This document shows, piece by piece, positions 1-64,000 of a stretch of DNA of 64,000 nt. Each line of letters opens with the position of its first letter. Position 1 is the first letter of the stretch. A program made the position numbers and the translations under genes. Under the pieces are notes generated by a model. The model searched no databases and was not told the DNA's origin. It worked only from the letters and a program-made list of their open reading frames with translations. Source of the DNA: Haplodiscus bocki (Eukaryota); assembly GCA_965655095.1 (NCBI GenBank), contig OZ296649.1:133672001-133736000 (forward strand), given 5' to 3'.

Positions 1-805
1 GATTCCAAAAGTAACATTTTTTCAATGTATCTTTTGTGTGTATTTATAACGGAAAACATACATATACTTAGAACGTCTTCCGTTTTGGATTTCAGTTTGT
101 TCTAAGCTCTTCAATTGCCTTTTATATTCATTTCATTTAATTTTTTTAAACTTTATCGGTATCAATTGCGAAGCGATCTTCGTTTATTTCTTTTTTTCAA
201 CACTCTTCTTCTTTTTTTCTTGTTCAAAAACAACTATTTTTTTCTTTAGTTTCACTTTTTCTTTTGTATTTAATTTTTTTCATTTTATTCGTCTTGTTTT
301 CAAATAAATTTTCTATCGTTATTTCGTATTTCCGATCTTTTTTAGGGAGAATAGTTTGTCAAATCAAAAAATAACAGCGAACTTTTGTTTTTGTTCAAAC
401 GGATATCCGTCAACTTTTGATCTTCTCAATCGATTATATTAATGTAAACATGACAAAAGGTACTTTTTCTCTGACATTTTTGATAGTTCGAAGGAGAACT
501 AGTCTTTCCATAAACTTTTTGTGACACCTTTCGGGTCTAATTTGTTATTTTTATCACCGCTTTTGGTTAAATGAATATTTGTTTTTAAAAGCTTGTAATA
601 GCGTTGTGTGGTAAAAATTGCATTGCAAATATTACAAAACACCCCCGGTGCTCTAGTATACATTTTTTAAAATAAGTTTTTTTTCAAAATACCATCGTCT
701 TTTTGTAATTGCATAATTTCCCCCTGCACACGAATCAACACTACTTGCAGATTTGCGAGTACGCGAAAAAAATTCACACAAAAGGACAGATAAAAATTTT
801 GTTAC

Positions 806-927
806 CTGCCATCCCAGCTTTTGAACCAATGTACAGGAGGTATCGGCCAATTTAGAATCCGTTCCAGTTATACCCTCACAACTGGAATGATCCTTCTTAA
901 GAACTAAGAGTTTGGTGATCATCCTTC
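806..927 (-). CDS. possible isolated internal exon of an unidentified gene
   Basis: Minus strand reads ctgtag|GAAGG...TGGCAG|gtaaca, with one open frame (RMITKLLVLKKDHSSCEGITG...QKLGWQ) in a locally GC-richer island. The acceptor is weak and no homology is recognised. Confidence 0.25.
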
Positions 928-1325
928 CTACAGCTAGGGCTTATGTCAAAGTCAGTGGGACGTTGGTTAGGAATGAACCACGAACAGTCCGACGGCAATG
1001 GCTTTAACTTCAGTCACTGACATTAGCACTACGCTATAGGACGCGAAGTTTGATAAATTTCGTTTGCATAATTATAGAAACTTTCATATAAAAATTCATA
1101 TAATTTTTGAAATTGAGAATATTCAAGATAGTTGGTCAGTGAAGCTTTGCATACAGTGAAAATATAGTCTCTTTTTCCATTGGTATAAAACTGTAAATTT
1201 ATTCCGAATGGACTAGGCGTAAAACGTGTAAAAATGATTTTCTGCTTTTTGAGCCTGAAAAGGATGTAAAATTTGGTGTAGTAATAAAATCCTCAAAAAT
1301 AAGGTAAATCTTACCCTTTTTCAAC

Positions 1326-1535
1326 GATTTTGTTGGTAAATGTAAAAGAGAGAATATATGAAACTTTGACATTCTTCTTGTATTTTGCGGTGATTTTGTA
1401 GGTAAATGTAAAACAGGTAATATACTAAAATTTGACATTATTTTGTGTTCTGGAGTTGTTTTTTAGGTAACTGTAAAAGAGTCAATATACTAAAATAAGT
1501 CGCAATTTTATATTTGTGTGGTGATTTTTATTGGG
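1326..1535. repeat. degenerate ~66-bp tandem repeat, about 3 copies
   Basis: gattttgt(t/a)ggtaaatgtaaaa...aatata..aaa.tttgacatt recurs at ~1326, ~1392 and ~1458, with a partial copy at ~1523. Confidence 0.7.
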
Positions 1536-4046
1536 ATTGTAGTAGCACCGAAAAACGTGGATTTTGAGAGCTTGCTCCAAAATCCACGTTTTTCTATACT
1601 AATAACGAAATACTCAGCGAGGTATTCGTTATAGCAAATTGTTCTCTGAACTGCGAAACCCGAAACAGACGAAACCCGAGACTGTTGATCATATGAAGGA
1701 AAGACCGATGAATCTCCACTTGAGGACAATTTTTTTCATCAGTCCCCTTTGGAGTCAATTGACAGTTTTGTTCAGCCCCACTGGAAGCGTTGCAGGCACG
1801 GCTGCTTCTTTCACTAGCTGAGATTCTTTAAATTATTGTCATTTAGAAATCAATCTTAATTCACCTTTCTCGTCCACACTGCTGCTAACTGCCAGAGCCA
1901 ACCAAATACCCCCTCAATTTTTACGACTGCCTCTACAAAGTTCTGCCTAGAATCTTTCCATTTTTCTCTGACCCCGATGACATCAGTCGTCGCGACAATT
2001 TCTCAGGAAACAAATTTCCAAAATGAACACCTGGCGGGGCCCGAACGTTTAAGCGAGTGAATTGAAGAACATTGTTTTTTGATCAATTTTCAACTGTCTG
2101 TTGAACAGCTTCCATAAACTATAGATAACACCTCAACAGCAAGCGCTAAAAAATCACCAAAATCAAAAAAAAATAAGGAAGTGAACCAATTTCAAGTAAA
2201 TTAACTGATAAAGTTAGGAAAAGACGAAACCATAACAATGAAAGTTCTAAATTTGAATAACTTAGTCACAAAAAGAGCAATTAATTACATCCACACGAAA
2301 GAGAAAACAGGGACGAAATGAACCAAAAAGAATTATGCTGCGGTGGGCCACATGTAATAAATAAATCGAGGTTCGCTTATTTGAATATTTTTGTCGGAAG
2401 AATATCTCCCATCCGAAAGTTTGGGACATACCATGAACAGACTAAACTACAATAAAAGTTTTCATGTACCAAACATACCCCTTTCCATATATTCAAAATT
2501 TTTAGGTCAGAGATAGACCTCCAGTGTTCCTGATACTCGCTTGCACGAACAGAAAATTCTCCGGAAAAAACAAACACCCGAATTTTTGCGGAAACATTGC
2601 GTAATTCAAAGACTTTACGATACTTATAATACCCAAACATTTCCTGGCACCTTCCTGCTCACGCCAAAAAAAATTCATTTACCGCCCATCCAAACTAAAA
2701 TTTTCGTAGGCCCACGATTGAGTTTTTTCCAAAAATCATGATTCTGTAATGCAGCAATGCCGCATTTGATATTCCAGCGTGTTCGTGGCTTGTTAAATTT
2801 ATGTTGGAGACATAAAAGTTACCGAAGTTACGTACCCAATTTTAGTTTCACAACCATACCGTTTTGAGTAATGGCGAATAATAGAGTGGCGGTTAATCAA
2901 TAGTGAAAAACAATGAATTGTACATGCAAACACTTGAACACGAGAGGGAATACATGGAAGTGAGTAACTGGTGTTAAATGCAGTGACTGACAAATTTGCA
3001 ACTTTATGCTTTATAGCAAGCTACAAAGCTAAAGTTTGACGTTACAATTCATCGATTTAGATATCTGACAAAACGGCCAGGTCATGTCTTCATGTTATTG
3101 CATACCCCCGGCTTCGATATTACAGTTTTTCATTGTCTGGTACCCAGTGCCACTAAGAATCGAGACTTTGCGTGATCCAGTTCATTTTATTTGTCAGCAT
3201 TCTTGTTCATATTTTGTTGCTTGTAAGATTTGAACACGGATTTGGAAGCACCAACGCTTCTCGCCGCAATTTGACTATAGTTGATAAAAGAAGCAGTGTG
3301 AATGGATGACGTAACCTAACACCAAATTGCTTTTTTGAAGAAGCAATAATTAACCGGAGTCATCAGCCGATTTAGATTTTCTGTTTCGAACCCTCTCAAA
3401 TTTTCAAAAACGGTCCTTATGAAGTTCAGTGCAATATTCAAGGAGTGATTTTTTGGAAAAGCCTGGCGCAAAATTTGAGGAAAAAATACAGCCAAGAGAC
3501 TGGAAACATTTTACTAGTTCTAGTCTAAATGTCAAAAAGTTTCACAAAATGATACCAAAGACGACCCTTGCCAAAATTTGAATTTTTTGTCAGAGGCGAA
3601 GTTGCGCTCCACATACACTTGCGATAAATTAGACGAAGGTCTTCAATTAATCACCCACTGATGAAAACTGCGAAGTTAATTCTCGTGAAGTTCTCTAAAT
3701 AGCAAAATTTACAAAAAAATGGTTCCACTGCAAAAAAAAAGGGGAAAACGGTTCAAAATCAACTAATTTGAGGAGCATTCAAATTGGAAAATTTAATGGT
3801 TGCAATTCGACCAAGAAAAGCAAGTATGAAAAAATACCCAAGTAAAAAATTTCCAATTACGAAAAACAAATGAAATAATTCCATGTGTAGAAAATGAAAC
3901 GAGTGAAGCAGGAAAAGAATGCTTCTTCTCACAATCTCCCCCCATTGCAATCTTCTGAAAGAGCACTTAAAACCCGCAACCCAGCCAATAGTTTTCGAAA
4001 AATTACTTTGAGTAAACACGCAGGATAAAAAGTTTCATATTTCAAA

Positions 4047-4466
4047 CTACATGTCAAAAATTCTGTAATGAGCATCATCTGGGCCAGAGTTTCGTGTAGG
4101 CTGACTCTGAGAGACGCCCGCTTCAGGATGAGGATCACTCTGGGAGTCGTCCTCATTCGTTCCCTGGCTTGTAGGCAGTGTGTTCCGGGACGTCTCAGGG
4201 GCGATTCCGGAGTGGCCCTGAATTAGTGGGTTCAGAAGAAAGTCATCAAGACGGGATAGCGTGCCTAATATGCGGCTCTCTGTCCTGCTAAACTCCTGGG
4301 GCAACTTTTTTGATACTCTAGCCTCAATTTCCGCAGAAAATTGGGTGACTTCTTCGTCTTGTGATCTGGGAACATTTGAGTTTTGTACCAAGCTACTCCT
4401 AGGATGATTCTCACAATTCTCCTTGTTGAGGGCTTCAAGCTTTCGCCTATTGCTCAAAGTTGCCAT
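4047..4466 (-). other. intronless 139-aa ORF, probably the N-terminal (gag/ORF1-like) fragment of a repeat element
   Basis: ATG-initiated open frame in a GC-richer island. It has a helical/coiled-coil-like core (EIEARVSKKLPQEFSRTESRILGTLSRLDDFLLNP) and a disordered tail. Transposon origin is an inference. Confidence 0.35.
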
Positions 4467-5600
4467 TTTCTATGGGAAAAGTAACGAACAGTAATTATTA
4501 CTGAATTGACTTTTTTATCAAGGAAATCAACTTGTTTTTTAACACTTTCAACAATTAATGTAGGAAAGCAAAAAAAAATGGATATTATCGTCAGTACTAA
4601 AAAAATTACACTTCCTCTGATTTTGCACTTTCATTTCTCTTATTTGTACCTTTTCCTTGACGGGAAACGTAAGTGTTGACACGCCAAATCAAGGTACAAA
4701 TACGGAGAAGTACTAACAATACTAATACCTCAAAGTCGGAATGCCGGCTCTAATGGGAAATAAACAGCATTTCCATCCATCTTTTCCCTCATAGGACGCG
4801 TCCTTTCCATCTTTCGACAGAAACTGGATGAACCTATGCCGTCAAAAGTGGATATCAAAGTGTTTATTCCTGCAACGACACTTTGTTTAAAAGCTAAATA
4901 TTAAATGATTCATCAATGGAAAAAACTAAGTATTTCATTAATCAAGAAAATAAAAAAAAACAAAATGCATGTCGGTAGTCTAAAAGGAATGTACTTGAAT
5001 GGTAATAGGAGAAAATGAATTGAAAAAATATTTAATCATCACCCTCGAGCACATTTCATCATTATTTGCAGTAGTTCAGATGTCTGGATCAGTTTGGTTC
5101 CGTGTAAATACGTACCAGTATATTTGTACATTGGTTTTAGAAACGAAGAAAATACGTACACTAGTCAAAAATATGTATAAGGGTTTTAATTGAAGAATAA
5201 ATGTAAGTCCAAGAGTTTAAGTTTATTCTGAGTCTTGGGATGTCTTTTCAGATGGTAAGGACTGGCCTCAGGCTTCGCAGGTGTGCTGCGACAAATTCCG
5301 TGGGGCCAGTACAGAGCCGCGCATCTCGCTTTTCAACTGGTTTTCCATTTTGTAGGGTTATGAAAAAGCACCGAATGGCTGCACTTCAACAAGTACTCAT
5401 CGTTAAAAACTTTTGAGGAGGCAACAATTTTATATCATCAAATTTTCAAAAATACAACGAGATATGATATGTCTCGTGGAAGTCAAAAAATTGAGCGTCG
5501 CTTATTCTCTGCACATAGCCATTAAAAAAACAAATTTTCCATTGAACAGTGCAAAAGTGCAGTTTGAATAATGAGTGATTGCAAAAAGCACGTAACAATC

Positions 5601-5973
5601 TGTGGTAACGCCATTAACGAAAATCGAGAAACACTAGAACCGAGAACGACTGGCTATCCCAGACAGCTTACTGAGAACCGAAAAAACGATTAGCTGTTAA
5701 CTAACGTACACCGAACACGCATAAGAATTACATTCGTGGATCAAACAACAATGACGTCAGCGAAAGATACCGAGTGAATATCTATTCTGCCGAAGCATTA
5801 ATACCAGAACTCTACCATTACGCAACAGACCAAAAGTTTAACGGGTGTCTAGAAACTAATTTTTAAAGTCATTTTCCAATATCCTAGACAGAACTAATTG
5901 AAAGTAAAAAGATTGTACCTTTTCCTAAAAAATTATAAAAAGCGAATTTTTTTAAATAACGAACGTTATGACA
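5601..5973 (+). repeat. 5' LTR of Gypsy element
   Basis: Starts tgtggtaacg and ends gaacgttatgaca. Colinear with 9870-10239 (shared blocks such as taacgggtgtctagaa, taccagaact, gaattacatt). Confidence 0.85.
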
Positions 5974-5975
5974 AA

Positions 5976-5990
5976 TGATGTCGAAACCAG
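5976..5990 (+). promoter_or_regulatory. degenerate primer-binding site, tRNA-Phe-like
   Basis: tgatgtcgaaaccag lies 2 nt after the LTR and matches TGGTGCCGAAACCCG (complement of the eukaryotic tRNA-Phe 3' end) at 12/15. Confidence 0.6.
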
Positions 5991-7211
5991 TCACTGTCCA
6001 AATTATTCGCGAAACCAAGCAGAAAATTGACACTACGGGCAAAATTCATCCACAATATTCAAGAAACCATAAATTATTCTCATTAAGTTTACCGTTACCG
6101 TAACATTGTTCCGAAAACGCTGTCGGGGGACAAAAGACTCCTCGAACAAGAACTTGGTTTCGCATGGGTAGACGCATTCAAAATCCGCTGCAGAGTCTAA
6201 AAGAAAATAGAAGTGGGAACCAACTGAGAAAATCAGGCCGACTTACACACAGCGGATAAATTTTTATTCAGTTGAGGTGTGGAAAACTTGATGAAAAAGC
6301 AATCGCTTGTTGCACCCGCGGAAGTGGAAACAAGGCCTCTCACCGGTTTTGATACCGCCCTCAACATTTCTCTGCAGCCCCGTAAGCGATTAGTTCTTGC
6401 CGAACACAAAAAAATTGTGACAATTACACAAAGGAACCGAGAGTTATCAGGTGATTTCTTATACAGACACCAAAAGGCGTTACGGTTTTTTGAGTTTGAA
6501 ATACGGAGGACCGTCGCTGCTGCTGAAAAATACTTGATCAAACTACCGTTAGTTGCTGGATTACGAAATTCCCACGAGAAAATGAAATTTCTGGAGTGTC
6601 TCCAAAGCAAACCCGAAGCAACTGTTGATGACATCTTATTGATTATCCAATGGCGCAAACGAATTGTTCAGATTGTCAGCAAGCAATCCGAGGTAATCGA
6701 AATTGTTTCGTCTTTTTAGAATGGCAGTTGGCAGTAGAAAATGACTTGACTGGTGAGAAAACATACAACAACCAAAACTCTACCAAGGTTCGTCGAAATT
6801 GTGTTATAAAACATGAATCGATGTCATGTCCGGATTTTGGTAAAACGTGAAACGGCTGCAGAAAACCCAATCATTTTCAAAAATATGCCCCACAATCAAT
6901 CAATCAAGCAGCTTCGTGGAGAACAGGTCAAAGATTGATGAAAGTGAAGAAAGTGTGTCCGATCATTCTTTTCTTATTGGTTGTTTCAAATATATCAAGA
7001 ATGGTACAATTGAAAAAAAAAACAAAAAAATGACCAAGAAGTACCGATAAAGAGAGACACCGGAGCGTCAATGCTATCGATTTTTTTGAAAACAGGGCAA
7101 AAGTTTTTTGAACTGAAACTGGAAGAAACGGCACTCGGAATTGAAACATATGACCACGACAAGATGCAGTATCTCAGTGCTTTGTTTCGTGAAGTTTTAC
7201 GTTAGATCAAA

Positions 7212-9600
7212 TTGATCGGTTTTAAGGAAACGGTTGTCAATGCTGCTAATAAATTTGGTTTTTTGGGTCGTGTTATGCTAAAAAAAGTGAAAGAGTCCAT
7301 TAACAGCTGCTTCGGTACAGTAGAAATTGATAGGTTACTGGCATTTAAAGGTGTTTGTGCTTCGATTATATTGAAACAAAGTGCTAAACCGATGTTGTGC
7401 GCGGCAGCGAACGTTCCGTTACCGCCTGAAAGGAGAGTGAATCAAACTACTGTTGAAATATCGACTTTGGGAATACTTACTCCAATAGAAGCCGGCGGAG
7501 ATGAAAATCACTCTCCTGTTGTTTGGGCTAAAAAGTTTGAATGTTTGCTGAATACAATGTGCATGTGAATGATAAAACTAATAACAAAGTTTTTCTCTCA
7601 CCTTGTTTTGAAACCATATTCTGGATGGTTTCTGGTGGTAAATGTTTTGGGAAAAACGACCTTTCGAACGCTTATTAGCAAATTGCATCGGACGATAAGT
7701 CTCAAGAAGACAAGGACGTTTCCGAGTTACCCGGCTACAACGAGGATTTAAGAATCCATCGGATATATTTCTACCACTATTCGAGGAAAAGTTGAAAAAA
7801 TTGAGCCATGCGTTGCTTGCCGATATGAGATTCTTCTGAACGGTGTAACCGATACCGAACTCTTAAACAGATGAAACACCGTAGTCGAACTGTTGAAATC
7901 GAACCAATTCACCGTCCTAGATGAAGAATGTGTCTCATTCACAACAACTATATATTTCTTGGGATACGAAGTGTCAACAAGGGCTTCAAAACCTGATCCA
8001 AAACACACTGACAAACTATTTAAAGTGCAATTACCAACCAACGTCAAAGACGTCGCAGCGATTTTAGGACCAATCAATTACCTCGTTCCAATGACACCAA
8101 ACTATACAGCGAAGACCCGATGTATCAGAAACTCCGACAAATAGACAAAGTGATCCAGCGGACTGATGAAGTTTCTCAATCATTGATTGTGGAAATTATA
8201 GCAAGCGGTTGATACAATTGTATTCATTGGACGAAGAAATAACCCCGACTACAGATGTTTACAAGAAATTTATCGGCAGAATTTTGACACAGAATGAGCA
8301 CTCCGTAACCTACATTTGCCGCAACTTGTCCAAGTTTGAACAGAGGAACAAAATTGAGGGCAAACGTTGGCGCACGTGTTTGCGGTGACCCGTCTTTGAC
8401 CATTTTTACTCTGGCAGAAATTCAAGCTAAATTCCAATCATAAGCCGTTGCGGTACATCTTTTGTCCAAACAAGCAAAAACCTAAAATAATATCGGCCCG
8501 GTTGGCAAGATAACCATCAAACATGATGGCTCACGACTTTGGTGTACAATAGTTAACCGGAGAAGAGATTAGACATGCCGATGCGATTTCAAGTTTACGT
8601 TTCAAGGACGACCGAAGTGATCAGCTGGCAACTGCTTCAGCTACATTCAAGAAATCCCTCATCGATATCGCCCTTTTGCAAAAAGAAATGGTAAACCATC
8701 ATTTCAACGAACGGATATTTGAAAAACTTTGTACCGCAAAATGGAATAACTGTGCAAAAATCGAAAAAGAATTCGCGAAAAGGCAAACGCCCTAACAAAT
8801 CAAATTGAATTGGTCTATGTTTGCGCGCTTGTGTAGATTCCTCGTGCAAACCAGAAACAAATTTTTGAAACGCTCCGTGATGTTCATCAAGTCACTAACG
8901 CATTGAAGTGTGTCGTCGAGAAAGTAGTTTGCTTGGCGTTGATGGATAACGATAACAGTTTGTCAAAAACTGCACAGATTGTAACAAATACCGACCGAGA
9001 CTGAACGATTCCACCGACAAAAAGGAAGAATGCGGACTGCAGAACAGACTTCATATGGACTGGCTGTACGAACATGAACGTGGAATTGTTCTCGTCGTTG
9101 CTAATGCTGGATCCGGTTGGCTTGAAGCTTTTTCGTTCACGAACCAATCAACAAGAAAACTAGTTAGATGTCACCGTACAAAATTTTTTGGCCTTCGAAC
9201 ACCGTATATGGTTGTGTCTGACAATGGAAAGAACTCATCGCCACAGACTTCGCAGAAGAAAAGACCTCCAATGGTTTTACAAGTTTGGGACACCGTTGTG
9301 CTCTCCGAGAAGTAATGGCCTTGCCCAACGAGCCAATCAAAATTTAAACTGCAACCTGAACTTTTTGAACAACAACACTGACTGTATTCTGGTTTGCTTA
9401 CATTGATACGATTTCCATTAGTTACCGAAACTATTCAAACTCTAGAGGAAGCACACCAGCGAGGTTGTTGCTTGGACGAAGCCTAGAGAACGCAATCCCC
9501 GGATTTTATGATGTTGGTTAGAAAGTCGTGTACAAGCCGACCGTCAACCATGCACCGTGGGAGTTAACTTTAACTAACAGGAAAGGACGAAATACAGCAT
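7212..9600 (+). pseudogene. pol: Gypsy pol (RT, RNase H, integrase), many stops and frameshifts
   Basis: ORF fragments at 7212, 7893, 9055, 9188 and 9518-region carry pol motifs in shifting frames. Confidence 0.85.
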
Positions 9601-9869
9601 GGCTGCATGACAACAACCGAACAATTGTAAAGATTGATGGGCAATTTTCACCTTTACCGACAACGATGGAATTCAAGACCGAGCCTTCACTGAATAATGG
9701 CAGTGATGTTACTGAAGTCCCATTATCTCCAGTCTTCACCTCGCTCGACGATTTCAATACGAAGCCCACCGAACTGAATGAACCCTACTCAGCCAAAAGC
9801 CACGAAACAAACGAACCGGAACCGAACGCAAAGTCAAATTTACCAAACTGGTTTTCTCTGAAGAAAGGC

Positions 9870-10239
9870 TGTGGTAACGCAATCACTGACAACCGAGAAA
9901 ATTTGACACCGAAATGGAGCAGCCCCCGAGACAGTTAACTAAGAACAGAAAATAGGATGAGCTCTTCACTACCGTACACCAAACACGAACACGAATTACA
10001 TTAGTTGACCAAACAATAACGTAACCGACCGATACCGGGTGAAATTTTTTTCTACCGATCCATGACTACCAGAACTGTTTTAATACACCACGGACTAAAA
10101 TATTAACGGGTGTCTAGAATTGATTTACTCCTATGTATTTTGCAATATCATAAACAGTACTAAGTGCAACTAAAGAGATAGTAATCTTTTTAAAAAAGAG
10201 TAGCAAAAATCGAACGTTTTTTTAAAGAACGTTGCAACA
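9870..10239 (+). repeat. 3' LTR of Gypsy element
   Basis: Preceded by the purine tract gaagaaaggc. Starts tgtggtaacg and ends gaacgttgcaaca. Confidence 0.85.
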
Positions 10240-13200
10240 CAAATACAGTTAACATTGAATTATCAGCGACTAACCGACAAAACCAGAGAAGTTATGCGAC
10301 AAAATTTGATAAAAGTTCCCTGCCTACCAGTTTACATACATTCCAACCATGCGCTTGCAGAGCAACCTGAACAGCCGAGCGAAGTGATTTTCACGCTAAA
10401 CTGAACCACCGTGTTAGTGAACAGGGAAACGATTGATGCACGTTTTGAACATATCAGAAGGAAAATCGTTAACCTTCTTCCTATTCCATACCACGTTCAA
10501 GTCGCGAGTGTAACACAGAAGAGAAGCTGCATTTCACAAACATTTGGATAACTGATTTTCACAGTAAAAAGTTTCAGAATACCAAAAAACAACCGATTTC
10601 GGATTTGAACTGACCGTGTATGTAGCACAAATTACTTTAAGCTACCACCTAGAAAACCATCAATGAGCTGAATAAAAACTCTAGTAGGAAATCTGTGGTA
10701 CCGTATCAATCATCGAACAAAAACAGTGATGGTTGATTAGATTCCACAATGCAACCATTGTTCACCAGGAATTAAAGTTCTGACAAATTATGCAAAACAG
10801 AAGAACTTTTGACCGAATTTTTGAAATTTTAGGCAGGAAAAGTAAAAAACGAATTGTTTTTCTTCAACCTGGCATGTCTGCGAGGTATTGAGAGTATGAA
10901 ACATCACTAGAAGGACGGATTTCGATCATTGGTCGTCAAGAATTGAGCTCTTCGCGCTATGAAGGTCAGAAAGAATCAGTCATTTGCAGACCTGTGAAAA
11001 AGATGAAATAATTTCAATAAAAATTACGATTTCTTGCTACTGAAAAAAAAACACTGCTTCCGTCGTGTTTCACAGAAGCTCCGGATAGGGAACGTTCGAA
11101 AAAACCTCAAATGAACAAACTCCGACTACAGTCGATAAGAGCAACACCGCAAGTCACTTTTGAAAAAAATTTTTAAAAAAGGAGCTTCTGAGAAACCCCG
11201 ATCAAGTACTTGAATCAGCTTTGGATTGTCGCAAATCGACTAAAAATCAATGAGGAAAAGTTTTTTGTACATTCTAACTGAAAAATTAAAGCTGTATTGG
11301 GAACAGCTAGTTTTTTCTCGGGTGTGAAACCTAAATTTTGTTATGTCATCACAAAGTCTCGTTATCTAGTGCAAACGGTCCATAGAAGGCTCTTTTTGAA
11401 AATCCTTGGTAGGTACTTGTTTATTTTCCCGTTCTTAAATTTGAAAAATTTCCGAAAATGTGTCTGGAATATAAACAACATCGTTCGAGAAGATAATGCT
11501 TCCCACATCAAAAATTTGAACAACAGAGAGTAGGTAGAGTATTAAGTGTCGCCAAAAGGAGACGTTTTTTTTTGGAAATTTGGAGTGCTCAGAACGGTGA
11601 ACATTAGAAAACAAGACAACGCAATTTAAAGAAGTTTGAAATTGTTTTGACGCCGTATCGACTAGTATTAGCAATTTTGAGAGCTCGAAATTTTTATATT
11701 TTACGTTACACCTAGTATGGTTCATTTTGTGGCGTTGTCTACTGTGTAAGTCTTTCAGAGATTGGGTGCAGAATAGCGAGGCGGTGAAGACATGATTCAC
11801 AGATCAACTTTCCGAGTATGATAGTGTGACAGGTTCTTGCTTCATTCCGACTTTTCCAAAAATTCTTTTGACAGAATTTAATCTGTTGTAGTTGATCTAA
11901 AAGTTTCAATTATGTATTTGATCAATTTTCATGTCTCTGAAGACCTTTGATCTGTAAACTTTATCTTTGATCTCATAGAAGTCGGAATGTGCTGTGAAGT
12001 TCTGCTTCGCCTCTGTGTATTAAGTTAGAAAACCGGACCGCTCATTAAAAAGCTATGGTTACCTTCAATTTGACAATATTAGCCATTTTTGAGGTTCCTT
12101 CCAAAACTTTCATCACCTACGAAAGAAACTGAAAAGTTTTATTTTAATTTGCTAGCTTTGAATCCCACCTTCCGGGTTTCAATTCCACTTTTTTGGAAAA
12201 AAAATTCACGCCAACAAATCGATTTCAAACCGCTATAACCTAAACCCAATACATGCGAGTTGTATTTTTGCAATTAAATGTTTGAGTTTTTTAAAAAAGT
12301 ATGACATCATGAAAGTTCGATATCAAACTCTGCGGGATTGATGGTTGACATGATGAACAACTACTTTACCAAATAAGTCCTGGAAGCATCATGATTTATA
12401 CTCTGAAAAATTAGAAAATGAAAAATTGTGGCCACAAGTTTTCAAATTTTCTCTTTTTCGACAAATTTTGTTAGTTTTGTGTAATGTCAAAGTTCGAAGA
12501 AATATGCAAGATTTAAACCAGTCGGATAAAAAAGAGCAAATCGTTCCTTCGAACGTTATACTTGCTTCGCTCGTTAGGCTCTACTCTCATTGATAATCAA
12601 AATGGCACGTACGAGTTTCAGAAAAAAAACCGCACAGATAGCTTAAAAACCTCAAACTCCAAAGTGACCCTCAATTTCAATCTTATTTTCAAAAAAAATT
12701 CAACGGAAGGACATTTTGGAGGAATTTTAGCACAAAAGTCAGAATTGTCTGAAGAGGCGCAGTGGCACTGCGATATTTCCGGCAGCAATTCGCAAAACCG
12801 TGAAACGTTTCAGATGTTCCTCTAACTATAGGCTATTGGATTGCTCAAAAATTTTCTGAATAGGTACGATACTTTAAGAAAAAAAATGAAGTTTTCCGAA
12901 GGACTACGTCGCCAAAAATCAAGCTGTTGTGATTTTTTTCAAGATGACTGGTCGTCCCCAATAAAAACTCGTTGCCGAAGATGCAAAGAGGCGCGAAATG
13001 ATTAAAAATGAATCTTCTGCTCCTTGGCCTCATTTTAGCGAAGCATACCTTAACCATCAAGACGTCCAAATAATTTTGGTTCTCATTCTTATCCCGATAC
13101 ATCTCTTTTGGTTTTTCGTCTGAGAAACTCAAAATCGTCGTAACCATTGGGCGGATTTGTTCAGTTTATCATAGCACAGCGACTGGTTTAAATCTATCAA

Positions 13201-14810
13201 ATTCTAAATCTTCACCCCAGGGGCGTTATTGAACAAAACGTTCGTTACGGGCGTTGTTTTTTTTAAAATAAATTCTACAGGACAATTGCCGTAATGTATC
13301 ATATCTACGATTCTTTAAGCTCAAGAATTAATTGGGAAGCATGCTATAGATGGAACACGGTTCTCAGGAGTTTTTCAGTTCAACTTTTCATCTTCCTATG
13401 AGCTTTCCTTGAACATTATTTGTGCAGAAAAAGGAGTCTTCGTCTCTGCTCAGAAACGATACCGCATACCACCTGTTAATCCCGAAAAGTATCAAAAACC
13501 TTTCATGGAGGCAAAAACTGAAATTCAAATTATGCATTTGATCTTTCCCCGAAAATTCGGATCACATAACTTCTAGAGATGTACGATTTTGGGAACTTTT
13601 TCAGGATTTTCGTCAGCAATTGGGTTGGTTGCTTTGTGTGCCCAAACGATTGAGTGCCGGACTACCGATGCATGACGTAGCCTTTATGACATGTTTTGAA
13701 TTCTCACTTGAAAAGAGAAAAACAAGTTGTCTAGGATTGGACCCTCGTACGGTTTTTTTTCAAAAATACGAGTTTCGGGTCTTTGAGTACAGGCTACGGG
13801 TTGCTACGACGGGTTAAAAGTCAACATTTAGTCAACTTCAGAATTTAAAAAATCAATATTTGTTATCAATTCAATCAACAGAGTTCTAAAGTCTACTTTG
13901 TCATATTAACAGCATTTTTTGAACATTCTGACTGAAAGGAAGAATGTAATAGAAAGAGGCTTATGTTAGTTTTTTCACTCCTGTCCAAACTTCGATTTTG
14001 AGACGTTATCAGTCTTTTGGTTTACTGAAAATGGTCGAAAAAGGGCTTTTTTGAGGCATTTGGCAGGTAATTGTTTAATTTTGCTTTCAAAAAAATGGTC
14101 TGAAGAAATTTAACAACCGTCTCCTGAAAACTTCGCATTTCAATGTTTTGAATTTGAGTGTGAAGGGTGAATTGTTCATTTTCGCGTTGTTTACTGTACA
14201 TTTCATTTAAACGAGCTGGGCTGCAAAATGGTATAACCTTTAAACATGATTGACAGATAAATTAACTTTTCGAGTGTTGGACTGTGGCAGGTACTTGCCT
14301 CAATTTGACTGTATCAAAACTTTTGATTGACTGGAGTAGTAATTTTAAAAGTGTCAACCACATCTACGATCATGGTTTCGAGTGTTTTTTGGATCTTTGA
14401 TGACAACTGACAAATCAGAATGTTTTGCGAAGTTCGGCTTCGGCCCTGTTTAACAATTCCGTCCAGTAAACTTGCCCGAAAGCAAATTGCCTAATGGCGA
14501 CTGAATCCACGCTCACCGAGAGCTGTTAATTTCAAACCCAGACTGGATTTTCTATACCACAACGACCATAAAATTTCCCAAGAAGCTCCATCTGATTGCG
14601 AAAGTTTGAGACGGAGCTGTGCACCGCAACACTTGCGCCATAGGAATAATAGTAAAAACATCGACTGAAAATACCTATGTTTGAAAGAGCCACATTTTAC
14701 GAATGTTGTTGATAACAAGTGTACAGAAACTGTTTTTCTAAATTCATATTCAAGCAAGAAATGCTATAATTTCCTCACTTGATAATTTAAATGAAAATAT
14801 TGATTCGCAA

Positions 14811-14880
14811 GCGGCAATGGCAGTCAGTAGAACAATCGACTGCAGCGCGAATGGTCCCAAGTTCAAGCCTACGCCAATCC
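14811..14880 (+). other. tRNA-derived (Cys-like) relic or SINE head
   Basis: A-box-like tggcagtcagtag, anticodon-arm-like tcgactgcagcgcga (GCA), B-box-like agttcaagcc. No acceptor stem can be formed. Confidence 0.35.
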
Positions 14881-16329
14881 CTCATCTCTTTGGACAAAAT
14901 TTAGGAACCTTGCAACTTGGCAACAGATCGAAAAAGAATTCGAAAGCTTGGGATAAAACACTTGCTTGCGCAAGTGTAATAAAGCTATAGGAAGTTCTGA
15001 TAGTTTAATGGTGCGCTCAACCGTACTTCGATCTTGTTCGTCGATTTAATTTTTGAGTTCTTAGTTAATAGTAAGAACGTGCACATAAGTAAACCTGATT
15101 GGCTACCGACAGCCTTTAATGCATGCAAAAACGGCCTGACGTGAGGCTGCACGGGTCAAAGGGTTGGCCTGGGGCTACAGGTCGGGTCAATGTACGGGTT
15201 CGAACCTACATTGACTTTTTTGTTTTCTTGCGCCATCGGATGATCGCACTGCGGTAGTTCTAGTGCGCATAGGTTTATCAAAACGCTTTGGATTGACACG
15301 CTTGTGGTAGCCGCAAAATCTCTTCCCAACTGCAGCATCGTCGGAATTAGTTCCCATTTTGCTTTCCTTGTTTTGAATGTTACGGTTTCCCATATGGAGT
15401 AAATGGTGTGTCGATTGGTCTGAGTGAAAAGGTAAGGACACCCCATGCGTTTTTTAGTCGGTGCTTCAATGTTGAAAGTGCTCGGCAATTATAGTTGATA
15501 CTTTGTTTTACCATGTAGTCGAAGAAAATGAAGACTGGTTATCTATTCTCTCAAAAGAACAGCGGTTTTAAACAAAAGGTCAAATTCCAAAACCATTAAG
15601 TGCAAGCAGTAGAGCAAAACTTGCGAATTTTGATAACACCAAACAGTCTGCTTGCTGTTTTGAACATTTCGAAAAATTTCCAAAATTTGTGGCACCTGCC
15701 CAGTGGTACACAAAACATGTTCGAAAGCCACAATTCTACAACAAACATTAGTGTGCCCCCTGCACTTTTTGTGAACAATTTTGCTTTTTGCGACCAAAAC
15801 GAGTGAAATTTTTCTTTTCATAGTGAATTTTTGAGGTAAAACCAAAAATTTTTATGACATCATGACCACATTCAAGTATATTGAGCCTTATGGGCGGCAG
15901 AGACTGTTCCCAGTTTGGTGCACCTAAAGACTTGCGGTGTTCTACTTTTCAGGTCTGAAATAAAAATTTTCGGAGCTGGCGTCTCGATTTGAAGCGCGAG
16001 TATTCGAATTGCATTTTGCGCGATCCTGGTTGAGCTTTTCAGCACAACTTTTCCCTTTTCTGAGTAAGTAATTGTCGGAAATACGTCGTGAGAAAAAAGG
16101 TTTGTTGGACTAGAAAAGGTCACTTTTTCGTGAGTTTGAAAGAGAATTTTCAAGCAGCATCGAATATCCCGCTACTCTGAAAAATAAATAAAATCATTTA
16201 TCAAAAATGAAAAAGACAATCAGTTTTACATTCTCTTACCAACACGATCATCTTTACCCGTTTGATAATCACAAGAATAGTTAGTAAAATTACATAGACT
16301 GTCTATTCCCAATCTAGATCTGGGGTTCC

Positions 16330-17782
16330 CTAGAAAAATCAAGGATATTGCGAAGTTTGAAATGAGATATCCAGGTGTTAATATAAACAGACTCCAGTTA
16401 ACAGATGATGCCTCAGCCCAGGTGTATATAAAAAGGAGTTATACTGAACATCAGAATGACGTAATTTTATACGTTAATCATTATTGTTTGATAAAAGAGT
16501 CGCAAATTCGAACAGCGAAAAATGGTCATTGGATGGCAATATTATACCTAGAAGAAACCCAACAACTTTTAGTTCTCAGGATATGTTTTTTGCGATCATT
16601 CAGAAAGAACTGTAAGACATGGAATTTAAAAATAATAGGCAATTACAGAACAATATTATGTTTGAAGATTATTTTACGAGTCAGGGGATGTCCTGTCCGA
16701 AATGCTGAATTAATGTCTAAATTATCCCTGAGAGAGCAAGAGATGTTCGAACAGGTTCCAGTTGCAGTTGAATATTACTTGATAACACGAGATAACTCTA
16801 TTATACTTATTTTGGTGACGACCTCTCTCCCGGACGACCTCTCTCCGGTTTGCCAAACATATGCTGGAGTTACAAAGACCAGCTAGTAATCATTTGATGC
16901 ATACAACACTTCTATTACTAGAGATGAAAACTAGTTCGGCGATGAAAACTAGTTATGTGGGGTAAAAGAAAAGATAAACACAGAAGTCAAGGCAAGACAT
17001 CGTCACGATCAAACAGCAAAGTACAGAGGACCTGCGCCAAGTAATTGCAATCTGAATTTTGAACCAAAATACCTTCTGCTAATCTTTTCTCATAGTTACT
17101 CTGGTTATGATTGTGATCCTATTTTGCAGGAACTTCTAACATGCGCGTATATAGCGTATTGCAAAACTCTTACATCCTTTAATTTATGGGAAACTATGCC
17201 TCTGAGGAGACAGGATACCTAAGAATCAAGGATAAGATAGTTTAATTCCGTCTCCCCAGAGTACGTTGTTCAAAATCTTGGATGGATAAAAACGGCGTCC
17301 AGAGTCTGATGCTCGAGAATATTATCGCTTATCGTTATGGAAAATATAATCTCGAGAACAACGTAACCGGTTTACAGATGATTCAACAATAATTCAGGGA
17401 TGTCGAGATGACGAAGGTATACAGAACACATATGATATAATAAAGTATAATTTTCAAATTAGTAGGGAGTTAACACAACTGTAGCATAAAATGGAGACTT
17501 CAACTACTATTTTTATTTGAGTGCTTTGTATAGAACCCGATAAGGGATTCTGGTAGTAAACCGTTTTATGCTAAAGTGGAACTGGAACGGGTATACATGG
17601 AAAGCGGGTCTTAAAGTTACACAAGTATTTTTGGATTTTATGAAAGATACACACCTGTGATTTCAGTTAGAAAAACAGAGAAGGTGAAATCTCTAGTGTT
17701 ATGGGTTACAGACAGAGTACAGAAGAAACAAAATTGAATTCGATTGATGCAAAACAACATGTATTGTTCGACTATGAGACAA
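16330..17782 (+). pseudogene. polB: Polinton/Maverick-type protein-primed family B DNA polymerase, 5' part
   Basis: Hand translation gives motifs in the expected order: LYVNHYCLIK; VKARHRHDQTAKYRGPAPSNCNLNF (EndoVII-like, cf. VRDHCHxTGKYRGAAHxxCNL); IFSHSYSGYDCDPILQEL (Exo, cf. HNxxGYD); GYTWKAGLK; GEISSVMG; frameshifted IDANNMYCSTMRQ (motif A, cf. DANNLYGWAMSQ). Confidence 0.85.
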
Positions 17783-18360
17783 TTTTCCCCGTGCGAAAAA
17801 CACTGATTTCCCGAACTTCATAACAAAGAGGAGGATGAATTTGACAGCTGACTCTATGAGATAACAAGCCGGCCTGCAACCAACAGCTTATTTTGCACCT
17901 TCCCATTTCTCTAAAGAAGGCTTTAAAAAGAGAAAGACGTTTTTTCTCGGAAAACACTCCTTCATCATATTTTCAAATTTTTCCAACCCTGAAAACTTTC
18001 TGATTTTTTACCAAAAAACCTCATAAATAGGGCGAAGATATTTTGAAAAAATCATACCATTTGACCCGCATTCTACAGCAAATTTGCCACTTTCACCGAT
18101 TTCAAAAAAATTCAAGTTTTGTTTTGACAAAACCCATCTACTTTTTTACAAAAAAAACCCAAATTTTGAACGTTTCAAGAAATCTTACTATTTCAGTCGC
18201 ATTCTATGACAAATTTGCTACAATTTGCTGAAAAAATTTCACGATCAGAAACGTGAACGGACATCCTGAACGCAATTGGCAAACATCGCGTAAAAAGACG
18301 CACCATTTGAGTGGAAGATTTTGCTTCCATATTTTGTAAATAGGGCGCAAAATAATACAC
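17783..18360. repeat. non-coding interspersed repeat inserted in polB
   Basis: polB similarity ends abruptly. Internal sub-repeat cgcattcta...caaatttgc at ~18068 and ~18198. Imperfect inverted ends ttattttgcacc (~17888) and ggcgcaaaataa (~18344). Confidence 0.45.
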
Positions 18361-18464
18361 ACGAGATAACAGTGAAAATGCATAGTTTATTCAACGTGAC
18401 CTCTATTACCCTCTTCATATAGAAAAACAGACAAATTTGGTTTTTGTTCAGAGATTAAGATAGT

Positions 18465-20765
18465 TCATCATGTTCGTCTCCATTCACATGCCACATGTCA
18501 ATGTCAGAGTTGATTGCCACTTTTCTGGTAGTCGCATGGCTTCAAGAGTAGCTCGGATCAGCTTGTCCATGGTGAGTTCACTTATTCGAACAATATGTTC
18601 CATTGTTTGAACCTCCCCACATGCACATTTTTCGCCTGTTCATGCTCCCCACATTTTGAGCGTAGCCTTGCTTCTGCCTTTTAGATATTTCATTCTGTTC
18701 GGTGTTCTCCATGTGCATCAGTCCAGGGTGCCTCCAGGTGGCAAAGTTTTGCGATGGTTCGTGCAGTGGAAGTTTTTCCTATTTTGGAGGCGCCAAAAGC
18801 GGTCTTTGTATTTCTCTGGTGACCTTGTTGATGAAGCTGAATCTCGACTTAAGCCTCCGGTCCGATGGAAGCGCGCCGTACAACGGATGTCGCAGGTCGG
18901 TCGACTGCTTATGCTTCCCGGTCATCAGATGACATTTCCTCCGTATCAGGGGCAGAGCTATTCCACTGAGATTAGATAATTGGTTGATGGGGGTGTTTTA
19001 CATACAACCTGTTATCTTGCGACACGTTTCATTGAGGGCAACATCGATAAGCTTCGAGTGCGTACTATCAAGCCATACTGGACACGCATATTTGGCCACT
19101 GAGTAACACAGTAACACATTGCCGATGAAGTGCTTCTCATCACGTGGGGGCTAGCTCCCCACCTCAAATTTGCCAGCTTTGATAGCAAGTTATTTCTAGA
19201 TTGTATCTTAACAGCAAAGTTCTGGCAGTGTTGCTTGATACTTAATATTCGGTCCAATGTCACATCAACATATTTCGTTCCAGCGTCATGTTCGGTTTTA
19301 ACGTCGTTCCAGCGAAGTTCTAGGGTCTGCGTTGCTTTGCGGTTGTTCAAGTTGAACATGCAACTGATTGTTTTCCCGGGGTTCGCTTTCAGTCTTTTCG
19401 CATTGTAGTAATCACTGAGCTCCGACAGATACTTCGTCAAATTTTCCTCCAGTTCAATTTTTTTCTATTTTGAGCGAGAGTGGCATGGTCGTCAGAGTAG
19501 ATGAAACTTCTGGTATTTTTTGACAAAGGCTGGTCATTATTATAACCGTTGAAGAGTAAAGGCGCCAGTACGCCTCCTTTGGGAAGACCGTTTTTCACTT
19601 TTTTCGATTTGTTTTTGCGTGGACCTATTTGCACAAAAAAACGTCGGCTGAACAATTCTGCTATCAAGTTGGTGAGATGACAATCTTGCGTCAATCTGAA
19701 CAGCTTGTGGATCATTATTTTCTTGTTCACGGTATCATATGCTGCAGTGAGATGAACAAACACTGCTCCTGTCAACAGTTCATTTTCGTATCCATCCTCG
19801 ATGTGCTGGCACATGCTCAAAATTTGTCCTGTGGAGTGCTTTCGTGGTCTGAAAGCAGCTTGCTCTGGTATCATCACAGGGTCAATGAGTTCCACCATTC
19901 TCTTGTAAATCATTTGCTCAAACAGTTTCAGCCCATGAGACAGTAAAGAGATGGGGCGGCAGTTCTCCGGTTTTCCTGGGTCTTTCATGGGCTTGAAGAG
20001 GGCGAATATTTTTGCTTGATGCCACAGTTTAAGTACTTGGCACCGTTCAAAGTACTTGCAGTAAAACTGTAGCACCCAGTTCCGGACAACAGGTCCGAAA
20101 TGAATAAACTGTTCATTGAAAAGTCCGTCTATTCAACATGCTTCCCCATTTTCCAGTTCTTTTAGCATTTCTTCAAGTTCGCTGAGCTCGAAGGGTCGGC
20201 AAACAACACTCACGTTATAACTGGTGTACCTCGGTTGCCGTATTTTTTTACCCTTAAACTTCTCATTGGCAACGAGACAACTTGCAACCTGATTTGGACT
20301 GACTTTAGTTTGTCCTCTGTCCACAGCCGGGTGGCAGTTGAGTCGACTGATTTTTTCCAGGCCATGCTCGAGTTATGCTTTATGTCAATGGACTCTACCA
20401 TTTCCACCCATTGCTGTTGTCTGGATGATCCTATCGATTGCAGTAGTTCGTGGCCAAGCTCGACTATCTTTTCAGAAAACGGGTCCAGGTTGTACTCTCG
20501 ATTGCGTTCAGGAGGTCTTTGGCGGAGTCATCGAGTCCAAGGATGTCTTTCGTTCGGCATCCTTGGCGAATGTTTCTGTTCGATGCCCTGTGAACGCACT
20601 CTATAAAATTCTGATAGTTTTCAACAACAGGATCCAAGGTGAGGTACGATTCGAGGTCTTTGCTGAAGGAGTCCCAGTTGCTCTTTCGAAAGTTGTATTT
20701 AATCAAGATAGTTAATCCTTCGCTATTAGACGAATGCTGAAAGGCTATACGAGCGGTATGCACCA
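18465..20765 (-). mobile_element. 5'-truncated non-LTR retrotransposon, Ingi/Vingi-like, decayed
   Basis: RT motifs RPISLLS, HLTAAYDTV, GLPKGGVLAPLLFN, YSDD; then RNNLLSKLANLRWGA...MCY; C-terminal zinc-finger-like KCACGEVQTMEHIV (~18590-18635). No RNase H seen. The clade call is an inference. Confidence 0.88.
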
Positions 20766-20769
20766 CAAA

Positions 20770-21860
20770 CAAAACCTATCTGTGATCAGAAAAATAATAG
20801 TGAAGACATGCTCCACTATGAACGGTTGGAAAATTAAAACCACGATGATAAGGTTAAAGATTCCTCCTAATTTTCAGGTTGAAGCAGTCAACCTGGTCAC
20901 ACAAGCACATAAATCCTGCGAGAGATGCCAACAAAAAACAAATAGTTTCGGAAAGATTCCCAAAACTTAGGAATGTATGAATTTTTGGAGGATAATGGAG
21001 ATTGTGACAAATCGAGTCAATCCAGACTCCATCTCACATAAAGAAACTCCTGCTCTTCTGAAAACGAAGCAACCTTCTGATAGAATAACCAATCATAATT
21101 CTATCTTTAATGCAAACTCGAACAAAAAAAATTGTTTTCGATAAGCCAGTGTACCTTGGTTACACTTTCAGAATTATTTAGGATATTGAAACATGAATTT
21201 TATTATTAAGTATCAGCCATTTTGGAATGATATTTTGATCACATACTTCATGGATACTGATTAATTTATTTCTAGTACAAAAACTAAAGATCTGGAGAAA
21301 GACCTAGAATATGAAAGACGACTTTGATTTCAATCAAATAGTACGACTCAATCCTTAGTTGGTCCGGAGAATTTAATAAGTCATTGGTCAAATGAAAAGA
21401 GACACTAGCTGAAAAACAGGCTGGTGAATTTAAAGAATTGGACATCAAAGTCTTGACCTTTAACATACAGTGATAACGGAGAAACAAGTCAACAAAATGA
21501 AGACTGAAATCTCTGGGGACAATGTTATTAGGTCCCACTCAATAGAATCATAATCAGAACTTCAGACAACTTTTCTCCTCAAACCGAGAAACTAAATTAA
21601 TTGCCCGGAAACAATCAATTAGCACCTAATTCTTCTGATGATAACCCTTTATACTTGAAAAATAAGAAATCATTACCGTGGGATAAACACAGAGCAGAGG
21701 AATTTTATTGTTCATATATTTTGGGTCCAAAGTTTTTTGTTGTTTATCGTGAAGATATCGTAAAGAGGATATAGTAGTTTTCAGAGAGCAAAAGGCACAT
21801 TCAACTCATTAGGATCAAAAGGGATTATTTGAGAAAGCATTATAATTGATCAAACCACCA
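20770..21860 (+). pseudogene. polB: Polinton-type PolB, 3' part (resumes after nested insertions)
   Basis: PICDQKN..MLHY; FRLKQSTW; IMEIVTNRVN (motif-B region); KPVYLGY; YFMDTD*F at ~21244-21267 (motif C, YxDTDS); NQLAPNSSDDNPLY...SLPWDKH (cf. KxALxxxDDKR). Confidence 0.82.
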
Positions 21861-21874
21861 AGCTCTTTGATAAA

Positions 21875-23200
21875 AATAGATCACTCTGAAGCTGACCAAT
21901 CAGAACTCATACCAAAAACTACTGGGCAGTACCTGAGCAAAAGCAGTTTCTCCATCAATGTCGACATTTCCCGCTGAAGTTGAATTTTTCTAAGTGGTTG
22001 AGCTGCTGTATGTTCGTTATGCTTGGTTTTATCAAAAACAAAAGAGTGTATTCAGTCCTGAACGATTTCAGTTTTATTGCTTCAATACTTTTTTGCTATA
22101 AACGATGAATTCTCCATTTTAAATTACCTTCCATGATAGTTATCCCTGCACTAATCACAATGAATTTGATTATCTGCTTAGGATTCTGAACCTATCTTAC
22201 AATCAGAAGTATTAGGCAGTTGATCGCAATTAGAATTATAATATGTGCTAGACTATCATAACTATTCTTATCCATAATGATATGATCATCCAAGATGAAA
22301 CACTCGTAAGAATCTTTGTTTACATCAAATGTCCAGCTGCCGTTTGCGGTTACCTCTTTTCTAAAAACACATGTCTCTCTCTGTAGGAGTTTTATTGGTG
22401 ATTATTCCAAAAGTTGATCACCAAAGAGTTGTGAACTGTACAAAGTTTGAAAAGTTCTACATTCCAAGATAGTTGTTCGATAATTTTCGCGACATCAACG
22501 ACGGTCCTTATAATTGGTTTAGTATTAGTCTTTCCAAGCTCAAAATGTATCCCAATCCACAGTAAGTTCTTCTTGATCAGCAAATTCAAACATTAGTCTG
22601 TTCATCGATGCAATGTCCCTTTCTCTGTGATTCGTGAGTTCTTGCCTCCTGGTTAGCGAAGCACTGGTTTCACTTTGACTTATTATTATTTGATACAGAA
22701 TGATGTATGCGAGGTTGTACGTTCTCAAGGAGTTTCACTGATTATTTTGTTAACTTTGCTTTAGTCAACTGGTATGCCTGAACGAGCTATACAAGAAATG
22801 AAGAATCACCTTAACTCGTGAAGCGAAAAATTTGTTCACGCGCTATTCCGGCACACTTGCACCTTAATAGCGTGCCGGAATGGAGAAGAGAAAAAACAAT
22901 ATGTTTTGCACATTGTGATCGGCAAGAATGATTTCACGTTGACTAAAACAGTTACTATATTGTTTGTTCATGAACGCGGAAATTCTGTTCACGCTTCTCG
23001 CGGCTACGCCGCTCGAAGCGTGCCAGAATTTCCTCGTTCATGAACAAACAATATAGTAACTATTACTTACTGAATAAACTAACCAAACACTCGCCAAAGC
23101 AATCTTGTTAATTTCAAAGCTAGTAGGCTTGTATCTGATAAAATTTGATTTATAGATGTAAATAAAAAATTTTTCCTGGAAAATTATCTTTTATATATGA
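21875..23200 (-). pseudogene. Polinton-like major capsid (double jelly-roll) gene relic, convergent with polB
   Basis: Fragments in order: IYKSNFIRYKPTS; LMFEFADQEELT; IIRTVVDVAKIIEQLSW; RHVFFRKEVTANGSWTFD; CKIGSE; FNFSGNVDIDGETAFAQVL. These resemble Polinton MCP from memory, and the position next to pPolB supports the call. Confidence 0.6.
22950..23061. repeat. 112-bp near-perfect palindrome (hairpin) at the end of a ~270-bp insertion
   Basis: agttactatattgtttgttcatgaacg ... gcggc-tac-gccgc ... cgttcatgaacaaacaatatagtaact. The outer 27 bp are perfect and the loop is 3 nt. Confidence 0.95.
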
Positions 23201-23299
23201 AAATATTATTTCCACTTCAATATTGATAGAGAAGTTAAACTTCAAGACTCAAAAGGTTTTTCACACTCATTGTCGTCTTGCTCTTTGTATTTGTGTTGG

Positions 23300-24760
23300 A
23301 TGAGACTTCTTTGGTAATTAAAGCAGGCATCAATGATCCTCCTATACTCATTTTGATCTATTTCTTATCTTTAAGTCTTCACAAACATCTTCCTGATCTC
23401 ATGCTGAGTGATATCGGCGAAGTTGTATCCTTTGGTATAGCATCCATTTCCTTTTAAAAAATTGAAAGTGTTTTAACAGCAAAGGCCACACTTCAACCAA
23501 ACACATCTGCCACTTCAGCAAGACATATGGCGGCTATCATTTTAGTTACAGATGTAATTGTTGGTGCTATGATAAAAATGCGACCAGTTGTATCCAGAAG
23601 TCTCGATTTTTTGTGTTTTTCTATTTTCCAACTTCTTCATAATATCTTGCAAGTGGAATCATGATAGTTGTTATTGCAACTATTACCAGCTTTTGGTTTT
23701 ATGCATTATTTCAACTTTTGTTGAGTTATTCATAGGTGGGTGAGAGGAAAAAATTTTCCAGAGTTGTCCATTTTTTACTCAAAATAAAATTACATCTTCG
23801 CTTCATCATTTGTAATTTTCATTAAACCAAATCTTTAATTATCATCCTTTAATGCTTTCAATTTATTCTCTTTTGTGGGGTAATTCAAGTAATATCGATA
23901 GTACTTACCAACCACATCGATAGTACTCACCAACAGAAGCTCTAAGTATTCGGTATTTCTGAAAAAGATATTCGTCAGTGAATATTGAATATTTCTGAGA
24001 TCTGATCCTTACTTATGAAAATTAATAAATCGCTTCTTGTAACGAAATTTCTGAAGTATCACTCACTTTTATATTTCTTCAGTTTTAGTAGTTCTTCTGT
24101 ATAAGAATAATAATGTGTGAAGCCTTGCTAGAATGTGAGGTGTTTTGCAGGGCGAGTTGTAGTACTAAATAAATAATTTTTCGTGATTGTGTTCAAAAAA
24201 TTACGAGTTCTTTTACTTGATCTAGTGTTTTATTCTTGGAAAGTTGTTCAAGGCAAGTACGTTTAATAGAAAGATCGGTTTGTTGTTTATTCCCATCAAT
24301 CGATAAATTACCAATAACTGAAACGTCTCGACTTCGCCGAAAAAACTTTTCTGAATTATCAAGATGAGATGACAAGCGTTACACTTCGATTTCAGGTCTT
24401 TTCTTCATCAGGCAACTCTTCATTTTCTATAATCTCTGAAACCTTTTAATCTGTGATCATTGCTGATGTCTTATGGTAGTCATGTTCTTTTTAACTCCGG
24501 TGACTTATTACCTAACTTCTTTATCGCCAAATTTGATGAAGTTGAATATTTATAAGCGTCAAATAAAAAAATTTTTCTCTTACGGTTCCTCCAAACCGCT
24601 GATTGCTATTTTCGCTGGAACTTTTCCCAGTTTCGGGTTTTAAAAATCCGATCTCGTTTAGTGTCTTGTGTATCCGGTTTATATCTGGTTTAATATTAGT
24701 TGAGTCACTGGCGGGTTTGATAAGTACATTATTCCACAGTTTTTTTCTTGTCATAATTAT
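23300..24760 (-). pseudogene. decayed accessory ORFs, probably of the same Polinton-like element
   Basis: Lys/Ile/Asn-rich broken frames on the same strand as the capsid relic, including a hydrophobic hairpin followed by IDQNEYRRIIDACFNY. Confidence 0.4.
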
Positions 24761-25013
24761 GTTTCTAATCTTTCAGATAATAAAGATTTAGCAATTCCCC
24801 ATACAAAACATTACCTTGTTTGAGGAAAAATATGTTTAAACAGTAACACGCGCACAAACTATCTTTTGTTTGAATATTGCGTTCACAACTTGTACGGTTT
24901 GCATAATGATAGTTAGCTTAGTGAATGAGTTTGTTTGTTGTGGAGTACATCTGTATAAGTCAAAATATTACTGGTCTATTCAGGAAACCCAATGTGGTCC
25001 GTTGTTAGCAGTA

Positions 25014-25814
25014 CAAAAGTGTCAGAAAAGAAAGGAACCTTTATATGTGAAATAGTAATGGAACGCTACATATACTTGCGTAATACTCAAAAACAACTGA
25101 GAATCACAAATTAAGTTCGAAACAAAAGTTTCTCAGAATTTTATCTAGTTTACAATGGTGTTCGTTTGAAACTTCTAGGATCATTATTATAGGAGTTAGA
25201 GATTTAGCATCTCTATGTATTCAGATAGGAGGTTAATTTTGCGTCACAACTTTTGATGTTTTAAGTACCTTCTACCCCTTTTTTGTTTACATTTCATATA
25301 CTTTCAAAATGCCCCTCATCCACTGATTACACTCAGAAGTTGGCAGCTCCCCATTGTTTAGACTATCAAAATGGCGAGACATTCTCTAAGAAATGACACT
25401 CTTTACAACGTATTAACATTGGGATGACCACGTTTTCTTAAGAGATGTCTCGCCATTTTCATGGTGTAAACACTGGGGAGCTGCCAACTTCTGAGTGTAA
25501 TCAGTGGATGAGGGGCATCTTGAAAGTATATGAAATGTAAACAAAAACGGAGTAGAAGGTACTTAAAACATCGAAAGTTGTGACACAAAATCAACCTCCT
25601 ATCTTATTACATAGAGGTGCAAAATCTCCTAACTTCTATAATATTGATCCTAGAAGTTTCAAACAAACACCATTGTGAACTAGATAAAATTCTAAGAAAC
25701 TTTTGTTTCGAACTTAATTTGTGATCTTCAGTTGTTTTTCAGTATTACGCAAGTATATGTAGCGTTCCATTACTATTTCACATATAAAGGTTCCTATCTT
25801 TTCTGACATTACTG
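25014..25814. mobile_element. foldback / long-TIR non-autonomous DNA transposon, Tc1/mariner-like ends
   Basis: ~380-bp inverted arms (about 25014-25395 and 25433-25814, roughly 90% identical by eye) with a ~40-bp spacer. Flanked by TA at 25012-13 and 25815-16. The right terminus reads CAGTAATGTCAGAA on the minus strand. Confidence 0.9.
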
Positions 25815-25984
25815 TAGACGATTAACTATTGCTGAAAAGCGTCAGAAGTTGTCGTCACTTATTCAAAATCCCAAACGGGATCTCTACTTTGAGGCCTTCT
25901 TGTATGTTTATACCACTTGTAGATTCAAGATTCAGGTGGTATTTCACGAAATTCTGCTGAGAATGAGCTTACTCGAGTACGGAT

Positions 25985-26938
25985 ACGAGACAAAACCGCC
26001 GATTTTAGAGAGGGACAAAACAGCCGATTTTGAAAACGGGACAAAATCGCCGATTTTAAAGTGGAACAAAACCGTCGGTTTGTAAAAATACAGATCGCTA
26101 GTCTTTGCAAAGATAGACGTTGTTCAAGATAAGATAAAAGCGTCTTGGCCTAATTACGGATAATTAGCAATTAAATTACCAGTATACTAATGGAACAATT
26201 CTACTCCAAAATACCAAACCCAAAATAACAAAGCCCAAAATACTGAAGGTCATAAACTTTTTGACGAAAATTTGAATTTTGGTCCAAAATCTGGACGGCC
26301 ACGAACAGAAAATTATGAAAATTCATAATCCCAATATCTGCCAAACTAATCTTTCTGTCACCTAATAAAATGCTCATGAAACTGAAAAACTACTACTAAA
26401 AACAAACTATTTTAATTTTTGAGCCATATAATTTTCTGATTTTTCTTGATACCCAATTACCTGAACCTAAAATATCCGAAAAGACCATTTCTTAATATTT
26501 TCCTAAAGGCGTTTTAGTTTATTCAGGAAAAATTTTACTTATTGAGAAGAGTTCTGTACACAAAAGGTGGGTACTATAAATTTAGGTTGAATGGAAGCGA
26601 AGGTTTCAATAAAATCTTTGGTGTTAGCATTTTCGAAAATTTAATAGCCGCAAAAATTGAAGGAAATAGCATTTAGTGGTATTTCAGTTTCTATTAGTAA
26701 TTGGTAATATAACTGCTAATTATCGATAATTAGGCCAAGATGCTTTTATGAGGGAAACAATTTTGATGGCTTTTTGTTCTCTTTTCCAAAATCGGCGCTT
26801 TTGTCCCACTTTAGAATCGGCCATTTTGTCTCTTTTTGAAATCGGCGGTTTTGTCTCGTTTTCGAAATCGGCGGTTTTGTCCCGTTTCTCAAATCGGCGG
26901 TTTTGTAACATTTAAAATCGGCTGTTTTGTCCTGCCCC
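25985..26938. mobile_element. non-autonomous element with inverted subterminal arrays of a ~22-bp repeat
   Basis: About 4 copies of gacaaaaccgccgatttt at 25988-26085 and about 6 reverse-complement copies at 26790-26935. An inner inverted block is also present (tcttggcctaatta...taattagca at ~26144 versus tgctaatta...taattaggccaaga at ~26715). Confidence 0.8.
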
Positions 26939-26999
26939 CTTCTAGTACTTATATATTTATTGATTTTTCAAACTTTTCTAACGATTTAAAAGGAATCCC

Positions 27000-27800
27000 C
27001 ACATCTAGAAATAGCAGCGCCGAATCAATTTTAGTGGAGAGCACCCACACGAAAGCCCAGGAAACTGTAGAATTCACACTCCATAACCCGACGGACTATT
27101 TTCACTTCATAAACCCAGGGAAATTGATGATAGAAGTAACAAGTCTCGATCTCTATAGTACTGTTTATAATAAATCCGAGAGGAATAATAGAATTGCTGT
27201 TGAAGTAAAAGATGTCACTATCAGACATTTTGTTGACCCTAGCTTTAGAACAATTTCAGAAAAGATTCAAGAGCAGTCTGCATCAATCACCCATTTGGAA
27301 AGCAGATTTTTCGAAAAATTTAAAAAGTTCGCAGATAAAAAGGTAGAACTCTGTGATGATTTTATCACATATATGAGCTTCCAAAAATATTTCCTATGTT
27401 GCGCGGGGAAACTTATGTTAGTACAAATAATACAACACCAGATATATGTTACGATAAAAAGACTGGCGTGTCGACTAAATTACTAAGTGGAAATGCACCA
27501 ACTGCAAAAGGATTAAATCATCAAAGTTTTTCAACCAACAAACAGAATGAATGACTTGAAGATTTCTTCAGACACCAGGGTATCGCAGCGGGGAAAAGAG
27601 GGCAACTCTTCTCGGAGACCTAAAATAATTTCTTTCATACCAAAAGCGTCACTTCAGCAATAAATAAAACAGTATTGGATTTTGCTTCCACCATTATAGC
27701 GGATAGTAAATGGATAGTAAATCCGAAACATCAAAGGCTTAAAAAGTTTTTAGATTACACAAAACTCAGAGTTGATATTTTGAGAAAATTACAACATCCT
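27000..27800 (+). pseudogene. Polinton-like minor capsid / structural gene relic
   Basis: ILVESTHTKAQETVEFTL..YFHF....MIEVTSLDLYSTVYNKSERNNRI resembles the N-terminus of Polinton penton-like proteins (from memory). The first ~35 aa of the tracked ORF come from the adjacent repeat. Confidence 0.45.
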
Positions 27801-28027
27801 TTCGGTTAACGCAACGGAGGATCGGTCAACCCAGAAGCTACTGTTGTTTCACAAAAATCCCATGGATGTTTCAATTGAATAATTTGAAAGGAAAATGCGA
27901 TGATTACTGCACTGTGGCATTTAAAATTAGGAGAGAACTCAAAAGCTACAGTGCAAACAGTCAGTCTCTTTATAAAACATTTAAAGGGCATGGACTAAAT
28001 CGCTTGAGGGTTAATTCACTAGTTATT

Positions 28028-28273
28028 TCATACACGTCTGACATTGGATTCATTCTGCTCATTACTACTCATGTCCTCCTTTCTAATCACAGGAGCGGGA
28101 AAGCTTCGAAGGGGAGAGTTGATGATATGTGAGCTGTTCGATGCATTCTGAGGCAGTTGCTCACCACTTACAGTAGAGCCAGCCTCGCCGCCGAATACTT
28201 CATCTATAAACTTCTTCACTGATTCGTAGTAGCCACTTGTCATCCAAGTTTCATTATGAGTTCCGCCTCGCAC
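28028..28273 (-). CDS. ABHD13: ABHD13 coding exon 7 (last); catalytic His motif GGTHNETW, stop TGA
   Basis: Acceptor ttgttgaag|GTG, phase 0. KRLLK|VRGGTHNETW aligns without gaps to ABHD13 KRLAIFPDGTHNDTW. Confidence 0.88.
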   Translation of the reverse strand: MRGGTHNETWMTSGYYESVKKFIDEVFGGEAGSTVSGEQLPQNASNSSHIINSPLRSFPAPVIRKEDMSSNEQNESNVRRV

Positions 28274-28876
28274 CTTCAACAATCTCAAACATATATTATC
28301 CAAAAACTTCAATTCTGCGATTTCTATTAAAAGTCATCCCCACGTACTGTCTGAGCCTCAAAACTGGCAACCCAACTCTCCCCTGGGCATCCCCCTCTCC
28401 CCTCCGCCGGTATAGAATTTGGAATTTATTGAAAATGTAAAAAAAATCTTTCAACGTTTTTTTCACATAATTGTACGCTTTCCCGAACTCAACTGATAGA
28501 AATGTGAGTGAGTAGAACAAGAGTAGACTCCCAGTTTGGGACTGATAATTTTTTAGCCCGATTCTTATTAGGAACCGCAGAGTACTACTGATCAACAATA
28601 ATCACACCCGACTTTTTCATTTCAAATTGATCCATGCAGCACTTTAGTGCATGTAAAAAGTAAAGATACCTTTGAGACCAAGAAAAGAATCAAAATTCTT
28701 TAGCTTTGCAAAGTCTTCTCTTTTTTTTTGTTGGGAAAAAAGCGTTACCTAAAGGCGAACTGCTTGTCCCATGCAAGAACAGAATGTAGTTTGAGATTCA
28801 TTTGAAGATGTTCGGCTCTTCTTAGCAATGGGCTCAAATGAAAACCACCAAATAGCCTGGAAAAATTATAACTTGC

Positions 28877-29033
28877 CTTAAGAAGTCGTTTTTTGGCGGC
28901 TGAGCATTTGCTGAATAGAGATGCCATCATGTGAGGGGGCACTAGCTGATCAGCTTGGCCACTTATAAACAGCGAGGGTATCTGCACGTGTCCGATTTTC
29001 TCGCAGCTTGCAAACTTGTTTTTGTAGAGCATG
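28877..29033 (-). CDS. ABHD13: ABHD13 coding exon 6; PSLFISGQADQLVPP (catalytic Asp)
   Basis: Acceptor ttttcag|C, non-canonical donor AAG|gcaagt, phases consistent (2 in, 0 out). Confidence 0.92.
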
Positions 29034-29799
29034 CTGAAAAACGCAACTGCTTTTGAACGACACTCAATAACGCAGGTTGAGCGCCTAAGCTCGAATGTTT
29101 CACAATTGCATACTGAAAACTAAATGTACGATACTGCTAAATAGCGCCTGTCTGCCTAAATCTTCGGAAAACTTAGACATACGAACAAAATAGGGGAATA
29201 ACAACATAAGGAAATTGTTTTTAGTCGGCGCTTTGCTTCAGTAATAAGGCGAGTATTACAATAACTATTTTTTCACTGCTAAAAAGCCCAAAAGTTTTAG
29301 TGATATTTTATGATCCCCTCTAAACGAACGGTGGTCGAAAGGGCGCTGGTGGTGTCGAGGGTAGGACAAAAGCAAAAGTCTTTTAGGCCATTGATATGGG
29401 TGCTATAGTCAGCGAGTCCAAAAACCCTTTTCAGAAAATGTTTTTTTATTATGCTTTTCAACCCCCCCCCCCAACCCTGGTTTATGATACCCCTTGTATG
29501 TTTTAAGCCTTGCGGTGCACTATGATTTGAGCAGGGCTTGATAATATTTTCATTATATCAATCAAGCAGTTAGTAAATTCATGGGTAAAACGGTGAATTC
29601 CCACCATGCCAAACTTTCTAAGCATCGATAAGTGATTAAATTGATGAGGCAAATTTCGACACCTTGAATAGTTTCGTAAAATTACTGTAGCTTCGAAAAT
29701 CGATGACCTTCCGATGCCATGAATGGTCACCTTGATAACCGACATTGCAAAACCGATGCTAACCACCACCCCCCGCCGTTGGTTTCGTCTGGTGCTAAC

Positions 29800-30082
29800 C
29801 GAGGAATGTAGTTGAATCCAGGTATCTGGAACATGACCTCGGCCACGTCAGCGATATGGGTGAAAGTGTTCTCTACAATCAGTATCACCACGCCCAGAGG
29901 ATGAGGGGCGAAGTGAATGGGGTCCAGGCCATTTGTGCCTGATGCCGCAGAAGTGGGGATATTATCAAAGGAGCCCTTGTCCTCTTCTGTCAATCCTTTG
30001 GAAGAGGCCGCGTGAATGGCTACTGCTCCACCCAACGAGCGCCCAAAAAGAATGATTTTGTCGGGATTCAAGTCCGTATTCT
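29800..30082 (-). CDS. ABHD13: ABHD13 coding exon 5; nucleophile elbow GRSLGG and VENTF
   Basis: Acceptor gtttcag|AG, donor CG|gttagc, phases 1 in and 2 out. Confidence 0.95.
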
Positions 30083-30733
30083 CTGAAACATGTCTCAGCA
30101 ACTGAATGATCTCGACGGCGAATTTCCTTCACCTGTTCCTTTTTCCAACAAGGTCAAGACAGATATATGCCAATATAAAAATTGTACTTGACTGACGCGA
30201 AGATTATGACATCAGACAATAGAAATGTCAGCGAAAATTATAGACCGAACTTGATTGTACATTCGATTGAAATTTAATGTACTCTCGATTAGATTAACCG
30301 CCACTCGATTGTCACCAATAATTTGTTGAGAATTTTATACCACCTAAATTACCGCCAAATTCGCATATCCACCTCCGCCGCAATTTTTTTGCTACTAGTT
30401 CCAAAAACTTTTGAGTACTTGTCAAAATGATGTTTCTCATATCAAGAGATGAACAAAAGATTTTTCAACAAGAGAAAATACTAACTTTGTTGAAATTTAA
30501 AAATATAATCCACTTTTTCATGAAGATGACGTATGGTCCTTTTGAGATTTTGCTCAGTTTCATTTCTTTTTATTCAACTTCATCGATATTTTTATCAATA
30601 ATACTGCATTAAAGTTAAGGGCTGGAATTTGTTTTCCGCCATGATATGGCTTGTAAGGACTGTGGCAGTAAATCGAGCATTTTATACCATTTTTTTCAGT
30701 ATTAGAACCTCATTTCATGGATGAAGAACTCAC

Positions 30734-30913
30734 CTCTAACGAAACGAATGGCGGCCTTGGCATCGAGATAAAGGCCACTTTCTGAAGGCGTTCCCGTACT
30801 CTTTCCAAACCCCCTGTATTCCACCAACAAAACATTGCACCCCAGTTTGTTCACCATTTCTACTGCATTTGGTATCCGGTGTCCAATGTTTCCAGCATTT
30901 CCGTGAAAGTAAA
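30734..30913 (-). CDS. ABHD13: ABHD13 coding exon 4; YFHGNAGNIGHR...EYRGFGKS...SESGLYLD
   Basis: Acceptor gtttcag|TT, donor G|gtgagt, highly conserved ABHD13 motifs. Confidence 0.95.
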
Positions 30914-31289
30914 CTGAAACAAAACACGGTAGATATCTCAAATACAACGAGGCAACTCTTCGCGTGGCTAATGGACATCATAGAATCAAGTGAAATCTAG
31001 TTGTAAAGAAACAAAAAGGAACTGCATCAATTTTCAGAATAGAACAGTAGAAAGTCTCGAAGAGCTTTGTCACACCGCTGATTTTTCTTAATATTGCGGA
31101 AATTGAAATTGCAACTGCTTATAATGTGATCAGAAATGAGTATCTGATCAAACATATTCCTTTTCCGAAATCTGATTACTTTTCAGCTAATTGACCTTTT
31201 GACCGACACAGTATCTTATATACTCCGTAGTAGTTTTATGCTTCAATCGTTTGTTCGTTACTGGTAACAGACATAAGCTGTCCACACAA

Positions 31290-32950
31290 GTCTCTATTCT
31301 TCACTTCTTTCCAGCTCGTATGCACTCAGTTCAACTTCTTCCTTTCATTTCTGATATTTCATCTCAAATCGGCTTTTCTGATTATGTGACCGAAGAATTG
31401 CAGTAGTCTTTTTTCGTTGGTTTTCAAAATCATTGGGATTCTCTTCTGGGTTTTGATTGGCACAAAATTTAATTCTGTGGCAGTGTATGAGATGCTTTCC
31501 ACTTTTCTGAGGTATAAAAATTCACAGCTATATATTGGTTTCATTCTCTCAGCATTGAGCGTCCACGTTTCACATGCATATAGAACCGTCTACATATAAC
31601 AAAAAACTCTGAATCTTGTCCCGAAGGCAACTTTTTAAAGTCAGGATGTTGCTCAAGGTATTGAAAGCAACTTTTGATTGGGCTATTCGACAATTGATTT
31701 CCCTTGCGAATCTCCTCTCTAATGCTACAAGAGTCCCAACATATTTGAAGGTGTCTGTTTGATTATTCTTGGGGTTATTCAGTAGTAGTGAACATTGTTC
31801 AGGTTCCTTTGCTAACACCAAAACTTCGGTTTTACTCCTGCAGGTGTTTTGCGTATCGCAGGCTTCATTTAGAGTTGAGATTAGCAGCAGATTTTTTTCC
31901 GAGTCTGCAATGACAGCGGTGTCATCAGCCCAACTCAGGTTGTTTTTGTTCATTCCACCAATGCTGACTCCTTCTAAGTTCTGAATGGACAGCGTTATTT
32001 TCTATCTGACGGTGTTATAGAGAAGCGGTGACCTTCTTGTCTTGTCGAACTGTGAATGCAACATCCAATTTATTACTTTCTTTGCCCCCCCCCCCCAGTT
32101 CAACTGTTGCCTTTTGGGGCCAATACACAAATTGAAGAAGACGGAAGTCTTTATCATCGACACCAACTTCATTAATGGCATCCAAGATACAACTGTGTCG
32201 CTTCGTATCAAGCGCTTTATTGAAATCTACGACGCAAACGAAAAGTATTTGTTGGTGCTTCAACAGTCTCTCAGTTACAACTCTCAGACAGAAAATGGTA
32301 CCGCGATTACCTCTATTTGAAAAGCTGAACTGTTTTTTGACGATTGAGAAATCCGCTTTCTGATTTCTTTCATTAAAAGTTCTCAAAAGTTGAGAACGCG
32401 GCTCGTCAGGGAAATTGTCCTGAATTTTTCGCATTTGGGGGCCCCGGCTTTCTCCGGAAGTGCAACGAATAAACACTGACATCTCTTCCGGTGTCTCTCC
32501 AGCTTCTTAAATCCGGTAGACAAGGTGAAGCCCCAAGTCAAGACCTACATCTTCCGGGGCTTTTAGCGCTTCATCTGGAAAGCCGTCAAGTTTCAATGCT
32601 GTTTTTCTCAGCTGTCATTACCAAGCAAGCTTCTTCACTCAATACTGGTGCTCATAATAGAGTCACATCAAAACTGAAGGGTTTCGAATTACTTCTGCCC
32701 GGATCATTGTACAGATTTTTTGTGTTTTGTAGCCAGCAGTCTTTGACTTCACTGCTTTTGACTATATTTGTTCCGTTTTCGTCTCTTATCGTGTTTGTTA
32801 TGCGGGAGTTGCGTTTCCTTCCTGAAAGATCTTAGACTCACCTATATGCTTGGATTGACAAGATTGTTTTCAATTTCACATTTCTGGCCGAGTTATTCGG
32901 CGTGAGTTTCGTTGCATTTTTCACATGTTTGACAATTACAAGATATTCTA
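31290..32950 (-). mobile_element. decayed RTE-like LINE in ABHD13 intron 3, sense to the host gene
   Basis: RGTIFCLRVVTER, VDFNKALD, WADDTAVIA, FKYVG, EINCRIAQSKVAF, ETWTL, LQFFGHIIRK, in shifting frames. Confidence 0.85.
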
Positions 32951-33264
32951 TCTTAAGTAACTTATGAACTCTATAGCATGGTTCCAAGTGAAGTACAACA
33001 TACAACAGCACCCCCCCCCTTGAAGACTCTAGTATGGTTTATACCAAAATGATACATCGCAAACAAAAGTATAGCAGTAAATAAATACACAACAAAAGGC
33101 TGTTCTATGATGTAAATACCTCAGATTATTTGTCGCTAATTTCTACCCTCAAAAACTCCAGCTGTCATTAGAAAATTTTATTCCAGTCAGCAGAAATTAA
33201 TTCTAAGTTTTCAAGCGGTTCTACAAAATACTCTAAAGTGAAAGATTCATATAACTTCACTCAC

Positions 33265-33397
33265 CTATGGTAGGTATTTCGGCCATAATATTGTGCTCAG
33301 CTTTGAGTAGGTAAGCGTGCAGAACAACCAGGTCATCTGTAACAAATGCTACCGATTGCATGCCCCCCGGAGGCACTTTCGAAACACTCTCAAGACC
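33265..33397 (-). CDS. ABHD13: ABHD13 coding exon 3 (GLESVSKVPPGGMQSVAFVTDDLVVLHAYLLKAEHNIMAEIPTI), not in the ORF track
   Basis: Acceptor ggttgcag|GGT, donor ATAG|gtgagt, 133 nt (phase 0 in, 1 out), joining to V-YFHGNAG. Confidence 0.88.
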
Positions 33398-34346
33398 CTG
33401 CAACCAAAAACAAACAAAGATCAAACATCGCCGCCCAAGCGGACATCACTTCGGAAAATTCCACCTATTCCGTTTTTGTGCAAATTGGGGAAAAGGATTC
33501 GGAATGTTCCAAAAGGTTCCTAGTTCGACAATTTTCACTAAGGAATGATAGAATTTGGTGAAAAGAATGGATTTGCACGATCTCACCGTCTTTAAGATGG
33601 TTCATGCCGTCCTACGACTGCCTGAAAACATCAGTTTGAACGAATTTTTGAACACTAATTTTTTGAAGCCAAAAATTCAATGTCTTTAAAAAATAAATAC
33701 CACTTTTTTTTAGTTTCGCAAACAATAGAATTTGAATGAAACTATATCCCCAATATTCTACGTGAAAACAGGAAAGCTTCATCCTATAATATCCCATACT
33801 TATATAAGATGGAACTGGTGAAACATGTCTCGGCTTTTCAAAACTACCAAAATCTTTCTGACGTCATTTCCGAAAGACCAAAGCGAGAAGTGGAAATAGC
33901 GAGCCAATAAAAAAGCGAGAAGAAGCTCAAGCGATTGCGTTCCGGTTATGGCGTCATGATGATGATGACGAATGAAGAAAGCAAGTGACTTCTTCAAGTC
34001 GTCCGTTAGATTAACTTCCCTGCTTTACTCTTTCGGCGTGATAATAGTGATTTCGAAAATGAGAAAAGCGTGAACGGATGTTTAAAATGTTTTGACAGAT
34101 TGAAAATTTAATCTGCCGATCTGGCAGAAGGTTTTGCTAGTATCCAAAAATGCTTTCGGGATGACAATAGCTAAATAATTTGAGAAGCAACCTGATTTTT
34201 AGGACTAAACGCGCTTGTTCAACAATCTATACTAACATAAACCACAATCGTGCTTCGAAAACTAGCATTCGAAATTGGTGCTAAACCTCTGAAAAAGGAT
34301 TATAAAATGGAAAAATGGACAAGAAAGGGAAGTGTAATAAGCAAAC

Positions 34347-34504
34347 CTGCACAAAGAGTCGTGAGTTGGCGGGAGTGTCGTTGTTGTACAAGAGAATGTC
34401 CTGAGCAAAGTAGACAACTCCGGCAAGAGAGACAATGACGAAGAAGAAGAGGTATGCTCCGTAGAACTCGTAAAAAATCAACAACAAAGGCAAAATTGAA
34501 TATG
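34347..34504 (-). CDS. ABHD13: ABHD13 coding exon 2; N-terminal membrane anchor and QDILLY...SRLFV
   Basis: Acceptor ctgattgtag|CA, donor CAG|gtttgc. Matches ABHD13 SLLPL...LYKFQDVLLY...SRLYV. Confidence 0.88.
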
Positions 34505-34644
34505 CTACAATCAGCACAAAACGACATCACCATACCATTGATTAATTTGTAAGAATAAGAAAGTGAAAAACGCTTCTGTGTACACGCTTTATGCAGCTAT
34601 GCACATTATGTTTTGTGTTTAGGTTTGGTTTTTTTCTGATGTAC

Positions 34645-34678
34645 CTGAAACCAAGTTGTTTGTTTGCCATCGGAACAT
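34645..34678 (-). CDS. ABHD13: ABHD13 probable first coding exon (MFRWQTNNLVS)
   Basis: ATG at 34678 and donor CAG|gtacat in phase 1, matching the exon 2 acceptor. Total CDS is 1191 nt, or 396 aa plus stop. Confidence 0.65.
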
Positions 34679-35720
34679 TTTAGCGGAATATTTCTGCAGC
34701 CTTTTGTGAATTAAAAGGCGCATTGTTAAAAGTGGTACTCTTATTCGACGGCTTTTAAATTCAGAACTTTACTCTTACAAAATAAAATTCATTAATTTAG
34801 GCATAAATTTAAGCCGGCATTCTCGAGGAGAAAGACGACATAGACGTGACTTTCAGTGATTTTAAAATACCCCACCAAATCATTCGCTCTTCCGAGTATC
34901 TCTTCATTTACATGTACTCAGAAAAGAATTAAGTACAGCATGCACTTCGACTCTGAGTGAGACAGTTATCCCTCTAGTATCCACCACTTGTATATCCTCC
35001 ATTTTTGCCAACATACCGTGCATGCTTTTTGCTTGAAGCGAATGACTCCCAAACTCGATTTTACGCCAACTTCGACCAAATGATTACTTTGGATATTCAT
35101 TGTTGCAAATAAAATTATGATATTCAAGCTCCTCTCATTTATCCGCGCAAAAATAATGCGTGAATGCAGGCAGAATATCAAAGAGTTGTTAAATTTCACC
35201 CCATATTTCAAAATACGGAAGGAAAAATATTCAATGTGTAGAGTCGTTATTGGGAAAACTGAAAAATCCAACCGATAAGGTGGCTCCCCTGCGCAATTAT
35301 TTTTCAATCAACCTGAAATTTGGTCACAACAACCAGGAATGGTACTTGTCTGGACTAAAATATATGGTGTTTACTCGAAACGAAGACTTACCGAAATCAG
35401 AACATTTCAGCTCTTTTTCAGGACCCTTTTTTCAACTCTCCGGCCTCTTTACTATCTTCCTAGCTCCAGTAGGACAATAATGGGCCGTTACTTCCAAAAC
35501 CTACCGTCACTTGCTAATAGCGATACGTGATTCAGATCTGTTCGATCAACGCCTGGTACTGCCCTCACATACTCTTCCTTAGGGGGCTCATTATACCGAG
35601 CCTCATAACGAAATTACTGCTCGGATGGGCACTTGAATGCAGCATCTTCTACCCTATTGCATTGTAAAGCTGTCAGAAGATTTTCTCCGCTGGAAAATGA
35701 CCTAGACAGTACGTCTACTA

Positions 35721-36296
35721 GGGCAAAGTCCACTTCACTGTAATGTTCATCCCAACAACCAGGAATGTAAAAGAAATAAACGTGCTCCAAGAATGATGTA
35801 TGTTTCAGAACTATTACTTCACCCCTAAAAGGATGTCTTCAATGAAAATGTACTCTTTACGTTACACGTTCCATAATTTAGTCGAATCTTCTAATAATTT
35901 ATCAAAGTTTCGGTTGCTGCTGTAAATCAACTATAAATCAGCGCGATAAAAGTTTGAAGCTATAAAATGTAAAAGAAGTCATTGAGAAATCCGACTTAGC
36001 GGGGACACGTATCTACAACCATTCAGATTGCAGTAGGTGCTCAATCTAGTCATGCCTGTTCGTGCGTGGCTACAGTTAATTAAAACATCCAAAAAAAGTA
36101 TTGGATTCAACTATTTGTCTTCCGTTGTGCATTTTCGTATTCGATTGTCGTCTGCAGGGAAATTAGGTTTTATACAAAAGTATTTTGCTGGAAAAGTTTA
36201 GCTGGTCCACCAAGTGGATCCAAAGTTTAGCTCCAAGGATTGCGCAAGAGAGTGAAACTTGTGGAAACAGAGCCAATTTGGGTATCGGCGAGTTCA
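35721..36296 (+). repeat. direct repeat, left copy (possible LTR) flanking BEL/Pao internal region
   Basis: gggcaaagtccacttcactgtaatgttcatcccaacaa...agttca, colinear with 39520-40102. Confidence 0.85.
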
Positions 36297-36299
36297 TTC

Positions 36300-39200
36300 T
36301 GGTCTGCCGACCCGCATTTTTTTAAGACGAGCCAAAAATCCAAATACCAAAATGCAGTCGAAATGTGAAAGTGGAAGTCCGGACGAAATCAAGAAAATGG
36401 TATGAGTGAGAAGGGAGATACAAGCGTGTCTTCACGAAGTTGGAAAGATGTCTTGATCAGTTGATTGCCAGCCCTATAGCCAACACCTACGCGCTATGTG
36501 GAGCGGAGGCATGTCTATCAAGTCTCACCATGAAATACAATGTGATTTAGAAATTGGATTCTGAAATAGTTTTGGACACTAACGAGGAGCAGGATATTCC
36601 GAACGAAATGGAAGCTCAGAGCAAAATCAAACCGTCTATAACCGTGAAAATATCCCGATTAGCAGCAATTATTGCTAATTTTGGGTCAATCCACACCAAT
36701 GAAACTAGCGGAACATCAACTTCATCACGCCAAGATTATTCCCAAAGCAAGTTAAGATTACCAAAGTTACAACTCCCAACTTTTAGTGAGTCTTACACAG
36801 ATTGAAAATTCTTCTTCGACTTATTTAGGGCTTCAGTGGACTCCAACAGCCAGCTTAATGGATCAGAAAATTGAATTATCTAAAGGCATGTTTGAAAGGT
36901 GATGCAGCAAAATTGGTTAGTTCAATGTCAGTAACAGATATTAACTACAGAAATGCTCTCGATTTGATCATCCAACGTTATCAAAACAAGCGCAGCATTG
37001 TCATAGCAAATTTTCAGGCTTTATGTGCACAACCAGTCCTGAGAAAAGTATCAGCAGTTTGCCTCCGACGAATTTTGCAGACAAAGGAAAATTTGCAGGC
37101 GCTTGAGGAACTTGGCCAACTCGTAGAGCACTGGGATGCAGTGTTAGTGTAATGGGTGTCTGAGAGACCTGATGTAAAGTCTCGCAAGCAGTGAGAATTC
37201 AGCCACCCTGCAACACGTGGGACCAATTGTCCAAATTTTTGGACACAAGAAGCATTGAACTCGAAAAGGTTTCCGATATAGCGGTTCCCCCCATCCACAA
37301 AAAACAGCGGAGCTTCCTAATGGTCGGATCCAAGCTTACTCGACGTCTCGTGTCTGCACTAAAATTTCAGACACAGAGCACAAGCTTCTCCATTGTCCTC
37401 AGTTCGGAAAAATGGAACTGTCTGAAAAACTCAACTTCATCAAAGATTAAAAACAGCGTAGTTGAACTGTCTACAAGTCGGTCATTCAGGACAGACAGGC
37501 CCATCGAAGCACACGTTTCGTGAGTGCAATTTAAACACCCACACAATGTTGTATCGAAGTAAACCGCCTTTCACTCAAGCACCTTCAAAATTGACATCAG
37601 ATGAAATGAAAATGAAGGTCAAAGCTGAAGAAGCACCCGACACGCTCACAAACGATGTTACACTGGGTCACTGAACTGCAGCACCCTACACCAATGCCGT
37701 TCTCCTGGCCACAGCCTTCGTGAAAGGGCAAGATTCAAGAGGTAATGACATACAATTACGAGCATTGCTTGATTCAGAATCCCAAGCAAGCTTTATTACT
37801 GACTGCAAGGCGAACTCCCTAAAGCTACAAAGGCGAACAGGTCAAGCCACCATCACTGGATTGGGGGCTCATAAGAGATTTGAAAAAACGAGTGGGATTG
37901 ATCCTGTTATTCTTAATGCGGACATTGAAGCCATTTTGTACATACTCCCAAAAATTACAAGTTGCGTTCCCACTGAGCAACTTGACATCTCAGAGATACG
38001 TCATAATCACAATCTTCAATTAGCCGACCCCGAATTCAGAATACCAGCAGGAATTGACATCCTTTGGGGAGCTGAAGAAGTTATGCTAGAAAGCAGGATT
38101 AAGGACACGGAAGTGATCATCAGAAAGACATTGTTTGGTTGGATTGTGTCAGGGTGAGTCATGCATACTTACGGGTATCACAAAGACTTTTCCACAAATG
38201 AGGCATCACTCAATGCTTTTGCGAGCAGAGAACAACGAACAAATTTGGGAGCTTGAACAGAAAGCATCTGACAGAAGAGGAAGCTCAATGGGAAAATCAT
38301 TTCATTTTAATCTCACTACAAAACGCGAGGACGATGGGCGAGTTTCAAATGCCCTTTAAGGATGACTAAAAACAGCTGGCATTCATCACAAGCCTAGCAC
38401 TAAAGCGGTTTCTCAGCCTTGAAACAACTCCGAAAGGAAACCACGCTGCACCAAGAATATTCCAAATTCGTTAAAGAGTTCACTGATGTTGGGCATTTGG
38501 AAATCGTTCTTAAAGCAGATCTCCTCAATCCTCGCCCTCCTCTACCTACCACATCACTGTGTGCAAAAGGGTGATATTACCACGACAAAGTTCCATGTAG
38601 TGCGTGTAGTATTTGATGACAGCGCGAACGCGACAAGAATATCCTTGAATGATAGCTTGTTGGTTGGTCCAAAGATACAAGATGACCTTTTATCACATAG
38701 TTATACGATTTCGGTTCTTCAAAATTCCAATTAGCGCAGAAATCGGAGAGATGTATAGGCCGATAGAATTGGACAATAATCAAAACGACTTTCACCGGAT
38801 ACTCTGGAGAGAATTGCCGTCCCAACCCATTGAAACATACAGAAGGACTCGCGTTACAGCTACTCATATCACGCAATTCGATGTCGGCAGGAGTCTGCAA
38901 GGCAAGAGAACATCACGCTTCAAACCAAGGATGTTATCGACAGACATTTTTATGTCGATGATATCCTCACTGGTGCTGCATCCAAAACTAAAGCGAGAAA
39001 ACTCCACAGATCCATGTTTGACACTCTCAAGCAAGCATTCTTTTGAGCTCAGGAAACGGACATGTAGCAATCCATCTATTGTATTGGACCTTCCGCATAA
39101 ATACAGAGAGGCAAATGAAGACTTAAAAATACTAGATGTGGACCATACAATCAAGACGCTCAAGACGTTGGGCATAACGTGGAATCCATCCTGCGATGTA

Positions 39201-39480
39201 TCCAGTTTTCACCTATCTCAGCTTGAAGAAGATTTGGGGAGGATTAACATGATTACAAAGCGCAGAATGCTCAGTAAAAATGCGAAGACTTTCGATCCAC
39301 TGAGGTCGTTGTCGCCTGTCAGAGTAAAGTTGAAGTTAAAGTGGAGTGTAGCAAACATGTTCAGCCATTATTCACTGGGATGAACCACTGGCCCATAATA
39401 TTCGTGATTCTTATCTTCAATGGAGGGCTACACTATTCACGGACCAAACTAAGCCAAATTCACGGAAAGTATCTCCCCTA
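36300..39480 (+). mobile_element. decayed BEL/Pao retrotransposon gag-pol, truncated before RNase H end and integrase
   Basis: LPKLQLPTFS and YLKACLKGDAAKLV (DUF1759-type gag), RALLDSESQASFIT (protease), YLPHHCV...RVVFDDSA, HFYVDD (RT), KTLGITWNP, ITKRRMLS...FDPL (Pao A17 region). Confidence 0.92.
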
Positions 39481-39519
39481 TCCCTGCCCTCCCTAATAGC
39501 ACTTCCTTCCTCAATTTTC

Positions 39520-40102
39520 GGGCAAAGTCCACTTCACTGTAATGTTCATCCCAACAACAAGGAATGCAAAAGAAATTAACGTGCTCAAAGAATGATGTAT
39601 GTTTCAGAACTATTACTTCACCCCTAAAAGGATGTCTTCAATGAAAATGTACTCTTTACGTTACACGTTCCATAATTTAATCAAATCTTCTAATAATTTG
39701 CCAAAGTTTCGGTTGCTGCTGTAAATCAACTATAAATCAGCGCGATAAAAGTTTGAAGTTATTAAATGTAAAAGAAGTCATTGAAAAATGCGAATTCGCG
39801 GGGACACGTATCTGCAACCAATCAGATTGCAGTACGTGCTCAATCTAGTCACTCTTGTTCGTGCGTGGCTACAATTGACTAAAAAACATCCACAAAAAGT
39901 GATCGATTCAACTATTTGTCTGCTGTTGTGCATTTTCGCATTTGATTTTTGCCTGCAAGTAAATAAAAACTTTTTTTATAAAATGTGTTTTGCTGGAAAA
40001 TTTCAGTAGGTCTGCCGTGTGGAAGTTCAATAGTTCAGCCCCGAGGATTGCTGAAGGGGGTGAAACTCGTAGAAACAACGAATTTAATTATCGGGCAGTT
40101 CA
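39520..40102 (+). repeat. direct repeat, right copy
   Basis: Near-identical to the left copy for the first ~250 bp and more diverged afterwards. Confidence 0.85.
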
Positions 40103-43100
40103 ATCGTGTTTCTTTTACACACAAGTTTTGCCAATAATTTACACAGAGGCGAAGCTGTGCTTCGCAAGATTTGCCTCAACGGAATACTAGAGAACAAATG
40201 GACTAAATATTAATGATTTTTGAAGGCCGCACGATACTACGAATACTAATGATAGCAAGTGTACATAAACTCAGTTAATTCTTTTATATTTATATAAAAG
40301 AACGAATCGCTATGAAATTTCATTCGCTCGATATTTTAAATAAAAATACTAATTCTTAAGCACCAATGGAACAATCAGGAGAGCATGCGACAGAGGCGCC
40401 AGATGTCCCAATTTCGATCCAAAGATACTCCTCTCTCTGGTCAAAAGAAGGGCACTTGTGAACGGATCGGGAAAAGAATTCGAAGACTGTGATATGACAC
40501 TTGCTTGCCCAGGTGTAACTAGTAAAATTAATAGAATTTATGCTTGAATTTTCAAATGAAGAGTTTCTATAGATCGGCACAAAAATATGCCAGAGCTAGC
40601 CGGCCGTCTTGTTAAACTTCCCTTTGGTTTACAGCGTTATCTTGAAAATAAAAACTTTTTAAAACACTAAGGACTCACGCTACGAGTATTTTGAGCCTTA
40701 ATAAGCAAAAGCGGCAATAAACGATAATTTTCTAAACGATCAGTACACAGACACACTCTTAGTGACTAAAAGTATTCACCGAGACTATTCATCAATTTCA
40801 ATTGAGGTATCAATTAATTACTCGGAATGGTAAGGTGTAGCTGCTTGTGCAGCAGGCCAAGTAATACCAAGCATTTTCCAGGCTGACATTGAGTATTGGG
40901 TAAGTCGGGTGAGAAGCTTGGAGGGCATCATGGCCCCGAAGTCAGACATTCTGAGAGTAAGATAGCCGGTGGGTCCACAGCAGCGTCTAGTCAACAGTCG
41001 AATGTGTTTCATGCACTGAGAATACATGACCCGCATTGGTGCTTCACTTGACAACACTGGCAGCAACAATGGGCAATGTTGCAATTCTGACAATTCACCT
41101 CACAAGTTACATCCCAACCCGATGACGTTACACTTTGAGGAAGCTGAGTATTTACATGTATTACAGAAGAACTAGTTTCAAAGTTCATCAATACCTGAAG
41201 GAGACAAATACATACAGCTGCGTTTCTACACGGGTGTTCAATTTACATAACGCTTGTTAACGAATGAGCAGATGGAAACGGCATGCCGTATACTTTCGTG
41301 CCGCTTTTCAGACGGCTCATGAAAAGCCGTACATGGCAAATGCCGAGAATTGCTGTTCTATCGAGCTGAAACAGTAATGAAATCAAAAAAAATTTGGTTT
41401 AACAATTCTCCCTATATCATCGGCAGAGCAGGCAGACCAAAAACATTTTTTAAAAATAAAAGTTTGTTTTCGCAAATGTCGGAAGCCATTGAAAGCGCTA
41501 CTTTAGCAAAATGAATGTCAACACTCATCTCACAAAATTGAAAAATGCTTCAAAAAGCTCTTTAAACCTGCTGCGTCCGGCGTCGTATACGGTTAACGGC
41601 AGAGTGAAAACTGCATACTGTTAGCTTGGCTGCGAACAGCAAATTACCCATCCCGGCTACTGAGTTGCTGCAAATTTCAGCAGATACATCTGAACTACAG
41701 CTAAATCCTATCAAAAGTTATGATCGATGAACATGCAATAAACGATTAGAAAACATTTTCACGTCCCAGTGCTTTCTCTTCGCTCTCGAAGTTTTAAGGA
41801 CTCGTAGATTGTGTAGAAACAAAAAAATTATATATACAATTTGCTGTTTTAACCAAAAATCACAATTTTTTTTACACAACGCAAAACAGTACCCGCTTTC
41901 TTCTTTCACAAAATAATTTAGTGAACTGCTTTTGATAAAATTTAAGTTGATCGGACAACAAACTTTGGTAATTATGGAATAAGGGGTCCGTTTGTTTTTC
42001 ATGAGTAGAAAATGGCGATTTTTGATTTTTCGGGGATAGAAAAAAAACAAACTTTGCTTTTTTTCCAAAGAAAATTCACCTAAACACCAAATGAGTGTTT
42101 TTGAAGTTTTGCCATTTCTGCGTTCTTAAATGTTTCAAGTTCTGTAAATTTTCATGTGATATGCGCCCGAAATTTTATTGATCGAAAGCTTGTTCAAAAA
42201 ATGAGACCGGTTATTAAATAAACATTAAAATGCTTATTTTTAGAAACAGTCAATCGCAACATACATTGACTTCACTCTGACGATCCGAAACAACACATCA
42301 TTGATCTGACGCAATGTTCTATTTTAGATGACAGGGCGGCACCTTTGCAGTATGTTAGTATGTTCACATTCTTCAAAAATCAAATCAGCGCCAAAAACGC
42401 AGCAGCTAATTTTACGATATTACAGTGCTCTCGAACAACGCCATCATTCTCCAGCGAATCACTTTTTGGGGGTTAAACATGAAATAACATCATAAGTTAT
42501 GATTCATTACTGCTTGCTGCGTCTGTTATGACAATTTAAGACGACCTTTAAGTACTTAAGCTAATTGCACATTGTCATATTTTGACCCGACAACGAACTT
42601 CGGATCAACTTAGCGTCAAAACTGAGGTCACATGATTAGGGTGGTAGCTAGGCAAAGCCCACATTCGATTAGTAACATTTTAATGTATATGGAGTTTACT
42701 TGCGATACAAACATATTGTTTTTGTCGGTTTAAGGTCACGACCGCAACTGTCAAACGCGCACTGCCAGGAAGATTATGAAATAAAAACAAGAGACTGATA
42801 ATTCGACTTAATTTGCTTCGTTTTCGTTTGACAACAGAAAACAATCGAAGAACCGGACACTCTGCATAAAGGCTGAAGCTCTTCAGAATTCAATCGAATT
42901 AATTGTCAATATTTCACACAGTTCGGCTCACCACATACACACTTCTGATATCATCATATAAAATAGTCTTGACTCAATGTATTTTAATTCATTTTTGTCA
43001 AAAACTCAAGCTTAGTATTTCGAGGACAATTCGAGCGAATCTCACGCGATTTTTCAAAAGGAGTTTGCTAGTATGAGTGAAATTGATGAAAATCATTACC

Positions 43101-44290
43101 AATTCTTGGTAATTCTTGGTAGCAGGAGTAATTTTCGAAGTGACTAAAAAGAAAAAGAACTTGCACTCAGCTTTCGCCGCCGTGAAACTTTTCAGGATCT
43201 TGGTTTCAACTCCACGCACAAGAATTCTTCTTTCAGCCAAAATTTGCAGCAGACAGTCGAAAGAAGAATGTAAAATTAGTGGCGTTTCGGTTAAGCCACT
43301 GCTTCCAATAACAATGTTAAATTTTTTGTTATCTCATTTCTGCATCTCGAAGCTGCTAAAGATTTATCTAAGCAGGAAAAAGTGGAGAATCTTTGCATAG
43401 ACATTTACTCATTATTGAATGAAAATAAAGATTTACGTCTAAAACACTCAAGATTGTCACAAGTTTTGGTTGAGGATTCTAATGGATAAATTGTTCTACT
43501 CGTAGAAAGAACAGAATATGCAATTAAGATGGATGAATGTATAGAATAAAGAGGAGCAGCGACGTCGGCGGCTGTTTTTACGGAGCGGTAGTCAAGAAGA
43601 CGGCGCCGGCTAATGCAAAGTGGAAAACATGTAGTCTTCATGGCATCTATGATGGCCCAAAAAAAGAACAAGCATCCAATTGATGCATAGTCAAGTATTA
43701 AGTATCGCCGTATCATTCCTTGATAGACAACGAAAATTTAACACTACAGAAGGTTGGGTTGGGGTGGGGAGATGTAAGCTCTTAGGTCGGTGGGGTAGAT
43801 GGGAAGGTTTGGGTAAGCTTGGAAAGCGTAGTGAAAGGGGCGGTTTAACGGCTGGATAGGAATCCGGAAAGCAAGGACGGGTAAGGAGGTCATTATAGTA
43901 ATGCTTGTTGGAAAATGTGTATCAGTCGGTGTGACACGAATTAAAGCTACTACTAACAATTTCACAGAAACTGTCTCTTTCTACTATTATATGTATATAA
44001 AATGAGAAATCAAATGAAATATTGCTTCTGTCTACTCTATATTACACTGGCGGATACTGGAAACAAAAGTTGGGAAAGGTAGGTTAGTTTTACACACTAC
44101 AGATTATTGCAGAAATTATGAATTTACCAGTCGTAAACAACAACAAAAACAAAAAGAAGAAACCATTAATAATATCATATAATAATAATAAACTAATATA
44201 GGAAAGGGAAAAAATCCAAAGATGAAGGTAGGTCAGACCAGCCAACAGAACAGAAGGTATCCAGATGACGTCACTGCATTACCTAATCTG

Positions 44291-45329
44291 TCACGTGGTG
44301 GCAGAAGACTCTTCGCTGAAGGAATCGGCAGCTGTATGCAGCATAATGTGACTGTGGTTGCTCTGAGACTGTGGAGGTTGGGCCTGATGCGACGGGGATT
44401 CCGATGACGTCATCTGTGTTGCATACAAGGTGTCAGGTATTGAGAAACTGGATCCTCTGATGATACGTGCGTCACGTGAAAACACTTCAGGTGGAAACGC
44501 AGTGTCGTGGAAACACCTTGGATTTGCTACTACATGTTGGCTGTGATGAACATTAATATTGGTGTCCTCTTCTGCTGAGGAAGCATGGCTGCTGTTTGAA
44601 GTCCAATGATGGTAGATAGAATAAGAGTTAGTACTAGTAGAATTTGAAGATATTTGGGTTAGCGGTAATTGAGTTGATGTAGTAGTAATACAAGTGTTTG
44701 TAGAAGCAGCAAAAGGAGCAGAGTCTAATTCATGCATCATCCTTAAAGGACAAGACCTCAAAAGTTGCTCTGTCCCGCAAACAGGCTCTCCTTCTATAGA
44801 AAAGGACACCGGTTTATGACTGGCACACTTAGGACTGGCTCCACTACGTTTATTTAAATCGCACACACTTCCTGTAGACATGGACATATTAATTTGTTGA
44901 CTTTCTGAAGCACCTGGGGAAGACGTGGACCACTCAGAAGACTTGGTTAGAGTGATGTCTAGGGAGCCCGCGGATATTTTTCTGTGAGAAGTATCACTGC
45001 ATAAGTTCAAAGTTGCAGCTCTACTTGAGCCAGAACTGTATTTCTTGTTCTGGCCCACAAATTTACCGGCCACAGCACTTCTATTTCGAAACAATTTTGA
45101 AGCACCTGAGCGCAGAGATAACGAGAATTTGTTGCCCATAGAGGGCGTGTTGGATCCGGGGCTGAATTTGGACAGATCTGAGACGGAGGATGAGGTTGTA
45201 TCTGGGTTAGAAGCAGAGTTACTCAAAGTCCTTCTCACATCTTCTTTGTTGTTGCAAGTATTTCCACCCCCGAGAACCTGCATCAGTCCTCCCCCGTGTT
45301 TTGTGAGAAAATTTCCAACGCCTCCAAAC
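44291..45329 (-). CDS. terminal coding exon of an unidentified gene, Ser/Thr-rich and probably disordered
   Basis: About 1.04 kb of stop-free frame after a good acceptor tggtttttcag|GTTTGGAGGC (FGGVGNFLTKHGG...), with higher GC, ending in TGA. Upstream exons were not found in this window. Confidence 0.7.
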
Positions 45330-45979
45330 CTGAAAAACCAAGCAAATATGTAACAAGACGGCCGGCTACCACTGGCATGTTTTCCACCCAATTGCAATAC
45401 ATTATGATCAGCATTTGCAAACGTTTCAAAAAACCGGAAAGTGTTCAAAATCTAGTGTTCTAAGAACATGATATCTACCATTTCTTTATGCATTATCAAT
45501 TTCTTAAGGCTCCGAAGCAGAGTACAGAGTCCACTATATTGTTTGGAATAACTCAAAACTAAAACCATGTCGAGTCAGACCTTGATTGTTAAAATCCAGC
45601 TGGAAGATTTGAAAAAAAAAGAGTTTAGGAATCGATAAAACCACTACATTCGCACTTTTTTGGCCAACTAGATTCGCAATGCAAGGAACATATTCCGCAA
45701 TATGTTAATCGAGAAACCATCCTCACATACAAGACTCGACGGAGATCTAAATGGAAGAAGTCCAGCCGATAGTTTCGAAAAAAATGAGTTTGATTATCTA
45801 AAAGATCATACAAATGAACAAATTTTAGCATTTTAGTTCTTTCAAGCTTCCGGTGCGAGAAAGCTATCTCAATATAACAAGAGGCGCAGTCGCACTGCCA
45901 TACTTTCCGTCAATATGGCGGATAAAAAATTGGTCGAACAAACAAATCATTCTTACACGTAAGTCAAACTTGACCAAAA

Positions 45980-48330
45980 AAATCTCCATGGAGATCTTGT
46001 GGAAAGAATTCAAGCCGATTGCTTTAGTGATTAATCAAATTGAAAATCGACATACAACGTTAATAGCACCTTTTTGCATGTTCAGCATGTCAACATTCCA
46101 TTCTAAGGGACACAGTCAGAATTTGTTCCATCTAAGAAACATCCAAAAAGATGTCACCGTCAATTCAGACCTTGATAGACGAATTCAAAAATTTTGCTTT
46201 GGCGAAGGTCGAGTTGGAATATCCATATAATTCAACACTAAAAGAACTTTTGCCACATTTGGTCAATCAAGACTTCAAGTCCGATGTAAAAGACAAAATT
46301 CATGATTTTAGGAACGAACAGTCTGCTTCAAGTAGAAAGCCATCGATTAACACCTTGAAGGGAAAATGAAGCAGGTAGAGCTGAAGAAATATGAGATTGA
46401 CTTTCGAGGCATGTCAAGACCAACGGCACTTTCTGCCAATTCTGGTCACTCAGAAATCCACTGAACGGATGAGCAGTAACATTTTTTACTGGAATAATGC
46501 AGCAAAAAAAATAAAGATTGAGACTTTGAAGGAAGAACTCAAGGCAGTATTTATGAAGAAAAACGAGTTTGAAAATCGAGTTCAGTCCAGATTGTCAGAT
46601 TATAAGAACTTCTGGCGACTTCAATTCCAAGATTTCAATGCACGATCAGGATTGAAAGTGTTGTAAGCCAATTTTCCTCCGAGAGGAGACACTTTTCGAT
46701 TACAACCTTTGGTGGAATGAATCAAGCCTGCAGTTACGGAGATACATGCGTTTGAATGAAGAGATTTTTCAACATTAAGAGTACTTTTGGCATTCTCCGA
46801 CATTCAGGGTTGCGACACAATGGACGCATTCAATAATGATCAAATCGAGTAGTCTACCACAAAAACAAAGATTGAGATCTTGCAGCTAGAAGTCAAGTCA
46901 AAGGTTTTGGGGAACTAGTCGTTGGAATTGATAGGAAAAATTGTTTAAAAAAATCATTAGCAGTTATCTGGCATTCCTGAACTAACAATATTCCAATAGA
47001 AAAACCTAAATGTTTGCTTTCAGCAGCCAAATTACCTCTGCAGCAAAAGGTCTATCGATTTAGAACTTCATGAAGGAAGTTAGACGGGTAGTTAGGGAGA
47101 AAAGTGTTTAAGTCTCGAGATGAATCAAAACTAAAAGATCACTTTGAAAAGTTCGGACAATAACACATGTAATTTCACAATTGGAGGAACACAGAAAACA
47201 ACTTCTAAATCTAATTCTCCTCAAAAAGTAATAACTCTTCGATTGAGACCTTGAAGGAAGAATTACGCCTGTAGTTAGAGAAATTTGAGATTGAATATGG
47301 TGATGGATCAAAATTGTTAGCACAATCCGATTCTTCGGAAAATCAAAACTCTGAGGCAACGATCAAAATGATTTATATAAATGGATAAAACTGTTAAGGT
47401 TTCAAGCTTTCGATTGAGACCTTGCTGGAAGAAACTAAATCTATAGTTACAGAGAAAATTAAGATCGAATATCGACATAAGTGAAAAAAAATTCGATTTT
47501 TGGGAGTGGCCGGACTTTGATCCAAAAACCGAGCTGACTGAAAAATGAATCTAATCCTTCTCTCTAAGTGCAAGGTTGCTGATTGTGACCCTCATGAAGG
47601 AAATCAAAATCGTAGTTAGGGAGAAACAACAATTCGATAATCGAGACGAATCATTTTTAAAAACAACATCCTGGAATTTTTGGACTATCATGATTTTGAT
47701 ACAAGGATCAATACCAAGAAATTTTTAATCGAACGCTCCTCTACAGGAGTAAAGCTTTATATCGAGACATTGCTAGGAGAAATTAAGCCTGGAGTTAGAG
47801 AGAACAATGAGATTGAATATCGACAAAAGTCAATAAAATAAAGAAATCGATTATTGGGAGTGTCCGGATTTTGATGCAAAAAAACGAAATGACTGACATT
47901 CCAATCGAATCCTTTTCTCTCAGTACAAAGTTGCTGATGGTGACCCTCATGAAGGAAGTCAAAACTGTTGTTACGGAGAAACACCATTACGATAATCGAG
48001 ATGATTCATTTTTGGTAACAACTTTCTGGAAACTTTGGACTATCAAGATATCGATGCAAGGATCAATATCAATAGTTTTTCAATCGAAACCTCCTCTAGA
48101 GGAGTAAGAGTTTCAATTGACACCTTGCTGGAAGAAAATAAGCCAGTAGTTGCTTAGAAAATTCAGTCTGAACAACGAGATATTAACGAAGATGGCATTT
48201 TTCAGAATTTTTGGACTATGGGATTCTGACGCAAGACACAAAACCAGCGATTTTTCAAAGTAGAACTATTTTATTGGTAGAATGAGTCCTAATTGAAAGA
48301 ATTGAGCCTCATATTCATGGAGAAAAGTGA
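45980..48330 (+). repeat. ancient ~175-bp tandem repeat, about 13 copies, with a ~350-bp dimer at the right end
   Basis: attgagaccttg..ggaagaa.t.aag...gtagtta..gagaa....gagattgaa.atcga recurs near 45988, 46163, 46346, 46517, 46699, 46871, 47058, 47242, 47413, 47585, 47760, 47936 and 48115. Confidence 0.8.
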
Positions 48331-48751
48331 GTTGCAACCCAGGAAACTCAAAACTAATTGCGCTTCTAGGTAATCCCTCAATCTGGGGATCACAGAACGA
48401 CATGTTCCAGTAAAAGTATTTTCCAATTAATATCACATTTTCAAACCCCGGAGAAACAAAAGCAGCGAAAAAAGCTATATATCCAAAAAATGAAAAGGTT
48501 CAGATTTTTACACTTTTAGTTAAATTTTTGACCGATTTATACACTTTTAACACTCCCGGCTTTTTTGGATAATCAGAAAATCAGGAAAAATTTTTAAAAA
48601 GGTTGAGACAAGCCGATTTTGTTTTTAGTTGCGTCAGAAAGTGGATAGTTTCGAGACTCCACCCATCAAAAAACACCCTAAATTTTGTCGACAAAACCCT
48701 GTTTTTTGGTTAAAAAAAAGAATGGGTTTACGAGTATCTAAAAATAAGTAA

Positions 48752-48830
48752 AAAACATAGCAGATACCGGGAATCGAACCCTCCATTTTCAGCTTCCTAA
48801 CCGCGGTGACGCCCACACATTTGCATTAAG
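48752..48830 (-). other. Pol III B-box-containing tRNA-like relic or SINE
   Basis: Minus strand reads GGTTCGATTCCCGG (perfect B box / T-loop) followed by tatctgctatgTTTTT. No full cloverleaf. Confidence 0.35.
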
Positions 48831-50327
48831 CAGGGTACTGACGGCTCTGCAAAAAATATCAGCAAGTCATGGGGAATTTGGAGAAAAGTAAAAAAAAACA
48901 CGACTACTGAATTGAATACTTTCCTTTCGAAAATTTTTTTTCGAGGGACAATATTACGTTCGAATGACCTTCTCCAAGTAGGAATATACCAATTGAGAGA
49001 CTCATGGAAAAAATAAAGTCGTTATTTTTGGGGATGAGTACGAAAGTAGAGAAGAATCCGACGTGAAGTAGCAATTTTTCGTCAATTCCTTCTAGTGACT
49101 TTCCACAGGGACCAAACAGCTGAATGAGACGTTAAAGGAAAAAATCTAGCCGTCATTTTCGGAAAAAAAATAGATCCAAATTTCAAGACAAATCAATTCT
49201 GTCTGCACTTTCTGTCAATGTCGATTCATCAGAACTACAATGCCCGTAACTTAATCTAAAACGGTTATTTATAAAAAATCACCTTTTACGGTCAGGTAAC
49301 TGTTCATCCAGAGTCGTCCAGGCAAAAATCTAGCTAGTAGTTTGGTAGAAAAATGAATTTGATGATCAAGGAGAATCATGTGTACATGCAACTTTTGGCG
49401 TTTATTCGGCCAATCAGGCCTGCGGTACAAAGAGAATAACCCACGATACTTTTACAGAATGACCTACGGTGAGAAAAAAGGCAGAAGTGTCATGTACAAA
49501 ATGCAATCAGCAGAAACAAGTCAATTTTTTCATTGAAAATCAGTTTCCACTACGAATTTGAAAACTTCTGAAAAGTCGAAGATTATCGGACCATAAGTTT
49601 ATATCTTTTTTTTCATCATGTGAAGTTGAAAAAGGGTTGAGTTGTTTTGTTCAGGTAGAAAAAGGGAGCAATTTCGGAAAACAGGACTTTCAGGTAAAAA
49701 ACCTCGCGAAAAACGAAAAAACCCTGTTTACAATTTCTGGGGTGTTTCTCATTGAATTTAAGTTTCAGTCCTTTACTAGTTGTAAGAGTTGGAATATTTT
49801 CTAGTGGCTATCTTCAGTGCGGGGTGTGAGGAAAAATCTCTTGCAAAAATTGGAGAAATTATTCCAAGATTCGAATCAACTATTCCATAGCTATCAAGAA
49901 TTCTCTGTGCCTTTACATTATTTCTTTTACAGATTCATAATTTAATCCCTATATTTTTTCTCATCAGGCCGATAGTAGAATTCAATGAAAGTTTAATTTC
50001 AATATAATTTTGTTGCATTTAATTTCAATGCGGATATTGGGTATGTATTACTTTTGCCCTGGTTTTATTGGTTGCTGGTTGCTCCGGAGATTAGTTTTTC
50101 GTGTAGAAGAGGATCCGTTGTCAACAAATAATCAATATATTTCTTTGTAGCGCCAAGATTTAATGGTTCTATAATCACTAAGATTAAGATCATGCACTCC
50201 CGCATTACCAAAATTTAATAAAAAAAAACACTTAAAACATTACACTAGCCGACTTTCAATTTGCTTCTCCGGCTCTAATTTTAATTGTCTGATTTATTAT
50301 CCATCCGTGCGTGCAGGTTAGTTTTTC

Positions 50328-52442
50328 TTAAACTCGGTGCATTTGTCCATTGAGGTGTGCATATGTAGGTGCACTTTCTTCTACTCTTGTTTCCATCAGT
50401 TGAGAGTCGGGTAGTATTAGGCTTTTATTCCGCCAAAGAAAATATTCATCAAATTGCACATGATCCAAGTGTTGAAATTCTACCACCATGATCGGTTTGA
50501 GAGGAAGCTTTTGTTTATCAGGCTTGTGAAAGAAGGGCTGGAACTTGTGAAGTTTATTGTAGCGAGGTAGTGCAAACATTAGTCCCAAATGTAGTAGTGC
50601 ACTAAGGATGAATACTGCATTTGCGATAACCAAATAAGTTTTCCACGAAATATAGTCATTGAATTGTTTCTCAAATGAGGGCCACAGCATGATTAATTTC
50701 TAAGCAATAGTCTCAGCTATTTGTTGAATACTCTTTTTGTAACCATATTGTTGTTGGGCTTGAAGTTCCAGTTTGACAGATTTGGGTAGTTTCATATTAG
50801 CTTCCACTTTTGTGTTGTAGTATGGTAGTTCATTTACCTGAAAAAATTGGCCAATGGTTTGGGAAGTCCCACATCCAGTTTCACTGATGGAACTTTTGCA
50901 CATTAAGATAGATCAGATCGGATTCTGATATTTTATCTAGTTAACTTTTTACCACATTCTAGTGTTATTAAACAGATTCTACATCCTTCGACTGTTTTTG
51001 AACCTGCCAGGGTTGTAGCGTCTATATAGTTTTCTTTGATTTCGAAGTTTGCCTGTGCTGGAGTTATGAGCCATATTCCATATCTTAGATTTGTTGCTTT
51101 CACCTTTAGTGAGACTCGGACTGTATCACAAACTTCTAGCGCATCCATAATGTTTCCAAAACAAAAAGTTGAGAGACATGAAGAGTCTTTACTTTCTGTC
51201 GCTAAGGTTTCCTGACAAATTCTATATTTGCTTGAACCAATGTAATTGTCGACTTGGTCTCTTGTTACTAGAGAAGTTTCCATCACGTTTTCCGATACTG
51301 CCAAGTATTCTGCTTCCATAGTCCACTTAACTGCCATGTCTTCGTCCCTTTGGGGTTGAGGTAGCACAATTGCTTGGTACACTGTGAATGCTGTTTGTCG
51401 TGATGCAAATGGCATTGCCATTGTCATCAAAAGACCATTATCAAGGGTAAATACATCCAATAAAGGGCATGATTCCTAATATGCCAAACTTCCTGTTTTG
51501 GAATGGCCAAGGTAAGTCAGTTATCGGACTTCTCTTATAAGTCGTCAACCACTTTCAAGAATTTTCAAAGGATTTCTTAGGTAATAGGGACAAAGGAACG
51601 TATTTTGAAAGTAGAGAGGGAATAGCATTCATAATACTCATCTGGAACGCAAACAGCTGCTCGATAGGCTTTGACGTTGCAATAGATTAGGGAAAGCCAA
51701 GAAGAAACTGTATCCAAACTGAAGTTCATCTGTTGTCTTGTATAAAGTAGTTGATCACAATTGCGCATGTCGTGGATCTTCTCCGGGAAGTGCTCCTCGA
51801 TCTTTTGCCAGTTCTCTTTTGAATTTCGATAAATTGATTTTGGATTTCGTGAAGGAGGGCTAAATCTTTTGAGACACGGAAAAATTTCTCATCGGTTGTG
51901 TTCGCAAGTTGTCGCCAATAGCTATGGCGTATTCTCGATATTTTTAGCATTTGTTCGGGCTTTTTCTTGACATGATCCAAAAATACCCAAGATACCACAA
52001 TCATCCGAGGCACCAAACATGATGCCGGTTCCGAATAATCCTACGGCGCCTGCTACTGCTAAAGGTACTGCTCTTTTAGACAGTTGTTTTTTCTTGATTA
52101 CAGTGACCTTCAAGGATACTTCGTGTTTTATTTTGTTCAGGTCTTCGTCGGCGAACGAGATATGCTTTTTTGTTTCTTTTAGAAGCCAATCTACTTTGAA
52201 GTCGTTTTCAATTGTGTTTGTGAATTTAAAATAACATCTATGGGTCGGCATTGGCCATATGCTGCAATTCTGTTGCTACTTTGTCTAGTTGGATGTCAAC
52301 TTTTGGGTGGAGGAGTAAGAATTGGACATTTACAAAATTTTCTGCAAAGTAATTTTGTCCCGTCGTGGGAAAATACCCCTCGCTCGAGACTACCTTTGCC
52401 ATCTGCTACCGCTATTATTAAAAACAGAAAAAGTAGAGTCAT
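50328..52442 (-). pseudogene. env: near full-length class I viral fusion (env/F-like) glycoprotein gene, frameshifted; terminal unit of the array
   Basis: Signal-like MTLLFLFLIIAVA; basic cleavage site KKKQLSKR|AVPLAVAGAVGLFGTGIMFG (fusion peptide); heptad-rich region; Cys-rich region; TM WKTYLVIANAVFILSALLHLGLMFAL; cytoplasmic tail to the stop at 50328. About 700 codons when frames are joined. Confidence 0.85.
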
Positions 52443-55400
52443 TGTGGAAGGCTCTGCGATTTGTATTTGGCTGATTTTCTATTGAAGCTGTAGTGGAAGT
52501 TGGATTAATCACTAGCTCTTTCTCTTTGCAGTACAGTTAAAATACAAATGATTTGGGGGGTATACTTGCACCTTAAATCGTTTAAAGTTCGTCTTCTAGA
52601 TAGTCCAACAGTTCTTCTAGTTTGTCTTTGAACGTTGATTCTAACTTCAATGATTTGGAGTGTTTGCCCAGGGTATCATAGAGTCTGTTGACTTCAATTG
52701 GGTCAATGTCAATTTCCATATAGTAGGGCTCATTGTGGGGTTTGAAGACTCTCTTTCGAATGAGGGGAGAACATCCACATTTACTTTCTGTCTGAAGTTT
52801 ATTGTAGCGAGGTAGTGCAAACAATAGTCCCAAATGTAGTAGTGCACTAAGGATGAATACTGCATTTGCGATAACCAAATAAGTTTTCCACGAAATATAG
52901 TCATTGAATTGTTTCTCAAATGAGGGCCACAGCATGATTAATTTCTAAGCAATAGTCTCAGCTATTTGTTGAATACTCTTTTTGTAACCATATTGTTGTT
53001 GGGCTTGAAGTTCCAGTTTGACAGATTTGGGTAGTTTCATATTAGCTTCCACTTTTGTGTTGTAGTATGGTAGTTCATTTACCTGAATAAATTGGCCAAT
53101 GGTTTGGGAAGCCCCACATCCAGTTTCACTGATGGAACTTTTGCACATTAAGATAGATCAGATCGGATTCTGATATTTTATCTAGTTAACTTTTTACCAC
53201 ATTCTAGTGTTATTAAACAGATTCTACATCCTTCGACCGTTTTTGAACCTGCCTGTTTGTGAATTTAAAATAACATCTATGGGTCGGCATTGGCCATATG
53301 CTGCAATTCTGTTGCTACTTTGTCTAGTTGGATGTCAACTTTTGGGTGGAGGAGTAAGAATTGGACATTTACAAAACTTTCTGCCAAAAATAATTTTGTC
53401 CCGTCGTGGGAAAATACCCCTCGCTCCAGACTACCTTTGCCATCTGCTACCGCTATTATTAAAAACAGAAAAAGTAGAGTCATTGTGGAAGGCTTTGAGA
53501 TTTGTATTTGGCTGATTTTCTATTGAAGCTGTAGTGGAAGTTGGATTAATCACTAGCTCTTTCTCTTTGCAGTAGTTAAAATACAAATGATTTGGGGGGT
53601 ATACTTGCACCTTAAATCGTTTAAAGTTCGTCTTCTAGATAGTCCAACAGTTCTTCTAGTTTGTCTTTGAACGTTGATTCTAACTTCAATGATTTGGAGT
53701 GTTTGCCCAGGGTATCATAGAGTCTGTTGACTTCAATTGGGTCAATGTCAATTTCCATATAGTAGGGCTCATTGTGGGGTTTGAAGACTCTCTTTCGAAT
53801 GAGGGGAGAACATCCACATTTACTTTCTGTCTGAAGTTTATTGTAGCGAGGTAGTGCAAACAATAGTCCCAAATGTAGTAGTGCACTAAGGATGAATACT
53901 GCATTTGCGATAACCAAATAAGTTTTCCACGAAATATAGTCATTGAATTGTTTCTCAAATGAGGGCCACAGCATGATTAATTTCTAAGCAATAGTCTCAG
54001 CTATTTGTTGAATACTCTTTTTGTAACCATATTGTTGTTTGGCTTGAAGTTCCAGTTTGACAGATTTGGGTAGTTTCATATTAGGTTCCACTTTTGTGTT
54101 GTAGTATGGTAGTTCATTTACCTGAATAAATTGGCCAATGGTTTGGGAAGCCCCACATCCAGTTTCACTGATGGAACTTTTGCACATTAAGATAGATCAG
54201 ATCGGATTCTGATATTTTATCTAGTTAACTTTTTACCACATTCTAGTGTTATTAAACAGATTCTACATCCTTCGACCGTTTTTGAACCTGCCTGTTTGTG
54301 AATTTAAAATAACATCTATGGGTTGGCATTGGCCATATGCTGCAATTCTGTTGCTACTTTGTCTAGTTGGATGTCAACTTTTGGGTGGAGGAGTAAGAAT
54401 TGGACATTTACAAAACTTTCTGCCAAAAATAATTTTGTCCCGTCGTGGGAAAATACCCCTCGCTCCAGACTACCTTTGCCATCTGCTACCGCTATTATTA
54501 AAAACAGAAAAAGTAGAGTCATTGTGGAAGGCTTTGCGATTTGTATTTGGCTGATTTTCTATTGAAGCTGTAGTGGAAGTTGGATTAATCACTAGCTCTT
54601 TCTCTTTGCAGTAGTTAAAATACAAATGATTTGGGGGGTATACTTGCACATTAAATCGTTTAAAGTTCGTCTTCTAGATAGTCCAACAGTTCTTCTAGTT
54701 TGTCTTTGAACGTTGATTCTAACTTCAATGATTTGGAGTGTTTGCCCAGGGTATCATAGAGTCTGTTGAATTCAATTGGGTCAATGTCAATTTCCGTTTA
54801 GTAGGGCTCATTGTGGGGTTTGAAGACTCTCTTTCGAATGAGGGGAGAACATCCACATTTACTTTCTGTCTGAAGTTTATTGTAGCGAGGTAGTGCAAAC
54901 ATTAGTCCCAAATGTAGTAGTGCACTAAGGATGAATACTGCATTTGCGATAACCAAATAAGTTTTCCACGAAATATAGTCATTGAATTGTTTCTCAAATG
55001 AGGGCCACAGCATGATTAATTTCTAAGCAATAGTCTCAGCTATTTGTCGAATACTCTTTTTGTAACCATATTGTTGTTGGGCTTGAAGTTCCAGTTTGAC
55101 AGATTTGGGTAGTTTCATATTAGCTTCCACTTTTGTGTTGTAGTATGGTAGTTCATTTACCTGAATAAATTGGCCAATGGTTTGGGAAGCCCCACATCCA
55201 GTTTCACTGATGGAACTTTTGCACATTAAGATAGATCAGATCGGATTCTGATATTTTATCTAGTTAACTTTTTACCACATTCTAGTGTTATTAAAGAGAT
55301 TCTACATCCTTCGACCGTTTTTGAACCTGCCTGTTTGTGAATTTAAAATAACATCTATGGGTCAGCATTGGCCATATGCTGCAATTCTGTTGCTACTTTG

Positions 55401-55561
55401 TCTAGTTGGATGTCAACTTTTGGGTGGAGGAGTAAGAATTGGACATTTACAAAACTTTCTGCCAAAAATAATTTTGTCCCGTCGTGGGAAAATACCCCTC
55501 GCTCGAGACTACCTTTGCCATCTGCTACCTCTATTATTAAAAACAGAAAAAGTAGAGTCAT
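52443..55561 (-). repeat. env array type A: 3 units of 1039-1041 bp (N-terminus plus TM region, middle deleted)
   Basis: env ATGs at 53483, 54522 and 55561. The internal junction gaacctgcc|tgtttgtgaa removes ~1.2 kb including the fusion peptide. The unit junction is YNKLQ|TESKCGC. Confidence 0.95.
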
Positions 55562-58500
55562 TGTGGAAGGCTTTGCGATTTGTATTTGGCTGATTTTCTA
55601 TTGAAGCTGTAGTGGAAGTTGGATTAATCACTAGCTCTTTCTCTTTGCAGTACAGTTAAAATACAAATGATTTGGGGGGTATACTTGCACCTTAAATCGT
55701 TTAAAGTTCGTCTTCTAGATAGTCCAACAGTTCTTCTAGTTTGTCTTTGAACGTTGATTCTAACTTCAATGATTTGGAGTGTTTGCCCAGGGTATCATAG
55801 AGTCTGTTGAATTCAATTGGGTCAATGTCAATTTCCATATAGTAGGGCTCATTGTGGGGTTTGAAGACTCTCTTTCGAATGAGGGGAGAACATCCACATT
55901 TACTTTCTGTCGCTAAGGTTTCATGACAAATTCCATATTTGCTTGAACCAATACATTTGTCGACTTGGTCTCTTGTTACTAGAGAAGTTTCCATTAAGTT
56001 TTCCGATACTGCCAGGTATTCTGCTTCCATAGTCCACTTAACTGCCATGTCTTCGTCCCTTTGGGGTTGAGGTAGCACAATTGCTTGGTACACTGTGAAT
56101 GCTGTTTGTCGTGATGCAAATGGCATTGCCATTGTCATCAAAAGACCATTATCAAGGGTAAATACATCCAATAAAGGGCGTGATTCATAATATGCCAAAG
56201 TTCCTGTTTTGGAATGGCAGAGGTAAGTCTGTTATCGGACTTCTCTTATGAGTCGTCAACCACTTTCAAGATTTTTCCAAGGATTTCTTAGGTAATAGGG
56301 ACAAAGGAACGTATTTTGGAAGCAGAGAGGGAATAGCGTTCATTATACTCATCTGGACCGCAAACAGCTGCTCGATAGGCTTTGACGTTGCAATAGATTA
56401 GGGAAAGTCAAGAAGAAACTGTATCCAAATTGAAGTTCATCTGTTGTCTTGTATGAAGTAGTTGATCACAATTGCGCATGTCGTGGATATTCTCCCGGAA
56501 TTGCTTCTCGATCTTTTGCCAGTTCTCTTTTTGAATTTCGATAAATTGATTTATTTTGGATTTCGTGAAGGAGGGCTAAATCTTTTGAGACACGGAAAAA
56601 TTTCTCATCGGTTGTGTTCGCAAGTTGTCGCCAGTAGCTATGATGTATTCTCGATATTTTTAGCATTTGTTCGGGCTTTTTCTTGACATGATCCAAAAAT
56701 ACCCAAGATACCACAATCATCCGAGGCACCAAACATGATGCCGGTTCCGAATAATCCTACGGCACCTGCTACTGCTAAAGGTACTGCTTTTTTAGACAGT
56801 TGTTTTTTCTTGATTACGGTGACCTTCAAGAAGGAGGATACTTCGTGTTTTATTTTGTTCAGGTCTTCGTCGGCGAACGAGATATGCTTTTTTGTTTCTT
56901 TTAGAAGCCAATCTACTTTGAAGTCGTTTTCACTTGTGTTTGTGAATTTAAAATAATATCTATGGGTCGGCATTGGCCATATGCTGCAATTCTGTTGCTA
57001 CTTTGTCTAGTTGGATGTCAACTTTTGGGTAGAGGAGTAAGAATTGGACATTTACAAAATTTTCTGCCAAAAGTAATTTTGTCCCGTCGTGGGAAAATAC
57101 CCCTCGCTCGAGACTACCTTTGCCATCTGCTACCGCTATTATTAAAAACAGAAAAAGTAGAGTCATTGTGGAAGGCTTTGCGATTTGTATTGGGCTGATT
57201 TTCTATTGAAGCTGTAGTGGAAGTGGGATTAATCACTAGCTCTTTCTCTTTGCAGTACAGTTAAAATACAAATGATTTGGGGGGTATACTTGCACCTTAA
57301 ATCGTTTAAAGTTCGTCTTCTAGATAGTCCAACAGTTCTTCTAGTTTGTCTTTGAACGTTGATTCTAACTTCAATGATTTGGAGTGTTTGCCCAGGGTAT
57401 TATAGAGTCTGTTGACTTCAATTGGGTCAATGTCAATTTCCATATAGTAGGGCTCATTGTGGGGTTTGAAGACTCTCTTTCGAATGAGGGGAGAACATCC
57501 ACATTTACTTTCTGTCGCTAAGGTTTCATGACAAATTCCATATTTGCTTGAACCAATACATTTGTCGACTTGGTCTCTTGTTACTAGAGAAGTTTCCATT
57601 AAGTTTTCCGATACTGCCTGGTATTCTGCTTCCATAGTCCACTTAACTGCCATGTCTTCGTCCCTTTGGGGTTGAGGTAGCACAATTGCTTGGTACACTG
57701 TGAATGCTGTTTGTCGTGATGCAAATGGCATTGCCATTGTCATCAAAAGACCATTATCAAGGGTAAATACATCCAATAAAGGGCGTGATTCATAAAATGC
57801 CAAAGTTCCTGTTTTGGAATGGCAGAGGTAAGTCTGTTATCGGACTTCTCTTATGAGTCGTCAACCACTTTCAAGATTTTTCCAAGGATTTCATAGGTAA
57901 TAGGGACAAAGGAACGTATTTTGGAAGCAGAGAGGGAATAGCGTTCATTATACTCATCTGGACCGCAAACAGCTGCTCGATAGGCTTTGACGTTGCAATA
58001 GATTAGGGAAAGTCAAGAAGAAACTGTATCCAAATTGAAGTTCATCTGTTGTCTTGTATGAAGTAGTTGATCACAATTGCGCATGTCGTGGATATTCTCC
58101 CGGAATTGCTTCTCGATCTTTTGCCAGTTCTCTTTTTGAATTTCGATAAATTGATTTATTTTGGATTTCATGAAGGAGGGCTAAATCTTTTGAGACACGG
58201 AAAAATTTCTCATCGGTTGTGTTCGCAAGTTGTCGCCAGTAGCTATGACGTATTCTCGATATTTTTAGCATTTGTTCGGGCTTTTTCTTGACATGATCCA
58301 AAAATACCCAAGATACCACAATCATCCGAGGCACCAAACATGATGCCGGTTCCGAATAATCCTACGGCGCCTGCTACTGCTAAAGGTACTGCTTTTTTAG
58401 ACAGTTGTTTTTTCCTGATTACGGTGACCTTCAAGAAGGAGGATACTTCGTGTTTTATTTTGTTCAGGTCTTCGTCGGCGAACGAGATATGCTTTTTTGT

Positions 58501-60376
58501 TTCTTTTAGAAGCCAATCTACTTTGAAGTCGTTTTCACTTGTGTTTGTGAATTTAAAATAATATCTATGGGTCGGCATTGGCCATATGCTGCAATTCTGT
58601 TGCTACTTTGTCTAGTTGGATGTCAACTTTTGGGTAGAGGAGTAAGAATTGGACATTTACAAAATTTTCTGCCAAAAGTAATTTTGTCCCGTCGTGGGAA
58701 AATACCCCTCGCTCGAGACTACCTTTGCCATCTGCTACCGCTATTATTAAAAACAGAAAAAGTAGAGTCATTGTGGAAGGCTTTGCGATTTGTATTGGGC
58801 TGATTTTCTATTGAAGCTGTAGTGGAAGTTGGATTAATCACTAGCTCTTTCTCTTTGCAGTACAGTTAAAATACAAATGATTTGGGGGGTATACTTGCAC
58901 CTTAAATCGTTTAAAGTTCGTCTTCTAGATAGTCCAACGGTTCTTCTAGTTTGTCTTTGAACGTTGATTCTAACTTCAATGATTTGGAGTGTTTGCCCAG
59001 GGTATTATAGAGTCTGTTGACTTCAATTGGGTCAATGTCAATTTCCATATAGTAGGGCTCATTGTGGGGTTTGAAGACTCTCTTTCGAATGAGGGGAGAA
59101 CATCCACATTTACTTTCTGTCGCTAAGGTTTCATGACAAATTCCATATTTGCTTGAACCAATACATTTGTCGACTTGGTCTCTTGTTACTAGAGAAGTTT
59201 CCATTAAGTTTTCCGATACTGCCTGGTATTCTGCTTCCATAGTCCACTTAACTGCCATGTCTTCGTCCCTTTGGGGTTGAGGTAGCACAATTGCTTGGTA
59301 CACTGTGAATGCTGTTTGTCGTGATGCAAATGGCATTGCCATTGTCATCAAAAGACCATTATCAAGGGTAAATACATCCAATAAAGGGCGTGATTCATAA
59401 TATGCCAAAGTTCCTGTTTTGGAATGGCAGAGGTAAGTCTGTTATCGGACTTCTCTTATGAGTCGTCAACCACTTTCAAGATTTTTCCAAGGATTTCTTA
59501 GGTAATAGGGACAAAGGAACGTATTTTGGAAGCAGAGAGGGAATAGCGTTCATTATACTCATCTGGACCGCAAACAGCTGCTCGATAGGCTTTGACGTTG
59601 CAATAGATTAGGGAAAGTCAAGAAGAAACTGTATCCAAATTGAAGTTCATCTGTTGTCTTGTATGAAGTAGTTGATCACAATTGCGCATGTCGTGGATAT
59701 TCTCCCGGAATTGCTTCTCGATCTTTTGCCAGTTCTCTTTTTGAATTTCGATAAATTGATTTATTTTGGATTTCGTGAAGGAGGGCTAAATCTTTTGAGA
59801 CACGGAAAAATTTCTCATCGGTTGTGTTCGCAAGTTGTCGCCAGTAGCTATGACGTATTCTCGATATTTTTAGCATTTGTTCGGGCTTTTTCTTGACATG
59901 ATCCAAAAATACCCAAGATACCACAATCATCCGAGGCACCAAACATGATGCCGGTTCCGAATAATCCTACGGCGCCTGCTACTGCTAAAGGTACTGCTTT
60001 TTTAAACAGTTGTTTTTTCTTGATTACGGTGACCTTCAAGAAGGAGGATACTTCGTGTTTTATTTTGTTCAGGTCTTCGTCGGCGAACGAGATATGCTTT
60101 TTTGTTTCTTTTAGAAGCCAATCTACTTTGAAGACGTTTTCACTTGTGTTTGTGAATTTAAAATAACATCTATGGGTCGGCATTGGCCATATGCTGCAAT
60201 TCTGTTGCTATTTTGTCTAGTTGGATGTCAACTTTTGGGTAGAGGAGTAAGAATTGGATATTTACAAAAATTTCTGCCAAAAGTAATTTTGTCCCGTCAA
60301 GGGAAAATACTCCTCGCTCGAGACTACCTTTGCCATCTGCTACCGCTACTATTAAAAACAGAAAAAGTAGAGTCAT
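55562..60376 (-). repeat. env array type B: 3 units of 1605 bp (N-terminus, fusion peptide and middle; no TM)
   Basis: ATGs at 57166, 58771 and 60376, exactly 1605 apart. The unit junction is ETLA-TESK|CGC. Confidence 0.95.
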
Positions 60377-63300
60377 TGTGGAAGGCTTTGGGATTTGTAT
60401 TTGGCTGATTTTCTTTTGAAGCTGTAGTGGAAGTTGGATTAATCACTAGCTCTTTCTTTTTGCAGTACAGTTAAAACACAAATGATTTGGGGGGTATACT
60501 TGCACCTTAAATCGTTTAAAGTTCGTCTTCTAGATAGTCCAACAGTTCTTCTACTTTGTCTTTGAGCGTTGATTCTAACTTCAATGATTTGGAGTGTTTG
60601 CCCAAGGTATCATAGAGTCTGTTGACTTCAATTGGGTCAATGTCAATTTCCATATAGTAGGGCTCATTGTGGCGTTCGAAGACTCTCTTTCGAACGAGGG
60701 GAGAACATCCAAATTTACTTTCTGTCGCTAAGGTTTCATGACAAATTCCATATTTGCTTCAACCAATACATTTGTCGACTTGGTCTCTCGTTACTAGAGA
60801 AGTTTCCATCAAGTTTTCGGATACTGCCAAGTATTCTGCTTCCATAGTCCACTTAACTGCCATGTCTTCGTCCCTTTGGGGTTGAGGTAGCACAATTGCT
60901 TGGTACACTGTGAATGCTGTTTGTCGTGATGCAAATGGCATTGCCATTGTCATCAAAAGACCATTATCAAGGGTAAATACATCCAATAAAGGGCGTGATT
61001 CATAATATGCCAAAGTTCCTGTTTTGGAATGGCAAATGTAAGTCTGTTATCGGACTTCTCTTATGAGTCGTCGACCACTTTCAAGATTTTTCCAAGGATT
61101 TCTCAGGTAATAGGGACAAAGGAACGTAATTTGAAAGTAGAGAGGGAATAGCGTTCATTATACTCATCTGGAACGCAAACAGCTGCTCGATAGGCTTTGA
61201 CGTTGCAATAGATTAGGGAAAGCCAAGAAGAAACTGTATCCAAATTGAAGTTCATCTGTTGTCTTGTATAAAGTAGTTGATCACAGTTGCGCATGTCGTG
61301 GATATTCTCCCGGAATTGTTTCTCGATCTTTTGCAAGTTCTCTTTTTGAATTTCGATAAATTGATTTTGGATTTCGTGTGAAGGAGGGCTAAATCTTTTG
61401 AGACACGGAAAAATTTCTCATCGGTTGTGTTCGCAAGTTGTCGCCAATAGCTATGGTGTATTCTCGATATTTTTCAGCATTTGTTCGGGCTTTTTCTTGA
61501 CATGATCCAAAGATACCCAAGATACCACAAACATCCGATGCACCAAACATGATGCCGGTTCCGAATAATCCTACGGCGCATGCTACTGCTAAAGGTACTG
61601 CTCTTTTAGACAGTTGTTTTTTCTTGATTTCAGTGACCTTCAAGAAGGAGGCTACTTCGTGTTTTATTTTGTTCAGGTCTTCGTCGGCGAACGAGATTTG
61701 CTTTTTCGTTTCTTTTAGAAGCCAATCTACTTTGAAGTCGTTTTGACTTGTGTTTGTGAAATTAAGATAACATCTATAGGTCAGCATTCCGGCATTCGCC
61801 ACATGCTGTAATTCTGTTGCTACTTTGTCTAGGCTTTCCGTTAGTTGGATGTCAACTTTTTGGTAGGGGAGTAAGAATTGGACATTTACAAATTTTTCTG
61901 CCAAAAGTATTTTTGTCCCTTCGTGGGAAAATACTCCTCGCTCAACACTACCTTTGCCATCTGCTACCGCTACTACTAAAAACAGAAAAAGTAGAGTCAT
62001 TGTGGAAGGCTTTGGGATTTTTATTTGGCTGATTTTCTTTTGAAGCTGTAGTGGAAGTTGGATTATTCACTAGCTTTTTCTTTTTGCAGTACAGTTAAAA
62101 CAAATGATTTGGGGGGTATACTTGCACCTTAAATCGTTTAAAGTTCGTCTTCTAGATAGTCCAACAGTTCTTCTACTTTGTCTTTGAACGTTGATTCTAA
62201 CTTCAATGATTTGGAGTGTTTGCCCAAGGTATCATAGAGTCTGTTGACTTCAATTGGGTCAATGTCAATTTCCATATAGTAGGGCTCATTGTGGGGTTCG
62301 AAGACTCTCTTTCGAATGAGGGGAGAACATCCAAATTTACTTTCTGTCGCTAAGGTTTCATGACAAATTCTATATTTGCTTGAACCAATACATTTGTCGA
62401 CTTGGTCTCTCGTTACTAGAGAAGTTTCCATCAAGTTTTCCGATACTGCCAGGTATTCTGCTTCCATAGTCCACTTAACTGCCATGTCTTCGTCCCTTTG
62501 GGGTTGAGGTAGCACAATTGCTTGGTACACTGTGAATGCTGTTTGTCGTGATGCAAATGGCATTGCCATTGTCATCAAAAGACCATTATCAAGGGTAAAT
62601 ACATCCAATAAAGGGTATGATTCCTAATATGCCAAACTTCCTGTTTTGGAATGGCCAAGGTAAGTCAGTCATCGGACTTCTCTTATGAGTCGTCAACCAC
62701 TTTCAAGATTTTTCAAAGGATTTCTTAGGTAATAGGGACAAAGGAACGTCTTTTGAAAGTAGAGAGGGAATAGCATTCATAATACTCATCTGGAACGCAA
62801 ACAGCTGCTCGATAGGCTTTGACGTTGCAATAGATTAGGGAAAGCCAAGAAGAAACTGTATCCAAATTGAAGTTCATCTGTTGTCTTGTATAAAGTAGTT
62901 GATCACAGTTGCGCATGTCGTGGATATTCTCCCGGAATTGTTTCTCGATCTTTTGCAAGTTCTCTTTTTGAATTTCGATAAATTGATTTTGGATTTCGTG
63001 AAGGAGGACTAAATCTTTTGAGACACGGAAAAATTTCTCATCGGTTGTGTTCGCAAGTTGTCGCCAATAGCTATGGTGTATTCTCGATATTTTTCAGCAT
63101 TTGTTCGGGCTTTTTCTTGACATGATCCAAAGATACCCAAGATACCACAAACATCCGATGCACCAAACATGATGCCGGTTCCGAATAATCCTACGGCGCA
63201 TGCTACTGCTAAAGGTACTGCTCTTTTAGACAGTTGTTTTTTCTTGATTTCAGTGACCTTCAAGAAGGAGGCTACTTCGTGTTTTATTTTGTTCAGGTCT

Positions 63301-64000
63301 TCGTCGGCGAACGAGATTTGCTTTTTCGTTTCTTTTAGAAGCCAATCTACTTTGAAGTCGTTTTGACTTGTGTTTGTGAAATTAAGATAACATCTATAGG
63401 TCAGCATTCCGGCATTCGCCACATGCTGTAATTCTGTTGCTACTTTGTCTAGGCTTTCCGTTAGTTGGATGTCAACTTTTTGGTAGGGGAGTAAGAATTG
63501 GACATTTACAAATTTTTCTGCCAAAAGTATTTTTGTCCCTTCGTGGGAAAATACTCCTCGCTCAACACTACCTTTGCCATCTGCTACCGCTACTACTAAA
63601 AACAGAAAAAGTAGAGTCATTGTGGAAGGCTTTGGGATTTTTATTTGGCTGATTTTCTTTTGAAGCTGTAGTGGAAGTTGGATTATTCACTAGCTCTTTC
63701 TTTTTGCAGTACAGTTAAAACACAAATGATTTGGGGGGTATACTTGCACCTTAAATCGTTTAAAGTTCGTCTTCTAGATAGTCCAACAGTTCTTCTACTT
63801 TGTCTTTGAACGTTGATTCTAACTTCAAGGATTTGGAGTGTTTGCCCAAGGTATCATAGAGTCTGTTGACTTCAATTGGGTCAATGTCAATTTCCATATA
63901 GTAGGGCTCATTGTGGGGTTCGAAGACTCTCTTTCGAATGAGGGGAGAACATCCAAATTTACTTTCTGTCGCTAAGGTTTCATGACAAATTCTATATTTG
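60377..64000 (-). repeat. env array type C: 2 full units (~1620-1624 bp) plus a partial one running off the window
   Basis: ATGs at 62000 and 63620 open identical 203-aa ORFs that retain QLTESLDK and ANAGMLTY, which are deleted in the A, B and terminal units. Confidence 0.95.

Follow-up and report, generated by a model that had tools for sequence, protein, structure and literature searches.

The 64,000-nucleotide stretch analysed here (the window) contains part of a tandem array of env pieces. The whole array spans about 51 kb, comprises about 30 head-to-tail copies, all of them broken, and sits within a single decayed element of Ty3/gypsy type, 59.7 kb long, that has two LTRs, a perfect 5-bp TSD, a PBS, a PPT and a broken gag-pol. 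The features are as follows; the window-extended numbering runs on beyond the end of the window.

44291..45329, minus strand: likely host exon, Ser-rich, with a phase-2 acceptor
49722..49726, no strand: TSD of 5 bp, CCCTG on the plus strand, twin at window-extended 109,381-109,385
49727..50244, minus strand: 3' LTR
50245..50258, minus strand: polypurine-tract-like segment ahead of the 3' LTR, its ending identical in relatives
50328..52442, minus strand: near-full-length terminal env copy, with 9 frameshifting indels and 6 stops relative to a natural unbroken relative
52443..55561, minus strand: three units of 1039-1041 bp, each with an upstream piece, the env start, an internal deletion and the env C-terminal part with the transmembrane segment
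52582..52781, minus strand: 3' tail of ORF-b, a small upstream ORF, inside the upstream piece of the units
55562..63620, minus strand: five units of 1605-1624 bp, each with the ORF-b tail, a spacer and the N-terminal ~430 env codons, every one broken
63621..64000, minus strand: beginning of one more unit; the array runs on beyond the window
Window-extended 108,854-109,380 (contig coordinates about 133,780,854-133,781,380): 5' LTR, partner of the 3' LTR

Beyond the far end of the array, at window-extended position 101,369, the element continues with broken macro, IN, RH, RT and gag parts, followed by the 5' LTR. The LTRs have TG...CA ends, save for one end that reads AA in place of CA, and the pair differs at 39 of 511 columns (7.6%); 5-bp TSDs were also found in relatives. 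The order gag, then PR-RT-RNase H-IN is present, with matches to RVT_1 (5e-18) and RT_RNaseH (1.5e-14) in a relative. Integrase_H2C2 was matched at 5.8e-14 in the array-bearing element, which retains RVT_1 and integrase-domain remnants in Pfam; the protease match was weak (0.005), and Pfam gave no match to the BEL/Pao peptidase A17. From these domain families and their order the element is assigned to the Ty3/gypsy type. The window had given the impression that the array is free of gag, RT, IN and LTR sequences between its units. This is correct between the units in the window, but the array is bracketed by the 3' LTR within the window and by gag-pol and the 5' LTR beyond it.

Nine env start codons lie head to tail on the minus strand of the window at spacings of exactly 1041, 1039, 1039, 1605, 1605, 1605, 1624 and 1620 bp, and a tenth piece is partial. 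The original prediction of at least ten head-to-tail units with these spacings, in an array running past the window, is borne out. It had also described the units as env pieces with only about 350 bp of upstream sequence; the env pieces are there, but the upstream piece holds the ORF-b tail, and outside the window two units of 4.5 kb add parts of the integrase-end/macro region and of the JmjC-like gene. The 1039-1041-bp units contain the 1.6-kb junction and are therefore derived from a 1.6-kb unit. TRF did not report the array because its period limit was 500.

A signal peptide, a basic cleavage site, a fusion peptide, heptads and a transmembrane helix were recognised by reading the env sequence together with a structural model. 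The fold was predicted on a natural unbroken env relative, for which the alignment-based model reached a pLDDT of 76.6; a single-sequence fold gave only 34.8 and was not used. The top PDB structure matches of the model were RSV F (4e-7) and PIV5 F, with low TM values (0.16-0.28 by query), and baculovirus F was matched at 1e-18. Sequence searches of the PDB with env gave weak coiled-coil or fusion-peptide matches only. Pfam had no match for the unbroken query env and nothing meaningful for six fragments from the window, and four of 13 env homologs scanned passed the Baculo_F cut-off. The class I F-type fusogen layout claimed for the units thus holds on the unbroken relative, both in its layout and in its predicted fold. 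The proposed origin of the units, from the F-type env of an enveloped LTR retroelement, is borne out.

The array had been called young. Among 26 aligned copies the divergence has a median of 5.8% and a maximum of 8.4%, about the same as that of the LTR pair, so that neither "young" nor "newborn" is fitting; recent similarity is limited to some neighbouring copies (0.1-1.7%). The farther apart two copies lie in the array, the more they differ (Spearman 0.69), and neighbours cluster in the tree. Alternate units can be close (10 and 12 differ by 0.9%, 11 and 13 by 0.1%), two extra blocks of 2.9 kb are 99.1% alike, and dimer blocks as well as 4.5-kb blocks have been duplicated again. The overlap at the junctions is 0-2 bp. 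A microhomology of 13 bp at the point where units join was considered and rejected: in the 4.5-kb units, which hold the upstream sequence un-joined, the overlap is about 2 bp, and the longer match stems from the junction having been carried over into the 1039-bp units.

Six frameshifts are common to all 26 aligned copies. The frames opened by the env start codons are 37-203 codons long, and 24 of the 27 start codons found give at most 90 codons. Variants among the copies comprise 185 non-synonymous or stop changes and 60 synonymous ones, on 968 and 268 sites, respectively (pN/pS 0.85, p=0.28); along the element lineage, to the natural relative, dN/dS is 0.12. A neutral satellite had been one of three options offered for the array, and the later variation among copies is indeed neutral. 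The amplified half of env carries 8 frameshifts in 1.2 kb compared with 12 in 7.1 kb for the rest of the element, an excess in a Poisson test both for the 8 (p=0.0015) and for the 6 shared ones (p=0.02). Homogenisation may have spread the frameshifts; they therefore date the common ancestor of the present copies and not necessarily the first duplication.

The original prediction further held that env had been selectively amplified. This is not borne out by the family itself, in which pol, gag-pol, macro-env and the accessory region are duplicated at other loci. Of 34 relatives, 4 carry internal duplications:

pol, 1.7 kb, about 10 times
gag-pol, 3.55 kb, at least 5 times
macro-env, 2.85 kb, twice
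accessory region, 2.4 kb, twice

At five further loci, pieces of env or JmjC were duplicated. Control stretches of 20 kb contained kb-scale arrays in 6 of 40 cases (amounting to 7% of bases; compared with the family, Fisher p=0.75), although two of the six are complex or low-complexity and the background is patchy, the two pooled control sets giving 6/20 (14-15% of bases) and 0/20. The array is ordinary for this genome and bears no sign of host use. It is the longest among those examined, with about 30 units compared with about 10 in the next, so that an additional drive or a hot spot at this place is conceivable.

The explanation that we consider very probable is that about 30 broken env pieces were amplified, likely neutrally, inside one decayed Ty3/gypsy-type element, by an end-joining-type duplication and subsequent unequal exchange. 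An env-containing piece would first have been duplicated in tandem within the element, the junctions pointing to end joining as the repair pathway. Growth would then have proceeded by unequal exchange or gene conversion between neighbouring copies. The common ancestor of the 26 aligned copies already had the six frameshifts, and variation afterwards was neutral. In this explanation we infer that the array is without function.

Neutral coding evolution leaves any role at the RNA level unaddressed. We considered whether an array born neutrally could now act as a piRNA or siRNA source against related env-bearing elements by read-through of a host intron. A phase-2 donor follows a Rap_GAP exon at window-extended 110,565 and matches the phase-2 acceptor of the likely host exon in the window, so that the element likely lies, in sense orientation, in a host intron of about 65 kb. 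Such an intron would be transcribed, recent relatives exist (LTR pairs 95-99% alike), this is the largest array seen, and there are organisms in which tandem arrays can keep small-RNA cycles going. However, the element is on the strand of the inferred host gene, and read-through would thus yield sense RNA, not the antisense RNA of a piRNA/siRNA source; no inverted repeat was found in the 59.7-kb element. Moreover, identity to the nearest env elsewhere is only about 80%, and pol and gag-pol arrays also occur. We regard this role as improbable.

Still less credible is that the array supplies a truncated Env acting by receptor block or by poisoning of Env trimers. Fv4 and Refrex-1 are co-opted env restriction factors with an open, expressed and selected frame. 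Like them the array holds env-derived sequence with a signal peptide, and signal-peptide starts are retained in the copies scanned. Three adjacent sister units even read 203 codons, including the cleavage site and the fusion-peptide-like segment, with 74% identity to the natural relative over 186 residues. These three are one clade of neighbours, 0.7-1.7% apart, and thus represent one event. In contrast to Fv4 and Refrex-1 the copies are all broken and evolve neutrally, and the shared frameshifts together with the mostly short frames speak against the dominant-negative Env that had been suggested.

An assembly artefact accounting for all or most of the array is just as implausible: no contig spans the array and the copy number of near-identical blocks could be wrong by one or two, but the tree of the units is ordered, with differences of up to 8.4%, and segments present three or four times have, per contig, 2.3-3.8 times the depth of single-copy flanks (X2 238 vs 63-70; X4 39 vs 12-13; X3 84-88 vs 32-37; X1 131 vs 49), rough figures that come from a single study with two samples at most, which may be that of the assembly itself.

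The proposed neutral amplification has parallels among retrotransposon-derived tandem repeats, namely maize CRM1TR/CRM4TR, potato centromeric repeats and Sobo (PMC3648361; review PMC9659126). As described in the excerpts used of these papers, they share with our array kb-scale monomers cut from Ty3/gypsy elements, local homogenisation, a restriction to one or two loci and initiation through illegitimate recombination or end joining, with no long repeats involved. The monomers here are likewise head to tail and locally homogenised; spread to further loci was not seen with the exact unit-junction motif, all 22 matches of which are at the array locus (exact matching lets diverged junctions escape). 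Any part of an element may seed such repeats according to the review excerpt (PMC9659126). Unlike the known cases, which stem mostly from LTR/UTR or gag, the monomer here is env plus an upstream ORF tail, and the array stays inside its own LTR pair, likely in a host intron; the excerpts of PMC3648361 and PMC9659126 contain no env-derived example. The array cleanly documents how a tandem repeat was born within a single retroelement, and the two LTRs serve as a clock by which this can be dated. It also cautions against taking env arrays for defence loci from a single window.

Ty3/gypsy elements with an F-type env (errantiviruses) occur across animals, as stated in the main text of PMC13524379. 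The gag-pol-env order, LTRs and PBS are alike, as are an env with signal peptide, basic cleavage site, hydrophobic fusion-peptide-like segment and transmembrane helix, and an env fold resembling paramyxo-/pneumovirus and baculovirus F. In contrast to these elements, pol of the parent family here ends in a macro-like domain, and the family also has an antisense JmjC-like ORF and two small ORFs between pol and env, and the present copy is dead and internally amplified; the words 'macro', 'jumonji', 'antisense' and 'tandem' are absent from the main text of PMC13524379. A search of the mainly openly accessible literature turned up no account of an env-derived array, nor of JmjC or macro cargo in Ty3/gypsy elements.

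We consider the parent family a better lead than the array. Its JmjC-like ORF scores just below the Pfam JmjC cut-off (23.4 bits, 8.5e-5, cut-off 24), had no match among PDB sequences and has atlas matches of 0.93 to JmjC clusters. A His-Arg-Asp and a later His are visible, which may form a His-x-Asp...His metal triad. Tentatively, the enveloped parent lineage might carry counter-defence enzymes, with an antisense JmjC oxygenase removing repressive methyl marks or modifying silencing factors and a Pol macro domain stripping ADP-ribose, in the manner of large animal viruses. Whether retrotransposons carry enzymes directed at chromatin silencing would become testable in an enveloped retroelement of the F type whose accessory genes (JmjC-like, macro-like, small ORFs) are under selection. 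The antisense JmjC-like gene is under purifying selection, and ORF-b, 118 codons from stop to stop in a relative, has a dN/dS of 0.14-0.49 (26 pairs).

The array of broken env pieces occupies the minus strand from window position 50,548 to 101,369 in window numbering continued into the neighbouring DNA (window-extended), about 51 kb without a gap across the window and six neighbouring stretches. It is the longest seen among those examined. Nine env start codons were found on the minus strand of the window (52,442 to 63,620); their spacings were recounted and are identical to those in the original prediction (1041, 1039, 1039, 1605, 1605, 1605, 1624 and 1620), whose claim that the array continues past the window was also borne out. 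The array consists of:

one terminal near-full env copy
three units of 1039-1041 bp
25 segments of 1.6-kb type, of which the final one is partial and two lie inside 4.5-kb units
two pieces of 0.5 kb

The array is enclosed by an LTR pair:

window 49,727-50,244, 3' LTR
window-extended 108,854-109,380, 5' LTR

The LTRs differ in 39 of 511 aligned columns (7.6%) and carry a perfect 5-bp target duplication on both sides. Priming signals are placed as in the relatives, with a PBS just inside the 5' LTR and a PPT-like tract just inside the 3' LTR. The stretch that separates the 5' LTR from the array holds gag, RT, RNase H, integrase and macro-like sequences, all of them broken. As gag-pol and the LTR pair enclose the array, the reported absence of gag, RT, integrase and LTRs is true between the units and fails for the array as a whole. 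The element measures 59.7 kb, compared with about 11.9-13.2 kb in relatives that retain both LTRs and all their contents.

The array had been described as young. Among 26 copies of the 1.6-kb segment the divergence has a median of 5.8% and a maximum of 8.4%, and the deepest splits roughly match the LTR pair in age, so that growth began early and then continued. Copies farther apart in the array are more divergent (Spearman 0.69), and neighbours cluster in the tree; this order argues against an assembly artefact. In contigs from four public runs (at most two samples of one study, possibly the assembly's own) the per-contig depth over segments with three or four copies was 2.3-3.8 times that of single-copy flanks, and no contig spanning the whole array was found in these runs. 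The array is real, and larger and older than originally reported.

Alternate units are alike (units 10 and 12 are 0.9% apart, units 11 and 13 0.1%), representing a copied dimer, and two extra blocks of 2.9 kb are 99.1% identical. The 1039-bp units contain the 1.6-kb junction and 11 further bases and are late derivatives. The 1.6-kb unit joins with an overlap of about 2 bp; the 1039-bp junction and the internal deletion of that unit each show 0 bp, and a pol array at another locus shows 0-1 bp. All 22 occurrences of the exact junction motif are at the array locus. The short overlaps fit a first duplication by end joining or illegitimate recombination, and later growth may have occurred by unequal exchange or conversion; PMC3648361 argues for the same two steps in the origin of maize CRM-derived repeats.

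We considered whether the array could have a function. A small-RNA role is not favoured, given the probable sense position of the element and the lack of an inverted repeat in a search of its 59.7 kb. The position is suggested by the host gene that probably surrounds it:

L015:6526-9487 (fetched stretch) and window 44,291-45,329, minus strand, Rap_GAP host gene

One of its exons stops 1.2 kb short of the 5' LTR, at a phase-2 donor. On the far side, 4.4 kb past the 3' LTR, a Ser-rich frame starts at a phase-2 acceptor; owing to this match the element likely lies sense within a Rap_GAP intron. Elsewhere in the window, alpha/beta-hydrolase host-gene exons with weak Pfam matches are found at 28,745-30,128 (minus strand), and pieces of other mobile elements, which from the ORF text we take to be non-LTR RT-like, BEL/Pao-like and gypsy-like, at 4,047-4,469, 7,206-9,938, 19,012-20,775, 31,570-32,506 and 37,173-39,383.

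The second proposed function, a truncated dominant-negative Env, does not agree with the coding state. All 26 copies have six frameshifting indels in common; these fall in the first 340 codons, starting near codon 66. A scan found 27 start codons; 24 give at most 90 codons and three, in neighbouring sister units, give 203. Scoring 412 codon columns against each column's commonest codon, with 27 multi-hit codons set aside, yielded 179 non-synonymous, 6 stop and 60 synonymous variants (968 and 268 sites). The resulting pN/pS of 0.85 is not distinguishable from neutral (p=0.28); against a natural relative the same columns give a dN/dS of 0.12. The amplified half is oddly rich in frameshifts: it carries 8 in 1.2 kb, versus 12 in the 7.1 kb made up of gag, pol and the env C-half (p=0.0015 for 8, 0.02 for 6). 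Homogenisation may have spread the shared frameshifts, which would then date the common ancestor of today's copies, not the first duplication.

The parent family was searched for in the same genome. Of 150 candidates in the DNA search, 39 were scored and yielded 47 matches, and 34 related loci lying outside the array were retrieved together with their flanks (the full-rank loci C10:67.15 and C9:13.2 were left out). Their order is LTR, gag, PR/RT/RH/IN, macro-like tail, antisense JmjC-like ORF, two small ORFs, env, LTR. One natural copy, L001, has an unbroken 730-codon env. This env has no Pfam match; 4 of 13 homologs scanned pass the Baculo_F cut-off, and in the atlas it resembles Baculo_F and paramyxovirus F clusters (0.94-0.96, recognition low). 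Its fold model, built with 89 homologs (pLDDT 76.6), matches RSV F (4e-7) and PIV5 F (2e-6) in the PDB with low TM, and baculovirus F (1e-18) among viral models. The predicted structure upholds the F-like call and identifies the family env as the F-type env of enveloped Ty3/gypsy elements, which occur across animals according to PMC13524379.

Several relatives (L001, L029-L030, L051-L052 and L065-L066) have lost gag-pol and retain LTRs and env (4-5.5 kb between LTR starts). Two relatives adjoin long DNA-polymerase-B-like and integrase-like frames (L017:5565-9411 and L024:5485-9687), which resemble Polinton/Maverick-type elements. Another env family, more distant at about 42% identity, has many open frames of 770-820 codons, which suggests recent activity.

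Env had been thought to be amplified selectively. Internal head-to-tail duplications were found in 4 of the 34 relatives and arrays in the flanking DNA of two further ones, and other parts of the element are duplicated as well:

C1:192.0 (L033-L034, L027; G000:C1:192.03-192.06 Mb), RT/RNase H, 1.7 kb, about ten times
C4:39.7, gag-pol, 3.55 kb, at least five times
C575, macro to env, 2.85 kb, twice
C6:78.0, accessory region, 2.4 kb, twice
among five chosen loci, env C-half, 3.3 kb four times and 4.5 kb three times
among the five chosen loci, pol-JmjC-env, 5.9 kb, twice
among the five chosen loci, pol and pol-JmjC blocks, 2.35 and 4.7 kb
among the five chosen loci, partial repeat, 6.2-kb spacing

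The C1:192.0 element is a sister with LTRs 88% alike and units 97-99.6% alike. The five loci were chosen for evenly spaced protein-search matches and so give no rate. Among control 20-kb stretches at round positions, 6 of 20 in one set and 0 of 20 in the other contained arrays (pooled 6/40, 7% of bases); the family did not differ from this background (Fisher p=0.75). Selective amplification of env is therefore not upheld. The control arrays (L099, L100, L103, L104, L108, L110 and neighbours) are kb-scale with 0.6-4.7-kb units, and the genome may be patchily rich in such duplications. Any element part can seed tandem repeats, as the review PMC9659126 concludes.

The array very probably represents neutral amplification within a dead enveloped retroelement of the F type. 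Array and element fall within already known kinds, and the main value of the finding lies in the accessory genes of the parent family:

L038:1460-2356 (G000:C2:80,327,460-80,328,356), antisense, JmjC-like ORF
L014:8413-8841 and L038:2975-3286, macro-like domain at the end of pol, weak Pfam (0.06-0.21)
L001:3966-4322 and 4691-5191, two small ORFs between the JmjC-like gene and env

A literature search of limited coverage found no paper on JmjC-like or macro-like cargo in such elements. The JmjC-like ORF scores just below the Pfam JmjC cut-off (8.5e-5), has an atlas match of 0.93 and 134 matches in its own genome, and its 16 homologs are all close; parts of it are present in the array's two 4.5-kb units. 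Its dN/dS is 0.21-0.55 in 8 of 8 pairs versus 0.85-1.37 for one opposite-strand control frame, and it is under purifying selection. The small ORFs match no family and have a Cys-x-Cys-Cys-like motif in common. One of them, ORF-a, gives a dN/dS of 0.21-1.11 in 12 pairs, weaker than the other, ORF-b, which at 0.14-0.49 in 26 pairs is clearly conserved.
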